Positions 1 through 64,000 of a stretch of 64,000 nucleotides of DNA are shown here, piece by piece. Each line of letters opens with the position of its first letter. Position 1 is the stretch's first letter. The position numbers were made by a program, and so were the translations under genes. This stretch comes from Holosporaceae bacterium (GTDB taxonomy: Bacteria; Pseudomonadota; Alphaproteobacteria; UBA3830): NCBI GenBank assembly GCA_031274295.1, contig JAISQI010000040.1, positions 1,190 to 65,189 on the forward strand. Reading direction: 5' to 3'. Under the pieces are notes generated by a model. That model did not search any database, had not been told where the DNA came from, and saw only the letters and a program-made list of their open reading frames with translations.

Positions 1-1
1 A

Positions 2-241
2 TATGGTTTTATGATACTAACAGCTGAAATTATATATTATCCATTAGCACTATTTTTATATGAGCTAACTGCACAATATGCAGAATTTTATCATAAGCAA
101 TCTTCTTTTCTATCATTTTTATTTTTTGTTGGAGCTATTTTTATTCCTAATATAATCACAATAATACTGTTTTTAGGCGGAGCGAATCGCTTATATTATA
201 GGTTTATAACGCAAAAATGTTTGAAAGATAAAATTGCATAA
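2..241 (+). CDS. possible 3' end of a membrane-protein gene that begins left of the window
   Basis: Frame is open from base 2 to TAA 239-241. Hydrophobic stretch FLSFLFFVGAIFIPNIITIILFLGG. No family recognised. Confidence 0.25.
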   Translation, partial: YGFMILTAEIIYYPLALFLYELTAQYAEFYHKQSSFLSFLFFVGAIFIPNIITIILFLGGANRLYYRFITQKCLKDKIA

Positions 242-259
242 AAACTGGAAATTGTTCCA

Positions 260-590
260 TAAGAATATAAAGAGTATAGTCTTGGTCGCGTAAGAAATTT
301 TGTTGATATTTTAAGCGCGCGTCAATTTGCCTGTCTCAGGTTCTTCGATACATCCGCCCGACCAGAGAATTCTCCGCAACGTGAAAATGCGTGTTTGGAC
401 GAAAGTCCGCAATTGCCTCTGTTGCAGCCATTTCGAGCGGAGCTTCAAAAAATCTCCTGACCCCATTGTTTGGAGAAAACGGAGAGATTTAGAAGGCGAT
501 TTTACGCTTTGGAGAATGATGTTAGGCACTATGTTGTCTGTATATAAACGCACTGAAGCTGCAACAGCTTCTGATACAGCGATATTCTTA
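260..590. other. unassigned non-coding block, candidate structured RNA or decayed element
   Basis: Visibly more G+C than the neighbouring spacers. The ORFs on both strands have no recognisable domain. GNRA hairpin GGAC-GAAA-GTCC at 397-408. 7-bp hairpin GAAGCTG-CAA-CAGCTTC at 555-571. 419-428 is complementary to 558-567. 260-268 (TAAGAATAT) is complementary to 582-590 (ATATTCTTA). Confidence 0.25.
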
Positions 591-642
591 AGGACCTAGA
601 CATATAGAGCAATGCAAAACTCTCGTCTATTGCCATATAGTC

Positions 643-718
643 TGGTGGAGTCAAGGGGGGTCGAACCCCTGACCTCTACAATGCCATTGTAGCGCTCTAC
701 CAACTGAGCTATGACCCC
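643..718 (-). tRNA. tRNA-Ala (anticodon GGC)
   Basis: The reverse complement folds as a 76-nt cloverleaf: acceptor GGGGTCA/TGACTCC with G3:U70, anticodon loop ATGGCAT, T-loop TTCGACC, encoded CCA. Confidence 0.9.
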
Positions 719-912
719 ATTGCGGCAAAGGATGCGATAAATTGTCTTTTTTTGCAAGTGAAATTTGTAGTTTTACGTCGAGATCCTAGGTATAGCAATA
801 TAACACATAAATTATGCTTGATATTGAAATCGGTCGTATTGCATATGTCTTCTCTCGGGATTTGCGATTATTTTAGCAGAGATATCCGCAACGCAAAGAT
901 ACGACACAAAAA

Positions 913-989
913 TGGTAGCGGAGGAGGGATTTGAACCCCCGACACATGGATTATGATTCCACCGCTCTAACCAACTGAGCTACTCCGCC
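913..989 (-). tRNA. tRNA with CAU anticodon (elongator Met, or Ile2 if lysidine-modified)
   Basis: The reverse complement GGCGGAGTAGCTCAGTTGGTTAGAGC... folds as a 77-nt cloverleaf with anticodon loop ATCATAA, T-loop TTCAAAT and encoded CCA. It lacks the initiator features (no C1xA72, only two G:C pairs at the base of the anticodon stem). Confidence 0.85.
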
Positions 990-1074
990 GGGCAATTCCG
1001 GATACTACAACAGAAAAATTCAAAAGTGAATAATGAAAAAACTGTCTAGATGGTGTATAGTATAAAAACATATA

Positions 1075-1998
1075 ATGAAAGATTTTGATGTGTTTTTTCG
1101 AATAAAATTATTTGATCGTATGTTGGATATGTATTGCAAAAATCGCTCTCATACAGAACTTGCAAAACAATCTGTGGTATTCGGAGTTTTTATTTCCATT
1201 TTTCTGATTATACTAAAATTAGGGGCTTGGATAATCACGGATTCCATTTCCATGAGGGCCTCCATGACGGATTCTTTTTTGGATGCTCTCACTTCATTCT
1301 TAGCATATCACGCTCTGTTGTTTTCCTCCGTTTCTATAGATAAAGAGCATAATTTTGGTCATGAAAAAGTAGAAGGAATAATGGCTCTTTTCCAATGTTT
1401 ATTGGTTATTTATTCTGGAATTATGATATTCGTTGAGGCTCACGAGGCACTTTTAAACCCCAAATCTGTTAACAATACGGAAGTAGGAATTGCGGTCATG
1501 ATAATTTCCTGTGTCGCCGTGTATAAACTAGTATATTTTCAAAAGTATGTGGCTCTGAAAACGGATTCTGTGCTCGTCAAGGGGGATTCGCTGCATTATT
1601 TGTCCGATTTCCTGGTAAATATTTGCATCGTTTTATCTTTGCTAATTTCAAAATTTTTTATATATGCAGACGTTGTATGCGGTGTACTTGTTGGAGGATA
1701 CGTTTTGTATAGTGCGTTTTTAATTTTAAAAAGCGCTATTGTTGATTTGATGGATGGATCTCTTCCGCAAAATGCACAAGATCGTATTTTGAAAACAATA
1801 AAATCAGTTGATGGCGTAAAGAAAATTAAAATACTAAAAACAAGATCTGCTGGAATGAAAAAGTACATTGAATCCATAATCAAAGTCAGTTCCGGAACAT
1901 CATTTGTCGAGGCAGATAATATAACTCAAAAGGCAGAATCCAAGCTGCGCGGCATGTTTGAAAAAGTCGACGTAATCATAAAGGCAGAACCAGATTGA
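1075..1998 (+). CDS. cation diffusion facilitator (FieF/CzcD-like divalent metal efflux)
   Basis: 307 aa with six hydrophobic segments plus a cytoplasmic tail. FieF-like metal-site motifs TDSFLD, HNFGHEKVEG and HYLSD. Confidence 0.85.
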   Translation: MKDFDVFFRIKLFDRMLDMYCKNRSHTELAKQSVVFGVFISIFLIILKLGAWIITDSISMRASMTDSFLDALTSFLAYHALLFSSVSIDKEHNFGHEKVEGIMALFQCLLVIYSGIMIFVEAHEALLNPKSVNNTEVGIAVMIISCVAVYKLVYFQKYVALKTDSVLVKGDSLHYLSDFLVNICIVLSLLISKFFIYADVVCGVLVGGYVLYSAFLILKSAIVDLMDGSLPQNAQDRILKTIKSVDGVKKIKILKTRSAGMKKYIESIIKVSSGTSFVEADNITQKAESKLRGMFEKVDVIIKAEPD

Positions 1999-2050
1999 TC
2001 TCCCTAAATCTCTTGAAGAAAATATGGTTTTTATATAGATTGCTAGCGTT

Positions 2051-2127
2051 GCGGTCGTAGCTCAGCTGGATAGAGCACGAGATTCCTAATCTCGGGGTCA
2101 TGGGTTCAAATCCCTTCGATCGCACCA
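2051..2127 (+). tRNA. tRNA-Arg (anticodon CCU)
   Basis: 77-nt cloverleaf GCGGTCG...CGATCGC-A-CCA with anticodon loop TTCCTAA and T-loop TTCAAAT (one U:U mismatch in the T stem). Confidence 0.9.
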
Positions 2128-2155
2128 CCAATGTTGTGGCTATTCCATAAATCTT

Positions 2156-3505
2156 CTAGACTAGTTTGTTATACCATTTTAAGCTTTTATATCTTTTGTA
2201 CAAAAAAAATTGAGTCATAACCAACCAAGCCACCATGAATAGGTAAACGACAGGAACTGAATTCAAAGCCCCCATGTAATAAAGTATGGCTGTCGGCAAA
2301 GCCACTAACCCCCATAGAGTTATTTGGTAGACGATTACGGCATATCTAGTGTCTCCTCCAGCTATTAGAATGCCCCAGGTGGAAAATAGCAGCGTTTCCA
2401 GAACGATGGTCACAGTTACCCAATAAAATACGGTTTTTATGTCAGAATATAGCATAGAAATGTTGTCCGGCAGCATATCGAGTATGCTCAAAATCCATTC
2501 GGGGAACCCTATCAGAGGAATAGCGATTATGTAGCCGAAAAATAAGGAAATAGCGATAAAAACTTGACGAGTTTTTTCTATGGATTGTAAATCTCTTCTT
2601 CCTATCATATTTGAACAGATGGCGGCAGCTGCTTTGTTTATGCCCTCACCGACAAAGAGGAAAAATATGTATACATTCATACCGATATTATAAATTGTAG
2701 CAATATCTTTGGAAGAATAACTGATTGCGGTCTGTACCACATACCAAGCCAGCATCGATATGAAATTTCCAAACGATAAGGGAAGGCCTATTTTTATGCA
2801 GCTGCAGAATAATTTATAATCAAATTTGTTGTTTTTTAAGGTTTGGCAGATGGTTCTGTTTTTATTATTAAAAAATATCGCAGCCAAAATTACTATCTGT
2901 ACGAATTCAGCTATAACGGTAGCAATTGCAGCTCCCTGACATCCAGTTCCAGGAAAAACATTTTTAATTCCATATATTAGTAAGTAATCGAGTATGGCAT
3001 TGACAATGATTCCCGCTATTACGGAAAAAGTTATGATTTTTGTCTTTCCACGGCCTATAAAAAATGCGCAAAATGCCACTCTGAGCGAAGGAAGAGCTCC
3101 AAAATACATCAAAGTTTTCTGATACGCTACTCCTTCTTTCAGGTAATAATCGGGCAATGTGTGAAGATAATCGGAAAAATATGCAATTGGAATGAGAATA
3201 ACCGATGCAGCCAACGACATGTAAATCATCTGCCACACCGGAGCTGCTAGTTTGTCGTATTGTTTAGAACCATTATATTGGCCAACGAATATTTCCGCTG
3301 AATTCGAGATACCGATAAGCATCATGGTAAAAATCACGGTAAAATTACCAGCCATGGCCGCAGCATTCATCGAGTCCATTGAATATCCCGCCAACATTGC
3401 CCTATCTATGAGGAACATTAGGTTCGTCGACAAAACCGACAGCACCATGGGAACCGTTATACTCAAAATGCTTTTTAAAGAACTGTCAATTATTTTATGT
3501 TCCAC
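2156..3505 (-). CDS. MATE family multidrug/toxic compound efflux transporter
   Basis: 449 aa, about 12 TM segments, NorM/MatE-like N-terminus (LKSILSITVPMVLSVLSTNLMFLIDRAMLG). Confidence 0.8.
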   Translation of the reverse strand: MEHKIIDSSLKSILSITVPMVLSVLSTNLMFLIDRAMLAGYSMDSMNAAAMAGNFTVIFTMMLIGISNSAEIFVGQYNGSKQYDKLAAPVWQMIYMSLAASVILIPIAYFSDYLHTLPDYYLKEGVAYQKTLMYFGALPSLRVAFCAFFIGRGKTKIITFSVIAGIIVNAILDYLLIYGIKNVFPGTGCQGAAIATVIAEFVQIVILAAIFFNNKNRTICQTLKNNKFDYKLFCSCIKIGLPLSFGNFISMLAWYVVQTAISYSSKDIATIYNIGMNVYIFFLFVGEGINKAAAAICSNMIGRRDLQSIEKTRQVFIAISLFFGYIIAIPLIGFPEWILSILDMLPDNISMLYSDIKTVFYWVTVTIVLETLLFSTWGILIAGGDTRYAVIVYQITLWGLVALPTAILYYMGALNSVPVVYLFMVAWLVMTQFFLYKRYKSLKWYNKLV

Positions 3506-3523
3506 CGTACTTTTCCGTTTGTT

Positions 3524-3775
3524 TTATAAGACTGCTGCTGATATTTTACACGAAAATTTCTCAAATATCTCGCTGAGAATTCTTGCAATTCTCCGAAACC
3601 CGTTTCCTTCAAGGTACAACGTCAGGGCAAGACTTCTCTCTTTTGCGCTGTATTTTACGCGATTATCTGTCAAGCTTTGAGAACGATTGCAAGACTTGCA
3701 TCGCCATTTTTGTATGCCGTTTCTTACTCTGTCTTTTCTTAAATCATCACTGTTGCAATGCTTGCATACATCCAT
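3524..3775 (-). mobile_element. truncated IS1-family transposase N-terminus (InsA-like zinc finger + start of HTH), remnant only
   Basis: 83 aa: CKHCNSDDLRKDRVRNGIQKWRCKSCNRSQS (CxxC...CxxC), then LALTLYLEGNGFRRIARIL (HTH). No DDE (InsB-type) portion follows, and the ORF runs into the MATE upstream region. Confidence 0.55.
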
Positions 3776-4049
3776 ACCAACACCTCTTACAAATATATGC
3801 TGACATTATACTTAAACGTAATTAATTGTTAATCCCCAGGTATATTGACATTTAAAAAAATAAATATTATATATAAAATATGATTGGCAGAGGCGATTAA
3901 TGTTATTAGTTAATAAATATATGCTCGCTAACAGCAGTGCTATGCTGCTGAACAGCCAGTCTTCCTGCTATCGATACCGATATTAACAATCACGTTTAGT
4001 ATAATTTTAGCAATTTCTACTTTAATATTTTTATTTTTGGGTATCGATC

Positions 4050-5237
4050 ATGAGAAAACAACTTGGAGCAATATTTTTATTAGCCGGTACGGCAATAGGG
4101 TCTGGAATGATTTCGTTGCCAATTGTTTTGGTGAATTTCGGAATAATTGGAAGTTTGCTGTTAATGCTTTTTTTCTGTTGGGTAACGTATGTATCCGCTA
4201 TGATACGCTGCGAACTCAACATACATTCTCAGGCAGATTTTAGCCTGAAGGATGTTGGATTATTTTTTGGTGAACCAATATCGGCAAACATTGGGGACGC
4301 CTGTATCAAAATATTGTCTTTTGCGCTGCTGTCGGCGTATATCTTTGGAGGAACGTCCGTAATAAGATCATCAATACTTAATGGATACTCATTCACGAAT
4401 ATTGCGATTATATTTGCGGTAGCTATCTCTCTTATTTTTTTATTTTCGACGAATTTGATAATAAAAATAAATAACCATGCATTTATAATTCTGTTCTCCA
4501 TAATATTGGTGGGCATAGTTTGTTTAACAATGTGCTCCAGAACTGATAAGTTGCCAACTCATATGGGTGACATATGGCATCTAAAAGCGTGGACTACAGT
4601 TCTTCCGGTGGTATTTACATCATTCGGATTTCAAGCATCGTTACATTCGCTCACAAAATTTGTCGATAACGACAAAAAGGTAATCCAGAGAGCATGTTTG
4701 TTCGGAAGCATAATCCCCGTTATTATGTACAGTCTATGGGTTACGTGCGTACTAACAATAATCTTCAACTCTGATCCAGAAAGTTTTCATAGGATGCTAA
4801 TAAGTCCTCTAGAAGTTGGAGAGCTAATACGCGTTTTAAGCGTCATAACGAACATAACTGTGATTCAACATGCCGCATGGGTGGTCTCGTTCTTGGCGAT
4901 TATAACATCAATTATTGGTGTTGGATTATCTCTGAATGAGATTCTAGAAAAAGATCTGAAACATTTCGCTAGCAACGTTAAGTTCATACGCATTATATCA
5001 ACATTATTTATGATCGTCCCGGCGACGACGGTTGCGATATTTGTGCCCAACGCCTTTATACGAGTTCTAAATTTTGCGGGAATTATTCTAGCCATAATAG
5101 CCATCATTCTACCTGTTTTTCTATTTATGAGAATGTCCAAAGTACACTCCATAATTGATAAAGGGAAAGCATTGCTAATTCTCATGGTAGGAATTGCTAT
5201 AATTATTTTCGGAATACTAGACATATTTGGCGCATAA
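4050..5237 (+). CDS. aromatic amino acid permease (Mtr/TnaB/TyrP family)
   Basis: 395 aa, about 11 TM. N-terminal LGAIFLLAGTAIGSGMISLPI is typical of the TyrP/Mtr family. Confidence 0.7.
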   Translation: MRKQLGAIFLLAGTAIGSGMISLPIVLVNFGIIGSLLLMLFFCWVTYVSAMIRCELNIHSQADFSLKDVGLFFGEPISANIGDACIKILSFALLSAYIFGGTSVIRSSILNGYSFTNIAIIFAVAISLIFLFSTNLIIKINNHAFIILFSIILVGIVCLTMCSRTDKLPTHMGDIWHLKAWTTVLPVVFTSFGFQASLHSLTKFVDNDKKVIQRACLFGSIIPVIMYSLWVTCVLTIIFNSDPESFHRMLISPLEVGELIRVLSVITNITVIQHAAWVVSFLAIITSIIGVGLSLNEILEKDLKHFASNVKFIRIISTLFMIVPATTVAIFVPNAFIRVLNFAGIILAIIAIILPVFLFMRMSKVHSIIDKGKALLILMVGIAIIIFGILDIFGA

Positions 5238-5316
5238 TCCTTGGTGGAGAATACCCTCATTTTAGCATTTTAAGATAGCAAAATATCGTTTTTTCATTGC
5301 TGTACTACCGACATAC

Positions 5317-6006
5317 TCAGTCTTCTTCATCATCCAAAAAGATATCGTCAGCGTTTGTCGACATATCCCCATATTTTTGTAGATACATACTCTTTGTTGT
5401 CGAATATATGTCCATGGAATTATGAATTGTCGAATCAATTAAATTGGCATTTTCAGCACGATCGCTGATCGCCGTTAGAACGTATTTCGCCAGCATGAAT
5501 GGGAATCCAATAAAATATCCCACAGGATCGGCAAACCATGCAATAGGCTCGGCAATCGCATCTCGCGTTGAAGATGATCCTAAAATTGGTAAGACTAAAT
5601 AATCCCCCAGCGGCACATCGAATTTTTTCAAAGTACTTTGATGGGAAATTTCAGTCTTTTCCAATCCGATCTGTTCGCCTACATCGAAAAGTCCAATTAT
5701 TCCCAATGTCGAATTTATTACAAAACGAAAAAGAGAATTTGCTGCATGTTCTGCATCGCAAGTCACGATATAATTTATACTGTAAAATGGTTCTTTTAGA
5801 TTCGCGAGAAAATCAGATATAGATTCTCTTGCAACATCTGGAACGACGTCCCTATATGCCAAAGCAGTCGGTTTTAAGATGTTTTTATCGAGAGCTAGAT
5901 TGAATTCAAGCATATCTTTATTAAACTCTCTGTGTGGATCGGGATTTTCTGGGGTTGCTGAACATGCCGCCAGCAAAAATAGAATATATAAAAAAGGCTT
6001 TCCCAT
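5317..6006 (-). CDS. mlaA: MlaA/VacJ outer-membrane lipoprotein
   Basis: Lipobox LLAAC, then FNKDMLEFNLALDKNILKPTALAYRDVVPDVARESISDFLANLKEP, matching the VacJ core. Confidence 0.85.
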   Translation of the reverse strand: MGKPFLYILFLLAACSATPENPDPHREFNKDMLEFNLALDKNILKPTALAYRDVVPDVARESISDFLANLKEPFYSINYIVTCDAEHAANSLFRFVINSTLGIIGLFDVGEQIGLEKTEISHQSTLKKFDVPLGDYLVLPILGSSSTRDAIAEPIAWFADPVGYFIGFPFMLAKYVLTAISDRAENANLIDSTIHNSMDIYSTTKSMYLQKYGDMSTNADDIFLDDEED

Positions 6007-6123
6007 AGAATACGCACTAAATATTTTACCTACTAATTTATACTCCTCTACAAATTAATTAACAATTAACAATGAAAGAAAAAAAGGATGAATTTATCAT
6101 TTTTAGCTTTTTATTAATATTTT

Positions 6124-7404
6124 ATGGACATACTAACAAAGTGCTTACCAAAAGGGGAATATTATATGTATGATTTTTATGATTCCATTTCCTATTTTAC
6201 AAAACCTTCCAGGAAATCCGCTCAGATTTTAAGATCTATCCTAAGATCAAATCCGCACGCTATGAATTCATGCATTGGGCGCCTTGCCGAAGGATTGTCC
6301 GATATGTACGAGCGGTCGACCAGGCGTGTACACAAGCCAGAATTTAATATAGATCAAGTAACTATAAATGGAGAAGAGGTAAACGTTTATCAAACAACAG
6401 TGTTGAAAAAGCCTTTCTGCGACTTGATTCGTTTTACGAAAGAAAATCAACAGCATGAACCCAAAGTGCTGATAATTGCGCCAATTTCCGGACATTTCGC
6501 CACATTGCTGAAGGATACGGTTAAAAGAATGGTCCCGAAGCATGATGTCTACATTACGGACTGGAAAAGTGTTCGCGACGTGCCCTTGTCGGCTGGCAGC
6601 TTCACATTGGATAATTATCTTTCATATTTGATCGATTTTATGCATAAAATAGGACCGAATACTCACGTTATGGCCGTTTGTCAGCCAGCAGTTCAGGTAA
6701 TGGCTCTGGGAGCAATAATGGACGAGGCCGATGATCCATGTATGCCTGCGTCCCTTATTCCAATGGGAGGACCAATTGATCCGAGAGTGAAAAAGACCCA
6801 AGTCAACGAGCTTGCTGAAAGTCATCCATTATCGTGGTTTGAGAAAAATTTCTTAACATATGTTCCAAGTGGATATATCGGAGAAGGACGTCGTGTTTAC
6901 CCCGGATTCGTTCAGCTAACGGCGTTTATAAATATGAACCCGGATGCACATTACAGAGCTCATGTCCAATATCTTGAAGATAAAATCCTCAATAACAAAG
7001 CTGGAATGGAAAAGCATACCACGTTCTACGACGAGTATTTATCTGTTTTAGACATGGATGATATTTACTATCTAGAGACGATAGAAAAAATATTCCAAAC
7101 CTACGAATTGCCACGCAATACTATGAAGTACAAGGGGCAAACCATTAATCTTAAAAATATTAGACGTTGTGCTCTGTTGACTCTTGAGGGAGAAAAGGAC
7201 GACATATCAGCTCCAGGACAGTCATTTGCAGCCCACAACCTTTGTAAAAACCTTCCGGCAGACATGCATGGGCATTACTTACAGCCAGGAGTAGGCCATT
7301 ATGGTGTTTTTTCCGGCAGCAAGTGGCGCTCAAGCGTAGCTCCTCAAATAGAAGAATTTATACAAAAATTCGATCGGGAAATTGGTACTTATTACAAGAA
7401 GTAA
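6124..7404 (+). CDS. phaZ: intracellular polyhydroxyalkanoate (PHB) depolymerase
   Basis: Long colinear matches to the intracellular PhaZ family: VLIIAPISGHFATLLKDTV, DVYITDW, AVCQPAVQV, GGPIDPR, VYPGFVQLTAFINMN, FYDEYLSVLDM, LLTLEGEKDDISAPGQ, GVGHYGVFSGSKW. The true start may be ATG 6166. Confidence 0.8.
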   Translation: MDILTKCLPKGEYYMYDFYDSISYFTKPSRKSAQILRSILRSNPHAMNSCIGRLAEGLSDMYERSTRRVHKPEFNIDQVTINGEEVNVYQTTVLKKPFCDLIRFTKENQQHEPKVLIIAPISGHFATLLKDTVKRMVPKHDVYITDWKSVRDVPLSAGSFTLDNYLSYLIDFMHKIGPNTHVMAVCQPAVQVMALGAIMDEADDPCMPASLIPMGGPIDPRVKKTQVNELAESHPLSWFEKNFLTYVPSGYIGEGRRVYPGFVQLTAFINMNPDAHYRAHVQYLEDKILNNKAGMEKHTTFYDEYLSVLDMDDIYYLETIEKIFQTYELPRNTMKYKGQTINLKNIRRCALLTLEGEKDDISAPGQSFAAHNLCKNLPADMHGHYLQPGVGHYGVFSGSKWRSSVAPQIEEFIQKFDREIGTYYKK

Positions 7405-7505
7405 TAATTTCAGTATGCATCCATAACATTTTTCACGGGCAGAATTCGATTTCTCTCTGGACTTTTGTCGCTTATATTGCTAAAAATACATCACTTTGAA
7501 AGAAT

Positions 7506-7868
7506 ATGGAGATTTTTGTGGCTTTAAAGATTCGTTTATCGCGCGGTGGAGTAAAAAAGCATCCATTTTATAGGATGGTGGTTACTGATTCCCGAAATCC
7601 CAGAGATGGTGAGTTTTTGGAAAGGGTCGGTTCCTACGATCCGTTTCTGCCCAACGAAAATCCGAGCCGCGTCGTAGCCAATGCAGATAGAGTAAAATAC
7701 TGGATCTCCGTTGGAGCAAAATTATCAGATAGAGTGGCGACCCTACTGAGCAGGCTTCAGATCTGTGAAAAACCCCCAATTGTTGAGACTCCGAAAAAAT
7801 CTGCTCCCAAGAAAAAAACAGCGGAAAAATTACAACAAGCTCAGCAACAAGCGCCTTCTGCGGAATGA
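7506..7868 (+). CDS. rpsP: 30S ribosomal protein S16
   Basis: [30 protein letters not shown]. The start could be GTG 7518. Lys/Ala/Gln-rich C-terminal tail. Confidence 0.9.
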
Positions 7869-7877
7869 AGGTATGTT

Positions 7878-8357
7878 TTGATAGAAATTCTGCGAGTTAT
7901 TGGAGCTTTCGGAATACATGGCGCGCTGCGAGTCTTTCCGTTTTCTAAAAAATTAAATTGCTACAGAAAAATATACGATAAAAATAAAGCAGAGTTTACG
8001 TTTCGCGTTGTAAAATTCTGTGGTAACGGCAGAGTCATAATCTGCATAGATGATATAACTGATAGAAATATGGCGGAATCACTGATAGGAGAAGTTTTTT
8101 ATATAAAAAAATCCGACCTCGCAAAAATTGAAAAAAATGAAATTTATCTTTGTGATCTGATTGGCAGAGAGGTCCACGTGCTGAATTCCGATATCAAATG
8201 TAAGATAACTAATGCGGAAAACTTTGGCGCTGGAGATCTTATAGAAATTTCCCACGACAATGTAGCATTTTTAGTTCCGTTTACGGAGAGAAACTTTCCC
8301 AATGTCGGGGATCAGATTTACATAACGTCGGAAGCATTTAACGGATTTAAAAATTAA
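7878..8357 (+). CDS. rimM: 16S rRNA processing protein RimM
   Basis: Sits between rpsP and trmD. IGAFGIHGALRVFPFS N-terminus and PRC-barrel-like C-terminus. TTG start. Confidence 0.8.
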   Translation: MIEILRVIGAFGIHGALRVFPFSKKLNCYRKIYDKNKAEFTFRVVKFCGNGRVIICIDDITDRNMAESLIGEVFYIKKSDLAKIEKNEIYLCDLIGREVHVLNSDIKCKITNAENFGAGDLIEISHDNVAFLVPFTERNFPNVGDQIYITSEAFNGFKN

Positions 8358-9058
8358 TGTGGCAGGCGAATGTTTTTACAATTTTTCCAGATGCTTTCCC
8401 GGGAAATTTAGGCGTTTCCGTCATAAAAAAAGCTCTTGAGCAAAGAAAGTGGTATTTAAAACTCATAGATTTGAAAAAATTTCCAGTAAAATCTGACAGA
8501 ATTGATTCTGCTCCCTATGGAGGAGGAGCTGGAATGATTTTGTCTCCCCTTACGTTTAAGCAAGCTTTTGATACTTTGTCGGAGAATGAACAAAAGTGGA
8601 AGAAGTTTTATTTTTCTCCACGGGGGAGACAAATCCAACAAGCCGATCTGCAAGAAATCAGCAAATTACCTGGAATTACGATGCTTTGTGGCAGATACGA
8701 AGGAGTAGATCAAAGGATTATAGATTTTTATGATATGGAGGAAATCTCCATTGGTGATTTTGTATTGCTGGGAGGAGAAATCGTAGCAATGATGCTCATA
8801 GAAGGATGTGTCCGTCTTCTACCACATGTAATAGGCAATAACGATTCAATTGACGATGATTCCTTTCAAAATCATCTTCTGGAATATAATCAATATACGA
8901 AACCAGCTGTTTTTAACGGATTATCGGTTCCAGATGTACTGTTATCGGGCAATCATCAAGAGATTACCGAATTTAGACTTGATCAGTCTAAAAAAATTAC
9001 CGCCGAAAGACGTAAAGATCTATGGATGCGGTATATTCAAGAAAAAATGAAATTATAA
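8357..9058 (+). CDS. trmD: tRNA (guanine37-N1)-methyltransferase TrmD
   Basis: VFTIFPDAFPG, YGGGAGMIL, GRYEGVDQRI, SIGDFVLLGGE, LLSGNH. Confidence 0.9.
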   Translation: MWQANVFTIFPDAFPGNLGVSVIKKALEQRKWYLKLIDLKKFPVKSDRIDSAPYGGGAGMILSPLTFKQAFDTLSENEQKWKKFYFSPRGRQIQQADLQEISKLPGITMLCGRYEGVDQRIIDFYDMEEISIGDFVLLGGEIVAMMLIEGCVRLLPHVIGNNDSIDDDSFQNHLLEYNQYTKPAVFNGLSVPDVLLSGNHQEITEFRLDQSKKITAERRKDLWMRYIQEKMKL

Positions 9059-9066
9059 AATTGCTA

Positions 9067-9774
9067 TTAAATTATTCCGAGATCTCTGAACGAAGTTGCT
9101 CCCATTCTTCCAATAACCACATGATCGAAAAGGATTATATCTAGTTTTTGAGCAATTTCATTTATTATTTTGGTCATAATTATATCTTGTCTTGACGGTT
9201 TTGGGTCTCCACCAGGATGGTTATGTACCATAATAATTGCACTAGCTCCGTATTCCAAAGTTTTTTGAATAATTTCACGAGGATATATGGCTGTATTGTT
9301 TACCGTACCTTCCTGCATCATTTCTTCCGCGATCAATTTGTTCTTATTATTTAAAAACATAATGCGTAGTTGTTCTTTTTTAAGATATCCCAAGGCGTTT
9401 TTATAGTATTCCAAAACCTGACCGGTAGACATTATTGAATCAGATTCAATAACTTTCTCCAATAATGATCTCGTAAAAATTTCTCGCACCACCGTTATCA
9501 GATTAATCGTCGATTCCCCTACCCCATTGATTTGTTTTAGATCAAAGCGGTCTGCTAAAATTATTTTTCTAAGTGATTTAAAATAATTCAACATAGCTTT
9601 TGCTAGTGGTTTAGTATCTTTTCGCTGAAACACATAGAAAAGCAATATCTCCAGCAACTCGTAATCAAGCATGTATTGCGGATTTGACATGAATTTGTCA
9701 CGCAATCGCCGTCTGTGCCCTATATAACTGGACTTTTCACTCCGAGATTTCATATAAAGGTTTCTCCGACCCAT
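9067..9774 (-). CDS. radC: RadC-family JAB/MPN domain protein
   Basis: GHRRRLRDKF N-terminus, HhH region, JAMM motif HNHPGGDPKPSRQD. The start may be ATG 9753. Overlaps the map 3' end. Confidence 0.85.
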   Translation of the reverse strand: MGRRNLYMKSRSEKSSYIGHRRRLRDKFMSNPQYMLDYELLEILLFYVFQRKDTKPLAKAMLNYFKSLRKIILADRFDLKQINGVGESTINLITVVREIFTRSLLEKVIESDSIMSTGQVLEYYKNALGYLKKEQLRIMFLNNKNKLIAEEMMQEGTVNNTAIYPREIIQKTLEYGASAIIMVHNHPGGDPKPSRQDIIMTKIINEIAQKLDIILFDHVVIGRMGATSFRDLGII

Positions 9775-10543
9775 TTAAAGAAACAGTAAAGATTTCATGA
9801 CCATCTTCTGTAACTCCAATTGTGTGTTCAAATTGAGCTGATAAAGATCTATCGCTCGTGACGGCTGTCCATCCGTCCGCCAGAAGTGTTGTTTTATATC
9901 CGCCAACATTAACCATTGGTTCGATGGTAAACACATGCCCAGGTTCGAGCAATAATCCAGTTCCGAGTTGCCCAAAATGCAGAACCGCGGGTTCATCATG
10001 AAAAACTCGACCTATTCCGTGGCCACAATAATCTCTGACAACAGAAAATCTTTTGGATTCCACATAATTTTGTATGGCATGTCCTATATCACCGAGATAG
10101 GCACCGGGTTTCACGAAATTTATAGCTAACATCATGGCTTCGTATGTTGTGTCAATCAATTCCGACGCCTTTTCCGACACTTTCCCCACGACGTACATTC
10201 TGCTTGTGTCTCCGTACCACCCGTCCAGAATAACTGTAATATCAATATTTAGAATATCTCCATCGTTTAGTTTTCTTTCGGATGGAATTCCATGGCAGAC
10301 GACATGATTTAATGAAATACATGTGGATCGGGGATATCCGTTATAACCCAACGTAGCCGAAATAGCATTGTTTCTCTTAATTTCTTCATGACACAGATTG
10401 TCCAGTTCCAGCGTGGTAATACCTTTTTGAACAAATGGAGTAATATAATCTAATATGTGAGCCGCCAATCTTCCTGCTTTCCTGAGCCCTTTGAAATCTT
10501 CTTTAGAATATATTCTGCACTTTTGCGACATAAAACACTCCAA
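9737..10543 (-). CDS. map: type I methionine aminopeptidase
   Basis: VCHGIP, DGDILNIDIT, GDTSRMY, GHGIG, FTIEPM, QFEHT metal-site motifs. Confidence 0.9.
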   Translation of the reverse strand: MECFMSQKCRIYSKEDFKGLRKAGRLAAHILDYITPFVQKGITTLELDNLCHEEIKRNNAISATLGYNGYPRSTCISLNHVVCHGIPSERKLNDGDILNIDITVILDGWYGDTSRMYVVGKVSEKASELIDTTYEAMMLAINFVKPGAYLGDIGHAIQNYVESKRFSVVRDYCGHGIGRVFHDEPAVLHFGQLGTGLLLEPGHVFTIEPMVNVGGYKTTLLADGWTAVTSDRSLSAQFEHTIGVTEDGHEIFTVSLNGSEKPLYEISE

Positions 10544-10618
10544 TTATTCGAAAATAATACTACCAAGGTATTAATTTAACACTAAAAGGTTTTTTTATTT
10601 AGCATACTTCCATGATAT

Positions 10619-11497
10619 TTATGACACCGATATCATTTCGTAAAAATATTTGGGAATTTCCGCGGTAATTTCAATTCCCCAATCCTCAAGAAAGACCTTG
10701 TGAGCATGAAGTAATAATTCTTTGTGCCGCCAATGCCGGTTGTATTTTTTATCCCCAATAATCGGAGCATTCAGCACTTCTGCACATTGCACCCGCAGCT
10801 GATGTTTTCTTCCGGTAGTCGGTTTCAATTCCAGTAATGTAAAATTTTCAAGTTCTTTCAAAGGATTATAAAAAGTGATGGCCTTTTTACCGGAACTAGC
10901 AACTCTCATTTTTTCTTCGTTACCAACAAATGATTTTGTTAAACAACTTTCCATAATACCCGCCTGTGAAATTTTCCCACTAACAATGGCAATGTAGGTT
11001 TTTCGGATTCTATTTTTGCGAAACAATTCTGTTAGCTTGCGGGCGTATTGTAAATTTTTAGCAACTAATAGAACTCCAGAAGTATCCTTATCCAAGCGAT
11101 GTACCAGATGACACGTGTGATTCGGATAAGATTTTATGAACGTTTCCACGCATACGGAAACTTTCGTCCCCAGTTGCACTGCGAGTCCCGTTGGCTTGTT
11201 GATGGCAAAAAAATTATCGTTTTCAAAAATTATCATGGACCTCAGTTGATCAAACATTTTTTCATTAGGAATCGACTTCACTTTTGGTAGTTCATCTAGT
11301 TTTGCAAAAATTTTGATTAAGTCTCCGGGGTACAGCCTATCTGAAGCGGCAACTTTTTTGCCGTTTACCTTAATTTTACCGAGACGAAACAATTTTTGTA
11401 GAAATACGTACCCTATTTGTCCGCAAACGTTTTTTATTATTTTATCCACACGGAGATTTGCCTCATCATTGGTTACGGTATGTTCCATATTAACCAA
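10619..11497 (-). CDS. RluA-family 23S rRNA pseudouridine synthase (RluC/RluD-like)
   Basis: S4-like N-terminus (LRVDKII...GKIKVNGKKV) and catalytic HRLDKDTSGVLLVAK. Confidence 0.8.
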   Translation of the reverse strand: MVNMEHTVTNDEANLRVDKIIKNVCGQIGYVFLQKLFRLGKIKVNGKKVAASDRLYPGDLIKIFAKLDELPKVKSIPNEKMFDQLRSMIIFENDNFFAINKPTGLAVQLGTKVSVCVETFIKSYPNHTCHLVHRLDKDTSGVLLVAKNLQYARKLTELFRKNRIRKTYIAIVSGKISQAGIMESCLTKSFVGNEEKMRVASSGKKAITFYNPLKELENFTLLELKPTTGRKHQLRVQCAEVLNAPIIGDKKYNRHWRHKELLLHAHKVFLEDWGIEITAEIPKYFYEMISVS

Positions 11498-14105
11498 TGG
11501 AGTTAATTATCAATTCTATAGACTCAGTCGCTTTGCTTGTCCCGTTGCCGCCACCATGAGCAAATGCCGCATTTCCCCCTCCATTTCCGTTTAGAGGAGG
11601 TAATCCGCGTTTCAGCAATTGTCCTGCATTATACTTATCATGCAAATCAGAGCTTACCCCCACAATTAACGAAACCTTGTCGCCATTGCAGTTAGCGATG
11701 ACAATTATTCCGGAGGGCTTTCTAGATCTGATAAAGTCATGCAGAGAACGCAGCTCGTTCGTATCATAATCGGATACAATTAGCGTATATATATTAGCGT
11801 TCGCTTTATTAAATTCCTGAATTTTCTCCAACGACGACTTCTGTCTATTCAACGAGATTTCTTGATTTTTTTGTTTTAATTCAACCAGCAGGTTTTCGAC
11901 CTTTGGGAGCAGATTAGAGTTGCTGCATTTTAACTTTTCCGTCAGAGAATCGATGACTTTTTCAGCTTGTCCGAGGTATTCCAAAATTTTTTCTCCGGTG
12001 ATGGCTTCTATTCTTCTGATTCCTGATCCGATGCTAATTTCCGAAAGAATTTTAAACAGGCCGACTTTGCCGATGGATGACACATGAGTACCGCCGCAGA
12101 GTTCTGATGATATCTTGTCCCTGCTTTCCGTCAAGATTGAGACGGTTCTGACGGAATCTCCGTATTTTTCTCCAAATAAGGCCGTTGCTCCAGAGGAAAT
12201 CGCTTCATTTTTAGGCATAATTTTGCAGACCACCTGTAAATCTTGCAGTATCCAGCCGTTGACGATTTTTTCAATTTTCAGAATATCTTCATGGGAAACC
12301 GCTAAATTATGAGAGAAATCAAACCGCAAACGATCCTCGTTCAAAAAAGATCCCCGTTGGATGACATGCTCTCCCAAAACAATACGCAATGCAGCATGCA
12401 ATAGATGAGTCGCCGTATGATTTGCTCTAATTTTTTGACGTTTTTCTCCATCTACCTCCAACTCTATATTATCGGAAATTTTAATACATCCAGATAGAAG
12501 TTCACCCTCATGAACAATAATTTCATCACAAAATTTTCTGGTATTAATGACTCTGAAAACTCCAGTTTGGCTTTTTATTAGACCGGTGTCTCCGCATTGC
12601 CCTCCACATTCGGCGTAGAACGGAGTAGACTTTGCCACTATAAACGCTTTTCCCGAGGAAATGGATGAAACTTCCTTCTCTTCCTGTACTAAAGATAATA
12701 CTTCGCTGTATTCTTTTTCTTTTTCATACCCTCGAAATTCGACGGTTCCTATTTTTTTTCTTAAAATGTGCCAAATTTTGTCTTCCTTTATTTCACCTGA
12801 TCCGGTCCACTGGGCGCGTTTTTTCTGCTCCTGCAGAGCGGCATTAAATGCTACTACATCAACGCTGATATTTTCTGATTTTAAAATATCCTGGGTAAGA
12901 TCCAGAGGAAAACCGTAGGTATCGTAAAGCTTAAACGCCTTAGCGCCACTCAATACGCCACCGGAAGGAATTTCTTTGATATCGTTCTGTAAAATTTTCA
13001 AGCCGCGATCCAGAGTAATTAAGAATTTTTCCTCCTCCATATGAACGGTAGAAGAAATAATCGCCCGAGCCTTTTCCAGTTCCGGATAAGCATCCATCAT
13101 GACGTCAACTAATGAATTAGACAGTCTGAACAGAAACGGATCCCGAATGTTTATTAAATTTCCATGGCGCATTGCTCGTCGCAGGATGCGTCGCAGCACA
13201 TATCCGCGACCTTCGTTGCTGGGTAAAATTCCATCGGCAATTAAAAACGAAATTGCACGAATGTGATCGGCTATCACCTTGTATGACGAATGTGTGGCTT
13301 CGAAATTCGTATTGGAAATCGTTTTTATTTCGCCAATAATTTTTTGAAATAGATCGATTTGATAGTTATCCGTCACTCCTTGCATGACTCCTGCAATTCG
13401 TTCGAGTCCCATTCCGGTGTCTATGGATTTTTTCTCGAGCGGTACTCTTTCTCCATTGGGCATCTGTTCAAATTGCATGAAAACAATGTTCCAGATTTCC
13501 ATATAGCGACCCTCGTCCTGATTTTGAGTTCCCGGCATTCCTCCGAGCACATTTTCTCCGTGATCGTAGAAAATTTCAGAACATGGGCCGCAGGGACCGA
13601 CGTCCCCCATGGACCAAAAATTGTCCGAAGTTGATATGGGAATTACAGTGAGATCTCCGGCAACCTTCTTCCAGATAGATTTTGCCTCTTCATCCGTGTG
13701 ATACACGGTCACTAACATTCTGTTGCGCGGCAGCCCCAGTTCTTTTGTTAAAAATGTCCAGGCAAAATCGATGGCGTCTTCCTTAAAATAATCACCAAAG
13801 GAAAAATTTCCCAGCATTTCGAAAAACGTATGATGGCGGGCCGTGAAGCCCACCTGATCTAAATCGTTGTGTTTTCCTCCAGCTCGAAGACATTTCTGAG
13901 ACGTCGTGGCCCGCCTGTAGTTTCTTGTTTCCAATCCAGTGAAAACATTTTTAAACTGCACCATGCCGGCATTTGTAAACAGTAGGCTCGGATCATTCTG
14001 AGGAACCAAAGAACTGGATTCCTCGACTTGATGTCCATTATCTCCGAAAAACTTCAAAAACCGGGCACGAATCTCGGACGACAGCATTTTTTCTCCAGAG
14101 CACAT
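11490..14105 (-). CDS. alaS: alanine--tRNA ligase
   Basis: 871 aa: FTNAGMVQFK, RAGGKHNDLD, WSMGDVGPCGPCSEIF, editing domain HTATHLLH...CGGTH, C-terminal DHHA1-like GGG region. Confidence 0.95.
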   Translation of the reverse strand: MCSGEKMLSSEIRARFLKFFGDNGHQVEESSSLVPQNDPSLLFTNAGMVQFKNVFTGLETRNYRRATTSQKCLRAGGKHNDLDQVGFTARHHTFFEMLGNFSFGDYFKEDAIDFAWTFLTKELGLPRNRMLVTVYHTDEEAKSIWKKVAGDLTVIPISTSDNFWSMGDVGPCGPCSEIFYDHGENVLGGMPGTQNQDEGRYMEIWNIVFMQFEQMPNGERVPLEKKSIDTGMGLERIAGVMQGVTDNYQIDLFQKIIGEIKTISNTNFEATHSSYKVIADHIRAISFLIADGILPSNEGRGYVLRRILRRAMRHGNLINIRDPFLFRLSNSLVDVMMDAYPELEKARAIISSTVHMEEEKFLITLDRGLKILQNDIKEIPSGGVLSGAKAFKLYDTYGFPLDLTQDILKSENISVDVVAFNAALQEQKKRAQWTGSGEIKEDKIWHILRKKIGTVEFRGYEKEKEYSEVLSLVQEEKEVSSISSGKAFIVAKSTPFYAECGGQCGDTGLIKSQTGVFRVINTRKFCDEIIVHEGELLSGCIKISDNIELEVDGEKRQKIRANHTATHLLHAALRIVLGEHVIQRGSFLNEDRLRFDFSHNLAVSHEDILKIEKIVNGWILQDLQVVCKIMPKNEAISSGATALFGEKYGDSVRTVSILTESRDKISSELCGGTHVSSIGKVGLFKILSEISIGSGIRRIEAITGEKILEYLGQAEKVIDSLTEKLKCSNSNLLPKVENLLVELKQKNQEISLNRQKSSLEKIQEFNKANANIYTLIVSDYDTNELRSLHDFIRSRKPSGIIVIANCNGDKVSLIVGVSSDLHDKYNAGQLLKRGLPPLNGNGGGNAAFAHGGGNGTSKATESIELIINSIG

Positions 14106-14159
14106 AGTTCGTGGATTGTACGAAAATGCTCGTCATTTTACAAGATTTCCCTTACATTG

Positions 14160-15110
14160 TCATAGTTGTCTCTGTGTTTGCGTGTCAGAAACTTGGAGTG
14201 GCATTATGATTCCTTCATTCCTAAGATAACCTTCAAGTAAATTAGGAATATTCCATTCTTCATCCAATTCCATAAAATTGCAATCAACTACTACCGGATC
14301 AAGCCCGTATCTTTGCTGAAAAGTTTGCGCTCCCTTACTTATTAAAATGTTTCCCAGACTCGCAAGAAAATAGTGTTGTATATTTTTCCATTGCAGTCCA
14401 AAATTTTCCTCTCTAAGAGTAGCTATCGACCAAAGGATTTTATCCAGCAAAGTTCCTATAAAACTTACTCTTTCCCAACCACCATATAGTAAAAATTCGT
14501 TTGGATTTTCCCCGTGAGCAATTAGTATTTGTATAGGTTGCTCCAAAGATTGGATATAGTGATCTAGTTCCTGGCGACTTTGTATATCTGGAGGACAGAA
14601 TAACAATCCTTCGAACAAACTCCTATGCGGTGGTCGCTCACCTGCTGCATTCAATATACCTTCTAATGAACCGAATGCACGCTTGGACATACAAGACTCG
14701 ATTAAAGTATCCCAACTTACTGGAGCACCGGATTCTCTCCAGAATCGTAGAGTTTCCGGATCTTCAATGTTTATGGCACTTATTAAAGTTCCTGCAAATG
14801 CACCCATGGTCTCCACAAAGTTTCCTGCGCTAATACCGTTTAGCCTCTCTAGTTTTTCATTTATCTCATGTTTTTTTTGTTCCATGAATTCTTGAAACGT
14901 TAATCCTTCTTCCTCTAGGATTCGTTGTTCCATTGATCCTTGAATCGGCAATTTTTCTGCTCTTTCTAGGATAAGCTCTTTTATTCCTTCTAAATGATTG
15001 CGAACCTGATTGGTGACAAAAACTTGACTTTCCGTTAAGTCTGCAAACATGCCGCTTGCAGTTTTACTAAAAAACACCACTATGACCAATAATAATCGAT
15101 TTATTTTCAT
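14160..15110 (-). CDS. hypothetical secreted protein (orphan)
   Basis: 316 aa with an N-terminal signal-like MKINRLLLVIVVFFSKTASG. No motif recognised. Confidence 0.5.
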   Translation of the reverse strand: MKINRLLLVIVVFFSKTASGMFADLTESQVFVTNQVRNHLEGIKELILERAEKLPIQGSMEQRILEEEGLTFQEFMEQKKHEINEKLERLNGISAGNFVETMGAFAGTLISAINIEDPETLRFWRESGAPVSWDTLIESCMSKRAFGSLEGILNAAGERPPHRSLFEGLLFCPPDIQSRQELDHYIQSLEQPIQILIAHGENPNEFLLYGGWERVSFIGTLLDKILWSIATLREENFGLQWKNIQHYFLASLGNILISKGAQTFQQRYGLDPVVVDCNFMELDEEWNIPNLLEGYLRNEGIIMPLQVSDTQTQRQL

Positions 15111-15427
15111 TTATATTTCTCCAGTTATTTAAATTAAAATTACCCCCTATTGTAGGGGATATTTCATGTATTGTCAATTAGAAATGTGTTTTAATGAAAT
15201 ATATTTTTGGCTTTAGTGTAATCTCTTTTTCAAGATATTTTTCATCTTTGAAGCCAATGAATTTAGCTTGGCTCTGCTTGATGAGACCGTAGAAAGCTTA
15301 TCCACTTGACATGGCTTCTTTTTTTGTAAACTCATTTTTGTCAATCAAAAGTCACTTTTATTTTAAGTAGTTATTTTTTTTATAGATCGCTATATGCTAA
15401 AATTAGCATAACCCTGATAAAGTCAAC

Positions 15428-16051
15428 CTATTTAGATTGAGATGCATCTATTCGGTTTTTCGTTACTGAAACCGCTTCGCCCATTTTGTATGCTTCTTTT
15501 ATTTTGTCGGGCTGGTTTCTAATCTCACCTGCTTCATGAACACCTAGACCACAAATAACACCCGCCAATTTTGCACTTTCTGGACACTTTACCCAAACAC
15601 CACTAAAATGCCTTATCCAGTCTTCAACCTTTTTAATTACGAGGTCAATAAATTCGTTGCTCTGGCTTGACGAAGCCGTTAACAAATACACATCACGAAA
15701 TCTATGTGTTTGTTCAAGTTTCAACTTCCATGGGAATAGCGGATATGTACGATCTAACAATGTTTGCATTTGCCCACTTACTCCACCAAAATACACAGGA
15801 GCAGCAAAAACAATTACATCGGTATCGTGTATTTTCCTTACGATTTCACTTGCACCGTCTTGAAAAACGCATTTTTGTGTATTTTGACAAACATCGCAAC
15901 CTAAACAAAAATTAATTTCCTTATTTCGCAGAGAAATCTTTTCGACTTCATGCCCACTACTCGTAGCGCCTTTTACAAACTCATCAGCAAGTATGTCCGT
16001 ATTGGAATTATTACGCAAACTTGTGGATATTACCAAAACCTTTTTGCTCAT
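15428..16051 (-). CDS. flavodoxin-fold NAD(P)H-dependent FMN reductase / iron-sulfur flavoprotein (Isf-like)
   Basis: VLVISTSLRNNSNT flavodoxin-like start and compact Cys motif CLGCDVCQNTQKC (CX2CX2CX5C). Last gene of the por operon. Confidence 0.7.
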   Translation of the reverse strand: MSKKVLVISTSLRNNSNTDILADEFVKGATSSGHEVEKISLRNKEINFCLGCDVCQNTQKCVFQDGASEIVRKIHDTDVIVFAAPVYFGGVSGQMQTLLDRTYPLFPWKLKLEQTHRFRDVYLLTASSSQSNEFIDLVIKKVEDWIRHFSGVWVKCPESAKLAGVICGLGVHEAGEIRNQPDKIKEAYKMGEAVSVTKNRIDASQSK

Positions 16052-16103
16052 AGCACTCTCTAATAGTTTTCTATTTAAGAATTATATATGAATCAGGTTA
16101 CAT

Positions 16104-17741
16104 TTATACTTTGCTATCATCGGAGATCATTTCTATTGCTCCGCAGGGACACTCGGCAGCACACATTCCGCATCCTTTACAATAGTCGTAATTAATCTCA
16201 AGCGAGCCGTCCGAGTGCTTAATAATGGCATTGTCGGGGCAATAGGCGTAGCAATTATCACAATGGAAACAGTTGCCGCAGGAAAAACAGCGAGCAGATT
16301 CTACGATTATTTTCTGATCTGAATAGGAAACGTCCCTCTCATCAAATGAAAGATCCGGCATACGCGAAACGGTAATTCTATTATCTTTGGGGAAATAAGC
16401 TGTGTTTAATTTTTTAAAATTAATAACCTTATTTTTAATATTAGGAACAAATTCAACGCCTCTAAGATAAGCATCTATACACTTTGCTGCCTTTTTTGCG
16501 TGTCCTATGGCATTGGTCACAGTCCGCTTTCCCAAAATAGCATCTCCTCCTGCGAAAATTCCCTTTTCTCCGGTCATCATATTCTTATCAACCTTGATCG
16601 TTCCCTTTTCGGAAATCTCTATGCTTTTAACTTCCTGTAGAACACTTATATCCACGGATTGACCAATGGCGAAAATTACGCTATCGGCATAAATGGTTTC
16701 GGTTTCTCCGGACTTTGATAAAACATCTAATTTCTCGTCGTAATTCATTTTATCAACCAATATGTTATCGCTATTAATGGAATTAATTGTACGTAGGCAA
16801 AGAATTTCTATCCCTTCCGTTAGAGCTTCTTTTATTTCTACTTCGTGGGCGGGCATGTTATTAATTCCGCGCCTATAGATGATTTTTACATTTTTCGCGC
16901 CCAGCCGTAAAGCCGTTCTTGCCGCGTCAATGGCGGTATTCCCTCCCCCATATATAATGACTTTTTTCTCCAGATATGAAGGTCGATTTTTACCATCTTC
17001 AAGTTCTTTAAATAGATCTATCGCGTTGACAATATCTGGACTTTCCTTTGTTTCTAAATCAACCGGTGTAGCCAGACATGCGCCAATAGATATATACGTC
17101 GCATCGAAACCTTTAATTTCATTTAAAATGTTAGAAACCCTTTTATTGCAGATAATTTGAACCCCTAAATCTTCTATTCTCTTTATTTCAGCGTTTATAA
17201 TACTGTTCGACAATCTATATCTTGGGATGCCATAACGCATCATTCCGCCAGGCTTTATATGATTTTCAAAAATTGTAACGTCATGTCCCAACATTTTTAA
17301 AAAATAAGCGGCAGATAATCCGCTTGGACCAGCTCCAACAATGAGGACTTTCTTTCCGCTATTCGGCGATACATTTTCAAATTTCCAATGATTAGCAATG
17401 GCAATATCTCCAATAGACTTTTCGATTAAATTAATATTGACGGCTCCATCGAATTGCTCTCTATTGCAAGCCTTTTCACAAGTATAATAGCAGACTCGTC
17501 CCATTATTGCTGGAAATGGATTGCTTTGTGTCATGACTTTCCACGCTTCATGAAATTGCTCTTCCTTGGCCAAGGACAACCAAAGTTGTATATTCTCTCC
17601 AGCAGGGCATGTAGCATTGCAAGGCGGTAACTTATTTGCAAAATTGGGACACATCGTCCTCCAAGACCCAGTTTTATTACTTAGACTCGTAGAAGCTCCA
17701 AGAACAGTAGCAAAGGGTTTATTCATTAATAATTCCTCCAT
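16104..17741 (-). CDS. GltD-like NAD(P)H:FAD oxidoreductase fused to a C-terminal 2x[4Fe-4S] ferredoxin (PorD-like) domain
   Basis: N-terminal TGSWR, then NPFPAIMGRVCYYTCEKAC (GltD-type Fe-S region). Dinucleotide folds KVLIVGAGPSGLSAAYFL and VIIYGGGNTAIDAA. C-terminal CFSCGNCFHCDNCYAYCP and CKGCGMCAAECP. Overlaps porB by 23 nt. Confidence 0.75.
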   Translation of the reverse strand: MEELLMNKPFATVLGASTSLSNKTGSWRTMCPNFANKLPPCNATCPAGENIQLWLSLAKEEQFHEAWKVMTQSNPFPAIMGRVCYYTCEKACNREQFDGAVNINLIEKSIGDIAIANHWKFENVSPNSGKKVLIVGAGPSGLSAAYFLKMLGHDVTIFENHIKPGGMMRYGIPRYRLSNSIINAEIKRIEDLGVQIICNKRVSNILNEIKGFDATYISIGACLATPVDLETKESPDIVNAIDLFKELEDGKNRPSYLEKKVIIYGGGNTAIDAARTALRLGAKNVKIIYRRGINNMPAHEVEIKEALTEGIEILCLRTINSINSDNILVDKMNYDEKLDVLSKSGETETIYADSVIFAIGQSVDISVLQEVKSIEISEKGTIKVDKNMMTGEKGIFAGGDAILGKRTVTNAIGHAKKAAKCIDAYLRGVEFVPNIKNKVINFKKLNTAYFPKDNRITVSRMPDLSFDERDVSYSDQKIIVESARCFSCGNCFHCDNCYAYCPDNAIIKHSDGSLEINYDYCKGCGMCAAECPCGAIEMISDDSKV

Positions 17742-18687
17742 TTAAACCGTACTTTTCAATGTTGGCATTTGCGATGCTTTGTATAACCTCAACCGTTTCG
17801 GATGGTCCATTTTTACCAAACAAATGGGCGAATCGTTTCTGTAATATTAGATAATCTTGGACCGGAACTAAATTATCAATTATGGTTGAACTGACTATTT
17901 TAGCGTTTTCCGCCTCGAATAATGGAAACAATCCACACTGTATAGCAAGCCTTGCGACTTTTATGGTATCCGATGTTGGATAGCCCCATCCCAATGGACA
18001 CGGCACATGAACGTGCAGGTATTTAGATCCTCTTATGTTTATTGCTTTTGATACTTTTTCCTCAAGATCTGGAATGTTAGCAATACTCGCGGTAGCTACG
18101 TACGGAATTCCATGGGCCATGGCGATCTTGGGAATATCTTTTCCAGTCTGCGGGTCGTTTCCCAGATAACTCCTATGGGGAAGAGTAGTTGCCGTTCTAG
18201 CCAATGGAGGTGTAGCTCCGGATCTTTGTACTCCGGTATTCATATATGCTTGATTGTCGTAGCATATATATAAAACGTCATCGTTGCGTTCGAACATTCC
18301 AGATAGACATCCCATTCCTATGTCGAAGGTCGATCCGTCCCCTCCTTGAGCGATAACGCGAATATCTTCTCTATTTTGGCGATGAAGAGCTGCCGCCACT
18401 CCAGTGGCTACGGCTGGAGCATTTCCAAACAATGAATGTAACCATGGTATGCCCCATGAATTTTCAGGAAAAGCACAGGAAAAAACCTCCAAACAACCGG
18501 TGGCATTAACCACCATAATCTTACCGTTAGTAGCACGATAGGCAGCATCAACTGCACATCTGGCTCCCAGCGCTTCTCCGCACCCTTGACAGGCTCTATG
18601 ACCGCTTGTTAGCGTATTTGGTCTATTGTGATCTGATTGAACGGTTGCTTTCCCCGTTGATTTATTTCCGAGCGTTGCGCTTGACAT
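17719..18687 (-). CDS. porB: 2-oxoacid (pyruvate-type):ferredoxin oxidoreductase beta subunit, TPP-binding
   Basis: SGHRACQGCGE and TPP motif GGDGSTFDIGMGCLSGMFERNDDVLYICYDNQAYMNTG. Start overlaps the porA stop (TAATG, 18685-18689). Confidence 0.85.
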   Translation of the reverse strand: MSSATLGNKSTGKATVQSDHNRPNTLTSGHRACQGCGEALGARCAVDAAYRATNGKIMVVNATGCLEVFSCAFPENSWGIPWLHSLFGNAPAVATGVAAALHRQNREDIRVIAQGGDGSTFDIGMGCLSGMFERNDDVLYICYDNQAYMNTGVQRSGATPPLARTATTLPHRSYLGNDPQTGKDIPKIAMAHGIPYVATASIANIPDLEEKVSKAINIRGSKYLHVHVPCPLGWGYPTSDTIKVARLAIQCGLFPLFEAENAKIVSSTIIDNLVPVQDYLILQKRFAHLFGKNGPSETVEVIQSIANANIEKYGLNGGIINE

Positions 18688-19883
18688 TATTTTCCTCCTT
18701 CGTGGCCATGTAACTTTATAGGCTTATATTCTTGGGTGATAATATCTTCTTTTAGCCCTAAAAACGTGATCTCCTCTATATTTTTTTTCAAAAAATACTC
18801 CTTTAACATTGGTTTTGTGATATTTCTACCTCCCAAACCAGCCACAACAGAAAATACCTCAATATCGGTCTGTTTAAATGCCAATTCAATTTCTTGGAAC
18901 AAAATACCACCTATTCCAACGGCAAATGCTTTCTCAAGAACTATAATTCTTTTGGTATTTTTTAAAGAATTCACTATGGCATCAGTGGGAAATGGTCTGT
19001 AACTGATAATCGAAAGAAGTCCGATTTTTTCTCCAATAGAATTTAGCTCATCTATTAAATCTTTTATAGTTCCGGCCACAGATCCCATGGTTATGACGAC
19101 AGTTTCAGCATTTTTAATATTATATTCCCGCACAAGTCCGCCCGAATCTCTTTTGAATTTTTGTTTAAATGCGTCTCCAATGCCTTCGATTATTTTAAGA
19201 GATTCGATTCGTCTTTTGTGGGCTAGATAACGAACTTCCATGAAATATTCCGGCGACACCATAGTTCCAATCGCAATTGGACTGTCAATGCTCAAGCTTA
19301 TATGAGGACTATAGGGTGGAAGAAATTCATCGACTTCTTTTTGGGAAGGAATATCAACTTGATCATAGGCATGTGTCAAAATAAATCCGTCGACACAAAC
19401 CATAACTGGGCATTTTATTGTCTCCGCAATTTTGAACGCCTGTATATGAAGATCTAACGCTTCCTGATTGGTCTCAGCAAATAACATGATCCAACCAGAA
19501 TCCCTCGCCGACATAGCGTCCGAGTGATCGTTCCATATATTAATTGGAGCTCCTACGGCTCTATTACCCAAGGTCATAACAATTGGCAACTCAAGACCAG
19601 AAACGTTATAAACGGCCTCCAGCATGTAAAGTAATCCTTGACTGGACGTGGCAGTATAGCTACGAACTCCTGTAGCTTGTGACCCAATGGCAACACTCAG
19701 AGCAGCCATTTCTGATTCTACATTTATAAATTCGCAGTTTAATAATTCATTGCTCCTTACAAGCTCGCCTATTCCTTCAACTATATGGGTTTGAGGAGTA
19801 ATAGGATAGGCACAAATAACTCCAGGCCGACACAACGCAACGGCCTTAGCAATCGACTGAGATCCTTCCAATTGATAAAGCAT
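18687..19883 (-). CDS. porA: 2-oxoacid (pyruvate-type):ferredoxin oxidoreductase alpha subunit
   Basis: 398 aa: GSQSIAKAVALCRPGVICAYPITPQTHIVE, SEMAALSVAIGSQATGVRSYTATSSQGL. AGGAGG Shine-Dalgarno just upstream. The size fits a stand-alone alpha without a fused gamma domain. Confidence 0.85.
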   Translation of the reverse strand: MLYQLEGSQSIAKAVALCRPGVICAYPITPQTHIVEGIGELVRSNELLNCEFINVESEMAALSVAIGSQATGVRSYTATSSQGLLYMLEAVYNVSGLELPIVMTLGNRAVGAPINIWNDHSDAMSARDSGWIMLFAETNQEALDLHIQAFKIAETIKCPVMVCVDGFILTHAYDQVDIPSQKEVDEFLPPYSPHISLSIDSPIAIGTMVSPEYFMEVRYLAHKRRIESLKIIEGIGDAFKQKFKRDSGGLVREYNIKNAETVVITMGSVAGTIKDLIDELNSIGEKIGLLSIISYRPFPTDAIVNSLKNTKRIIVLEKAFAVGIGGILFQEIELAFKQTDIEVFSVVAGLGGRNITKPMLKEYFLKKNIEEITFLGLKEDIITQEYKPIKLHGHEGGK

Positions 19884-19968
19884 TTTTCCTCCTATGATTT
19901 TTTGAACATTAAATTAAGGCGAATACCTGAAATTACATTGAATTTCATCAGACTGTCAATCTATTCCC

Positions 19969-20009
19969 CGGTATCTTTGCATGAAACTATTTATTAATGC
20001 AAGATACCG
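19969..20009. promoter_or_regulatory. 13/14-bp inverted repeat in the divergent por / acidic-protein spacer (candidate operator or hairpin)
   Basis: CGGTATCTTTGCAT-N14-ATGCAAGATACCG, 86-126 nt upstream of the porA start codon. Confidence 0.3.
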
Positions 20010-20185
20010 TCTTCCTGTTTATCCTAAAATAGATCGCGCCGCAACAATGGATTTGTTGCAATTTGTATCAATTTAGCGAAATCAATGAAAATTTCGAAGA
20101 GAGCAGATAAAAATACGTCGCCGGGGGAAATTTAACTAAAATTCAATGTTTTCATGAGACAATTTCATTAGTAGTTGGATGAATT

Positions 20186-22186
20186 ATGAGACTATTGTGC
20201 ATTTACATACTGCCCTTACTGTGCTGTTTTATCGAAACCTGCGGAAAAATTTTCGCGGAGGATGCGGTTAGTATAGTTAATATTGAACCTTTAAAGCCCC
20301 CCCTAGAGTCAAGTACGAAAAGCGATCCATCCAATGCCAATATAGAAAAAGAAAAGACCACGGAAAATAAATCAGATTCTGAAAAATCGCAAAATGCTTT
20401 GGAATCAACCTCAAAAGATGAAAAATCAAACTCAACCGCAGAAAAAGAAAAGATCGCTGGTGCTTCAACCTCTGAAACATCGCAAAATGTCACACAACCC
20501 CCTCAGAAAGATAAATTAATTGATTTTAGCATAACAGGATTAGAAAAATTTTCATTTCTCATGGAAACGCTGAATCCTATGTTGATTTTCAACATTGAAA
20601 TAGGAGAACTTTTCGAAGAAGAAGAAATTGAGGAGGAGGAAGAAGAAGAAGAAGAAGAAGAAGAAATCGAGGAAGAAAATTCTGATCAGCAAGATTCGCA
20701 TGATGAAGATGAAGAAAAAGAGGAAGAAGACTCTAATCAGCAGAGTCTATATGATGAAGAAGATGGAGAGGAAATTCCGGAAAACCAAATGGATCTCCTA
20801 GAAGAAACTGATGGTCTGGATGATCCAGATGACGTAGATGATAATTATGATCGGGATGGTGATCGAGACGATCAAGGCTACGAAGACGATGATAATGACT
20901 ATAGAGATCGAGACGATCGAGGCTACGAAGATGATGACGCCTACGATCAAGATGACAATTATGATCGGGACGATCGAGAAGACTATCGAAATAATGGCTA
21001 TGACGATCAGGATAATCAAGACTCCGGAGATGAAGAAAGAGACGACAGAGCATCCTCCAGAGATCCTCAAAACCGCCGTTCGAATAAAAAAGGAACAGAT
21101 GAAATAGAAGGCAATCGTCTGGTAGTAGAAGAAACAATAGACTATCTCAAAACTCTCGGAGTTATCGATGAATCTAAATTAGACGGTCTGGTTTTTGGCG
21201 ATACAATGCACGGAATCTGCCTGTTGTGCCGGAAGGTTGGTCTTGTACATAAGATAGGCGGACAATTCCAATATGGAATATGCACCAATTGCATGCAACA
21301 AAAAACATATCAATTGGAAAAAGGAGATACATCGGGAGAATCTCGTGGCCAGTTTAGCGGCAATAATGTCTCACTTGATGAATATAACAGTCCGAGAAAT
21401 GATAGCAGAAAAGAACATGCTGGAAGAGAACGCAATTTGAGATCCGACGATGACGGCGGCAATGGCTATTACGAAAGAGGATCTCCAAGAAACCGAAGGG
21501 ACGAAAACCAAGGAGAGAACGGATTGCTGGGCATGTTAACGAGCGGTGCAGGTGAAGCCATAAAGGGGTTATTCAATAAAGAAGATACTGGGGCAACAAT
21601 TTCCATGGCTCCGGCTCCTGTTCCAATAGCGGTGGCGCCTGTGGCAAATGCTGTTCCTGCGGTTCAACCAGTCGCTCAGGCCCCTCAGTACACTCAGGCT
21701 ATACAGACAGTTCCAACTGCCCCATTAACAAAAACGGATAATATCATGAATAAAGTAGGGCAAGGCGTAGACATTGCATCTAAAGTAGCAAATTTGGGAA
21801 CTTCCATTGCTAGCGCAATTCCACCAGGTCTGTTAAATAAAACTCCAACGGCGCCGACAACCAATGCGGTAGCTGGAAATCCAATCACCACAACGACGCC
21901 ATCTCCTACTCTGGGCGGAAATCCGATCGCTGCGGTAGCAAATACAGCGACATCCAGCGTATCAGATAAAACTGCACAGGCCCAAAGCAACGCGGCTGGT
22001 ATAAAAATAAAACTAGATTTAGCGATGAAGGAATTAGAAGGACAAAAACAAAAGATTAGTAGTGGGGGGTTAACAGGTAAGACTTTAAAGAAAGCACAAT
22101 TAGAAATGGAAAAAACACAAAATGAGGTAAATTCGCTTCAAACTGAATATAACCAAGCGATGGAAGAAGTTAATAAGCAGCAATAA
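20186..22186 (+). CDS. secreted hyper-acidic repeat protein with CxxC...CxxC knuckle, Ala/Pro/Thr-rich region and C-terminal coiled coil (orphan)
   Basis: Signal-like MRLLCIYILPLLCCFIETCG. Glu run and DRDD(Q/R)GYEDDD repeats. CLLC...CTNC at 21218-21292. APAPVPIAVAPVANAVPAVQPVAQAP. Heptad-like KKAQLEMEKTQNEVNSLQTEYNQAMEEV. Confidence 0.6.
   Translation: MRLLCIYILPLLCCFIETCGKIFAEDAVSIVNIEPLKPPLESSTKSDPSNANIEKEKTTENKSDSEKSQNALESTSKDEKSNSTAEKEKIAGASTSETSQNVTQPPQKDKLIDFSITGLEKFSFLMETLNPMLIFNIEIGELFEEEEIEEEEEEEEEEEEIEEENSDQQDSHDEDEEKEEEDSNQQSLYDEEDGEEIPENQMDLLEETDGLDDPDDVDDNYDRDGDRDDQGYEDDDNDYRDRDDRGYEDDDAYDQDDNYDRDDREDYRNNGYDDQDNQDSGDEERDDRASSRDPQNRRSNKKGTDEIEGNRLVVEETIDYLKTLGVIDESKLDGLVFGDTMHGICLLCRKVGLVHKIGGQFQYGICTNCMQQKTYQLEKGDTSGESRGQFSGNNVSLDEYNSPRNDSRKEHAGRERNLRSDDDGGNGYYERGSPRNRRDENQGENGLLGMLTSGAGEAIKGLFNKEDTGATISMAPAPVPIAVAPVANAVPAVQPVAQAPQYTQAIQTVPTAPLTKTDNIMNKVGQGVDIASKVANLGTSIASAIPPGLLNKTPTAPTTNAVAGNPITTTTPSPTLGGNPIAAVANTATSSVSDKTAQAQSNAAGIKIKLDLAMKELEGQKQKISSGGLTGKTLKKAQLEMEKTQNEVNSLQTEYNQAMEEVNKQQ
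20630..20665 (+). repeat. trinucleotide repeat (GAG)3(GAA)9 encoding 12 consecutive Glu
   Basis: Counted directly: GAG x3 at 20630-20638 and GAA x9 at 20639-20665, in frame within the 20186-22186 ORF. Confidence 0.95.
20861..20950 (+). repeat. imperfect 45-bp tandem duplication (15-aa unit DRDD[Q/R]GYEDDD...)
   Basis: GATCGAGACGATC[A/G]AGGCTACGAAGA[C/T]GATGA begins at 20861 and again at 20906. Weaker related copies flank it. Confidence 0.8.
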
Positions 22187-22560
22187 ATTTATTGGCTAAA
22201 ATTTTACCTACATAGAGTAATGATCGATATCAGAAAAATTAAGAGAATTTTAGTATATTTTTATTTTAAATATTATTTCCCCAAACTTTATGCGGGGATA
22301 TCAGGTTTACATAGTTTGAATGATGTATTATACTAAATCAGCCGTTGAGAGGCTTTGTGTTGAATGTTTTTGTTTGCGCAAATTTGCAAGTATTAGGTGA
22401 AGCATATTGAGGCTAATGATGTTGTTTTCCAAAGGTGGATTTTTTGTCGTCTCGATTGATTTCTGGGCATATTTTATTTCTGCTGTAACTGTAGTTCTTA
22501 TTGAAAGGCTATGTTTTTTTAAGTTCTCATCTGGCTTCACCAAAAATTACGGAGTTCAAA

Positions 22561-24561
22561 ATGCCGAAAAATATGCTGATAGATTCAGCTCATTGGGAAG
22601 AAATTAGAGTTGCAGTTGTTGATGGAGAAAAATTAGATAAATTTGATTTTGAAATTCCTTCAAAAGCTCATATTAAAAGCAATGTATATCTAGCTAAAAT
22701 AGTCAGGGTCGAGCCGGCTTTGCAGGCTGCATTTGTTGATTACGGAAACGATAGGCACGGGTTTTTAAGTTTTAGCGAAATACATCACGACTATTTCCAA
22801 ATCCCAATTGGAGATCGTCAGGATTTTGATAATCATATTCAGAATGCGATTTCTTCGCTTCTTGCTGAAAGTGGAGAATCCATAGAGGAGTTAGATCCCA
22901 AGGAAGTCGCTAAACTTAGATATCAATTTTATCGACGATATAAAATTCAAGAAGTTATTAAAAAAAGACAGATAGTACTTGTTCAAGTAACCAAGGAAGA
23001 GAGAGGAAATAAAGGCGCAGCTTTAACGACATACATCGCCTTAGCGGGAAGATATTGTGTACTCATGCCGAATACGCCGAGAGGCAGCGGTGTGTCCAGA
23101 AAAATAATTAATCCTTCTGATCGGTCAAAATTAAAAAAGATAGTTGCCGATCTTCCCATAGAAAACGGAAGCACCGTCATTCGTACGGCCGGAGTTGGTC
23201 ATTCGAAGGCTGAAATTATAAAAGATTTTAGCTATTTGAAAAAAACATGGGATGAAATAAGAGAAACCACCGTCAAATCAACGGCGCCATGTTTAATTCA
23301 CGAAGAAGCTAACATAATTAAGCGTGCTATCAGAGATTTATACTCGCGGGATGTGGAATCAATTCTTGTCGAAGGAGAAAACGGATATAAAATCGCTAAA
23401 TCTTTCATAAAAAAACTCATGCCAAGCCATTCGAAAAAAGTGAAATTATATGAAGATAAAAAACTGCCTTTGTTCAACAAATTTAAAATCAACGATCAAA
23501 TAAATCAGATTTATTCCACAAGGGTGAATCTTCCTTCCGGAGGATACTTGATTATAAATACGACGGAAGCTTTAATTTCCATCGACGTAAATTCAGGAAA
23601 ATCAACTCGTGAAAGAAATATTGCGGAAACTGCTCTAAAGACAAATCTGGAAGCCGCTAATGAAATAGCAAGACAATGTCGCTTGAGGGATCTTGCCGGA
23701 TTAATAGTAGTAGATTTCATCGATATGACAGAAAAACGCGATAATGCTCAAGTCGAAAGATGTCTGCGCGACGCTTTGCGCGAAGATAAAGCAAAGATTC
23801 AAGTCGGATCCATCAGCAACTTCGGTCTACTAGAATTTTCTAGGCAGCGTTTGCGCTCCAGTATTGCTGACGCCAATACGACGATTTGTTCCCATTGTAA
23901 TGGCAGTGGTTTTATTTGGTCGAGTGAATCTACAGCCATTCAAATTTTAAGAAAAATAGATGAAACTTTGGCTATTATGAACGCTTCGGAACTTGAGGTT
24001 ACTTTATCCGCGGATGTGGCATTGTATCTTATGAATAATAAACGGTCATTTATTTCCAACATGGAGGAAAGGACAAATTCAAAAATAATCTTTAAGATAG
24101 ATAATACAATTCTCGCATCTGATTTTAAGATAGAGCAGACAATGCAACAGATTACTAAAGAGAAAAGTGACCCGCCAATTATTGAACAGCAAGCTCTGAT
24201 CCATCAAGAGGAAGATAGAGAACCAAAAGAAACATCCTCGCCAGTGAACGATAAAGCGGCAGGGGCCTTCAAAAATAACAGAAGACGTCACTTTCGTAGA
24301 AAAAACAATAAAGAAAGAATGGCCTCTAAGGCGGTTAATGATAAAACAACAACAGATGGTACCGCAGTCCATTTACCAACCGAAGAAGAGATTTTACTTT
24401 CCCAAGAATCTGTTGTTACACACATAAATAAATTGGCCGAATCCTATAAAGAGCAGGAGATAATGTTTAATTTACAATCTCCGGAAGAGCAAATTGTAAG
24501 GCAAGACAAAAAAAGAAAAGGAAAAAATGGATTGTGGCAAAAACTTCTTAAGAAGCTATAG
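22561..24561 (+). CDS. rne: ribonuclease E/G family endoribonuclease
   Basis: MLIDSAHWEEIRVAVVDG, S1 domain NVYLAKIVRVEPALQAAFVDYG, DVNSGKSTRE, LRDLAGLIVVDFIDM, Zn-link CSHCNGSG, basic low-complexity tail. ATG 22561 is preferred over the upstream TTG at 22501. Confidence 0.85.
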   Translation: MPKNMLIDSAHWEEIRVAVVDGEKLDKFDFEIPSKAHIKSNVYLAKIVRVEPALQAAFVDYGNDRHGFLSFSEIHHDYFQIPIGDRQDFDNHIQNAISSLLAESGESIEELDPKEVAKLRYQFYRRYKIQEVIKKRQIVLVQVTKEERGNKGAALTTYIALAGRYCVLMPNTPRGSGVSRKIINPSDRSKLKKIVADLPIENGSTVIRTAGVGHSKAEIIKDFSYLKKTWDEIRETTVKSTAPCLIHEEANIIKRAIRDLYSRDVESILVEGENGYKIAKSFIKKLMPSHSKKVKLYEDKKLPLFNKFKINDQINQIYSTRVNLPSGGYLIINTTEALISIDVNSGKSTRERNIAETALKTNLEAANEIARQCRLRDLAGLIVVDFIDMTEKRDNAQVERCLRDALREDKAKIQVGSISNFGLLEFSRQRLRSSIADANTTICSHCNGSGFIWSSESTAIQILRKIDETLAIMNASELEVTLSADVALYLMNNKRSFISNMEERTNSKIIFKIDNTILASDFKIEQTMQQITKEKSDPPIIEQQALIHQEEDREPKETSSPVNDKAAGAFKNNRRRHFRRKNNKERMASKAVNDKTTTDGTAVHLPTEEEILLSQESVVTHINKLAESYKEQEIMFNLQSPEEQIVRQDKKRKGKNGLWQKLLKKL

Positions 24562-24579
24562 AATGAAAGAGTTCAATAA

Positions 24580-25923
24580 GTGACTAAGGTCCGATTTGCT
24601 CCATCTCCAACTGGCTTATTACACGTTGGAAACATAAGGATTGCCATTCTGAATTATCTTTTCGCACGCAAAAATGAGGGAAAGTTTATTCTGCGAATAG
24701 ATGATACAGATCTGGAAAGATCCACCAAGGAATCCGAAGATTCCATTTTAGAGGATCTAAAATGGATGGGAATTCAATGGGATGAATTTTATCGGCAGTC
24801 GGCGAATTTTGAAAAATACGTGAACGCCGCCGAGCATCTAAAAAGTATTGGTCGCATTTATCCTTGCTACGAAACGAAGGAAGAACTTTCACTCAAGAGA
24901 AAAATACAAATGTCCGGCGGAATTCCTCCGGTCTACGATAGGGAATCATTGAATCTCTCGCAAAAAATGCGGGAGGAAAAGGAATCCCGTGGAATTGTTC
25001 CCCACTGGCGATTTAAATTGGATGATGATCAGGTTATGGAATGGAATGATTTGGTTCACGGCAAAATTTCCATTCCCCTTGGCAGCATCAGCGACCCGAT
25101 TTTAATCAAGCCGGACGGCTCCTTCGTTTATACATTTGCATCCGCCGTAGATGACATTAACATGGGAATAACCCATATTATTCGCGGAGATGACCATATC
25201 ACCAATACGGCCGCCCAGATAAATATTTTCAAGGCCTTAGCCGGAGAATTGCCGCAGTTTGCGCATGTTCCTCTCATGTCATCGTTCGACGGACAGGACG
25301 TTTCCAAGAGGTCCGGAGGATCATCCCTGAGCATCCTCAACATGAGAGAAAACGGCATTGATCCCTGGTCGATTTGGTGTATCTTGGCGACTCTCGGCAC
25401 ATCGCACAATGCTAATCACTTGAATAATCTAGAAAAATTAATAGAGGAATTTTCCTTTGAAAAAATGAGTCTGTCATCTCCTAAATTTAATTTGGAGGAA
25501 GTGAAACTGCTGACTAAAAAAATAATTTCCGAAAAATCCTTTGATGATGTGAAAAACGATTTGCAAAAATTGAATATATCAAACAGTTCCAAAGAATTTT
25601 GGAATGCGATTCGGGGAAATTTGCATTTTGTCGGGGATGCGGTTTTGTGGCATGACATTTTATTCAATAAAATCAATGTCATAAAAGAAGATGAAGATTT
25701 TGTTAATCAAATGTTGGAAACTTTAAAAGATCCTCTCGATTTTGATCAGTGGATAAGAGATCTGAAAAAAATTTCCGGAAGAAAAGGTCGAGAGCTATTT
25801 CATCCGATCCGTATTGTTCTTACAGGAACAAATGACGGTCCGGAATTGCCTAAAATAGCGCATCTTATGGGATACGATCGTATAAAATCGAGAATAATAG
25901 ATAATTTGAATTGCAAACTATGA
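24580..25923 (+). CDS. gltX: glutamate--tRNA ligase (short alphaproteobacterial GltX type)
   Basis: RFAPSPTGLLHVGNIR (HIGH-like), RIDDTD, IIRGDDHITNT, KRSG (KMSKS-like). GTG start. Confidence 0.9.
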   Translation: MTKVRFAPSPTGLLHVGNIRIAILNYLFARKNEGKFILRIDDTDLERSTKESEDSILEDLKWMGIQWDEFYRQSANFEKYVNAAEHLKSIGRIYPCYETKEELSLKRKIQMSGGIPPVYDRESLNLSQKMREEKESRGIVPHWRFKLDDDQVMEWNDLVHGKISIPLGSISDPILIKPDGSFVYTFASAVDDINMGITHIIRGDDHITNTAAQINIFKALAGELPQFAHVPLMSSFDGQDVSKRSGGSSLSILNMRENGIDPWSIWCILATLGTSHNANHLNNLEKLIEEFSFEKMSLSSPKFNLEEVKLLTKKIISEKSFDDVKNDLQKLNISNSSKEFWNAIRGNLHFVGDAVLWHDILFNKINVIKEDEDFVNQMLETLKDPLDFDQWIRDLKKISGRKGRELFHPIRIVLTGTNDGPELPKIAHLMGYDRIKSRIIDNLNCKL

Positions 25924-27287
25924 AAAAACTACAATTGTACAACTCTCTTTCCAATTCTCTGGAAGATTTTGTTCCCATAGACGGCAATAATGTTCGCATT
26001 TATGTCTGCGGACCGACAGTTTATTCCAGTCCGCATGTGGGAAACGCGCGTCCCCTGGTGGTTTTCGACGTTCTATTTCGCCTGTTGAAAAATCTGTATC
26101 CCCGTGTCACATATGTGAGGAACATAACAGACGTTGACGATAAAATTAACGCTCGAGCCCGAGAAAGAAACATCTCCATACGGCAACTAACCGACGAAGT
26201 AATAGAGGAGTTTCATAAAAATACGGCGCGAATCGGAGTACTTCCGGTAACCCATGAACCAAGAGCTACCTTCCACATCGGAGAAATGTTGGAAATCATT
26301 CAGAAATTGATGGAAAACGGTTTCGCCTATGAAAATCAGGGGCATGTGCTGTTTCGGGTGAGAAAAATGCAGAACTATGGCATGCTTTCCAAAAGAAGTT
26401 TGGATGATATGATTGCCGGAAGTCGCGTAGAAATCGCTCCCTACAAGGAGGACCCCATGGATTTTGTCCTCTGGAAACCCTCGGAGGAAGGAACGCCGTC
26501 TTGGGATAGTCCATTTGGAAAGGGTCGCCCTGGCTGGCACATAGAGTGCTCCGCCATGAGTCGGAAATATCTCGGCAAAATCTTCGATATCCACGCCGGT
26601 GGACAGGATCTTATGTTTCCGCACCATGAAAATGAATTGTCCCAGAATTTTGGCGCCTTTGGATGCATCATGGCCAACTACTGGATTCACAATGGAATGT
26701 TACTGGTCAACGGTCAAAAAATGTCTAAATCATTGGGCAATATAATTTCGTTGGACCATATTCTGCGGCAATACGATGGAGAAATCGTTCGCTATATTCT
26801 GCTGTCCTCCCATTATCAGAAAATGCTGGACTGGACGGATAAACTCGTATTCCAATCGAAGCAATCGCTCAACAGACTGTATGGAGCATTAAAATTACGT
26901 TCCCAAAAGCCTAAAAACATCGGCGCCGACGCGGAGATAGTGGAGGCTTTGTGCGGAAATCTAAATACTCCGCTCGCCTTGCGAACGCTGCACGAAATCG
27001 CCGACAGTATTTATAAATCGACGGATCAGAACGAAATAGACGCCCTCTGCTCACGACTAAAAAGCGGAGCGGAACTGCTGGGATTGCTCACCAAAAAAAA
27101 TGAGGATTGGTTCCAGCAGAGTGGCAATGAAATTTCCACAGAAGAAATTGAACGGCTGATCGAGGAGCGCACAAAAGCTAAATCCGAAAAAAACTTCGCC
27201 CTCGCCGACGAAATTCGTCAAAAACTGCTAGAAAAAAATATTCAGATAGAAGACACCAAGAATGGAACCGTCTGGCGCGTCATGTGA
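25920..27287 (+). CDS. cysS: cysteine--tRNA ligase
   Basis: [41 protein letters not shown]-like, [12 protein letters not shown] overlap with the gltX stop. Confidence 0.9.
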
Positions 27288-27984
27288 GCCATTCATTATT
27301 TTGCATAAAACGCAACTGGCGGAAAATACCGGTATGGCCATGCGCGCTATGGTTAATACCGGGGTGAAAAATTTGCGATTGGTGGCTCCGCTCCACACAT
27401 GGCCCAGCGAAAAAGCTGAACTAGCCTCAGCGGAAAAATCCAGTCTTTTAAAAATAGAACTTTTCAATCGCCTTGAGGATGCAATTTCTGACCTGCATTT
27501 TGTTTTCGCCACAAGTGCACGTCCGAGAAATCTAATAAAGGAGATTTATTCTCCGGAAAACATAGCGACAAACGAAACTAATGGAAAAACGGGCATTGTC
27601 TTTGGCTCCGAAAAGGACGGCCTCACCAATGAAGAAATATCCCTTTGCGGCGGAGTCATTAGGATTCCATCGGCGGACTTTTCATCATATAATTTGTCCC
27701 AGGCTGTGTTGATCATCTGCTATCAGTTGATGTGTAGGAAATCGGAGAGTCCATTGTTAAAAGTCGGCAAGACCTGTCCGTCCACCCAAAATGAAATGGA
27801 GACTTTTTTGAAAAAATTAGAACACGAATTGTCGCTACGTCGTCACTTTTCGTCGGAAAAGAAGCAAACGCTAATGATGCAGACGATTAGGAATTTATTC
27901 AAAAGATCTCGTCCAACCGCGCAGGAAATTCGGAGCATGATGGGGGTTGTCGGCACGCTGACGAAAACAACGGAAGGTTTATGA
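27262..27984 (+). CDS. trmJ: SpoU/TrmH-family tRNA 2'-O-methyltransferase (TrmJ-like)
   Basis: Colinear with TrmJ: ENTGMAMRAMVNTGVKNLRLV, FATSARPR, IVFGSEKDGLTNEE, IPSADFSSYNLSQAV. Confidence 0.75.
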   Translation: MEPSGASCEPFIILHKTQLAENTGMAMRAMVNTGVKNLRLVAPLHTWPSEKAELASAEKSSLLKIELFNRLEDAISDLHFVFATSARPRNLIKEIYSPENIATNETNGKTGIVFGSEKDGLTNEEISLCGGVIRIPSADFSSYNLSQAVLIICYQLMCRKSESPLLKVGKTCPSTQNEMETFLKKLEHELSLRRHFSSEKKQTLMMQTIRNLFKRSRPTAQEIRSMMGVVGTLTKTTEGL

Positions 27985-28421
27985 AAATATTTATTGCGGC
28001 GGATCACGCTGGATTTGCCATGAAACAGTACCTTTTAGAAAACTTCGAACGGAATATGGTCGATCTTGGCACTCATAGTCAGGAATCCTGTGACTATCCA
28101 CTATTCGCCCAAAAGCTGACCGATAAAATGCTGAACACCAAAGGAAGTTATGGCGTATTGATCTGTAATACCGGAATCGGCATGACCATCGCCGCCAACA
28201 GATGCCGAGGAATTCGCGCAGCGTTGTGTTTTAATGAAAAAATGGCCGAGCTGTCGCGACGTCATAACGACGCTAACATCATAGTTTTTGGCTCCGGCAT
28301 AGTGAATAACAAAAAAGCATTAAGTTGTCTTCGATTATTCCTCGATACTGAATTCGAATCCGGTCGCCACAGTAGAAGATTGCATCTGATCGATTCTGTC
28401 AATTCTATGCAACAAATTTAA
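27981..28421 (+). CDS. rpiB: ribose-5-phosphate isomerase B
   Basis: MKIFIAADHAGF, LICNTGIGMTIAANR, RHNDANI, FESGRHSRR. Confidence 0.85.
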   Translation: MKIFIAADHAGFAMKQYLLENFERNMVDLGTHSQESCDYPLFAQKLTDKMLNTKGSYGVLICNTGIGMTIAANRCRGIRAALCFNEKMAELSRRHNDANIIVFGSGIVNNKKALSCLRLFLDTEFESGRHSRRLHLIDSVNSMQQI

Positions 28422-29039
28422 TACCTTTTCCTTCGATATATGTATCACACTAGACAAATCATCACACATAATTACTGAATGCGTACTTTTTATAGCGTCT
28501 TTCACTGTATTTGGAGGACTATGTTTTTCCAAAAATTTGAGCATGTTTTCAGAAAAACACATGGCTCTGCCAATCTCTCTAATCCAGTAGTCTTTGTCTT
28601 TTAATTCCATGTTTTGGAATGTGATATTACACTTCTTTATTAGATTGAAAAAACTATAACAAATTCGCACATACAGTTGGCAATCCTTGGGAGATTGAAT
28701 TTGTAGTAACTCCTTTGCGAATAGGCGGGGAAGCTTGTCAATGGTATACGCATAAGCAATAACTTCTCTAGTATGTAAACAATCATCGATGAATGTGCAG
28801 CGAATAAAGTCATTCAGATCGTCCCTTATCAATGGGGCAGTGCTAGATCTTCCGGTAGAGTCATACACGGTAAAAACATTTGGACACGAATAGGATCTAC
28901 TAATAGTATTGTCGGCAGGAATCTCTGAAACTTCACGACAAGATTGACTGCCAGATTCTTCGGGTAACATAAAAGATAAAACATTCATCCCGTAACACAT
29001 CATAAACACAAACAATGTCAAAAAGACTGTTTTCTTCAA
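28335..29039 (-). CDS. hypothetical Cys-rich secreted protein (orphan)
   Basis: 234 aa with signal-like MKKTVFLTLFVFMMCYG and several Cys. No family recognised. The last 87 nt are antisense to the rpiB 3' end. Confidence 0.45.
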   Translation of the reverse strand: MKKTVFLTLFVFMMCYGMNVLSFMLPEESGSQSCREVSEIPADNTISRSYSCPNVFTVYDSTGRSSTAPLIRDDLNDFIRCTFIDDCLHTREVIAYAYTIDKLPRLFAKELLQIQSPKDCQLYVRICYSFFNLIKKCNITFQNMELKDKDYWIREIGRAMCFSENMLKFLEKHSPPNTVKDAIKSTHSVIMCDDLSSVIHISKEKVLNLLHRIDRIDQMQSSTVATGFEFSIEE

Positions 29040-29206
29040 TGTCCTTCTCCATAATTTGAATTAATTTATATTTTATCATTTTTTTAACTCAAAAGCAATT
29101 TTTATTGCAAAAAAATATCTTTGGCAAAAGATCACACATGACAATTCAGTGGAAGCCACCGTGAATTATGATATACTTTCCCTATAATACTTAGGAGCGA
29201 GATCAA

Positions 29207-30484
29207 TTGGATACAATTATTAGCACAAATTTTTTCGGGTATTTTTCTAATAAAACATTGAATGACGAGGTGTTTGGAGCAATAACCGACGAATTACAGA
29301 GACAGCAGAATCAAATAGAACTCATCGCGTCGGAAAATTTCGCATCTAGAGAAGTTCTTTCAGCTCTTGGAAGCGTTATGACCAATAAATACGCGGAAGG
29401 ATATCCGGACAGAAGATACTATGGTGGATGTAAATTCGTAGATATCGCTGAAAAAATAGCCATTGAAAGAATTTGTAAACTATTCGATTGCAAATTTGCC
29501 AATGTGCAGCCGCATTCCGGAGCGCAGGCCAATTTATCGGTTTTCTACGCCCTTGCTCAACCGGGAGACACAATTCTCGGAATGGGATTAGCGATGGGCG
29601 GACATTTAACCCACGGTTCCCCTCCCACCATCTCTGGAAAGTGGTTTCGCGCCGTCAATTACGGAGTAGATGAGAATGGAATTCTGGATTACGATCAAGT
29701 TCAGCGGCTAGCCGACGAACACAGACCGAAAATTATTCTAGCCGGAGCCTCCTCCTATTCGCGCCGGATAGATTTTGCGCGCTTTAGGAAAATTGCCGAC
29801 TCCGTCGGAGCCTATTTGTTTGCCGACGTCGCCCATTACGCCGGATTAATTGTAGCCGGACTTTACCCATCTCCCATTGGTCATGCCCATGTGGTGACTT
29901 CAACGACCCATAAAACCTTGAGAGGACCTCGCGGCGGCATTATTCTCACCAACGACGAGGTCATTGCTAAAAAAGTAGACAGTGCCGTATTTCCAGGAGT
30001 GCAGGGAGGGCCCCAGATGCACACCATCGCAGCAAAAGCGGTTGCGTTCGGAGAGGCTTTGCGGCCGGAATTCAAAAAATATGCTCGAGACGTTCTGGAA
30101 AACTCTATAGCCATGGCTGCTCGCCTTCAGGAGCATGGATTAAACGTAATTTCCGGAGGAACTGACTCTCACATGTCTGTTGTCGATGTCAGCGGGTTAT
30201 CGATTACTGGAAAAATTGCTGAAGTCGAGTTAGAAGAGGCTGGCGTCACCTGCAATAAAAATGCAATTCCATTTGATAAATTACCTCCATCCCAAACTTC
30301 CGGCATAAGAGTGGGATCTGCAGCCATGACCACCAGAGGACTGGGAGTGAATGAATTTAAGAAAATAGCGGATTTAATCCATAAAGTACTTTCAAAGTAT
30401 GGAAAATCAGAGTATGAAACAGTTAAAAGGGAAGTAAGAGCAGAAACACTGGATTTGTGCAAAAAATTTCCCCTCTACGCGTAG
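29207..30484 (+). CDS. glyA: serine hydroxymethyltransferase
   Basis: ELIASENF, YAEGYPDRRYYGG, VTSTTHKTLRGPRGG (PLP lysine), GGPQMH. TTG start with AGGAG upstream. Confidence 0.95.
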   Translation: MDTIISTNFFGYFSNKTLNDEVFGAITDELQRQQNQIELIASENFASREVLSALGSVMTNKYAEGYPDRRYYGGCKFVDIAEKIAIERICKLFDCKFANVQPHSGAQANLSVFYALAQPGDTILGMGLAMGGHLTHGSPPTISGKWFRAVNYGVDENGILDYDQVQRLADEHRPKIILAGASSYSRRIDFARFRKIADSVGAYLFADVAHYAGLIVAGLYPSPIGHAHVVTSTTHKTLRGPRGGIILTNDEVIAKKVDSAVFPGVQGGPQMHTIAAKAVAFGEALRPEFKKYARDVLENSIAMAARLQEHGLNVISGGTDSHMSVVDVSGLSITGKIAEVELEEAGVTCNKNAIPFDKLPPSQTSGIRVGSAAMTTRGLGVNEFKKIADLIHKVLSKYGKSEYETVKREVRAETLDLCKKFPLYA

Positions 30485-30496
30485 TCTGGAGATAAC

Positions 30497-30952
30497 ATGA
30501 CAAAGAATCGCAGATCCCAGGGCGGATTGCGTAGTATGGCGAGGCTTTGCGCGGTGCAGATGGTTTATCGCGCCCACATAACGGGTTGTCCAATGAAAAC
30601 CATTGCGACGGAATTGGGTGACCATAGCGAAACCGTCATTACAGAAAATATTTCCATATCTGAAATGGACAGGGATTTTTTTCTACGGCTGATCGAAACC
30701 GTCGAAGATAATTCGGCAAAAATAGATGAAATGATTTCAGAAAACCTCTCGGATAATTGGAAATTTGATAGATTAGACAATGTAATGAAGTCCATTCTGA
30801 GACTGGGAATCGCAGAACTTTTACATTTTCAGGATATTCCCCCCAACGTCGTATTCAACGAGTACATAGAAATTTCCAAATCGTTTTTCGAAAAGAGCGA
30901 AGTCGCTTTCATCAATGGAATACTAAACTCTGTCGGAAAATCTCTTTCTTAA
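30497..30952 (+). CDS. nusB: transcription antitermination factor NusB
   Basis: 151 aa, ARLCAVQMVY ... RLDNVMKSILRLGIAELL ... INGILN. Confidence 0.8.
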   Translation: MTKNRRSQGGLRSMARLCAVQMVYRAHITGCPMKTIATELGDHSETVITENISISEMDRDFFLRLIETVEDNSAKIDEMISENLSDNWKFDRLDNVMKSILRLGIAELLHFQDIPPNVVFNEYIEISKSFFEKSEVAFINGILNSVGKSLS

Positions 30953-30968
30953 ACATGGCGACAATGCT

Positions 30969-33605
30969 TTAGGACATTGCCAGTTCTTTGAGCTCGTATA
31001 ATACATCCAACGCATGCTTAGGGGACACATTATTTAAATCAAGCGCGTCTAATTTCTGTTTTAGCTTAGAATCTCCAGCATAACAAAATTCTATCTGTTC
31101 AGACATTCCTCCAAGAATATTAGCGGAAGTTTTATCATCTTTTGATTCAAAATTTTTTAGAAGATCAGATGCTCTTTTGATGACGGATTTTGGTACCCCT
31201 GCAATGCTAGCCACATGTATACCATAAGATTTATCGGCAATTCCTTCGATAATTTTATGATAAAATATCACATCTCCATTCCATTCTTGCACTTTGAGCG
31301 TTTTACATTTTATATTCTTCAGAGAATTCTGCATAGCTGTGAGTTCTCTGTAATGCGTAGCAAATAAAACGCGACATTGGTTGATTTTATAGAGATGTTC
31401 TATAACAGCCCATGCTATGGACAGACCGTCGTACGTAGATGTTCCGCGCCCAACTTCATCCAATATAACGAACGATTTTTCGGTTGCTTGATTTAAAATA
31501 GTTGCCGTTTCTATCATTTCAACCATAAACGTGGAACGCCCACGAGCAATATCGTCTGAAGCTCCAATGCGCGAAAACAATCTATCTACAATTCCAATGA
31601 CGGCTTTGGTTGCAGGAATATAACTTCCGATCTGCGCAAGAATTACAATTAGCGCGTTCTGACGAAGATACGTACTCTTTCCAGCCATATTTGGTCCAGT
31701 GAGCAAGCAAATTTTTGAATGAATATCCAGATCGCAGTCATTACTTGTAAAATCTTTAACGTGAATATCAAGAATCGGGTGTCTGCCGTTTTCTATTTCA
31801 AGAATCTGATCTGTGGAAATTTCTGGTCTAATGTAGTTTCTCGTCAGAGCTATATGAGCGAAATTTGTATAGATATCCAAGAGCGCCAATGTCTTTATTG
31901 CATACGAGATTTCGTCCTGTAATTTCAGGACTTCATTAACAATTTCTCTGTACAATTTTTCTTCCAACTGGCTGCATTCATTCATAACGTCCATCAGCTT
32001 TGCCTGCAGAGAAATTAATTCTTCTGTAGTATATCTAATGCCATTTACAAGAGTCTGACGATGTACGAATTGATCCGTTATCTTACTTTTTTGGGAAAGA
32101 GGAATTTCTACATACCAGCCTAAAATTGCATTATTTCTTATTTTTAGCGCATTAATTTCTGTTTCCCTAATATATTTACTTTGAAGATCCGCTATCAATT
32201 CTTCTTCGTGACTTTTTAGATATTTCAACTCATCCAATTGTTTAGAATATCCATTGGCAAGCACACCCGACATCGTTCCGTTGGTGGCTGGTAATTTCTC
32301 AATTAAAGCTGTTTCGAGCAAATTAGACAATTCAGAAAAATCTCTCAATTTCTCAACATAGTATTCTCCTTCGCTCGGCATATTTACATCCCTAAAGAAA
32401 GTTTTTATATGACTTATAATCTGCAAAGATCCTCGAATATCCCCCAGATCTCGGGGAGAAAATTTATTAAATTTTATTCTGCTAATGGCTCTTTCAAAAT
32501 CCGGACATTCGGATAGAGTATCGCGAACTAATTTCATTAATTTTTCGTTCTTAACGAAAAATTCCAAACAGTCCAACCGTTTTTCTAGCATATCCTTATT
32601 GACTAGAGGCATTGATATCCGCGCAGCAAGAGCCCTTGATCCAAATGACGTCTGGGTTCCATCTATTGCGCCCAACAAACTATACTCGTTCTCTCCATGA
32701 CATGAAGTCGTTATTTCTAAACTTTTACTCGTGGACGGATCAATTATCAAATAATTACAAAACGATACTTTTTTAGGAACGGGCAAATTGGAAAAATTAT
32801 CCCGCTGTGTTATTAGTAAATATTCCAAAACAGCTCCGCAGGACGATAGTTCGTTGTTTAATTTTATGCCAAAACCGTCTAGCGTATTAACTTTGAAATA
32901 TTTCTCCAATCTGTCTCTTTCAACGACGGGATTAAATTTTGAGTCCGGTAAAGACGTTATTACGTCCCCGCTTATGGAAGACATTAATTTTACAAATTCA
33001 GATTTTTCTATGCTCGAAGGAATCAATACTTCTCTCGGTCTATACACTTCCAAAACGGAAGGGAATTCATCTTCCAAACAAGTATTTACAAAAAAATCTC
33101 CGGTAGAAATGTCAATGGCTGCAAAACTCACCGTTTTAATTTTTTGTGTTTTGGAACAAACATCCGGAACAACTGACATCAGGAAATTATTTTTATTGGA
33201 ATTTAATAAATTTTCTTCGATTATTGTTCCGGCGGTTAGAATTCTGGTAACTTCCCGTTTTACGAGCGCCTTATAGCCGCGTTTTTTCGCCTCCTGAGGA
33301 TCTTCAACCTGATCACATATGGCGACCTTTTGGCCGTATTTCACAAGGCGGCCAATATACGCATCGACAGTCGCAACCGGCACTCCACACATGGGAATAT
33401 TTTCACCAAGATGTTTCCCTCGCTTAGTGAGAGCAATATTTAGTATCGAAGATGCGATTTTAGCATCCTCAAAAAATAATTCGTAAAAATCTCCCATACG
33501 AAACAACAATAAGCATCCGGGATACTGTGATTTTATAGTCAAATACTGAGACATAATCGGAGTCGTATCTTTTATTGTACTGTAAAATAAACTGTCGTCT
33601 TCCAT
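30969..33605 (-). CDS. mutS: DNA mismatch repair protein MutS
   Basis: 878 aa: TPIMSQYLTIKSQYPGCLLLFRMGDFYELFFEDA, Walker A GPNMAGKSTY, ILDEVGRGTSTYDG, ATHY. Confidence 0.95.
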   Translation of the reverse strand: MEDDSLFYSTIKDTTPIMSQYLTIKSQYPGCLLLFRMGDFYELFFEDAKIASSILNIALTKRGKHLGENIPMCGVPVATVDAYIGRLVKYGQKVAICDQVEDPQEAKKRGYKALVKREVTRILTAGTIIEENLLNSNKNNFLMSVVPDVCSKTQKIKTVSFAAIDISTGDFFVNTCLEDEFPSVLEVYRPREVLIPSSIEKSEFVKLMSSISGDVITSLPDSKFNPVVERDRLEKYFKVNTLDGFGIKLNNELSSCGAVLEYLLITQRDNFSNLPVPKKVSFCNYLIIDPSTSKSLEITTSCHGENEYSLLGAIDGTQTSFGSRALAARISMPLVNKDMLEKRLDCLEFFVKNEKLMKLVRDTLSECPDFERAISRIKFNKFSPRDLGDIRGSLQIISHIKTFFRDVNMPSEGEYYVEKLRDFSELSNLLETALIEKLPATNGTMSGVLANGYSKQLDELKYLKSHEEELIADLQSKYIRETEINALKIRNNAILGWYVEIPLSQKSKITDQFVHRQTLVNGIRYTTEELISLQAKLMDVMNECSQLEEKLYREIVNEVLKLQDEISYAIKTLALLDIYTNFAHIALTRNYIRPEISTDQILEIENGRHPILDIHVKDFTSNDCDLDIHSKICLLTGPNMAGKSTYLRQNALIVILAQIGSYIPATKAVIGIVDRLFSRIGASDDIARGRSTFMVEMIETATILNQATEKSFVILDEVGRGTSTYDGLSIAWAVIEHLYKINQCRVLFATHYRELTAMQNSLKNIKCKTLKVQEWNGDVIFYHKIIEGIADKSYGIHVASIAGVPKSVIKRASDLLKNFESKDDKTSANILGGMSEQIEFCYAGDSKLKQKLDALDLNNVSPKHALDVLYELKELAMS

Positions 33606-33798
33606 GTTAAACTCATATTACATTATGTTATATAATAATACAGAAATGTTGACAAAAGGATATCAAAAATCAAGTTTTTCTTCGATAAAAACCCTCATAA
33701 AGTCGTTGGCGTATGTTGCTCCCTAAGATAAAATGAATGTGGATATTGGTTAAGGGTTATGCTAGGCTTTGGGCGCTATATTTAATCGCGGAGTTTTT

Positions 33799-34698
33799 AT
33801 GTACATGATTATATGGATTGTACCTGCAGTTTTATTGTTTATTTTAGGCGGCTTTTTTACTGTACAGCAACAGAGTTGTGCAGTTATTGAAAGATTTGGA
33901 AAATTTCACCGCATTGTAGATCCGGGATTAAGATGGAGAATACCAATTATCGATAATATTCTAACTAGATTATCCTTGAGAATTCACCAGTTAGATGTGT
34001 CGGTGGAAACAAAAACGCTGGACAACGTATTTGTCAACGTTGTTATAGCAGTTCAATATAAGGTTCTCGCGGAAAAAGTTTTCGAAGCGTGTTATACTTT
34101 GCAGGATCCGGAATACCAAATAAAGGCCTTCGTTTTTGATCTCGTTAGAGCCCAAGTTCCCAAGTTAGTCTTGGACGATGTCTTTTCTAAAAAAGACGAC
34201 ATCGCAGACGCTGTCCAGACGGAATTGGAAAAACCGATGTCGGAATTTGGTTATGGCATTATAAAAGCTCTTGTCACCGATATTAATCCAGACCAAAACG
34301 TAAAAGCCGCCATGAACGAAATCAATACAGCTCAAAGGCTACGAGTTGCCGCCACCGAAAAGGGCGAAGCGGAAAAAATACTGAAAGTCAAGCAGGCAGA
34401 GGCGGAAGCGGAAGCTAGTATACTGCACGGAAAAGGAGTTGCCGGGCAAAGACAGGCCATAATAGAAGGATTGAGTCAATCGGTGGAGGGCTTTGTAAAA
34501 CAAGTTCCTGGGACTCAGGCGTCGCACATTATGGATATGGTCTTGTTGATTCAATACATAGATACGCTAAAAGAAATCGGAGCTGGATCCAAATCAAACG
34601 TAGTGTTTATACCCCATTCTCCGGGTAGTGTATCAGAATTAAGCGAACAAATTCGCGAAACAATATTTGCCGCCCAAAAAATATCAGAAAAAGACTAG
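33799..34698 (+). CDS. SPFH/band-7 (stomatin/prohibitin-like) membrane protein
   Basis: N-terminal TM, then VIERFGKFHRIVDPGLRWRIPIID and an Ala/Glu coiled region. ATG 33799 with GGAG upstream is preferred over TTG 33769. Confidence 0.8.
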   Translation: MYMIIWIVPAVLLFILGGFFTVQQQSCAVIERFGKFHRIVDPGLRWRIPIIDNILTRLSLRIHQLDVSVETKTLDNVFVNVVIAVQYKVLAEKVFEACYTLQDPEYQIKAFVFDLVRAQVPKLVLDDVFSKKDDIADAVQTELEKPMSEFGYGIIKALVTDINPDQNVKAAMNEINTAQRLRVAATEKGEAEKILKVKQAEAEAEASILHGKGVAGQRQAIIEGLSQSVEGFVKQVPGTQASHIMDMVLLIQYIDTLKEIGAGSKSNVVFIPHSPGSVSELSEQIRETIFAAQKISEKD

Positions 34699-34727
34699 TT
34701 AAACTATTGGAATTTTCCAGAGATAAC

Positions 34728-35867
34728 TTATATTGCTAAAACGATACCATTTTCTGGTTTCCAGTATAGAAAAACCTCGTCATCCCACTGAATTGGACGT
34801 TCCGCCGCACGAACTGAATTAGTTACCGTGGCGAAAACCATCACGCCTGATCTAAGGTTTACGTGATAAATTGAAACATCCCCCAGATATACTATGTCTT
34901 TTACAATTCCACTAGTCCAATTGTACTCACCTTTTGGCTGCGCATCCGTCAGCATAACTTTTTCAGGACGAATTGCCACGCTGATTTGCGCTCCTATCGG
35001 AACCGAAGCGGAATGACTAACGTATAGATTTTTTTCCATCGCCGTGGATTTCACTACCACGTGATCGGATTTTTCTTCGACAATAATTCCATCGAATAAA
35101 TTCACTGATCCAATGAAATTAGCGACATATTTTGAGTTTGGATATTCATAAATCTCCGTTGGTCCTCCGACCTGCAAAATACGCCCCTCGTTCATTAAGC
35201 CTATACGAGAAGACATGGTCATGGCTTCTTCCTGATCATGGGATACCATTATAAATGTAACTCCGACTTTCTCCTGAATATTGACCAGCTCCAATTGCGT
35301 ACGTTCTCTTAGTTTTTTATCAAGAGCCGCGAGAGGCTCGTCCAGCAGAACTAATTTAGGCTGTTTTACCAGACTTCTAGCAAGGGCAACGCGCTGCATC
35401 TCTCCTCCGGAAAGCTGATCTGGTTTTCTGCGCTCATATCCACTCATTTGCACCAATTCAAGATATTCGTTCACCCTATCTCTGATGTCATTCTTAGGCA
35501 AACCTTCTTGGATTAATCCGAATGCAACATTTTGTTCGACGGTCATATGAGGAAACAACGCATACGATTGAAACACCATGCTTACAGGACGTTTGTGAGG
35601 AGGAGTATCAGTCATATCCCCCCCATCGATAAATATTTTTCCCGAAGTTGGCGATTCGAATCCGGCCAGCATTCTTAGCAAAGTCGTTTTACCGCAACCA
35701 GATCTTCCCAACAGAGAAAACAACTCCCCCTTATATATCGAAAGAGATACATCATTAACTGCAACTCTACCGCCAAATGTCTTGGTAAGATTTTTTATGG
35801 AAACATAAGGCTGCGCTTTCGGATCTTGCCATGGCTCCAGTTTGCTAAGATATTTCGATTGCACCAT
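34728..35867 (-). CDS. potA: spermidine/putrescine-type ABC transporter ATP-binding protein
   Basis: Walker A GRSGCGKTT, signature LSGGEMQRVALAR, Walker B LVLLDEPL, PotA-like C-terminal regulatory domain. Confidence 0.8.
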   Translation of the reverse strand: MVQSKYLSKLEPWQDPKAQPYVSIKNLTKTFGGRVAVNDVSLSIYKGELFSLLGRSGCGKTTLLRMLAGFESPTSGKIFIDGGDMTDTPPHKRPVSMVFQSYALFPHMTVEQNVAFGLIQEGLPKNDIRDRVNEYLELVQMSGYERRKPDQLSGGEMQRVALARSLVKQPKLVLLDEPLAALDKKLRERTQLELVNIQEKVGVTFIMVSHDQEEAMTMSSRIGLMNEGRILQVGGPTEIYEYPNSKYVANFIGSVNLFDGIIVEEKSDHVVVKSTAMEKNLYVSHSASVPIGAQISVAIRPEKVMLTDAQPKGEYNWTSGIVKDIVYLGDVSIYHVNLRSGVMVFATVTNSVRAAERPIQWDDEVFLYWKPENGIVLAI

Positions 35868-35950
35868 TTGAATTCAACATATTTTACAGGTAATGTATAG
35901 CATAATGATACATGCTTTTAAATCAGGAACAATTTAAATAAATCGTTTTG

Positions 35951-36313
35951 CTACCAATCGGAACAAATAAACGAAGCATCGAGGAGATTTTTCACTGGAG
36001 GGCGAGGTTTCATTATTTCGACGCGTTTTAGAATAGACGGAGTATTCAAATATTCGGAGATTGCTTCATATAAAAATTGCGTTGCCCTTTCTAGAAGATT
36101 AAATTGAGCATTTTGCAGTTTTTCGTCTATGAAAGCTAGTAATTGCGAATAACAAACCGTGTCATCGACGCTATCGCTGTTGCACGCATCATTTTTTTCT
36201 GGAAAACGCAAGCTTACGTTGATGATAACTTTGCGTTTTTTACGCTTTTCCGAACTATTGTTTCCCAAAACAAAATATGTTTCATAATTCGTGATATTCA
36301 ATTGCTTAATCAT
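35951..36313 (-). CDS. folB: dihydroneopterin aldolase-like (FolB family)
   Basis: 120 aa, colinear with FolB: leading beta strand, GxxxxE, D(S)VDDTVCYSQL, FNLLERATQFL, KP...A near the C-terminus. Confidence 0.55.
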   Translation of the reverse strand: MIKQLNITNYETYFVLGNNSSEKRKKRKVIINVSLRFPEKNDACNSDSVDDTVCYSQLLAFIDEKLQNAQFNLLERATQFLYEAISEYLNTPSILKRVEIMKPRPPVKNLLDASFICSDW

Positions 36314-36330
36314 ATTTAATAACCTAAAAC

Positions 36331-36407
36331 TGGCGCGTCCGAGAGGATTCGAACCTCCGACCTTCTCCTCCGGAGGGAGACGCTCTATCCAGCTGAGCTA
36401 CGAACGC
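36331..36407 (-). tRNA. tRNA-Arg (anticodon CCG)
   Basis: The reverse complement GCGTTCGTAGCTCAGCTGGATAGAGC... folds as a 77-nt cloverleaf with anticodon loop CTCCGGA, T-loop TTCGAAT and encoded CCA. Confidence 0.9.
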
Positions 36408-36769
36408 GTAAAATGTATTCTATCTGCTCTGTTTCCAATGAGCAATCAAGATTTTTAAACTTGTCCCCCATTAATATCAATACATATGAGATTGATAATA
36501 AATTGCGAAAACAACTAAACATTGTCGTCTTAAACTTATTTTTTAAAAAAATGGTGACAATAGTGTAAAGAAAATGCAGAGAATTCTGGGGAGGTCTTTT
36601 ATGAAAAGAACACAGCGCTCGTGCAACTGCAGTGAAGCCGATTCGGCAGTTCTGGTCTTCGAGTTCTTTACAAATACATTTTAAGTAATTTTTTTACCTT
36701 TGAAACAGATATTTTAACACTTTTTTTACCTTTTATATGTTACCATTTGTCCAATAAAATAGTGGAGAA

Positions 36770-37510
36770 GTGTCAATGAAATACTCTTATATTAGTGCAT
36801 CTATTATTATCGCCTGCGGCTTGGTTGGTTTTGGGTATTTCTCATCCAAAAACATAAAAGCCAGCTCTGAATTAGTAGAAGTTAAAGGATTATCGGAAAA
36901 GGTAGTTCGAGCTAATATTGGAGAGATGACCGTAATCATCTCAAACAGCGACGATAATTTTGAAAAATTATATAAAAAACGTATTTCCGATAAAGATAAA
37001 GTCATAGGCTTTTTGAAAAGCCAAGGAATAACTGAGGAAGAAATAATAAATTCGTCAATGGATGCATCCGAATACGAAGAAGAAAATAAGACCATTTCAT
37101 CTGGAGTGACAACGGTAAAGAAACACAAGTATTTCAAAACAGAAGATAAGATAAACATTCGTACAAAGGATATTGGAAAGATACAAAAAATAAAAGAAGG
37201 AATCGCTAAACTTTCTTCCGAAGGAGTTTGGATCAATTATAATTATTCATATCCGTTGACGAATTTTTCAGATATAAAAATGGAAATGATGCAAGAAGCG
37301 TCTGAAAACGCTAAAAAAAATGCTGAAGCTTTCATAAAACCATATAAACAAAAAATTAGTACAGTCGTCTACCTAAAGCAAGGAGAAATAACCATCCGTG
37401 GCGAAGATGAAGCAGAAAGCATAGAGAGTTGGAATTCAAAAGAAAGCACGAGCATTAATAAAAAACTGAGGCTTGTTATAAGAGCTGGATTCGCAAAATC
37501 CAAAAAATAA
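36770..37510 (+). CDS. SIMPL-domain (BP26/OMP28-like) periplasmic protein
   Basis: 246 aa with a signal/TM segment. Overall layout and the C-terminal LRLVIRAGF resemble DUF541/SIMPL proteins. Confidence 0.55.
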   Translation: MSMKYSYISASIIIACGLVGFGYFSSKNIKASSELVEVKGLSEKVVRANIGEMTVIISNSDDNFEKLYKKRISDKDKVIGFLKSQGITEEEIINSSMDASEYEEENKTISSGVTTVKKHKYFKTEDKINIRTKDIGKIQKIKEGIAKLSSEGVWINYNYSYPLTNFSDIKMEMMQEASENAKKNAEAFIKPYKQKISTVVYLKQGEITIRGEDEAESIESWNSKESTSINKKLRLVIRAGFAKSKK

Positions 37511-37873
37511 TATTCGAGGTCATATGAAAAAGTTGATGATAAATAGATTTTTTGTAAAGATATGCGATTGTTTGTCTGTTCCGACAAACAACCCCGTGTC
37601 GTACTATTTTAATATTCCAATGATGATTGCTAATCCTCTGTACAGTTACGTATTTTTACGCAATATAAATGATACAAATACGTACCGCAGTAATCTTGCG
37701 TTTGCTAGACAACATAGAAGAAAGACCTCTACGATTGTTGATTTGCCCTAATACTCTGCATCAATTGCGACATAGAAGATTAATGTCATACTAATATAAA
37801 AAATCCCGATGTTAAGTATTTTTTTGAATATTTGTGAGAGTATAGTATTGTTAGCTTGTTTCAGGAGGTGTAA

Positions 37874-39124
37874 ATGGAAAGAACGACAGAGGGTGAGGAG
37901 ATTTTACGCTGTTCGTTTTGCGGAAAAACTCAGCATGAAGTAAAAAAGCTCATCGTTGGACCGACCGTATATATTTGCAACGAATGCATCGAGCTTTGTG
38001 CTGGTATAATATCAGAAGTGCAGTCGAGTACTGCAATTAAAGGAAAAAGCAATCCTCCTTCTCCTCAGGAAATCTGCAAAATACTAAACGACTATGTAAT
38101 AGGTCAAGATAAAGCCAAAAAAGTTCTTTCCGTTGCCATTTATAACCACTATAAGAGATTAGCCCACACAAATAAGAGTTCCTCCGTTGAATTATCCAAG
38201 TCAAATATTCTACTAATCGGACCGACTGGAACAGGGAAAACACTGCTGGCACAAACTCTTGCGAGAATTATCGATGTGCCATTTACCATGGCCGACGCAA
38301 CTACGCTCACTGAAGCGGGATACGTTGGTGAAGACGTGGAAAATATCATCGTGAAACTGCTACAGGCGGCGGATTATAACGTTGAAAAAGCTCAAATGGG
38401 CATAGTTTACATAGATGAAATAGATAAAATCTCAAAAAAATCAGATAACCCTTCAATAACAAGAGACGTATCCGGAGAAGGAGTTCAGCAAGCTCTATTA
38501 AAAATCATGGAAGGAACGATTTCATCTGTTCCGCCACAGGGAGGGAGAAAGCATCCTCAGCAGGAATTTTTACATGTTGATACAACAAATATATTGTTTA
38601 TCTGCGGTGGAGCATTTGCCGGGCTAGATAAAATTATCTCATCTCGCGGAGATAAATCTTCAATTGGATTTGGAGCGGAAATAAAAAATAAAGATGACCG
38701 TGCAGTGGGAGAACTCTTTACAAAAGTTGAACCGGAAGATTTGTTGAAATATGGACTGATACCAGAATTTATAGGACGAGTACCCGTTATAGCAACATTA
38801 AATGATCTAAACAAGGAAGCTTTAGTTTCGATTTTAACAGAACCGAAAAATGCATTGGTAAAACAATACCAAAAATTATTCGAAATGGAGGGAGCTTCGT
38901 TGGTTTTTGCGGATGATGCAATCCCTACCGTTGCGGAACTAGCTCTGGAAAGAAAAACTGGAGCGAGAGGCTTAAGATCAATTATGGAATCCGTTTTGCT
39001 GGATACCATGTACGAGATTCCATCTTGTAAAAACATCGAAGAAGTAATAATTACTAAAGATGTTATTGAAGGTAAATGTAAACCTATACTAAAATACAGC
39101 AAAATTAAAAGTAGCGTCGCCTAG
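37874..39124 (+). CDS. clpX: ATP-dependent Clp protease ATP-binding subunit ClpX
   Basis: Zinc finger CSFCGK...CNEC, Walker [24 protein letters not shown]. Confidence 0.95.
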
Positions 39125-39133
39125 GAGTTTGTT

Positions 39134-41449
39134 TTGGATTGTCCCGTACTTTCTGTAAGAGATATAGTCATTTTTCCACATGTTGTTGTTCCGTTATTTG
39201 TCGGCCGTTCTAAATCGATCAATGCCTTGGAAGCCGCCATGTCGCGGGATAAAAAAATAATACTCCTAACGCAGAAAAGTCTGCACAACGATGATCCATC
39301 TTTTGTTGATATGTATCACGTTGGGGTATTGGGTAATATTTTGCAAATGCTGAAACTACCTGACGGAACAGTAAAAATTCTCGTCGAAGGAGTTAAGAGA
39401 GTGTCTGTTACCGAATGTATCGACGATAAAGAGTATTATTTAGTTCGGTATGAAATATTAAAAATAGAAGAAATTGATGATGTTCTTGAGCTGGAAGCCT
39501 ATCGTCGCACTGTTATCGACCAGTTTGAGAATTATGCTAAGTTAAATAGAAGAGTATCATTAGACACAGTGTCCGCCATAAAAAGTATGGGATCAGCCAA
39601 TGACTTGATAGACGTGATTTCCGCACATTTAATCTTGAGAATAGAAGACAAGCAGGAACTTTTAAGTGAAATCAACACATCCAAAAGATTCGAGAAGCTC
39701 ATTGCCCTTATGGAATCCGAAATTGACGTAATACATGTCGAACGTAAAATTCGGAATCGCGTAAAAAAGCAAATGGAAAAAAGTCAAAAAGAATATTACC
39801 TAAATGAGCAGATCAAAGCCATCCAAAGGGAGCTTGGCGACTCGGAAAATGCCACCGTGGACGAGATAAAAGAACTCGAGGAAAAAGCGAAAAAAATAAA
39901 ATTTTCCAGCGAAGCGCGAGAGAGATTTAGCGCTGAAATCCGAAAGCTTAAAAATATGTCTCCGATGTCTCCGGAGGCCACCGTTGTTCGTAATTATCTT
40001 GATTGGCTGATAAGTATCCCGTGGAAAAACAAATCACATGGAAAGAAAGACATAAAAGAAGCCAAAGTCATTCTCGATCACGATCACTATGGTTTAGAAA
40101 AGGTCAAAGAAAGAATTTTGGAATTTCTCGCCGTTCAAAATCGCGTTGGAAAGATAAAGGGTTCCGTTCTGTGTTTAGTTGGACCTCCGGGAGTTGGAAA
40201 GACGTCTTTAGCCAGGTCAATTGCTCGAGCCACGGGGCGAAATTACGTCAAGTTTTCCCTAGGAGGAGTGAGAGATGAATCTGAAATTAGAGGTCATCGT
40301 AGGACTTACATAGGATCCATGCCGGGGAAAATTATCGCAGGTATGAAAAAAGCAAAGTCTTCTAATCCTTTGTTCCTTCTGGATGAAATCGACAAGCTCG
40401 GATCCGATTGGAAAGGAGATCCAGCAAGCGCTCTGTTGGAAGTTTTAGATCCGGAGCAAAATTCCACTTTCAATGATCACTATCTGGAAGTAGATTACGA
40501 CTTATCCGACGTAATGTTTGTTACAACCGCCAATACTTTTAAAATCCCCAGTCCTCTGTTGGATAGATTAGAAACCATAAAGCTTTCCGGATATACTGAA
40601 ATTGAGAAGAAAGAAATAGCAAAATCACATTTAATTCCCAAACAAAAAAATGAACATGGTCTTAAGGAAAACGAGTTTTCCATAACTGATGACGCTCTTA
40701 TGACATTGATTCGAGATTACACACGCGAAGCCGGAGTAAGAACGCTTGAGAGAGAATTGGCTAAGCTGGCGAGAAAATCCGTAAAAGAATTGACCGAGAA
40801 TCCAGATAAATCCAAAATAGAAATCACAGTAGATAACCTTGAAAAGTACGCCGGGATTGAAAAATTCAAAAGATTGGGAACGGAAGATAAAAATCTTGTC
40901 GGAGTTGTCACTGGATTAGCATGGACAGAAGTTGGCGGAGAATTGCTATCCATAGAAGCAATTAGCGTGCCCGGAAAGGGGAAAACCACTCTGACTGGAA
41001 AACTTGGCGATGTTATGCAGGAATCAATTCAGGCTGCCATGAGTTTTGTTAGATCACGAGCAGTGTCGTTTGGAATCGACCCCAAAACTTTCGAAAGTAC
41101 GGATTTTCATATTCATGTGCCGGAGGGAGCAACTCCCAAAGATGGACCTTCTGCCGGAGTGGCAATGGTCACGGGTATAGTGTCTTCATTAACCTCTATT
41201 CCGATAAAGAATGACATTGCCATGACCGGAGAAATAACTCTACGCGGGAGAGTTCTTCCGATTGGAGGCCTGAAGGAAAAATTGCTGGCCGCTCATAGAA
41301 GTGGCATAAAAACGGTTATTATTCCCAAAGATAACGAATCGGATCTACAGGAAATTCCGTCCTGCGTTCTAGAAAATGTAAAAATCATAAAAGCAGAAAC
41401 TGCGGACGACGTTTTATCAGTCGCTCTATCTAAAAATTTATCAAAATAA
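39134..41449 (+). CDS. lon: Lon protease
   Basis: VLSVRDIVIFPHVVVPLFVGR, GPPGVGKTS, protease domain PKDGPSAG with catalytic Ser and downstream Lys. TTG start with AGGAG upstream. Confidence 0.95.
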   Translation: MDCPVLSVRDIVIFPHVVVPLFVGRSKSINALEAAMSRDKKIILLTQKSLHNDDPSFVDMYHVGVLGNILQMLKLPDGTVKILVEGVKRVSVTECIDDKEYYLVRYEILKIEEIDDVLELEAYRRTVIDQFENYAKLNRRVSLDTVSAIKSMGSANDLIDVISAHLILRIEDKQELLSEINTSKRFEKLIALMESEIDVIHVERKIRNRVKKQMEKSQKEYYLNEQIKAIQRELGDSENATVDEIKELEEKAKKIKFSSEARERFSAEIRKLKNMSPMSPEATVVRNYLDWLISIPWKNKSHGKKDIKEAKVILDHDHYGLEKVKERILEFLAVQNRVGKIKGSVLCLVGPPGVGKTSLARSIARATGRNYVKFSLGGVRDESEIRGHRRTYIGSMPGKIIAGMKKAKSSNPLFLLDEIDKLGSDWKGDPASALLEVLDPEQNSTFNDHYLEVDYDLSDVMFVTTANTFKIPSPLLDRLETIKLSGYTEIEKKEIAKSHLIPKQKNEHGLKENEFSITDDALMTLIRDYTREAGVRTLERELAKLARKSVKELTENPDKSKIEITVDNLEKYAGIEKFKRLGTEDKNLVGVVTGLAWTEVGGELLSIEAISVPGKGKTTLTGKLGDVMQESIQAAMSFVRSRAVSFGIDPKTFESTDFHIHVPEGATPKDGPSAGVAMVTGIVSSLTSIPIKNDIAMTGEITLRGRVLPIGGLKEKLLAAHRSGIKTVIIPKDNESDLQEIPSCVLENVKIIKAETADDVLSVALSKNLSK

Positions 41450-41546
41450 ATGAGGCAAAAGATGAAAGTTTGCTGCTGCGCCTGAGAACTCGATACGACT
41501 TTGTCATCTAACGTTAATTTACATCCCGTAACGAAATTCGTTTGGG

Positions 41547-43106
41547 TCACCAGGATTCCTTTTTCCACAATTTCCATTGTTTTTGTTTCATCAAATACAG
41601 TCCCGCTGCAGTTGTTATGGAAAATATCAACACTGCGCACCCAATAAACCCAAAATACACGAGCCATTTTATTGATTTCATCCCAAGGCTGGGAGACCAG
41701 TACAAATCACTAAGTTTCAATAGTGAAAAATATGTCGCTAGGGCTGCTGTCGTTTGAGACAGTATTTTATACCAGAATGCTTTTGTAAATTTCAGCGGCA
41801 TTTTCCTGTGAGAAAAATATATAAGGATTATTGCATTTGAAAGGGCTGACAACGATGTACAAACGGTTATTCCAAAATATTTTAAAAATGGAACCAGTAG
41901 AAATAAAAATATTACATTTAATCCGACGGAAAACATCCCAAAAATCACAGGAGATTTTGTATCTCCGGCGGCAAAATACAAAGTTGAAAATACTTTTGTT
42001 AATATATATGCTGGCAGCCCAACGGCAAATCCTGTGACTGCGGATGCTGTAATTCTTACCTGTTCCGCTTCAAACATGCCACGCTGAAATGCAACCGACA
42101 CAGATGGTTCATCCAAAGCCATAAGTACAGACGTAGCAAAAAACGTCAAAAAAAACGAAAATAATAACCCTCTTTCTATTTCGATCATGGCCTTGGCATA
42201 ATCTCCACTATGTATAAACCTAGATAATAACGGTAAAAGAGCTGTGCTAAGAGCTATTCCCAAGGTTCCCAATGGAAACTGATTCAATCTATCCGCAAGG
42301 TTAACGCAGGTGATCGTTCCAGTTGGTAGATATGAAGAAATTGTCGTATCAATCAGTAGATTCAGATGCCAAACTCCAGCCCCGATAATTCCTGGTATCA
42401 TATTTTTCATTACGTCTTTTACTTGGTCAGTCCAACAATGAAATCTGAACATAATATCGAATCCGTGACTTTTTACGGACACAAACAAACAATAGGATTG
42501 AGCTATGCCAGATAACAAAACAAACCATGCTACAATGTGAACGGTAATGTAGTGTGATAGATTCATGGAATAGCCAATAAGTAGTCCGAACATCGTAAAA
42601 ATACTTAATAGTGAATACACTGCCGCCGGTAGTGCAAATTTATTGATGACATTTAATACGCTACAAAAGAATGACGCCAGTGAGATAAAGATTAAATAGG
42701 GAAAGCAGATCCTACCTAAAACTACAGTTAGCTTAAAATTCTCACTGAGAACGTCAAATCCTGAAACTAGTAATTTTAAAAACGAAGGAAAAAATAAAAT
42801 AACAACAATTGTAAATGGAATTAAAAATATCAACAATGCGCTAAACACATTGGATAAATCCACATGGACATCGTTTTTTCCTTTTTGATTTAAAAGTTTA
42901 GAAAATCGCGGTAAAAAAGAAGCGTTAAAAGCACCCTCTGCAAAAATTCTTCGAAAAGTGTTAGCAACTCTGAGCGCAACTAGCAATGCGTCAGAATAGA
43001 CGTTGGCTCCCAGACAAAAAGCCATTACGCATTCCCGCAAGAATCCAATTAGCCTACTGAAGAGTGTAAAAACACCTACCGTAAGGGCATTTTTAATGAC
43101 TTCCAT
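41547..43106 (-). CDS. murJ: lipid II flippase MurJ (MviN)
   Basis: 519 aa, about 14 TM, TLFSRLIGFLRECVMAFCLGA N-terminus typical of MurJ. Confidence 0.85.
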   Translation of the reverse strand: MEVIKNALTVGVFTLFSRLIGFLRECVMAFCLGANVYSDALLVALRVANTFRRIFAEGAFNASFLPRFSKLLNQKGKNDVHVDLSNVFSALLIFLIPFTIVVILFFPSFLKLLVSGFDVLSENFKLTVVLGRICFPYLIFISLASFFCSVLNVINKFALPAAVYSLLSIFTMFGLLIGYSMNLSHYITVHIVAWFVLLSGIAQSYCLFVSVKSHGFDIMFRFHCWTDQVKDVMKNMIPGIIGAGVWHLNLLIDTTISSYLPTGTITCVNLADRLNQFPLGTLGIALSTALLPLLSRFIHSGDYAKAMIEIERGLLFSFFLTFFATSVLMALDEPSVSVAFQRGMFEAEQVRITASAVTGFAVGLPAYILTKVFSTLYFAAGDTKSPVIFGMFSVGLNVIFLFLLVPFLKYFGITVCTSLSALSNAIILIYFSHRKMPLKFTKAFWYKILSQTTAALATYFSLLKLSDLYWSPSLGMKSIKWLVYFGFIGCAVLIFSITTAAGLYLMKQKQWKLWKKESW

Positions 43107-43113
43107 ATTGTTC

Positions 43114-43941
43114 CTAGTCGTTTAATCTTCGAATAAAGGACTCGAGTTCCTCTAACTTGTTGAAATTTATCTCAATTACTCCGCCGTTTTTATTCAATCT
43201 GATGTTTGATTGCAAACCGACCAGAGACGAAATCTGATTGGCTAAATTGAGAATATCTGGATCTATATAATTATCGTTTGATTGATTGTTTTTGCGGTGC
43301 TTAACTAGATCTTCCACCTGTCTTACGTTCAACGCTTGATTCACCACCTGATTAGCAAGGGAGACTGTGTCATCTGTGCCCACAAGAGCACGCGCGTGAC
43401 CGAAGGTTAGCTGGCCGACTTTTATCATATCTTTAACTTCATCCGGCAGAGACAATAGCCTCAGAGTATTTGAAATATGGCTACGGCTTTTTCCTAAAAT
43501 TCCCGACAGTTCCTCCTGAGTATGGCCAAATTCGTCCATCAGCTTTCTATATGCTTCGGCCTCCTCCAAAGGATTTAGATTTTCACGTTGGATATTCTCC
43601 AGTATGGCCACTTCCAATTGATCTTCTCGGCTTATGTCGGTAACAATGGCCGGAATTTCCGTTAATCCAGCGAGTTTAGATGCCCGGAGTCTCCGTTCTC
43701 CGGCAATAAGTTGGTAATTACCATCGCTTTTTTTGATAACTAAGATTGGCTGCAAAACCCCTTTCCGTTCTATTGATTTTGCCAATGAATTAAGACTTTC
43801 TTCATCAAAAACCTGTCGCGGTTGGAACGGATTTTGTACTATAGCGTTTATGTCAATTTCAACAATCTCACGCTCATAACCTCCATAATCTTGTTCTCCG
43901 AGAAACGCAGATAGTCCTCTGCCTAAATTTTTGTTTGTCAT
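43114..43941 (-). CDS. parB: chromosome partitioning protein ParB
   Basis: LGRGLSAFL, NPFQPR, LQPILV, IAGERRLRA, ENIQRENLNPLEEA, GKSRSHISNTLRLL, GHARAL. Confidence 0.9.
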   Translation of the reverse strand: MTNKNLGRGLSAFLGEQDYGGYEREIVEIDINAIVQNPFQPRQVFDEESLNSLAKSIERKGVLQPILVIKKSDGNYQLIAGERRLRASKLAGLTEIPAIVTDISREDQLEVAILENIQRENLNPLEEAEAYRKLMDEFGHTQEELSGILGKSRSHISNTLRLLSLPDEVKDMIKVGQLTFGHARALVGTDDTVSLANQVVNQALNVRQVEDLVKHRKNNQSNDNYIDPDILNLANQISSLVGLQSNIRLNKNGGVIEINFNKLEELESFIRRLND

Positions 43942-44124
43942 CTACCCACCCTGAAATTTTCTTACGAGCCTAAATATAGGAAATATAGCCCATTGGTTTT
44001 TATCAATAAAAACAAGGTTAGTATACTGTGGGCTAGCACATAAGACAACTCGTCTTTATCTTTTGGATTGACAGCCAGCGGTTGTATATATACTATATGC
44101 TGGTTGTATCTTAGCAACAAGTAA

Positions 44125-44463
44125 ATGATGTTGGAAAAATGTATGCCTCGCGCACGTTTTGAAAGGATTATCAGCTCTGACCGCACTATCTTGTTCATGA
44201 AAGGAACTCCTTCTTTTCCGTTGTGTGGGCTATCAGGAAAAATTTGTTTTCTCTTAAAAAAAAGCAGATTGGATTTTAAAACGAAAGATTTACTGCAGGA
44301 TCCGGAATTATATATTTTCCTTCGGGAAAAAAATTCCCCTTCCTCGGTTCCTTATTTATATATGGATGGGAAATTCATGGGTGGATACGATGAGATTTTA
44401 TCAATGTTCAATGAAGGAAAGCTGTGTTTGACCGGGTTCATTCCCAGAGTTAATCCATATTGA
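44125..44463 (+). CDS. grxD: monothiol glutaredoxin (Grx4/GrxD type)
   Basis: ILFMKGTPSFPLCGLSGK (CGLS in place of the canonical CGFS), PYLYMDGKFMGGYD. Confidence 0.8.
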   Translation: MMLEKCMPRARFERIISSDRTILFMKGTPSFPLCGLSGKICFLLKKSRLDFKTKDLLQDPELYIFLREKNSPSSVPYLYMDGKFMGGYDEILSMFNEGKLCLTGFIPRVNPY

Positions 44464-44517
44464 AGAATCTCGCCATTAGTAGTAGCATTTGATGCTATTA
44501 TACTGAAGATTAAATAA

Positions 44518-45240
44518 ATGATAGATCCACTGCATCAATTTACCATATCTCCGATTTTGAAAATTGATATCGGCGGAGTCGATTTATCGTTTACAAATTC
44601 ATCATTATCTGTGCTAGTTACTCTTGTGGCAGTATGTGCAATTCTTTCCATATTCATAGGGAACAAGAAACTTATTCCTGATAGGATGCAGGCCTCCATA
44701 GAGATGCTGTACGAAGCTATAGCGGATATGATAGATACAAATATCGGAAAAAGTGGACAGCATTATTTCCCCTTTGTGTTTTCAGTATTTTTGTTTGTAT
44801 TATTCGGAAACTTAGTTGGCATAATTCCGTACATGTTTACTTTTACAAGTCACATAATCGCGACATTTACCATTGCGATAATTGTATTTATCTTCATAAC
44901 CATACTGGGCGTCGCTTTGCATGGTCTCAATTTTTTGAGCTTATTCGCACCGAGCGGAGTTCCCAAATTTTTGCTTCCATTACTAATTCCAATTGAAATG
45001 ATCTCCTACCTTTCCAAACCAATTAGTCTTTCCATCCGACTTTTTGCAAACATTATGGCAGGCCACACAGTGATGAAAGTTTTTGCCGGATTTGCCGCTA
45101 TGCTGGGAATCCTAGGAATTATTCCCGTTGCAATAAACATTGTTTTAACAGGATTTGAAATATTTATGGCCATTTTACAAGCGTATATATTCACAATGCT
45201 CACTTGTGTATACCTAAATGATACTGTACACTTACACTAG
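44518..45240 (+). CDS. atpB: F0F1 ATP synthase subunit a
   Basis: PISLSIRLFANIMAGH (essential Arg) and position ahead of subunit c. Confidence 0.9.
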   Translation: MIDPLHQFTISPILKIDIGGVDLSFTNSSLSVLVTLVAVCAILSIFIGNKKLIPDRMQASIEMLYEAIADMIDTNIGKSGQHYFPFVFSVFLFVLFGNLVGIIPYMFTFTSHIIATFTIAIIVFIFITILGVALHGLNFLSLFAPSGVPKFLLPLLIPIEMISYLSKPISLSIRLFANIMAGHTVMKVFAGFAAMLGILGIIPVAINIVLTGFEIFMAILQAYIFTMLTCVYLNDTVHLH

Positions 45241-45260
45241 TCATTATTGATGAGGTTGTT

Positions 45261-45485
45261 ATGTCGACAGAAGCGGTTCGTTTCATTAGTGCGGCCATCG
45301 CGATTTTTGCGTTGTACGGTATTGGTACCAGTATGGGAAACTATTTTTCTAACTGGACTAGTGCAGTTGCGCGAAATCCAGAAGCAAATGAAAAAATCAA
45401 AACATTCGGTATGATAGGATTCGTAGCGATTGAATTTATTGCTCTTATGACTTTTGTGGTTGCCGTATTAATTTTGTTTAAATAA
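45261..45485 (+). CDS. atpE: F0F1 ATP synthase subunit c
   Basis: 74 aa hairpin, ARNPEA loop, carboxylate in FVAIEFIAL. Confidence 0.9.
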   Translation: MSTEAVRFISAAIAIFALYGIGTSMGNYFSNWTSAVARNPEANEKIKTFGMIGFVAIEFIALMTFVVAVLILFK

Positions 45486-45502
45486 AGAAAATTGGTGATG
45501 AG

Positions 45503-45952
45503 TTGCCGCAGTTTATCGCATCGACTTTCCCATCTCAGATTTTTTGGGTTACCGTTGGGTTTCTACTAGTTTACCTTTTTATTTCCAAGGTATTTACTCC
45601 TAAAATTGAAAGAATTCTGCTCGATAGAGAGTTTCACATAGATGGTATATTAAAGTCTGCTAATAAGCTAAAAAAAGAAGCCGACGATATGGAGAGGGAT
45701 TCTACGATCTCTATGGAAAATGCGCAGATGGACTCTAAAGCAGCTGAGTTTAAACTCGTATCGACATTTCGGGAACAAAGCCTGGAGGAAAAAAACTCTC
45801 TTTACAATCTGTTTTCCGAACGATCTAAAAAGGAATCTAAGATTTTAGCTCAATCATCGGAAGAAACTTTACAAAGTATATCGGAAAAAATGGACGAAAT
45901 TGTTAGTGCCGCGATGACTAGCATTGCTTGTTCAAGAAAGGGGAAATCGTGA
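45503..45952 (+). CDS. F0F1 ATP synthase subunit b'
   Basis: MPQF...FPSQIFWVTVGFLLVYLFISK, then a charged helix. The alphaproteobacterial order is a-c-b'-b. Confidence 0.75.
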   Translation: MPQFIASTFPSQIFWVTVGFLLVYLFISKVFTPKIERILLDREFHIDGILKSANKLKKEADDMERDSTISMENAQMDSKAAEFKLVSTFREQSLEEKNSLYNLFSERSKKESKILAQSSEETLQSISEKMDEIVSAAMTSIACSRKGKS

Positions 45953-46416
45953 TTATAACTCCCGGTATTTCAATAGTCCTTTCTTTTGTGGGATTCATTT
46001 GGATTTTTATGAAAAAAGCCTACGCTTTTGTAATAGCGATCGTAGACGAGCATATTGATTCGGTAAAAAGCAAGATTAACAATGCTGAATTGCTTGAAAG
46101 AGAAGCGTCTTTAGCCTTAAAGGAAGCGTACGTAAGAAAAAACGACGTCCGGGAGCTTATAGAAAAAAATCGCAAAGAATCCGAAGAAAAAATCCGACGG
46201 CTATATCAAGAAAACGAGCAATATTTAAAAACATTGCGCGAGAGGTTCGACGCATCCTTACAAGCTCAATTGGAGGCTGAATTATCTAGACAAAAGAACT
46301 TACTTATGACCAAACTGTCGGATCAAATCATAAAAAAACTTATGGAACAGATCGACTCCGCCGATTGCAGTATATCCACTAACTTTAAAAAAGATGATTT
46401 GCGAAAATTAATATAG
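45928..46416 (+). CDS. atpF: F0F1 ATP synthase subunit b
   Basis: Single N-terminal TM plus a long charged helix. Last gene of the F0 operon. Confidence 0.7.
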   Translation: MFKKGEIVIITPGISIVLSFVGFIWIFMKKAYAFVIAIVDEHIDSVKSKINNAELLEREASLALKEAYVRKNDVRELIEKNRKESEEKIRRLYQENEQYLKTLRERFDASLQAQLEAELSRQKNLLMTKLSDQIIKKLMEQIDSADCSISTNFKKDDLRKLI

Positions 46417-46465
46417 CTGCACTTTCTATTGTTAGAGATCCGACATTATGAAGATAGATCTTCGT

Positions 46466-47731
46466 TTATTTTATCCCATGCGATTGTAGTGCCACAATAA
46501 CTGGAGATGCATCTCCTTTTCCAACAGTAACAATCGACGCATTCGATAACAAAATTTTATTCATAAGCCTCTGTACGTCCTCTATGGTTACGGAGTTTAT
46601 CTTTTGGATAATTTCTTCTCGCTCGATTGGTCGTTTAAAAATCAGTGTTTGATTTACAATCTGCTCACAGGACGTCGTGTTACTTTCTCTGGCCATCAAC
46701 AGACTGGCCTTAAACTGCGCCTTTGTTCTTTTTATTTCTTTTTCAGAAACGTTTTCACGCATTTTTACCAATTCACCGGATACTATGTTTGACAGTTCCG
46801 CAAGATTATAGACCGAGGTTGCCGCGTAAACTCCAAACAGGCCATTTTTCTTGTAAGAGGAAGAAAAAGAATAAATGGTGTACGCCAGTCCTTTTTTCTC
46901 CCGCACTTCCTGAAACAGCCTGGAAGACATTCCTCCTCCAAGAACCGATGCCAGAATGGCGAGAGTGTAATAATCATCGCTTAGACTTGATAGTCCTTCG
47001 AATCCGATTATTACGTGAGTTTGTTCCAGATCTCTTAGGTCCGAATACGCTCCCCCTACATAGTTGTAACGTTTATCGTGGACTGGAGTTACATCCGCTT
47101 TGAATCCGGCAAAGTATTTATCGGCGCGGCTCAACAGCTCATCGTGGTCGACATTTCCAGCGGCTGCAAAAACTATATTATCCGCATTGTAGTATTTTGA
47201 CCTGTAGTTACGTAAATCAGAGGCGCTCATTTTTAAAACAACCTCCACGGATCCTAAAATCGGACGACCGATGGGCTGATTTGCAAAGGCAACATTTTGA
47301 AAATGATCAAAAATTATATCGTCTGGAGTATCATGGGTCTGGGAGATCTCCTGTAAAATTACCCCTTGTTCTCTTTTTAGTTCTTCGTCGGGAAAAGTTG
47401 GATTCTGCAAGATATCAGACAGAATATTCAACGCCAATGGCATATCTTCTTTTAGCACTTTCGCATGAAAAGCCGTCGTCTCTTTTGATGTATAAGCGTT
47501 TAGATACCCTCCAACCGATTCAATTTCCTCAATGATTTGTTTGGCATTTCTGGACGTTGTACCTTTGAACGCCATGTGTTCAAGAAAATGAGAAATGCCG
47601 CTGTTACTTTCTTCTTCACAGACGCCGCCAGCTTCGATCCAATAGCCAAGAACAACGCTATCGAAATTTTCTATATTCTGCGTAACGACACGAATGCCGT
47701 TATCCAATTGAGTCAAAATAGCCTTGCCCAT
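46466..47731 (-). CDS. M16-family zinc peptidase (pitrilysin / mitochondrial-processing-peptidase-like)
   Basis: Inverted zinc motif HFLEHMAFKGT plus downstream Glu. 421 aa with a two-domain layout. Confidence 0.85.
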   Translation of the reverse strand: MGKAILTQLDNGIRVVTQNIENFDSVVLGYWIEAGGVCEEESNSGISHFLEHMAFKGTTSRNAKQIIEEIESVGGYLNAYTSKETTAFHAKVLKEDMPLALNILSDILQNPTFPDEELKREQGVILQEISQTHDTPDDIIFDHFQNVAFANQPIGRPILGSVEVVLKMSASDLRNYRSKYYNADNIVFAAAGNVDHDELLSRADKYFAGFKADVTPVHDKRYNYVGGAYSDLRDLEQTHVIIGFEGLSSLSDDYYTLAILASVLGGGMSSRLFQEVREKKGLAYTIYSFSSSYKKNGLFGVYAATSVYNLAELSNIVSGELVKMRENVSEKEIKRTKAQFKASLLMARESNTTSCEQIVNQTLIFKRPIEREEIIQKINSVTIEDVQRLMNKILLSNASIVTVGKGDASPVIVALQSHGIK

Positions 47732-48720
47732 TAATCTGCCTCGTCATTTTGGGGAAGCTCTTTAATTCTATTATAGATTCCATGAGTCGTATGAGTAGAG
47801 TACACGGAGTTACTCAAGATTGTCTCATGGTTTATGCTAGCTTTACGTTTAATATTATTTCCCCGTATTTTTCTGTTCGATAGTCTAGAAAATCCCTTTT
47901 TCAAGAGTAAATTCGCCAACGCGTCTCTTTGCTTACTCGTTCTGCCTCCGAGAACTACAGCGATTAGACGATTATTCCCATTAGTGCCTGAAGCTGCTAA
48001 ATTATATCCCGAAGCGTTTACAAAACCGGTTTTTATTCCATCAACTATGATGTTACCTCTTTTGCCCAGCAACTTATAGTGACCTTTTATACATTTGTTA
48101 TTAATACAAAACTGTTTATTAGAAAATAAATGATAATATCCTGGACATTCAAGTAGCAAAGCACGAGCTAACTTGGCCATGTCTCTTGCGGTTGTCAATT
48201 GTCGTGGATTTTTCCATCCTGATGGATTGAAAAACACAGTAGACGACATGCCCAGGCGTTTTGCTTCGTTATTCATCAGATGTACGAATTTTTTTTCAGT
48301 GCCGCCTATATGTTCTGCCAGAGCGACAGCAATGTCATTGGCTGATTTGACAATCAACGCTAGAATGGCATGCTGAATAGCTATGGATTCTCCGCTTTTC
48401 AATCCAAGTACCGACGGTTTTTGCGACGCAGCGTTGCTAGAAACACGAATCAAAGTGGTCGGATGTATTTTCTTTTGCTGTAGAGCTTTAAAAGTTAAAA
48501 GCAAGGTCATCATTTTCGCTAGCGACGCCGGTTGAGTTTTTTGATCCGCATTATATGAATAAATTACCTCGCCACTCTGGGCATTAAGAACAATCGCCGC
48601 ATTTACCGGATAATAAATCGCCTGTAAAAATTCGCCATCTAAAAAAAACACAAATATAAAAAGCAAACGCTTTAACAAAATGACCTCTTGAAACCGACAG
48701 TGGCGTAGTTCACCGAGCAC
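47731..48720 (-). CDS. D-alanyl-D-alanine carboxypeptidase (PBP5/6, S11 family)
   Basis: SxxK motif PASLAKMMT, SAND (SxN), KTGF (KTG). The start codon is uncertain. Confidence 0.8.
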   Translation of the reverse strand: MLGELRHCRFQEVILLKRLLFIFVFFLDGEFLQAIYYPVNAAIVLNAQSGEVIYSYNADQKTQPASLAKMMTLLLTFKALQQKKIHPTTLIRVSSNAASQKPSVLGLKSGESIAIQHAILALIVKSANDIAVALAEHIGGTEKKFVHLMNNEAKRLGMSSTVFFNPSGWKNPRQLTTARDMAKLARALLLECPGYYHLFSNKQFCINNKCIKGHYKLLGKRGNIIVDGIKTGFVNASGYNLAASGTNGNNRLIAVVLGGRTSKQRDALANLLLKKGFSRLSNRKIRGNNIKRKASINHETILSNSVYSTHTTHGIYNRIKELPQNDEAD

Positions 48721-48947
48721 TAGGAAGTTTTAAGACCAAACGCCTGATAGCGAGTTTTGAATTTTGCAAGCTGTCCGCCCGTATCAACTAATTGACGAAC
48801 ACATGTCCAAGCGGGATGCGACTTGGGATCAATATCAAGCTTTAGCGTGTCGCCTTCTTTCCCCCATGTGGATTTTGTTTTAAAAGTAAAGCCGTCCGTC
48901 ATTATAACATTTATTTCATGATAATCCGGATGTATATTTTTTTTCAT
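48720..48947 (-). CDS. rpmE: 50S ribosomal protein L31
   Basis: [19 protein letters not shown]...HPAWT...[17 protein letters not shown] at 48947 is chosen over the longer ORF. Confidence 0.9.
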
Positions 48948-49014
48948 AAAAGTAGTTCCTCTCAACGTGAGGACAATGTTATATAAAGTCAGCAAAAATC
49001 ACAATAGTTTCTTG

Positions 49015-49974
49015 CTATATAATTTTAGAAATAGTCTCAAACAAAGACTTTTTGTTATGTATGACTTTGTAGATCTCCGAGAATATTTTCATGTTAACAT
49101 TATAATTTCGTTCAAATATCGGTATTACATTCGCGGTAGATACTCCTTCCACAAGTCTTCCATTCCAGTTGTCAATGTTACCTTCCTTGGCCAAGTGCTC
49201 TCCGAATAGAACGTTGCGCGACTGCTTGCTGGTACACGTTAGAACCACGTCTCCTATGCCACCCAGCTCGAAAAATGTTTCTTTCTTTCCCCCTAACACA
49301 ACAGCCAGCTCCGACATTTCACGCAATCCATTTACAATTAGTTTCGCTATGGCACTGTTGCCCAAATTTAGACCAGATAGAATTCCACAACCGATGGCTA
49401 ACACGTTTTTTAACGCGCCAGCTACTTGCAATCCTATATGATCATTTATGGCTTCGATCTTAAACATAACAGATGACAAAGATTTTGCAATTTCCCTGGA
49501 CAACTTACTATTTTTGCTAGCAATATTAACTTCCGCCGGAAGTCCTTGGGCAATTTCAATAGCAAAGGAAGGACCGGAAAGAATGGCATAGTCATTGTCT
49601 AGTATTTCTTCGAAAAGATCGCTCTGCAAACGTCCATTTTCAATGTCAAAGCCCTTGGAACAAAGAACCATCGGAATCCTAATTTGATGCTCCTTTATTT
49701 GTTTGAAGACAGATGAAACAGCTGACATTGGCACAGCAATAAAAATTAAATCGCTGTCTTGAATGTAAGAAAAAGTGTTTGTACACGAAATGTTCATATT
49801 CAGAGAAACGCCACTGAGAACTGTCAAATTCATATGTAGATCGTTGATATTCGAAGTGATTATTTCCATATCACTGACAAGCAAAACTTGTTCCGCCATT
49901 TTGCTGAAACATTGAGCAAGGGCCGTTCCATAACTTCCCGCACCAATAATTCCAATTTTATTGAAAGAAACCAT
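49015..49974 (-). CDS. gpsA: NAD(P)H-dependent glycerol-3-phosphate dehydrogenase
   Basis: IGIIGAGSYGTALA, LSGPSFAIEIA, ALKNVLAIGCGI, TCTSKQSRN. Confidence 0.9.
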   Translation of the reverse strand: MVSFNKIGIIGAGSYGTALAQCFSKMAEQVLLVSDMEIITSNINDLHMNLTVLSGVSLNMNISCTNTFSYIQDSDLIFIAVPMSAVSSVFKQIKEHQIRIPMVLCSKGFDIENGRLQSDLFEEILDNDYAILSGPSFAIEIAQGLPAEVNIASKNSKLSREIAKSLSSVMFKIEAINDHIGLQVAGALKNVLAIGCGILSGLNLGNSAIAKLIVNGLREMSELAVVLGGKKETFFELGGIGDVVLTCTSKQSRNVLFGEHLAKEGNIDNWNGRLVEGVSTANVIPIFERNYNVNMKIFSEIYKVIHNKKSLFETISKII

Positions 49975-50039
49975 TTTAAGACTAAACTCCTAATAAAAGT
50001 GTATATGACTTTTGCAAAATATCATCTATACTCTTACTT

Positions 50040-51914
50040 GTGGCTGGAAATAGCAAGAGAATGTTTGATTTTTCGTTTAAAAAAATAAGGGAAAAAATTC
50101 CTTCGAAAAAAATAAAAGAAATTTTCAGCAAGTGTTATCAAAAAGTTGCGGAAAAAATCGCTGAAATTCCAGAAGAATATATGTCACACATACGAAATGT
50201 TTTGGTTTTAGTGGGTTCATATAGCCTTATGTCGTTTTTGATATATCCAGAACTTAAAATTCAAAATTTTGTAAAGGAAGTTTTCTCACTGCTGTGCGCT
50301 TACGGAGCCATTTTCTTTTGGTTTATGGATAGAATAGACAATGAAATACCGTTTAGGATTGCAATTGCAGTAACAGCTTGTGTTTCCCCCGTTTTATTCA
50401 TAAACAATCCCATCGGAGTTGCAATAATCTGTCTCCTAATGATTGTTTTCTGCGAATTTATAATTTTTGAATATATACGCGGATGTAATCTATTTTCTAA
50501 TTTAATTCCGGTTTACATAATTTGTGAAAATGAACAAGAGGCGGAGACTGCCCAAGAGTTTTCTAACGATTACAAGATCCTGGAGTTAATAGTTCTAGCA
50601 TCCCCTAAAAACGGCAAATACAGTTCGTTAAAATCAATAGATGATATAAAGAATTGGTTGAGAAAAATTAATTACATACCATTTTATCCATCACCCAAAA
50701 GATTTATGTATTTTTCTGGAAAAATCAACACGGATAACTTCGCCCAATTGCTAGAGTTGTCTGCTGAGTGCTCAACGCCTCTGTTTAGAATAACTAAGAA
50801 TATTTTCCACAAACAGAATATATCATCTAGTTCTCTCAGCGTTTCTCCCGTTTTTCTTAATGATTTAGAAACAACTGCTATTTCCCCCTCGGACAGAACA
50901 GCTTTATCTGCTGCGCTCAAAGGCAAACGAATATGGATTTGCTATGACGGTAGGGGAATTATTTTGGATTTAATCGGCATAATTTCTCTAATAACCTCTG
51001 TGGACCTTACGATTTTCTGCGAATCAGAAAGATTAATGCTTTATGCGAAAAGCGAGTTAGCCAATAATTGGCCCAATAAAAATTATAAAATAAAAATCGT
51101 CGATATAAATCTATTTAATTTACAGGGAACAAAACCTGACGTGCTTTTTTATAATATGCCGATTAAATCTTTCCACTCGGGAGAGGAAAATCTAAAAGAA
51201 GCCGTTATAAAAAACGTACTGGATACAAAACGAATGATAGATTTTTCACAATCGAATAAAATTCCTTTTGTATTTATTCTATCCAATTCCGGAGCATTGA
51301 ACGCTAATAATTGGATAGGAGCAACCCAAAGATTGGGCGAGTTATTTGCGCAATTTGCAGACTCGCAAAGCAGAAAAACGTACACGAAATTTAAAATAAT
51401 CCGCATTCCAGAAGAAATAACAGATCTATCAAATATTTTAGGAGATGTACTTTCATCCATATTCTCCAAAGGATACGTTAACGTGAACTTTTTGGATTCC
51501 GAATTGGCGGCATTATATTATAAAAAAGACATATTACCTCCTCTTCTGAAGACAATTGTTTCTTTGATGAAAAACAATGATACAACTTCCAGCATTTATA
51601 CCATAGCTCCCAAAAACGATGTAATTTTTGAGGATTTTATCAAAAATGTATGCAATGTTTGTGGTCTGAGAAAAGATAAAGATGTGCAGGTAGTTTACAA
51701 TTGTCCATCGGAAGAAATGAAATTAGATGATTTCGTTAGCATTTCAGAATCCATGGAAAAAACAGCAATTTCAAACGTTTTACGCACTAAATTTACCTGC
51801 ATCAATTCGGAAAATTACGAGCATATTTGGACCATAGAGGAAATCAATGGCATGACGACCCGAGAGCTAATAGCGGCCGTATTCCAAAGCCTGAACGAAA
51901 AAATACATACCTGA
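50040..51914 (+). CDS. CapD/WbpM/PglF-like polysaccharide biosynthesis protein homologue with degenerate cofactor/catalytic motifs
   Basis: N-terminal TM segments, a linker Rossmann-like region, then a segment colinear with the CapD dehydratase domain. The expected TGAGGSIG reads CYDGRGII, S/TDKA reads SNSGA, and MGA(T/S)KR reads IGATQR. Confidence 0.5.
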   Translation: MAGNSKRMFDFSFKKIREKIPSKKIKEIFSKCYQKVAEKIAEIPEEYMSHIRNVLVLVGSYSLMSFLIYPELKIQNFVKEVFSLLCAYGAIFFWFMDRIDNEIPFRIAIAVTACVSPVLFINNPIGVAIICLLMIVFCEFIIFEYIRGCNLFSNLIPVYIICENEQEAETAQEFSNDYKILELIVLASPKNGKYSSLKSIDDIKNWLRKINYIPFYPSPKRFMYFSGKINTDNFAQLLELSAECSTPLFRITKNIFHKQNISSSSLSVSPVFLNDLETTAISPSDRTALSAALKGKRIWICYDGRGIILDLIGIISLITSVDLTIFCESERLMLYAKSELANNWPNKNYKIKIVDINLFNLQGTKPDVLFYNMPIKSFHSGEENLKEAVIKNVLDTKRMIDFSQSNKIPFVFILSNSGALNANNWIGATQRLGELFAQFADSQSRKTYTKFKIIRIPEEITDLSNILGDVLSSIFSKGYVNVNFLDSELAALYYKKDILPPLLKTIVSLMKNNDTTSSIYTIAPKNDVIFEDFIKNVCNVCGLRKDKDVQVVYNCPSEEMKLDDFVSISESMEKTAISNVLRTKFTCINSENYEHIWTIEEINGMTTRELIAAVFQSLNEKIHT

Positions 51915-51953
51915 ACCATTGTTTTTAATCCCGTAAATTTAGCGAGTGTTGTC

Positions 51954-52580
51954 TCAAGATTGAAAATTCGATTTGGAGCAATAATTGGTGTTAGTTATAT
52001 AGAGCGGATGAATTCGAGATTCCCGCGTAATGTAATGCGGAAAATTTAGCAGGTATTTTGCATCTCTAAAATCAGTAATGTGAATAACGTTGGGGATTTT
52101 ATTTTTCAAGTGTGGAACAATCATTTCGATGGCATCCCCCATCAATACAATTTTACCATTCATTTTGCTGCTAACAGACATGGGATCTGAGACTCCCATT
52201 TCTTCATTGGTTTTATAATAAATTTGGTTTTTTTCGCTTTTAATGACAACTCCAATGTCATGAAAATTCTCTGCCTGATGGAAACTCTCAATTATATCAA
52301 AATAACTTGCGCTGGCGGCTGGCAGTCCTAAAGACAATGCCAGTCCTTTGGCGAAGCTTTGGGCTACGCGGATTCCAGTAAACGAGCCTGGCCCGGATGT
52401 CGTTATAATTCCATCGATATTACCAAGATCAATGTTCTTTGACTTTACAAAATTATCAGCAAGCCAAACCAAATTCGCCGCGGCATCGATATTTTCATTT
52501 ATTTCGTAAAGCTGATTGTCATATGAAATAGCCAGAGAGCAGCGTTTCAAACAAGCGGAAATTGCCATTATATTTTTCAT
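51954..52580 (-). CDS. tsaB: tRNA t6A biosynthesis protein TsaB (YeaZ)
   Basis: GPGSFTGIRVAQSFAKGLALSLGLP. 208 aa. Confidence 0.8.
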   Translation of the reverse strand: MKNIMAISACLKRCSLAISYDNQLYEINENIDAAANLVWLADNFVKSKNIDLGNIDGIITTSGPGSFTGIRVAQSFAKGLALSLGLPAASASYFDIIESFHQAENFHDIGVVIKSEKNQIYYKTNEEMGVSDPMSVSSKMNGKIVLMGDAIEMIVPHLKNKIPNVIHITDFRDAKYLLNFPHYITRESRIHPLYITNTNYCSKSNFQS

Positions 52581-53656
52581 TTTGCGATTACAACTTTTGA
52601 TTTATCAATTTTTAATGAAATTTCTCCATTTAAAAGCATGACTGCTTCTTTTCCAAAAATTTCATTTCTCCAGCCCGATAGAAATTTAATGTTCCTATCT
52701 CCGTTGAGCAACCCTTCCAAATCGTTTGTGGTTGCGATCATTGATGTGGCAACGCTATGTTTTAACGAACAAATACCCAGAAGTGTTTTCAGCAGGCCAA
52801 TGATGGCATTTTGTCTGTCCGGTTTTTCGCTAATTTCCAATTTTTCTGCAATTTTTTCCGCGAACAGCAAAAATTCTTTATGGTTTTCATTTTTCATATT
52901 TCTGGAATTTTTAATATGATGAATGAAGTTTACTCCTTTCTTGCATACGGCTTTCAGGATGTCATTTTTAACCATTAACTCCGGAGAAATGCCTTTTTCG
53001 GCAGCCTTTTCTTTCTGCCATTTTTTTAATTGATTATAGACGTTTAAGTTATTTTCACTCAACGTTTTAGCGAAATCATCTTGCTTACTTTTAATTTGCT
53101 GCAACTCCTCATCCAACCAATTTTCTCTATGGAGTTCGATCAATTTTTGCAATTGTTTTTTATAAACCTCTCTTAAATAAAAAACGTCATTGGCCGAATA
53201 TAAAAGTTGTTTTTTACTTAGTGGGCGTTTTTTCCAATCGCTCATGGAGTGATTTTTTCTCAATTGTTTATCCAAGTATCTTGAAACTATTGATTGATAG
53301 CTAATGCTGTCGTTTGTACTCAAAACTGTCTCATAAAGTTGAGTATCATAGAAATTTATCGTGTTAATTCCATAGAGAGACAGAATTTCTATATCCTGAA
53401 AGGCGGAATGAAATACTTTTTTGATTTGTGGATGGCTAAAAATTCGATTCAATTGGGATATCTCAACTGCCATTGGATCAATTATAAAAACTTCATCGGA
53501 AGTCGCAATTTGAACCAGACATAGTAACGGTTTTTCTAAATTTTCCCGCATAAATTCAGTATCAACGGCAATGAACAAATCGTTTTTACCGTTTATCTCG
53601 CGGGTTATTGTTTCCAAAAAATTATCAAATGAATTTTTTTCTTCGATTAAAAGCAT
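52577..53656 (-). CDS. rnd: ribonuclease D
   Basis: DEDDy exonuclease motifs (AVDTEF, HSAFQDIE, YSANDVFYL) and an HRDC-like C-terminus. Confidence 0.8.
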   Translation of the reverse strand: MLLIEEKNSFDNFLETITREINGKNDLFIAVDTEFMRENLEKPLLCLVQIATSDEVFIIDPMAVEISQLNRIFSHPQIKKVFHSAFQDIEILSLYGINTINFYDTQLYETVLSTNDSISYQSIVSRYLDKQLRKNHSMSDWKKRPLSKKQLLYSANDVFYLREVYKKQLQKLIELHRENWLDEELQQIKSKQDDFAKTLSENNLNVYNQLKKWQKEKAAEKGISPELMVKNDILKAVCKKGVNFIHHIKNSRNMKNENHKEFLLFAEKIAEKLEISEKPDRQNAIIGLLKTLLGICSLKHSVATSMIATTNDLEGLLNGDRNIKFLSGWRNEIFGKEAVMLLNGEISLKIDKSKVVIAK

Positions 53657-54783
53657 TCCGCTGCTACTTTATCATAGGCATATGCGATCCACGGTAACAT
53701 TTTTTTTAAATCTTGAAAATCAATTGTTGGACCAATCCAGATTCTAAGATGCGGTTTTGTATAAATATGCCCCAAAAAATCGAAAGCTACTTTTTCTTTT
53801 TCGCAAATTGCTACAATTTTTTTCAGAAAGTTCCATTTATTTGCTTCTGTCATAGCTTGATAATTATCGCAGTTAATATCCAAGCAAACTATGTGAGAAG
53901 CTCTGTATTTCTCATCGACCAGAAAACAAAAGGTCTTCTGCCCGACGAGCCATTCTTTTACGGTGTTATAATTCTGTTCCACTTTTTGAATTAGTGCTTT
54001 TATTCCCCCTAAGTTATCAGCCCAGACTAAATTGTCGTAAAAATCCTCCAGGCATATCATGGACGGCGTATTAATTGTATATCCCTTAAATAGATCGAAA
54101 TTAACTTTTTTGGCCTTGGCTATACGAAATATCCGAGGAATCGGTCTGTCCGGCTCATAGGATTCCAATCTTGCTATAGCCTTTGGACTTAGCACTATGG
54201 ATCCTAATCCAGCTTCTCCTCCCAGACCTTTTTGCCAGGAAAAAGCTACTGCGTCCAATTTTACCCAATCAACACCCATAACAAATACCGCTGATGCCGC
54301 GTCGCAAATGGTCAATCCTTTTCTGTCATGTGGAATCCAGTTAACATCATGGAACGATGCTCCCGATGTGGTCGATGATAGACAAAAAACCACATCTCTA
54401 GAAAAATTTACTTGCGATACATCCGATATCTTAGGAAAATCCCCTTTAATTGAATGAACATCTGCTATTTTCAATTCATTTACAATATCGTGAAGCCAGT
54501 GATTACTAAATACACAGCAGGCAAGTACATCTACTCCCCTGTTTCCAAGGAGAGACCAGAGTAATGTTTCCATTGCCCCCGTAGATGACGAGCCGACTAT
54601 GCCAAGATAATAATCATCGGGTATTTGGAGGATCTTTCTTTGTAATTTTATAATATCCTGGATAAACTTTAATCCGTCCGCCGATCGGTGAGATCGTCCT
54701 GCCAATTTTCCCAAAGGAGTTGTCCATCCGGAGTGTTTCGCACAGGGCCCGGATGAAAACCTAACATTAATCGGCTTTTCCAT
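53647..54783 (-). CDS. serC: phosphoserine aminotransferase (alphaproteobacterial long type)
   Basis: FSSGPCAKHSGW, GRSHRS, LTICDAASA, FSWQKGLGGE (PLP Lys), LRIWIGPT. Confidence 0.8.
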   Translation of the reverse strand: MEKPINVRFSSGPCAKHSGWTTPLGKLAGRSHRSADGLKFIQDIIKLQRKILQIPDDYYLGIVGSSSTGAMETLLWSLLGNRGVDVLACCVFSNHWLHDIVNELKIADVHSIKGDFPKISDVSQVNFSRDVVFCLSSTTSGASFHDVNWIPHDRKGLTICDAASAVFVMGVDWVKLDAVAFSWQKGLGGEAGLGSIVLSPKAIARLESYEPDRPIPRIFRIAKAKKVNFDLFKGYTINTPSMICLEDFYDNLVWADNLGGIKALIQKVEQNYNTVKEWLVGQKTFCFLVDEKYRASHIVCLDINCDNYQAMTEANKWNFLKKIVAICEKEKVAFDFLGHIYTKPHLRIWIGPTIDFQDLKKMLPWIAYAYDKVAAECF

Positions 54784-54815
54784 AATATAATTCCGACCGA
54801 ATTATCTTTTAATTG

Positions 54816-55940
54816 CTATTTAGTAATGGCAATCTTTTCTATACGTTTCTTTAAGAGATTGAAACTTCCAACGTTGGGAACTAATGGTACTTCGTTCGGT
54901 ACCATTTTTGTATGGAGCGGATTTAAAAGCGTATTATTTCGAGCAAGCTCCAGATGCAAATGCGCTCCGGTCGATATTCCTGTTGATCCTGTATAGCCTA
55001 TCAATTGACCTTTTTTAACCTTTGCCCCATATCGAACGGCATATCTGCTCAGATGTCCGTATCTGCTGCTGTAACCGAATGGATGTTTTATATCGATACA
55101 ATTTCCGTATCCGTAATAGGGAGACGCTTTAACAACAACTCCATCAAAGATTGCAAAAACCGGAGTACCGTACGGCGCTTTTAAATCCACGCCGGTATGC
55201 TTTTGATATCCTCCTCTTACGGGATGTACGCGACTACCGAATGCCGAGGACACATGTAGTTTTCCTTTCAAAGGCTGCACAAATGAGTTGGAATTCGCGT
55301 GCGTAATTACCTTTACACCATTTTCAAAATAATATGCAGAGTGATTCCCATGTGTGAATTTATAGACGGCTGCTTGATGACGTTTTGTTTTAATTTTTGA
55401 ATACAGCATTACATTCTTATTGCTATACATAATTTCAAAGGTATCCCCTTTTTTTAAAGAACGTCTGAAATCCAATTTGGAAGATAAATTATTTATTACG
55501 CTATCGACAACTGAAGCGGGAACTCCGAGCTTTCTGGCATCTGCGTAAAAATTCGACATAATGTTGCTTTTAACAAATTTTGAGCCAGCGAATTCTCCAC
55601 TGGAAATAATTTGTATTGGACTAACGCTCGGTTTTTTAGGGACGGATGGGATATTTTCAATGTTGCTGGGTTCAGGATTGATGGAACAAAACCTATCGCC
55701 TGATAGTTTATTCTGTAGAAGTTCTTCGACGAAGGAAGAATTATCTTCCGATAGCTTTTTACAAAGTAATTCAATTGATGCATTTTTTTGCGAAGCAGCT
55801 GCGGCGTTTATGGATACCTCTCCCCGGAATTCATTTGCCGTTGCCGAAAAAAAGCTAATTAACACAGGAAGATAACCAGCAACTATTAAAACACCGCCAC
55901 ACAAAACCCTAGCGCCCACAGACATATCACGTAATTTCAA
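54816..55940 (-). CDS. M23 (LytM-domain) peptidoglycan metalloendopeptidase
   Basis: N-terminal TM, HTGVDLKAPYGTPV, GHLS, GSTGISTGAHLHLE. Confidence 0.85.
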   Translation of the reverse strand: MKLRDMSVGARVLCGGVLIVAGYLPVLISFFSATANEFRGEVSINAAAASQKNASIELLCKKLSEDNSSFVEELLQNKLSGDRFCSINPEPSNIENIPSVPKKPSVSPIQIISSGEFAGSKFVKSNIMSNFYADARKLGVPASVVDSVINNLSSKLDFRRSLKKGDTFEIMYSNKNVMLYSKIKTKRHQAAVYKFTHGNHSAYYFENGVKVITHANSNSFVQPLKGKLHVSSAFGSRVHPVRGGYQKHTGVDLKAPYGTPVFAIFDGVVVKASPYYGYGNCIDIKHPFGYSSRYGHLSRYAVRYGAKVKKGQLIGYTGSTGISTGAHLHLELARNNTLLNPLHTKMVPNEVPLVPNVGSFNLLKKRIEKIAITK

Positions 55941-56129
55941 TACACCCTCCTGCTAACAAAATACCACTCAGTAATATTATTAACATAAAGTTAATAACAT
56001 GAAAAATCAAGTTATTTAAAAATGAGTCGAGAGTTAGCTAATACAGCTCTTTTTCCTGCGCTATATTGATCGCTGTTCGCATTTCTCAGCGTATGTCTCT
56101 CATATCCCGCTGAAGCATAAGTAGATGAC

Positions 56130-56918
56130 TCAGTATTCGACGTGCAAAGAATCTACTCGTTGTAATTCCCTGCTTAAAAATTCTCTTGCGAGCTCAATAT
56201 AGGAAATTGCCCCTTTGGATTTTACGTCGTATAAAATTATTGGCTTTCCATAGGAAGACGCTTCACTTATTTTAACGTTTCTTGGAATAACGGTGTTGAA
56301 AACTAGATTCTTAAAATGCGCGCGAACATCGTCTGCAACCATCGAACTCAAGCTATTTCTTTGGTCGTACATCGTCAGTAGAATTCCGGAAATTATTAAA
56401 TTTCTGTTGATAGTATTTCTTACACTCTGAATTGTGGTAAATAGCTGCGCTAATCCTTCCAAGGCATAAAACTCACATTGCAAAGGAATAATAATTTTAT
56501 TTGAGGCATTTAAAGCGTTTATATTAATAAGACCGAATCCCGGAGGACAATCAATTAACACGTAATCATATTCTAATTTTGAAATTGACTGCTTTAGTTT
56601 ACTATCGCGATCTTTTTGGGAAAACAATTCAACTTCCGCCGCTGATAAATCTATTGTTGAGGAAATTATGAAAAGACCACTAACGTACGTTTCTAAAACG
56701 ACGTCCATTGGATCAATCAGGCCGAGTAAAACCCCGTAACTACTCCGAAGACCTCTTCCTTTGGATATGCCAAATCCAGTCGTCGCGTTTCCCTGTGGAT
56801 CCAAATCTAAAACCAGCACGCTTTTACCAATAGCCGCAAGAGCGGCAGCTAAATTCACCGTGGTAGTTGTTTTTCCAACTCCTCCCTTTTGATTAATCAT
56901 GGCAATTACACTGGACAT
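56130..56918 (-). CDS. parA: chromosome partitioning ATPase ParA (Soj)
   Basis: Deviant Walker A NQKGGVGKTTTTVNLA, LDLDPQGN, VLIDCPP. Confidence 0.9.
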   Translation of the reverse strand: MSSVIAMINQKGGVGKTTTTVNLAAALAAIGKSVLVLDLDPQGNATTGFGISKGRGLRSSYGVLLGLIDPMDVVLETYVSGLFIISSTIDLSAAEVELFSQKDRDSKLKQSISKLEYDYVLIDCPPGFGLININALNASNKIIIPLQCEFYALEGLAQLFTTIQSVRNTINRNLIISGILLTMYDQRNSLSSMVADDVRAHFKNLVFNTVIPRNVKISEASSYGKPIILYDVKSKGAISYIELAREFLSRELQRVDSLHVEY

Positions 56919-57126
56919 TTTACAATCTGAACTGTTTTTCTAATAAAGTTAACGTTAAGTATACTTTGAACTTAAAGAATTCTCAATCGGTAGGGTTTGT
57001 TTTGGAAAAAAGTTTTAAAAATATAGTATCTGATAATGACAGAGTGATAGTAATTCTAAGCGATTTATCAAATCCCAATTTATCTATGGATCAGGATATC
57101 TTTTAAAAACCGTTCTAATAAATTAT

Positions 57127-58464
57127 TTGGAAAAAATACCCGAATATTTGGTCGGTAATTTTTATTGGAAAGATAGAGATGGCTATTATTTAGGATGCAA
57201 TAAGTCGACTTTAAGTATGTCTGGAATAGAGGAAGAAAAAGATGAAATAGGCAAAACAGACTATAATCTGTGGCCTTATAGGGCCGACGAACTTCGCAAA
57301 AATGACATTGCGATTATGACACTAGGAAAACTTTTTTCTTTTGAAGAAACGATTCAAATTGGGAATAAAACCAGGTATTATGCCGTTGTTAAGGTAAGGA
57401 ACGGAAGAAAGTTAAAACTATATTTGAACAAGTGGCGCATGATATAAGATCCCTCACCTGCAACTTTGTCGACGATTGTAGAATCGTTAAAAAATATTTC
57501 TGAAGAGAAGCATATGGTATTAAAAAACGTTATCACAAGCATTAGAGACATCACCGATAATTTGCTTAACAAATGCAAACCCCGTGAAGATGCGTATTCT
57601 CAGCTAGATGGAAATCCATATGTTTTCGTTTCACTGGCTCTATCGGAAGCAATAAATTACAAAAAATACCAGTACAATAGATTGAACATAAAATTCAATT
57701 ACTTCTTTGATTCCGAAAATAAATTTATTTTCATTAAGGGAGATCAATCTATTTTCAGACGTATGATATCTAATTTAATTGATAACGCCGTTGAGACTCT
57801 CGATGAAAAGGCTGGAATTGTAGATCTAACATTAAAAGAAGAAGAATCATTGATTAAAATAATTATCGAAGATAATGGAAAAGGAATGTCACAAACGCTG
57901 ATAGACAAAATGTACAATAATACTACCTTTTCCAACAATAAAGAAAAAGGACTCGGCGTTGGTCTTGAACAAGTAAGAGACGCTTTGCTCACCTTTAACG
58001 GACAGATGTCCGTAGAATCTAAGGAGAATGTAGGAACTAAAGTAAGACTCTTTCTGCCGATATCAGAGAATCCCCAATGGGTCGCTCAACAAATTAGATT
58101 AAACAAAGGAAGCACCGTTGTCATTCTAGACGATGATACGTCTATGCATTATGTGTGGAAAACTTATTTGGGAAAATACTCTGATAGTTTGTCATTTGAG
58201 TATTTTGAAAACGGAGAAGAAGCAATTGAGTTTATTCAATCAATAGAAGATAAGAACAAAGTCTTCCTATTATCCGATTGCGAACTCAGAAATCAAAGAT
58301 TAAATGGAATACAAATAATAAAACACCTTTCAATGCAAGATAAATCTGTCCTGGTAACCAGTGACTGCAATAATAAAAAAATACAAAATACCGCCTGGCG
58401 AACTAACATTAAAATATTACCCAAACTGCTTATATCTGAAATTACAATAACAATAGAAAATTAA
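57127..58464 (+). pseudogene. hybrid sensor histidine kinase (PAS - HisKA - HATPase_c - receiver) disrupted around the H-box
   Basis: PAS-like ORF 57127-57447 ends at TAA 57445-57447. ORF 57466-58464 in the same frame carries LIDNAVETL, EDNGKGM, GLGVGL and a CheY-like receiver (ILDDD, LLSDCEL, LVTS, ILPK). The H-box EQVAHDIRS is encoded only in another frame (57426-57452). Confidence 0.65.
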
Positions 58465-58524
58465 GAAACCGTGCGAAGGGCGGAGCTTGGCGCTAATCGA
58501 AACTAGTCTCCCCGGAAGAGATTT

Positions 58525-59460
58525 TTGGACACACTAGGAAAAAATGAAGCCAATGGCGACCATATCGACTATAATCTACAAACTATGGCAGTAAAAGAAA
58601 TAAAGGCTAAAACGGCTCTTCATTATCACAGTAAGGAATTTGCAACCAATTGGGATTTGAACATTTATCGTGGTTGCGGACATAGGTGTATCTACTGTTT
58701 TGCACAGTATTCGCATAAGTATCTGGATACGGAACAGTTTTTTGATGATATTTTTGTTAAAATAAATATTCCAGACGCGTTGAATGCAGATTTCACCAAA
58801 CGCTCCTGGAAAAATAATCTCGTCAATGTTTGCGGAGTAACCGATGGATATCAGCCAATTGAAGAACAGTATGCTCTTATGCCGAAAATTATTGAAGTTT
58901 TTATCAAATATAAAAACCCGATGATAATTACGACAAAATCAACTCTTTTGCTGCGCGATATAGATCTTCTTGAAAAGCTTAACAAAATCGCAAGCGTAAA
59001 TGTCCAGGTATCTGCTTCCAGTATTGATGAATCCATAGGAGGGAAAATAGAACCGTTTGCTCCTCCAACCGTCGATCGACTTAAGATGTTGGGTGAATTA
59101 GGTAAGCGTAGCATCAGTACGGGAGTATTAATGATGCCGATAATCCCTCATTTAACCGATAATATCGAAAATCTAGACGCCATATTCAGACTATCCAAAG
59201 AAAATGGAGCAAAATACATCTTTCCGCAGGTCTTACATCTCAGAGGAAATACGAAAAAGGTTTTTTTAAATTATATACATGATCTATTTCCGGGACTTAT
59301 GGAAAAAATAAAATCCGTTTACAATGGTAGTTACGCAAATAAAAATTACCTCGCTGCTTTTGGAGAAAAAATCAGACTGCTTCGAACAAAGTACAATTTT
59401 TATAACGAAATCCGCGAGAATAAGCCTCGAAGGGAAGACTCTCAATTAAAATTGCTGTAA
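58525..59460 (+). CDS. radical SAM protein, SplB/COG1533 (DNA photolyase-like) family
   Basis: NIYRGCGHRCIYCFAQY (CxxxCxxC) about 50 aa from the N-terminus, TIM-barrel sized. The likely start is ATG 58585. Confidence 0.75.
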   Translation: MDTLGKNEANGDHIDYNLQTMAVKEIKAKTALHYHSKEFATNWDLNIYRGCGHRCIYCFAQYSHKYLDTEQFFDDIFVKINIPDALNADFTKRSWKNNLVNVCGVTDGYQPIEEQYALMPKIIEVFIKYKNPMIITTKSTLLLRDIDLLEKLNKIASVNVQVSASSIDESIGGKIEPFAPPTVDRLKMLGELGKRSISTGVLMMPIIPHLTDNIENLDAIFRLSKENGAKYIFPQVLHLRGNTKKVFLNYIHDLFPGLMEKIKSVYNGSYANKNYLAAFGEKIRLLRTKYNFYNEIRENKPRREDSQLKLL

Positions 59461-59546
59461 AATAAAAATAAAATTGCATCGTTTTACAGATAATTTCATT
59501 TGCAGCACTGTTTTTTCTAGCATTACCCCTTGTTTGCTAGCCATTT

Positions 59547-60473
59547 GTGTGTTTTTATTCAATCATGAAGACATTAGCCGTTCTTATTCCATGCTATAAT
59601 GAGGCTGGCACCGTTGTAAATGTTATCAAGTCGTTTAAAAAGTGTCTGCCGACCGCCACTATTTACGTATACGACAATTGTTCAGAAGATAATACAGCCG
59701 AATTAGCAAGAAAAGCTGGAGCCATTGTTGTAACCGCTAGAATCAGAGGAAAGGGTAATGTCGTTCGAAAAATGTTCTCCGATGTGGATGCCGACATATA
59801 TATTATGGTTGATGGTGATTTAACTTACGCGGCAGAAGACGCTCCAACAATGATAGATGCTCTGATCACCGAAAAAGCCGATATGGTCGTTGCAGTTCGT
59901 AAAGAAAAATCTAAGGACGCTTACAGAGCGGGACATAAATTTGGAAACTTAGCGTTTAATTTCATACTGAAAATTTTATTCAAGAGTACATTCAGAGATA
60001 TTTTTTCAGGATATCGTGCTTTTTCCAAAAGATTTGTAAAAACATTTCCGGTCATGACTGATGGGTTTGATATAGAAGCAGAATTATCAATTCATGCGCT
60101 AACGTTGGCCATTCCATGTGTGGAAATTGATTCGGTATATTCGGAAAGACCAGCAAATTCTCATAGTAAATTAAATACATTAAAAGACGGAAGCAAAATA
60201 TTTATTAGCATAATAAAATTACTTAAGGAGACAAGACCATTATTTTTTTTCGGCATAATTTTTCTTGTGTTATTTTTTCTTTCCATTGAAATATCATACC
60301 CTCTAATATTAACATTTATGGAAACTGGATTGGTGCCTAGACTGCCGACCGCCGTTCTGTCGACGGGCATAATGATGCTCTCATTTATAAGCCTTATATG
60401 CGGAATCATCATGGATAGCATTAGTCAGGCTCGTATGGAAGTAAAAAAACTTCACTACTTACTGTTTAATTAA
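59547..60473 (+). CDS. GT2 polyprenyl-phosphate glycosyltransferase (GtrB/ArnC/DPM1-like) with two C-terminal TM helices
   Basis: LIPCYNEAGT, VYDNCSEDNT, VDGDLTY (DxD), then two hydrophobic helices at the C-terminus. The likely start is ATG 59565. Confidence 0.8.
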   Translation: MCFYSIMKTLAVLIPCYNEAGTVVNVIKSFKKCLPTATIYVYDNCSEDNTAELARKAGAIVVTARIRGKGNVVRKMFSDVDADIYIMVDGDLTYAAEDAPTMIDALITEKADMVVAVRKEKSKDAYRAGHKFGNLAFNFILKILFKSTFRDIFSGYRAFSKRFVKTFPVMTDGFDIEAELSIHALTLAIPCVEIDSVYSERPANSHSKLNTLKDGSKIFISIIKLLKETRPLFFFGIIFLVLFFLSIEISYPLILTFMETGLVPRLPTAVLSTGIMMLSFISLICGIIMDSISQARMEVKKLHYLLFN

Positions 60474-60601
60474 TTTTTATCAATTTTTATAAAAATACAT
60501 GTGTTTTCATTGCAACATGCTATAACAATGTGTCCATCAAATATTGTCCCTATAAGAAAAAGTTTATATATTGGGTTCATCATTAATTTAGGAGATTTAT
60601 A

Positions 60602-61231
60602 ATGAAGAAAGTGATATTAGCAGTAGTTTTGGGGAGTTTCGCTCTATCTGCAGGAGCTGAAGACGTAGTTGTCGCGGAGGAATCCGCCGATAGCGTTGTA
60701 GATCCGTTTGGTGGCTTATATTTCGGCCTAGGTATTGGGGGACAATTCTCTCAAAACAAGTCTGATCTTTTCGACAAACAAAATGTCAATCGTTTTCTTG
60801 GAACCGTAGTATTGGGCGCTGGAAAGGTTTTTAACAACAAGTTCTATGTCGGAGGTGAAGCTTTGGTTGATTTTGCAAAGTCGAAAACTCAGAAGATAAA
60901 AAGAAATGGGGTAGTAATTCCTAACGCTTCCATCAAAAATCGCGGGATTACTCCAGAGTTAGCGCTAAGGTTTGGTCTTGTTAAAGCAGATTGGTTGTTT
61001 TATTTGAAGCCAGCAATTGTGTTTCCAAAAGTAACAGGAAAAACAGGCAATATCGAAAAAAGCTCATCTAAAGTTACTTACTCGGTTGCTCTGGGACTCG
61101 AAAAATCTTTCTGCCGAAAGTTTTCGACTCGTTTAGAAGGAGAGTATGTGTTTAGAACCAAGGTAAGCGATGTGAAATATAACGAAGGTTTCAACATCCG
61201 TGCTTTGATCGCTTATAACGTTAAGTTCTAA
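60602..61231 (+). CDS. small beta-barrel outer-membrane protein (OmpA-barrel/Omp25-like)
   Basis: Signal peptide MKKVILAVVLGSFALSAGA, alternating amphipathic strands, terminal YNVKF. Confidence 0.7.
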   Translation: MKKVILAVVLGSFALSAGAEDVVVAEESADSVVDPFGGLYFGLGIGGQFSQNKSDLFDKQNVNRFLGTVVLGAGKVFNNKFYVGGEALVDFAKSKTQKIKRNGVVIPNASIKNRGITPELALRFGLVKADWLFYLKPAIVFPKVTGKTGNIEKSSSKVTYSVALGLEKSFCRKFSTRLEGEYVFRTKVSDVKYNEGFNIRALIAYNVKF

Positions 61232-61253
61232 TTCGGTTATCAATTATTTATTT

Positions 61254-61281
61254 AAAAAGGTCACTTCGGTGGCCTTTTTTT
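61254..61281. terminator. bidirectional intrinsic terminator between convergent OMP and MFS genes
   Basis: AAAAA-GGTCAC-TTCG-GTGGCC-TTTTTTT: 6-bp stem (one G:U), tetraloop, A-tract on one side and T-tract on the other. Confidence 0.7.
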
Positions 61282-61292
61282 ATATGGTAAAA

Positions 61293-62582
61293 TTATAGTT
61301 TAACTTTTTGTCTTTCCCTATTGCGGGTTCTAATAATTTTTCGTGTTGTGATGAGAACTAAAATTGTTGCAACGGTCATAAAAACACACGACATAATGGT
61401 TGTGATACTATTGTTAACCCTTGCTCCCATTGTTATGCACATGGACATAATAATATTTCTAAATATAACTACCGTTGACGCCCCGACACAAGTTGAATGC
61501 GGAGCTGTAGATTGTAGAGCTTTCAACACCGATACCGGAACAAGGAAAGCACTTCCGGAGCATTGCAAACACATTAATGCCAATAGGGCGCCGGGAGTCC
61601 ACGGTGATTTATGCATGATTAAGTATGTTAAATAGATACCAAAAATTCCATATATGCTGGTTCCAATTCTCCTAGAAATTGTAATTCCGAATTTATCCAC
61701 GGTAACCCTATAGGCGAAAGTTGCAATAACATAGAAAAATAATGGAATGGAAGAAAATAACGCTATGTCTGCGGAATTATTACCGAAAAACTTTGCACAA
61801 ATAAACGGAGAGCAGGTGGCAAATATCATATATCCCCCCGCAAATAATCCTGGTATTAGGGCATAAATTATAAATGAAGAATTTTTTAATATGCTCCCGT
61901 AATCGCAAAAGAGCCTGGACGCTGAACATACTTTTCCAGTTTGTGAATGTCTCTTGGATGGATAAATTAAGAAAAAAACAATGCCCCCTAATTGAGCAAC
62001 CAATAAAACAAGAAAAGAAAACCTCCAGTTACTTATTTCCGCAAGAATAGATCCCACAAATGGCGATAAAATCCAAGCAATTGGTTGATATAGCTCTAAA
62101 ATTCCCATCACACTGCTTTTTTCTTTTTCATTAAATGTTTCATCGATTACGCTTTGAGACACAACGTAGATTACGCTCGCACCAATCGCCTGAATAAACC
62201 TCATGATCATAAACACTCCCGCAGAACCGGAAATCATACATCCCAAATGTCCCAAAATTGATATAATCAGCGAAGGCAACACTATTACGCGATTCCCGTA
62301 TGCAGCTATGAACGGTCCGCATAGCATACGGCCAATAAATTCCCCAATTAAATGGGCGACAATGGTCATTTGCATGATGGCATTGGTTGTTCTCAAATCG
62401 ATGGCCATCTGCTTTAGACATGGAATGTAAATACTTACGGCAGCTGAAGTGATCACATTGAAAAACAACAAAAAGAAAGCTATTTTCCTGTTTGATATTT
62501 TCCCATTTTTTCCTAAAATAAAACTTCTAGCTGTCTCAACGACATTTCTCATATAAACCTTCTTAGAAACGTTAGTATACAC
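61293..62582 (-). CDS. MFS transporter (Bcr/CflA-like drug:H+ antiporter type)
   Basis: 429 aa, about 12 TM, GRMLCGPFIAAYGNR (motif A-like loop). Confidence 0.8.
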   Translation of the reverse strand: MYTNVSKKVYMRNVVETARSFILGKNGKISNRKIAFFLLFFNVITSAAVSIYIPCLKQMAIDLRTTNAIMQMTIVAHLIGEFIGRMLCGPFIAAYGNRVIVLPSLIISILGHLGCMISGSAGVFMIMRFIQAIGASVIYVVSQSVIDETFNEKEKSSVMGILELYQPIAWILSPFVGSILAEISNWRFSFLVLLVAQLGGIVFFLIYPSKRHSQTGKVCSASRLFCDYGSILKNSSFIIYALIPGLFAGGYMIFATCSPFICAKFFGNNSADIALFSSIPLFFYVIATFAYRVTVDKFGITISRRIGTSIYGIFGIYLTYLIMHKSPWTPGALLALMCLQCSGSAFLVPVSVLKALQSTAPHSTCVGASTVVIFRNIIMSMCITMGARVNNSITTIMSCVFMTVATILVLITTRKIIRTRNRERQKVKL

Positions 62583-62732
62583 TAAAAATAATAATTAGGT
62601 ACTAGCAAATCCTATGCTAATGGCCTTGGTCTTTAAACATGCATTTCGAAAATATTTTCTTCTGTCATTCTTTTTCCCAATTGATAATGCGCGTTTCATT
62701 TACTAAGATGTGGAAACCTATGAGGTGTCGTT

Positions 62733-63209
62733 GTGGATGATAGTTGTTGTATCTTTTGTGAAATAGTTGCCGGAAGAAGTCCCGTTCATAAAATTTGGGA
62801 GGATAACGAGCATCTGGCTTTTTTATCGATATATCCAAACACGTTAGGAGCTTCAGTTGTCATTCCTAAAAAGCACTTTCAGAGTTATGCCTTCGCTCTT
62901 CCCGAGGAAGAATTGTCCAAGTTAACTTTAAAATCTGCAATAGTTGGTAGACTTCTAGATGCTACATTTGATGACGTCGCCAGGACAGCCTTGATTTTTG
63001 AAGGATTTGGCATAAATCATGTGCATGCCAAGCTTTTTCCACTACATCATACAAATCAAGAAAATTGGGAGCCCATCCATACGGATTACAACAAATTTTT
63101 TACGAAATATGAAGGGTACGTCTCATCTCATGAATATCACGGAGAGATAGATGATCTTGCCAAACTAGCTCAAAGAATAAGGTCAACCGCTGAATCTATG
63201 AAATTATAG
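62733..63209 (+). CDS. HIT-family nucleotide hydrolase/transferase-like protein
   Basis: CIFCEIVAG, then histidine-triad region GINHVHAKLFP (third His position is Lys). GTG start. Confidence 0.7.
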   Translation: MDDSCCIFCEIVAGRSPVHKIWEDNEHLAFLSIYPNTLGASVVIPKKHFQSYAFALPEEELSKLTLKSAIVGRLLDATFDDVARTALIFEGFGINHVHAKLFPLHHTNQENWEPIHTDYNKFFTKYEGYVSSHEYHGEIDDLAKLAQRIRSTAESMKL

Positions 63210-63407
63210 CATAAATCGAGAGCAATTGATTCTTTCAACTCAATTTTTCCGCAAAATAACTCAACGCAGCTTTGTCATTCGAGGGTTATTTCCCCTTGCA
63301 ATTTGTAGAAAAATCTTTTATATGTCTGCCTCTAATTGTTTTTAATTTATTAACACTTGGCTAAGTAGTATATAATGTAGCAGTTTTTGTGACAGGAGTA
63401 GGAAGGT

Positions 63408-64000
63408 ATGTTTAGGAGTCTTTCGAATACAGTCAGGTTTTTAGCTATTTCTGAAGTAGGAAATGCAAACAGTGGACATCTTGGAATGCCTTTAGGAATG
63501 TCCGATTGTTTAACGGCTCTCTTCAAAAATTTTTTAGTATTTGATCCTGCAAATCCACAATGGCCCAATAGAGATAGGTTCGTTCTTTCGGGAGGACACG
63601 GTTCAGCTGCTCTTTATGCTCTGTTATATCTCACGGGATACGAAAAGATGACACTTGATGATCTGAAGACTTTTAGAAAACTAGGATCAAACGCCGCCGG
63701 ACATCCGGAGTATAATATTTCGTGTGGAATTGAAGCAACAACTGGATTATTAGGGCAAGGAATAGCAAATGCCGTTGGAATGGCTATAGAAGAAAGACTT
63801 CTTAATGCAAGATTGGGCGATGACTGTATTAATCATTATACGTACGTCAGTGTTGGGGACGGAGATCTTATGGAAGGAATTTCCCATGAAGCAAGTTCAA
63901 TAGCAGGTTATCTGTCCCTCGGACATCTTATTGTTTTATTTGATAATAATAACATTACCATAGACGGAGAAGTAAAGATCTCCTCCGGTGATGATGTTCT
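63408..64000 (+). CDS. tkt: transketolase, N-terminal part (runs off the right edge)
   Basis: Not in the ORF track because no stop is reached. ATG 63408 gives ...NSGHLGMPLGM, GGHGSAALYALLYLTGY, GHPE, TTGLLGQGIANAVGMA, VGDGDLMEGISHEA, FDNNNITIDG. Confidence 0.9.
   Translation, partial: MFRSLSNTVRFLAISEVGNANSGHLGMPLGMSDCLTALFKNFLVFDPANPQWPNRDRFVLSGGHGSAALYALLYLTGYEKMTLDDLKTFRKLGSNAAGHPEYNISCGIEATTGLLGQGIANAVGMAIEERLLNARLGDDCINHYTYVSVGDGDLMEGISHEASSIAGYLSLGHLIVLFDNNNITIDGEVKISSGDDV

Follow-up and report, generated by a model that had tools for sequence, protein, structure and literature searches.

A por operon of a Holosporaceae bacterium with a GltD-like::delta fusion predicted to link 2-oxoacid oxidation to NAD(P)+

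Results

The locus described here probably encodes a Por-type 2-oxoacid oxidoreductase, represented by its alpha and beta subunits and by a fused epsilon-delta subunit. Its most likely substrate is pyruvate, and it would deliver electrons to NAD(P)+, probably NADP+. We give this reading, which is based on sequence comparisons, a probability of roughly 0.65. The locus lies in a 64-kb stretch of DNA (64,000 nucleotides; the window) from a Holosporaceae MAG, and the complete complex is most likely a gamma/alpha/beta/(epsilon-delta) pyruvate:NADP+ oxidoreductase. The window holds an ordinary example of a widespread operon type, here with the operon split.

Table 1. Features of the por locus (positions in the window).
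Feature	Coordinates	Strand	Evidence
porA, alpha subunit, 398 aa, domains I and II	18687..19883	-	POR_N 1.7e-68, PFOR_II 7.7e-28
porB, beta subunit, 322 aa, TPP site and proximal [4Fe-4S]	17719..18687	-	TPP_enzyme_C 1.8e-20
GltD-like::delta fusion ("epsilon-delta" subunit), 545-aa ORF	16104..17741	-	NF009410/PRK12771, full length
N-terminal GltD-type Fe-S domain of the fusion, residues 38-118	17388..17630	-	Fer4_20 7e-17
FAD and NAD(P)H dinucleotide-binding domains of the fusion, residues 130-415	16497..17354	-	Pyr_redox_2 1.1e-30
R-C485-xx-C488-G and PorD-type 2x[4Fe-4S] domain of the fusion, residues 484-541	16119..16292	-	PorD_Arch 4.3e-21
FMN_red-family flavoprotein	15428..16051	-	FMN_red 2.6e-22
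AGGAGG, ribosome-binding site of porA	19888..19893	-	Sequence read; precedes porA ATG

Organization of the locus

The ORF list of the window contains the four co-oriented minus-strand genes of the original prediction, with the coordinates and sizes given there. As also predicted, the porA stop and porB start overlap in TAATG at 18685-18689, and AGGAGG precedes porA. The porB and fusion genes overlap too, but probably by 8 nt instead of the 23 nt (17719-17741) first reported. The true start of the fusion is likely the second ATG, at 17726, which would give a protein of 540 aa and an 8-nt overlap with the porB stop. This start has GGAGG 8 nt upstream, every homologue aligns from it, and the protein is called as 540 aa at NCBI (MDR1982688). 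The cofactor motifs originally quoted were all found, and their Cys ligands are invariant among homologues. The proposed profile searches returned POR_N and PFOR_II, TPP_enzyme_C, the combination of Fer4_20, Pyr_redox_2 and a C-terminal dicluster domain, and FMN_red for the four proteins.

The immediate neighbours of the por operon are alaS, rne, gltX, cysS and similar housekeeping genes. The ATP synthase genes that had been described as adjoining the operon (F0 a/b/b', 44518-46416) are about 25 kb away.

PorA and PorB most resemble pyruvate-oxidizing enzymes

PorA has the two domains of the alpha subunit of Por/Vor-type enzymes and a YPITP motif (residues 26-30) that is kept in 86 homologues. 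Its best match in the PDB is 9bt4_B, the alpha chain of a four-subunit PFOR (1e-102). PorB has the features of the corresponding beta subunit, namely the GDG(115-117)...N motif for TPP and four cysteines for the proximal [4Fe-4S] cluster (C33, C36, C65 and C230), which are invariant in 75 homologues, and it matches 9bt4_C (1.7e-85).

The top family match of PorA was PorA_Arch (1.9e-129, 432 bits), and that of PorB was PRK11865 PorB (1.4e-97, 326.6 bits). Although these pyruvate models are the best matches, both scores are under the NCBIfam equivalog cutoffs (550 and 405, respectively), and pyruvate as substrate is for that reason not assured. The enzyme might instead act on another 2-oxoacid, such as 2-oxoisovalerate, 2-oxoglutarate, an aryl-glyoxylate or oxalate. 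This alternative, which we consider unlikely, would fit the scores below the cutoffs and the matches of PorA and PorB to Vor, PadG/PadI and oxalate oxidoreductase models (1e-52 to 1e-90). However, the pyruvate-type models and the PFOR structure 9bt4 were clearly best and outranked the Vor, oxalate and Pad enzymes, and a role in central metabolism seems more plausible for an operon retained in reduced endosymbiont genomes.

A GltD-like module is fused to a delta-type ferredoxin domain

The third gene encodes, as predicted, a GltD/NfnB-type NAD(P)H-FAD module with a PorD-type 2x[4Fe-4S] domain. Five cysteines of the N-terminal domain (C41, C45, C84, C88 and C92) are invariant. The flavin region has the two dinucleotide motifs VGAGPSGL and GGGNTAIDAA followed by a conserved Y289-R290-R291, and its best PDB sequence matches are NfnB/GltD-type modules. 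From these signatures, FAD, two GltD-type [4Fe-4S] clusters and NAD(P)H are the predicted ligands. A probable NADP+ specificity is predicted solely from Y289-R290-R291, which we take to be an NADP+ signature after GltD/NfnB-type sites.

At the C-terminus, an RCxxCG motif leads straight into the PorD-type domain, whose ligands are C491/494/497/501 and C521/524/527/531. These eight cysteines and the C485 and C488 of the RCxxCG motif are all invariant among homologues. The domain scored 60.8 bits with TIGR02179 (cutoff 60.05) and matched 9bt4_G, the delta chain of PFOR, at 2.4e-14. The RCxxCG motif aligns with "RCLECG" behind the GltD module in StnC (8oh5_C) and NfnABC (9bov_A). In these proteins the RCxxC motif closes the GltD Fe-S domain, and, as in the fusion, the pair lies between the flavin domain and a subsequent ferredoxin-like domain. 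A cofactor-free AF2 model (pLDDT 85, pTM 0.84) suggests a single compact unit. In Foldseek searches with the whole model, similarity to StnC/NfnABC (TMq 0.78) was higher than to GltD or NfnB alone (0.67), with a probability of 1.00.

The fusion is not new. It is a member, over its full length, of the already curated family NF009410/PRK12771 ("NAD(P)-binding protein"), which is named but has no assigned function, and we found no difference from that subfamily. The score was 646.8 bits (curated cutoff 516), and residues 17-541 aligned to positions 26-565 of the 566-position profile. The 121-aa C-terminal junction segment was matched (E<=1e-10) by 862 cluster representatives (50% identity). Orthologues are labeled "2-oxoacid:acceptor oxidoreductase delta subunit" in IMG.

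The fusion accompanies porA and porB in all related loci

We compared about 75 related loci from gut Holosporaceae, Actinomycetes and environmental contigs. Wherever the contig was long enough, the gene order was porG-porA-porB-fusion. In genome and contig searches, porG was present in 39 of 41 porA-porB-fusion loci, and the complete order was found in all 35 complete environmental loci. The ancestral operon probably had this order, with gamma encoded directly upstream of porA. Hosts of the operon are gut-dwelling Holosporaceae and Actinomycetes such as Nanopelagicales, which are aerobes.

There was no separate delta gene in any of the related operons; in the window, a delta-type domain occurs only inside the fusion (residues 484-541) and not as a free-standing small protein with 2x CxxCxxCxxxCP. 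With no separate delta gene at any of these loci, delta must be replaced by the fused domain. The fusion also shares an operon with porAB at all related loci without exception, and for these two reasons direct coupling of 2-oxoacid oxidation to NAD(P)+, as originally proposed, is the best reading.

In the proposed electron path, pyruvate and CoA would be oxidized at the TPP site of PorAB and electrons would exit through the [4Fe-4S] cluster of PorB. They would then pass the two clusters of the delta-type domain and both GltD-type clusters (the relocated cysteines C485 and C488 probably complete one of these) until FAD receives them and reduces NADP+. The CoA-binding gamma subunit (domain III) would still be required and would be supplied in trans by MDR1982231, from a separate locus.

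A more complex stoichiometry is possible, because, among solved structures, those closest to the flavin module belong to electron-bifurcating enzymes. An NfnB/StnC-like FAD could be a bifurcating or confurcating center that links low-potential electrons from POR to an additional donor or acceptor; alternatively, the enzyme could work in reverse as an NADPH-driven pyruvate synthase. NADPH alone driving reductive carboxylation is strongly uphill by standard potentials. In favor of bifurcation, the fusion is most similar, in both sequence and structure, to NADPH-binding subunits of bifurcating StnABC/NfnABC and NfnI, and a flavoprotein with a Cys cluster motif is encoded immediately downstream in the window's genome. 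In addition, a PFOR-Nfn-like complex has been postulated for propionibacteria (PMC7650540). However, none of the approximately 75 operons had an NfnA/StnAB-like partner gene, the conserved set being only porG, porA, porB and the fusion; conservation with por does not extend to the flavoprotein; and the same module works without bifurcation in GltS and DPD (PMC8097209). We therefore regard a bifurcating or reverse reaction as rather improbable and favor direct transfer to NAD(P)+.

A gamma subunit is very probably encoded elsewhere in the genome

The original prediction described the enzyme as lacking a gamma subunit. Near the operon this is correct: no PF01558 (gamma) match came up in any of the ORFs of the 64-kb window that were scanned with profiles, tblastn of the window with two gamma proteins gave nothing (best E 1.4), and tblastn with gamma proteins found no remnant in the intergenic region upstream of porA (19884-20185). 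For the organism it is very probably false. MDR1982231 (P0129) is an intact, full-length 180-aa PF01558 protein on a 20.9-kb contig, and its gene very probably belongs to the window's MAG but to a different contig, so that gamma has very probably been relocated and not lost. Its accession is numbered 457 below that of the fusion, MDR1982688. In six other MAGs the gamma and fusion accessions differ by exactly 3, which indicates that accession numbering follows gene order, and the locus tag LBQ08_02745 places porB at about locus 549, with room for 458 proteins before it. The gammas nearest to P0129 are those of L012 (84.7%) and L046 (80.8%); these are the MAGs closest to the window, and we therefore assigned P0129 to the same MAG. 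Bins can be chimeric, which bears on this assignment.

An enzyme truly without gamma, in which domain III is dispensable or has been replaced in this lineage, seems very unlikely. It would be consistent with the lack of a PF01558 gene within 64 kb around the operon and with a second Holosporaceae MAG (L016) that is likewise without porG upstream of porA, and the argument placing P0129 in the window's genome is indirect. Against it, porG abuts porA in all of the window's closest relatives (L012, L035, L046 and L045), and the intact orphan gamma is conserved, lies 457 accessions away and has a matching phylogenetic position. To our knowledge, all structurally characterized OFORs keep domain III, including the CoA-independent oxalate oxidoreductase. 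When a MAG is fragmented, failure to find a subunit gene at one locus says little about whether the enzyme lacks that subunit.

It is highly improbable that the locus is a decaying remnant inactivated by separation of porG: such a split is unusual (2 of approximately 75 loci), but none of the three ORFs (porA, porB and fusion) is truncated or has lost an invariant ligand, the ribosome-binding site and translational coupling are intact, and the orphan gamma is full length and 85% identical to that of a relative.

Relation to known enzymes

The alpha (domains I and II), beta (TPP and [4Fe-4S]) and gamma (domain III) subunits are orthologous in architecture to those of PorABGD of the archaeal/Thermotoga/Helicobacter type (PDB 9bt4), and a delta-type 2x[4Fe-4S] domain is present in both (best PDB matches 1e-102, 2e-85 and 2e-14). 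In PorABGD, delta is a free 85-aa subunit, whereas here it forms the C-terminal domain of an NAD(P)H-FAD-Fe/S protein of 540 aa. The predicted acceptor is therefore a pyridine nucleotide, not the free ferredoxin of PorABGD. The window's MAG also differs from PorABGD in that porG is unlinked and PorA and PorB fall below the equivalog cutoffs. NAD(P)+ in place of free ferredoxin is the acceptor that best explains the locus.

Unlike the GltD-like modules of the GltS beta subunit, NfnB/NfnI-L, the N-terminal domain of DPD, StnC and the large subunit of NfnABC, the fusion has a TPP-dependent 2-oxoacid oxidoreductase as its partner. Electrons are predicted to flow toward NADP+, and not from NADPH as in the GltS, Nfn, DPD and StnC modules, and no second branch of the NfnA/StnAB type is encoded with the fusion, in contrast to the Nfn/Stn systems. 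DPD is similar in that its GltD-like module and 8Fe-ferredoxin-like domain form a linear four-cluster wire (PMC8097209), as the corresponding parts of the fusion would.

Other OFORs reduce pyridine nucleotides directly. The NADP+-dependent 2-oxoglutarate oxidoreductase of Azoarcus has an OFOR core and an FAD-containing subunit. The phenylglyoxylate:NAD+ oxidoreductase PadEFGHI of Azoarcus evansii, as far as it is described in PMC5109826 (citing Hirsch et al. 1998), likewise combines an OFOR core with an extra FAD-containing subunit; its subunits are separate and its substrate is different, whereas in the window delta and the flavoprotein module are fused. The window proteins scored 259.3 and 176.3 bits with the PadG and PadI models (cutoffs of 700), and no PadH model was among the 25 best NCBIfam matches of the fusion.

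In eukaryotic PNO (Euglena, Cryptosporidium), PFO chemistry is tied to NADP+ reduction through a fused flavoprotein. The parallel with PNO drawn in the original prediction stands as the same logic built from different parts, here a GltD-type module, but does not extend to architecture. PNO is a single-chain NifJ-type PFO with a cytochrome-P450-reductase-like FMN/FAD part, whereas the window encodes a multi-subunit Por-type enzyme with GltD-type FAD/Fe-S. The single-chain model TIGR02176 gave 157.5 bits (cutoff 911), and a domain search of the four window proteins found no flavodoxin/FNR-type CPR domain.

More tentatively, and at somewhat less than even odds, porG-porA-porB-(GltD::delta) may be a widespread modular bacterial pyruvate:NADP+ oxidoreductase, in which RCxxC moved behind the flavin domain and a delta ferredoxin fused head-to-tail would connect TPP to FAD through a wire of four clusters, here with gamma from an unlinked locus. 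In the literature we found no biochemical study of this family and no paper describing such a modular enzyme; the 2021 review of GltD-like enzymes covers only GltS, DPD, Nfn and AegA (PMC8097209). If correct, many bacteria, among them abundant Actinomycetes and the gut Holosporaceae, which are likely symbionts of anaerobic protists, would make acetyl-CoA from pyruvate with direct formation of NADPH. A TPP/Fe-S enzyme of an oxygen-sensitive type would then take the place of pyruvate dehydrogenase or ferredoxin-linked PFOR. This would be a prokaryotic counterpart of eukaryotic PNO, and it would change metabolic reconstructions, which currently carry the labels "ferredoxin oxidoreductase" and "glutamate synthase small subunit".

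The downstream flavoprotein and the origin of the operon

The fourth gene encodes a protein with an FMN_red-type, flavodoxin-like FMN fold and a compact motif near residue 50, C49-x2-C52-x2-C55-x5-C61 (CX2CX2CX5C, read from the translation), in the CX2CX2CX4-7C pattern of Isf proteins. The Isf-like Cys motif originally noted is present, but membership in the por system is not supported: no other related por locus has a homologue, and in L027 alaS comes directly after the fusion. The 22 PDB matches up to E<=10 included no chain named iron-sulfur flavoprotein, and the best were 7d38 "Cd1" (1e-12) and WrbA-like protein. The gene lies 52 nt downstream of the fusion, no terminator-like site was found between them, and the two may be co-transcribed. 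The nearest relatives are from Ca. Anoxychlamydiales (81%) and Clostridia (72%), where the gene stands alone. The flavoprotein gene is an insert specific to this lineage, without a conserved association with por.

The operon had been proposed to be foreign to this genome, with phylogenies suggested as a way to find the donor. In the phylogeny, it instead nests within a monophyletic gut-Holosporaceae clade. Its GC and GC3 are native to the genome, and the window and a relative have por-alaS-rluD synteny in common. These results indicate vertical inheritance of the operon within the gut Holosporaceae clade.

The por genes and their boundaries

All four minus-strand ORFs of the original prediction were recovered among the ORFs of the window, and their domain content agrees with the proposed functions (Table). 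The proteins are deposited as MDR1982687-90, with locus tags LBQ08_02745/02750, on a parent contig of 77,963 bp in a Holosporaceae bacterium MAG. Inspection of the sequence also confirmed the TAATG common to the porA stop and the porB start, and the AGGAGG ahead of porA. The overlap of porB with the third ORF (the fusion) had been given as 23 nt, and we revise it to 8 nt. The mechanical ORF call and IMG start the fusion at ATG 17741 (545 aa), whereas NCBI calls a 540-aa protein. A GGAGG precedes the second ATG (17726) by 8 nt; this ATG overlaps the stop of porB in ATGAATAA and is the point from which every fusion homologue aligns. Based on the GGAGG spacing, the NCBI call and these alignments, the second ATG is most likely the true start. 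The cofactor ligands were intact in the window and invariant across homologues: YPITP in PorA, GDG...N and C33/C36/C65/C230 in PorB, and 15 Cys in the fusion.

Table. Features in and around the por operon, in window coordinates except where a homologous locus is named
Feature	Position	Strand	Length	Domains or remarks
porA	18687-19883	minus	398 aa	Pfam POR_N + PFOR_II
porB	17719-18687	minus	322 aa	Pfam TPP_enzyme_C
Fusion ORF	16104-17741	minus	545 aa	Pfam Fer4_20 + Pyr_redox_2 + C-terminal dicluster domain
Fusion, N-terminal Fe-S domain	17388-17630	minus
Fusion, RCxxCG	16278-16292	minus		residues 484-488
Flavoprotein	15428-16051	minus	207 aa	Pfam FMN_red
Flavoprotein homologue, locus L136	6001-6633
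Flavoprotein homologue, locus L138	6001-6570
Promoter-like site of 316-aa ORF	15177-15149	minus		TTGACA-17-TACAAT
316-aa ORF	14160-15110	minus	316 aa	signal-peptide-like N-terminus
666-aa ORF	20186-22186	plus	666 aa	divergent from porA
PHB depolymerase domain protein	6124-7404	plus		PHB_depo_C, 2.6e-83
F0 genes	44518-46416

The third ORF joins a GltD-type module to a delta-type ferredoxin domain

The fusion matches the curated NCBIfam subfamily NF009410/PRK12771 over its full length (646.8 bits vs a cutoff of 516) and is a member of it. Its N-terminal 430 residues constitute a GltD/NfnB-type module. The last ~55 residues scored above the cutoff of the PorD_KorD model (60.8 vs 60.05) and matched the delta chain of PFOR 9bt4, a solved four-subunit enzyme (2e-14). 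In the AlphaFold2 model the entire chain forms a single unit (pLDDT 85, with 76-88 in the C-terminal domain; pTM 0.84), and the whole-length structural match was better to StnC/NfnABC (TMq 0.78) than to GltD or NfnB alone (0.67).

An invariant R-C485-xx-C488-G directly precedes the first ferredoxin motif of the fusion; its counterpart in the alignment is the RCLECG found after the GltD module in StnC (8oh5_C) and NfnABC (9bov_A). In canonical GltD and DPD the N-terminal Fe-S domain begins with the RCxxC pair, whereas in the solved StnC and NfnABC subunits, as in the fusion family, the pair is placed after the flavin domain. Its location behind the flavin domain and ahead of the delta-type motif implies that the ligands of one GltD cluster are permuted. 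Because the N-terminal Fe-S domain of the fusion has just five invariant Cys, we infer that C485 and C488 complete one of the two GltD clusters, in which case the GltD and delta clusters would sit back to back.

The operon is conserved in relatives

We surveyed por gene neighborhoods using two homologue look-ups, a scan of species-representative genomes and a metagenome scan, all read by tblastn. The metagenome scan was seeded on the gamma protein P0129 (see below), recovered relatives of only 53-62%, and was used as a neighborhood survey. Wherever the contig was long enough, the gene order was porG(PF01558)-porA-porB-fusion, with the genes abutting or overlapping, and a separate delta gene was found in none of the surveyed por loci. 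The operon was present in ~30 gut Holosporaceae/Alphaproteobacteria MAGs (termite guts, rumens), in several Actinomycetes and in 35 complete environmental loci. In addition, a 121-aa region spanning the junction of the fusion had matches at E≤1e-10 in 862 representatives of 50%-identity clusters; many of these proteins measure 530-580 aa and match at their C-terminal end. Given the conserved operon and the widespread junction, the fusion is not peculiar to this genome: it is a common, conserved fourth subunit of a Por-type enzyme.

The Actinomycete copies (loci L037-L041 and L043) include Nanopelagicales, Micrococcales and Gaiellaceae. These actinobacterial lineages are aerobic freshwater and soil bacteria. 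If the carriers are indeed aerobic, the label "anaerobe-type" that had been applied to the enzyme is questionable for the family.

Proposed reaction

The components, the ligands and the conservation of the operon are observed directly, and they are best explained, with a probability of roughly 0.65, by a gamma/alpha/beta/(epsilon-delta) pyruvate:NADP+ oxidoreductase. From the TPP intermediate, electrons would pass to the PorB cluster, on to the two delta-type clusters and then to the two GltD-type clusters, from which FAD would reduce NADP+. DPD provides a structural precedent: its GltD-like module and 8Fe-ferredoxin domain together make up a wire of four clusters (PMC8097209).

The substrate and the cofactor are suggested by sequence. 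The best matches, which are below cutoff, point to pyruvate; another 2-oxoacid is a minority possibility, and would be compatible with the same model. Conserved Y289-R290-R291 after the second Rossmann motif suggests a preference for NADP+. Pyruvate/acetyl-CoA is far more negative than NADP+/NADPH in standard redox potential, which argues for electron flow toward NADP+; a bifurcating or reverse-running enzyme is somewhat less probable than a change of substrate.

The gamma subunit is probably encoded elsewhere

The enzyme had been predicted to lack a gamma subunit. This stands for the 64-kb window, in which neither domain scans of the ORFs nor tblastn with gamma proteins detected a PF01558 gene, and a gamma remnant 5' of porA is ruled out by the blank tblastn in 19884-20185. 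It very probably does not extend to the organism, for which an orphan gamma probably comes from the same MAG. Using the gamma of a relative as query, we found P0129 (MDR1982231), a full-length PF01558 protein (180 aa) from a contig of 20,909 bp in a Holosporaceae MAG. Its accession and that of the window's fusion differ by 457. In six other MAGs the gamma-fusion difference is exactly 3, indicating that NCBI numbering tracks gene order. With a locus tag index of ~549, porB has space ahead of it for 457 proteins, provided that no more than 90 of the earlier loci are non-coding or pseudogenes.

The gammas closest to P0129 belong to loci L012 (84.7%) and L046 (80.8%). For the fusion, the same two loci are the window's nearest relatives, and for PorA they rank among the nearest; the window was placed beside them in a neighbor-joining (NJ) tree of PorA+PorB+fusion. 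No fusion protein from a contig of 20,909 bp was found among the best 120 fusion homologues, so P0129 looks like an orphan gamma that complements a gamma-less operon. We conclude that the gamma gene has very probably been relocated in this MAG and not lost. A truly gamma-less enzyme would fit the window taken by itself and is improbable in light of P0129; a decaying locus is the least likely reading, set against a full-length fusion and conserved ligands.

A second locus, L016 (JAISMS010000012.1, Holosporaceae Im510_bin49, 1-5884), likewise has no porG ahead of its porA. We rejected a shared origin for this state in L016 and the window, because the two loci do not group as sisters in the NJ tree; the absence of porG from the L016 locus is therefore an independent event. 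Upstream of porA, L016 has genes for a BspA-type LRR protein, Lnt and two dCTP-deaminase-like proteins. Where relatives have porG, the window has the 666-aa ORF. Its product has a hydrophobic Cys-containing N-terminal leader and a very long low-complexity stretch of acidic, D/E-rich sequence, and its C-terminal half is rich in Thr, Ala and Pro. No Pfam family matched this protein, which may be a secreted or surface effector.

Relation to described enzymes

The enzyme has the alpha and beta features of the Por-type OFOR superfamily, without a free delta subunit and with gamma probably unlinked. It would work like PadEFGHI, an NAD(P)+-linked OFOR cited in PMC5109826, and it resembles eukaryotic PNO in its logic. 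Membership in Pad was rejected because the cutoffs failed, and membership in PNO because the architecture differs. Searches of the literature turned up no account of this fusion, or of POR in Holosporaceae. A 2021 review of GltD-like enzymes names just GltS, DPD, Nfn and AegA (PMC8097209), and a 2025 review of Holosporales mentions neither pyruvate nor ferredoxin. The fusion family thus seems to be catalogued but uncharacterized.

The copy in the window is an ordinary member of the family, its sole peculiarity being the split operon, and the remaining interest lies in the enzyme family and not in this locus. What had been seen in the window was largely correct; the readings of the enzyme as gamma-less, foreign, Isf-coupled and adjacent to ATP synthase were not upheld.

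Origin and surroundings of the operon

The operon had been proposed to be foreign. In the NJ tree, the gut Holosporaceae/alphaproteobacterial sequences formed one clade, apart from the environmental and actinomycete ones, and the window nests within a Holosporaceae clade. The por genes have a GC content of 0.39-0.44 and a GC3 of 0.33-0.35, inside the range of the housekeeping genes, and the order fusion-alaS-rluD is common to the window and locus L027. The single clade, the native composition and this synteny show that the operon is vertically inherited within the gut clade, and not recently transferred.

The neighbors are housekeeping genes (alaS, rluD-like, map, rne, gltX, cysS, glyA, mutS). 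The F0 genes of the ATP synthase, said to be adjacent, are 25 kb away. Scans for tRNA and Rfam families found nothing relevant. The scan for promoters and terminators gave little information: 21 promoter-like sites compare with 20.4 expected from shuffling, and nine terminator-like sites with 4.7 expected. Another window protein carries a C-terminal domain of PHB depolymerase type; the genome that encodes it seems to be reduced and host-associated.

The flavoprotein is a lineage-specific neighbor

The flavoprotein, of the FMN_red family, has CX2CX2CX5C at residues 49-61. None of its PDB matches was a chain named iron-sulfur flavoprotein, the best being 7d38 "Cd1". It had been taken as an Isf-like component of the system. 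It was absent from every other por locus surveyed, and it stands alone in two other genomes examined (P0253, P0263). The 52-nt gap between the fusion and the flavoprotein gene contains no terminator-like site, so the latter may be co-transcribed with the por genes. The flavoprotein gene and the 316-aa ORF lie between the fusion and alaS, which are adjacent in L027. The 316-aa ORF had no Pfam or NCBIfam match and has its own strong promoter-like site.

Among the closest homologues of the flavoprotein, one at 81% identity was from a Ca. Anoxychlamydiales MAG, and the others were from unassigned short contigs and from Clostridia (72%, then ~48%); no other named Holosporaceae homologue was found. 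The flavoprotein is a neighbor specific to this lineage, probably gained by lateral transfer, and not a conserved part of the system. The identity between the alphaproteobacterial and chlamydial proteins is so high that it suggests recent lateral exchange. Both groups are likely symbionts of anaerobic protists, and some of the unassigned short contigs could derive from the hosts.

Follow-up and report, generated by a model that had tools for sequence, protein, structure and literature searches.

A conserved, predicted exported acidic protein with a putative zinc ribbon from gut-associated Holosporales

The gene and its modules

The gene under study lies in a 64,000-nucleotide stretch of a Holosporaceae bacterium genome (the window) and encodes a protein called P0001, whose modules are given in Table 1. 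A prior sequence-only reading had placed all the features that it listed in a single open reading frame (ORF), and this was borne out, with one ORF of 666 codons at 20186-22186 (+) whose first ATG directly follows an in-frame stop. P0001 is encoded by a single-copy gene, and Asp and Glu make up 21.8% of its residues, the highest proportion among the 662 ORFs in its own genome that are 200 aa or longer. Searches of Pfam, NCBIfam and PDB sequences with the whole protein gave no match below E 0.5 and no enzyme family, in keeping with the earlier statement that no enzyme motif is present. No RNA families were found within or adjoining the gene, and no promoter or terminator signals at the gene rose above the shuffled expectation.

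Table 1. Features of the P0001 gene, in coordinates of the window
Feature	Positions	Strand	Basis
Whole gene (666 aa, P0001)	20186..22186	+	ORF; stop 22184-22186; orthologues share module order
Signal-peptide-like N-terminus, aa 1-24	20186..20257	+	Hydrophobicity; n/h/c layout in relatives; helix model
Ser/Glu/Lys/Thr-rich variable region, aa 25-140	20258..20605	+	Composition; pLDDT <50
Hyper-acidic tract, aa 141-305	20606..21100	+	28% Asp, 23% Glu, net charge -68
Family-defining core domain, aa 309-378	21110..21319	+	Alignments A2, A3; profile search; AlphaFold
Four putative Cys ligands, C345, C348, C366, C369 (CxxC-x17-CxxC)	21218..21292	+	C345 and C348 invariant; ligand swaps
Arg/Gly/Asn/Asp-rich linker, aa 379-455	21320..21550	+	Composition; model
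Ala/Pro/Val/Thr-rich region, aa 456-580	21551..21925	+	Colinear with nearest orthologue P0004
Conserved amphipathic segment VDIASKVANLGTSIASAIPPGLL, aa 528-550	21767..21835	+	Shared with P0004
C-terminal helical hairpin / coiled coil, aa 581-665	21926..22180	+	Model; heptad pattern

As the repeats also yield long spurious ORFs in other frames and on the opposite strand, the ORF might be a chance open frame through low-complexity DNA rather than a gene. However, orthologues in 25 genomes have the same architecture, their core is 27-65% identical to that of P0001 while the flanks have diverged, and P0001 and P0004 share 48% identity over 383 residues. This conservation effectively refutes a chance frame, to which we attach next to no probability, and shows, at the level of sequence comparison, that the ORF is a real, conserved gene.

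P0001 starts with MR, followed by LLCIYILPLLCCFI and by the candidate cleavage sites ETCG/K or IFA/E, after G20 or A24. Its first 24 residues form its sole hydrophobic segment (1.87 in a Kyte-Doolittle window of 19 residues), with a basic n-region, a 14-residue hydrophobic core and small residues at -3/-1, and residues 2-26 are modelled as a helix by AlphaFold. By rules of thumb for signal peptides (basic n-region, core of 7-15 residues, small residues at -3/-1), P0001 has the features of a Sec and signal peptidase I substrate. Nineteen full-length relatives show the same n/h/c layout; their hydrophobic cores are 9-17 residues long and their sites AxA-like. Predicted export of P0001, as already proposed from its N-terminus, is thus well supported. 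The lipobox [LVI][ASTVI][GAS]C of signal peptidase II substrates is absent from P0001, where IETC has Glu at -2 and Thr at -1, and from its relatives, in which VAFC, AIFC and FSFC carry Phe at -1.

That most of P0001 is disordered is well supported by structure models, with 491 of the 666 residues at pLDDT <50 in the AlphaFold model and a mean pLDDT of 0.41 in that of the ESM Atlas. In AlphaFold models the ordered parts are the N-terminal signal-like helix, the three-stranded zinc ribbon and the C-terminal helical hairpin. The variable region that follows the N-terminus ends in a short hydrophobic motif (LIDFSI...NPMLIFNI); it could not be aligned across relatives, save for a short phi-phi-x-F motif that immediately precedes the acidic tract.

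An acidic tract (at least 43% Asp + Glu over 60 aa) lies N-terminal of the core domain in 16 of the 25 family members. In P0001 it holds a poly-Glu run, a 51-bp tandem repeat and Asp/Tyr/Arg repeats (20861-20950). The poly-Glu run had been read correctly to the base, as (GAG)3(GAA)9 at 20630-20665. The two 45-bp units described from 20861 and 20906 do exist, but they are identical at only 35 of 45 positions and Tandem Repeats Finder did not call this period. Its strongest repeat, which had been overlooked, is the 51-bp unit, with 2.2 copies and 80% matches at 20654-20763. Length variation of the repeats between strains, another earlier proposal, gained support by proxy only, from four sister-lineage orthologues that are 98.5-100% identical and differ solely by in-frame indels in an acidic tract and in a TTASG/D repeat. 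Sequence comparison shows that the long low-complexity tracts vary between relatives and are not conserved in sequence.

The Ala/Pro/Val/Thr-rich region of P0001 replaces ~45-aa QMVLNA..YGYVK repeats that most relatives carry there. Its higher G+C content was confirmed (0.499 at 21600-21990 versus 0.406 in the upstream part of the ORF). As G+C at third positions stays level throughout the ORF (0.29-0.39), this rise reflects Ala, Pro, Thr and Gly codons, and a foreign origin of the segment was ruled out. The VDIASKVANLGTSIASAIPPGLL segment is recognisable in most of the seven relatives of alignment A1 and is modelled by AlphaFold with low confidence. As anticipated, the C-terminus scored as heptad-like, and helices 581-625 and 632-665 were modelled at pLDDT 87-97. 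This hairpin is kept in P0004, L002, L003, L004 and L008, and comparison of the modules across relatives supported the modular build that had been suggested for P0001.

The core domain and its family

The only well-conserved stretch of P0001, missed by the sequence-only reading, spans 65-70 conserved residues around the Cys knuckle. It comprises a helix (ETIDYLKTLGVIDESKL), a three-stranded zinc ribbon (pLDDT 80-92) and a short helix, and follows the pattern helix + GxCxxC-x17-GxCxxC, within which lies the CLLC-x17-CTNC pair reported earlier and indeed encoded. Alignments and models show the family core as one small domain, predicted to combine a helix with a C4 treble-clef/zinc ribbon. Its four cysteines are the sole ones of mature P0001, and Cys residues outside signal peptides in the family are almost exclusively in CxxC pairs. 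C345 and C348 are invariant; the ligand set is CCCC in most members, CCHC in L008 and CCCH in P0020 and P0022.

P0001 matched the eight-sequence core profile A2 at 1.9e-37 (126 bits) and profile A3 at 8e-33 (112 bits). It has the family layout, namely a signal peptide ahead of the helix ETIxYLRxLGVIDESKL with GxCxxC-x17-GxCxxC, and low-complexity tracts behind. The core profile found one copy each in 25 of the 45 genomes of its own family, in all 6 genera and in 16 of the 21 high-quality genomes, and none in 13 genomes of the order's four sister families. Against 1.84 billion representative proteins it gave 24 matches only. A full-protein search recovered homologues in 9 of 41 genomes and a word-indexed search P0004 alone; a degenerate-pattern scan built on P0020 gave no match. 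The named relatives are 'Holosporaceae' or unclassified metagenome-assembled genomes (MAGs) from termite gut, rumen and yak omasum. The QMVLNA..YGYVK repeat occurs in one to four copies after the core domain in most relatives and had no Pfam or PDB match; a search of P0001 with every filter switched off did not find it, nor did one of the entire assembly translated in six frames, and P0004 and L008 lack it too. Judging by these sequence searches, P0001 is not an orphan; it is a single-copy member of an undescribed family found only in one uncultured, gut-associated family of Holosporales, presumed to be endosymbionts of anaerobic gut protists.

The zinc-binding domain (ZBD) of ClpX (PF06689; 2ds5, 1ovx) was the best match of the ribbon in two independent structure searches. 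It was the top match among AlphaFold DB clusters (E 0.02, probability 0.99, TM 0.34) and, as 2ds5_A, among 48,161 PDB chains (Z 3.6, rmsd 2.5 A, 37/43 residues), where CsfB and ZAD domains came next; both the TM and the Z values are under the levels that show a shared fold. The two domains have four Cys on two knuckles (CxxC-x17-CxxC here versus x18 in ClpX), a three-strand-plus-helix treble clef and a similar local pattern, V-x-K-[IL]-x-G ... [YF]-x-I-C-x-x-C. However, the hhalign probability of alignment A3 against the ClpX ZBD was a weak 12.7%. PF06689 matched only the true clpX in the genome and was not among the Pfam matches of P0001 or the 24 core domains at E <=10. In P0001 the domain lies mid-protein (309-378 of 666 aa) in an exported, disordered chain without an ATPase domain and is preceded by a family-specific helix, whereas that of ClpX is N-terminal on a cytoplasmic AAA+ ATPase. 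Because the structural match is weak, we do not regard the ribbon as a member of the ClpX zinc family.

The C4 zinc finger of DksA/TraR (PF01258) has the identical CxxC-x17-CxxC spacing beside helices, but these are cytoplasmic RNA-polymerase-binding proteins, and PF01258 gave no Pfam match at E up to 10 in any of the 24 family members. Foldseek found nothing in the PDB at E <=0.001, its best matches being PerR/Fur Zn(Cys)4 sites and ribosomal ribbons, and a profile search of the PDB with the core alignment gave sub-threshold ribosomal uS14 zinc ribbons only. The ESM Atlas returned generic small zinc ribbons at scores <0.8, and the Pfam matches of all 24 core domains were scattered among RING, zinc-ribbon and S14 families, none of them significant.

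Metal binding and place of action

The four cysteines probably bind one zinc ion. They could instead form two structural disulfides in an oxidising compartment, without metal. P0001 carries an export signal, the number of cysteines in the mature protein is even, and with DsbB and a DsbA-like gene in its own genome they could be oxidised in the periplasm. However, three relatives, from at least two lineages, have His in place of one ligand, which leaves an odd number of cysteines and keeps a metal ligand, and CxxC pairs on two knuckles in a ClpX-like fold are standard zinc geometry. Because of these swaps at ligand positions we favour zinc and consider disulfides improbable.

The gene lies next to porA/rne in its own genome and, in relatives, next to mutL, rlmN/rluA, a phage terminase-like gene, rpsD/Na-H exchanger or LppC/lnt. 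A conserved gene neighbourhood was rejected, as the neighbours differ in every genome examined, and in none of these did the gene adjoin a secretion system. The genome, an assembly of 71 contigs, has genes for two secretins, two TolC-like proteins and the type VI secretion protein TssC, so that an outward route is conceivable. P0001 does not resemble an autotransporter, its C-terminus being modelled confidently as a helical hairpin with no Pfam match rather than as a beta-barrel, or an RTX or TRP-like type I secretion substrate, as it has an N-terminal signal-like segment and no match to an RTX or repeat family. Pfam and the AlphaFold model revealed no surface-anchoring device (autotransporter barrel, lipobox or other known type).

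We give about an even chance to P0001 being a Sec-exported, largely disordered scaffold protein that acts at the outer face of the symbiont, with the zinc ribbon and the hairpin as association modules. The signal peptide would be cleaved and the mature protein would leave the cytoplasm. The ribbon may then mediate dimerisation or bind partners, as do the treble-clef domains of the ClpX, CsfB and ZAD types that it resembles, the first of which is known to dimerise and to bind partners, and the hairpin would add oligomerisation. The polyanionic and Ala/Pro/Thr tracts may be extended spacers or binding surfaces for cations or basic proteins. As a Cys/His zinc site suits the reducing host cytoplasm better than a Dsb-equipped periplasm, the protein would most likely act at the outer face, either surface-attached or released towards the host. 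We infer a possible effector or surface role, in line with the sequence-only reading.

P0001 might also stay inside the outer membrane as a periplasmic or envelope structural protein (a spacer, tether or cation-buffering polyanion) with no direct host target. We hold this to be somewhat unlikely, even though its signal peptide comes without a recognisable device for onward secretion or anchoring, its Ala/Pro-rich linkers and coiled coil recall those of TolA, TonB and Lpp-type envelope proteins, and in one relative the gene lies between two envelope genes, an LppC/LpoA-like gene and lnt. Single-copy conservation across all six genera, with the modules in a fixed order, is typical of lineage-specific envelope components and host-directed factors alike, and a lineage-specific core function fits it at least as well as a fast-turnover effector. 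On the other hand, a periplasm equipped with DsbB and a DsbA-like protein is an unusual place for a Cys/His zinc ribbon, the neighbours of the gene vary from genome to genome, and the low-complexity parts evolve very fast, which is commoner in host-exposed proteins, though also seen in linkers.

Retention on the cytoplasmic side appears very unlikely. It would require the N-terminal stretch to be an uncleaved membrane anchor, with the bulk of the protein forming an acidic polar or division scaffold comparable to FimV/HubP, which are bacterial, highly acidic repeat scaffolds with coiled coils. The ribbon would then sit in a reducing compartment, which suits a C4 zinc site with Cys-to-His swaps. 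However, the hydrophobic cores of the family, at 9-17 residues, fall short of the length of a transmembrane helix, they are followed by cleavage motifs of small residues, and the charges flanking the segment in P0001 (Arg2 on the N-terminal side; Glu17, Glu25 and Asp26 on the C-terminal side) favour an N-in/C-out orientation by the positive-inside rule. At the opposite extreme, and just as unlikely, the family could be a signature host-interaction factor of gut-protist-associated Holosporales, a secreted polyanionic decoy that sequesters basic host proteins. The poly-Glu and mixed Arg/Asp tracts resemble eukaryotic nuclear and histone-binding proteins; the zinc module and the Lys-rich, nuclear-localisation-like tails of some genera would provide for dimerisation and entry into host compartments, and variation in repeat length would tune the interaction between strains.

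Related secreted proteins and significance

Acidic, repetitive, exported proteins of this type are common in intracellular bacteria. TRP32, TRP47 and TRP120 of Ehrlichia/Anaplasma, which are obligate intracellular Alphaproteobacteria, are likewise strongly acidic, disordered and built of tandem repeats, whose numbers vary between strains. In contrast to P0001, they have no zinc ribbon, C-terminal hairpin or N-terminal Sec signal and exit by type I secretion, and no similarity to them was found in the Pfam, NCBIfam and PDB sequence searches.

Within the Holosporales, Holospora obtusa keeps signal-peptide proteins in its periplasm and then releases them to the host (PMC9866348). Its 63-kDa PRP1 and its 89-kDa invasion-tip protein are, like P0001, lineage-specific with putative signal peptides, and set a precedent for Sec-exported proteins that reach the host; a long alpha-helical C-terminal part has been described for the 89-kDa protein (PMC9866348; bioRxiv 10.64898/2026.10.08.757700). 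The comparison with P0001 is one of descriptions, no sequence relationship having been found. PRP1 has a D5_N DNA-binding domain, neither protein is described as hyper-acidic or zinc-binding, and both are Holospora-specific, whereas the P0001 family was found in gut MAG lineages only.

The family adds two conserved modules without a database description, the helix-plus-zinc-ribbon domain and the ~45-aa repeat of most relatives, and the combination of a Sec signal with a downstream Cys/His zinc ribbon is uncommon in Gram-negative bacteria. The gut-associated Holosporales clade that carries it is known from metagenome bins only. As a predicted exported, single-copy and clade-restricted family, it is a potential marker of this clade and a candidate for antibody-based or FISH-coupled localisation, which may help to find the host and the interface between the two.

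Composition and probable repeat instability of the gene

P0001, the acidic protein under study, is encoded by one open frame of 666 codons on the forward strand (20186-22186), whose start is the first ATG past an in-frame stop. The long ORFs at this locus in alternative frames and on the opposite strand are repeat by-products. Asp and Glu make up 21.8% of P0001, the most acidic among the 662 ORFs of 200 aa or longer that its own genome contains (assembly of 1.05 Mb, 71 contigs, 92.5% complete), and its net charge is -68 over residues 141-305. The poly-Glu run (GAG)3(GAA)9 described by the sequence-only reading is exact at 20630-20665, and the Cys pair CLLC-x17-CTNC is indeed encoded by 21218-21292. 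The reported 45-bp tandem copies at 20861 and 20906 are present, but with an identity of just 35/45. Missing from that reading is the gene's strongest tandem repeat, with a 51-bp unit (20654-20763; 2.2 copies, 80% matches) that codes for EEE-x-EEENS-x-QQ... The rise in G+C was also real (0.499 at 21600-21990 versus 0.406 upstream). As third-position G+C is flat across the gene (0.29-0.39), the rise is attributed to Ala/Pro/Thr/Gly codons, and a foreign origin of the DNA is ruled out.

In the alignment of whole relatives (A1), the acidic tract, the Gly/Asn/Arg linker and the Ala/Pro/Thr tract of P0001 can be aligned among close relatives only. The nearest orthologue, P0004 (partial), is colinear with the C-terminal 360 residues at 48% identity, with conserved islands in the core domain, 'ISMAPAPVP', 'DIASKVANLGTSIASAIPPGL' and the hairpin. 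Four sister-lineage orthologues are 98.5-100% identical, their sole differences being in-frame indels, one in an acidic tract (DEEEENG) and one in a TTASG/D repeat of 1, 2 or 5 copies. Those indels bear out the proposed repeat slippage for the family; by analogy, the P0001 gene would also be prone to it.

Two other observations were made. The intergenic region between the divergent porA and acidic-protein genes harbors a perfect 7-bp inverted repeat, GCAACAA-TGGAT-TTGTTGC (20041-20059), flagged by a terminator scan. Contigs C55, C26 and C23 of the same genome carry further ORFs in which a signal-like N-terminus goes with runs of low complexity; they are 834, 1088 and 285 aa long, and the 834-aa one contains a homopolymer run of 13 residues. 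This genome may code for a set of exported repetitive proteins.

A clade-restricted family and its core domain

Searches with P0001 against Pfam, NCBIfam and PDB sequences returned nothing below E 0.5, and a whole-genome search with the full protein found colinear homologues in relatives. On these searches, P0001 appears to have no known family yet has relatives, i.e., it is not an orphan. A1 contains a single well-conserved stretch, about residues 309-378, in which the helix ETIxYLRxLGVIDESKL is followed by GxCxxC-x17-GxCxxC (core-domain alignments A2 and A3). Relatives of 550-1400 aa share a signal-like N-terminus, the core in mid-protein and a coiled-coil or Lys-rich tail, in line with the modular build proposed earlier. 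The neighbors of the gene differ in each genome examined. Where records bear a name, it is 'Holosporaceae bacterium' or that of an unclassified MAG, and the sources are termite gut (JAITDT01), rumen (RUG13554, RUG10665, RUG11675), yak omasum (RGIG9754) and UBA3830. This gut origin fits both the gut-derived, uncharacterized Holosporales clade mentioned by a recent review (PMC11909080) and the anaerobe-type por operon adjoining the P0001 gene.

Most relatives carry past the core one to four repeats of about 45 aa, QMVLNAxGQLVPLSSL..APYGYVKDPxTGxLVPAxSLEEGLAAA (alignment A4), which had no match in Pfam or PDB. No copy of this repeat occurs in P0001, even with every filter switched off, or in a six-frame translation of the whole assembly, and P0004 and the relative L008 lack it too. 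Its place in P0001 is taken by the Ala/Pro/Val/Thr tract.

Predicted parts of P0001, repeat examples, export-related genes and core-profile matches
Feature	Sequence or set	Position or count	Remark
N-terminal helix	P0001	residues 2-26	AlphaFold
Core	P0001	helix 305-323; strands 340-345, 351-356, 363-366; helix 367-378	ribbon pLDDT 81-89
C-terminal helical hairpin	P0001	581-625 and 632-665	pLDDT 87-97
~45-aa repeat	relatives (A4)	P0002:678-742, P0003:485-619, P0016:789-1105	examples; others occur
TssC	own genome	C69:8793-9695	
Secretin	own genome	C10:15531-16007	
Secretin	own genome	C13:8124-8699	
DsbB	own genome	C13:13137-13559	
Core profile	1.84 billion representative proteins	24 hits	about 20 sharing the architecture
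Core profile	genomes of same family	25/45	single copy each, all six genera
Core profile	high-quality genomes of same family	16/21	
Core profile	genomes of order's four other families	0/13	
Core profile	own genome	single copy	

A predicted zinc module

Nearly all family cysteines outside the signal peptides lie in CxxC pairs at ligand positions, and the mature form of P0001 contains four cysteines in all. His replaces one Cys ligand in three relatives that belong to at least two lineages, namely L008 (CCHC), P0020 and P0022 (both CCCH). A zinc site would be expected to give such a pattern, disulfides would not.

Foldseek of the core model against PDB gave nothing significant, with PerR/Fur Zn(Cys)4 sites as the best matches. 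Among AlphaFold DB clusters, 'ClpX-type ZB domain' ranked first (E 0.02, probability 0.99, TM 0.34), and an independent all-against-all comparison over 48,161 PDB chains placed the ClpX zinc-binding domain 2ds5_A on top (Z 3.6; rmsd 2.5 A across 37/43 residues), followed by CsfB and ZAD domains. All three are small treble-clef zinc modules that dimerize or bind partners. The core does not qualify for the ClpX ZBD family itself, as the Pfam model matches nothing in this genome but the genuine clpX gene, whose zinc-binding domain (about 37907-38017 of the window) served for comparison; profile-profile comparison gave 12.7% probability, with the Cys in register. Judging from the models, the core resembles, and probably works like, a treble-clef zinc module, without being a demonstrable ClpX ZBD member.

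Some genera have extra metal-knuckle motifs, CxxCGH pairs just past the signal peptide (P0006, P0011, P0020, P0022, P0024), and P0017:397-435 is a second ribbon copy. P0023, a metagenomic protein of 252 aa, has another architecture, with three tandem GICxxC...GICxxC ribbons (core profile match E 8e-5). Given P0023, the ribbon sub-motif may occur outside the family.

Export and site of action

The full-length AlphaFold model, built from an eight-sequence alignment, is confident in three parts only. The remaining 491 residues have pLDDT below 50, which agrees with the earlier claim of disorder; in the ESM Atlas, the model for this sequence averages a pLDDT of 0.41. The N-terminus, the sole hydrophobic segment, begins basic, continues with a core of 14 residues and has small residues at positions -3 and -1 (ETCG|K or IFA|E). 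Nineteen full-length relatives repeat this layout, with hydrophobic cores of 9-17 residues. By rules of thumb and conservation, we read it as a putative cleavable Sec signal, so that export, as first proposed, holds by these criteria.

Where P0001 acts was weighed next to the secretion genes of its genome, which codes for the T6SS sheath protein TssC, for a pair each of secretins and TolC-like proteins, for DsbB and for a protein with weak likeness to DsbA; the assembly, 92.5% complete, yielded no VirB4. That P0001 works at or beyond the cell surface is an evenly balanced proposition. In favor of a host-facing site, a Sec-then-secretin route is conceivable, as is periplasmic release like that described for PRP1 of Holospora obtusa (PMC9866348). 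The spacers evolve fast, and a Cys/His zinc site is better suited to a reducing host cytoplasm than to a Dsb-equipped periplasm, which also weighs against a purely periplasmic or envelope role. Against such a site, the gene is single-copy, family-wide, fixed in module order and never linked to a secretion locus, and the protein lacks a barrel, a lipobox and any other device for anchoring. The periplasmic or envelope role appears rather unlikely, and a membrane-anchored cytoplasmic scaffold quite improbable, as the family's N-terminal cores are too short for a membrane anchor.

The observation behind the sequence-only reading is confirmed, and its interpretation holds in part, for export, disorder, modularity and repeat instability, whereas an effector or surface role is a candidate only. 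What is added is that the family of P0001, with no assigned function, is conserved, clade-restricted and undescribed, and carries a predicted ClpX-ZBD-like zinc module.
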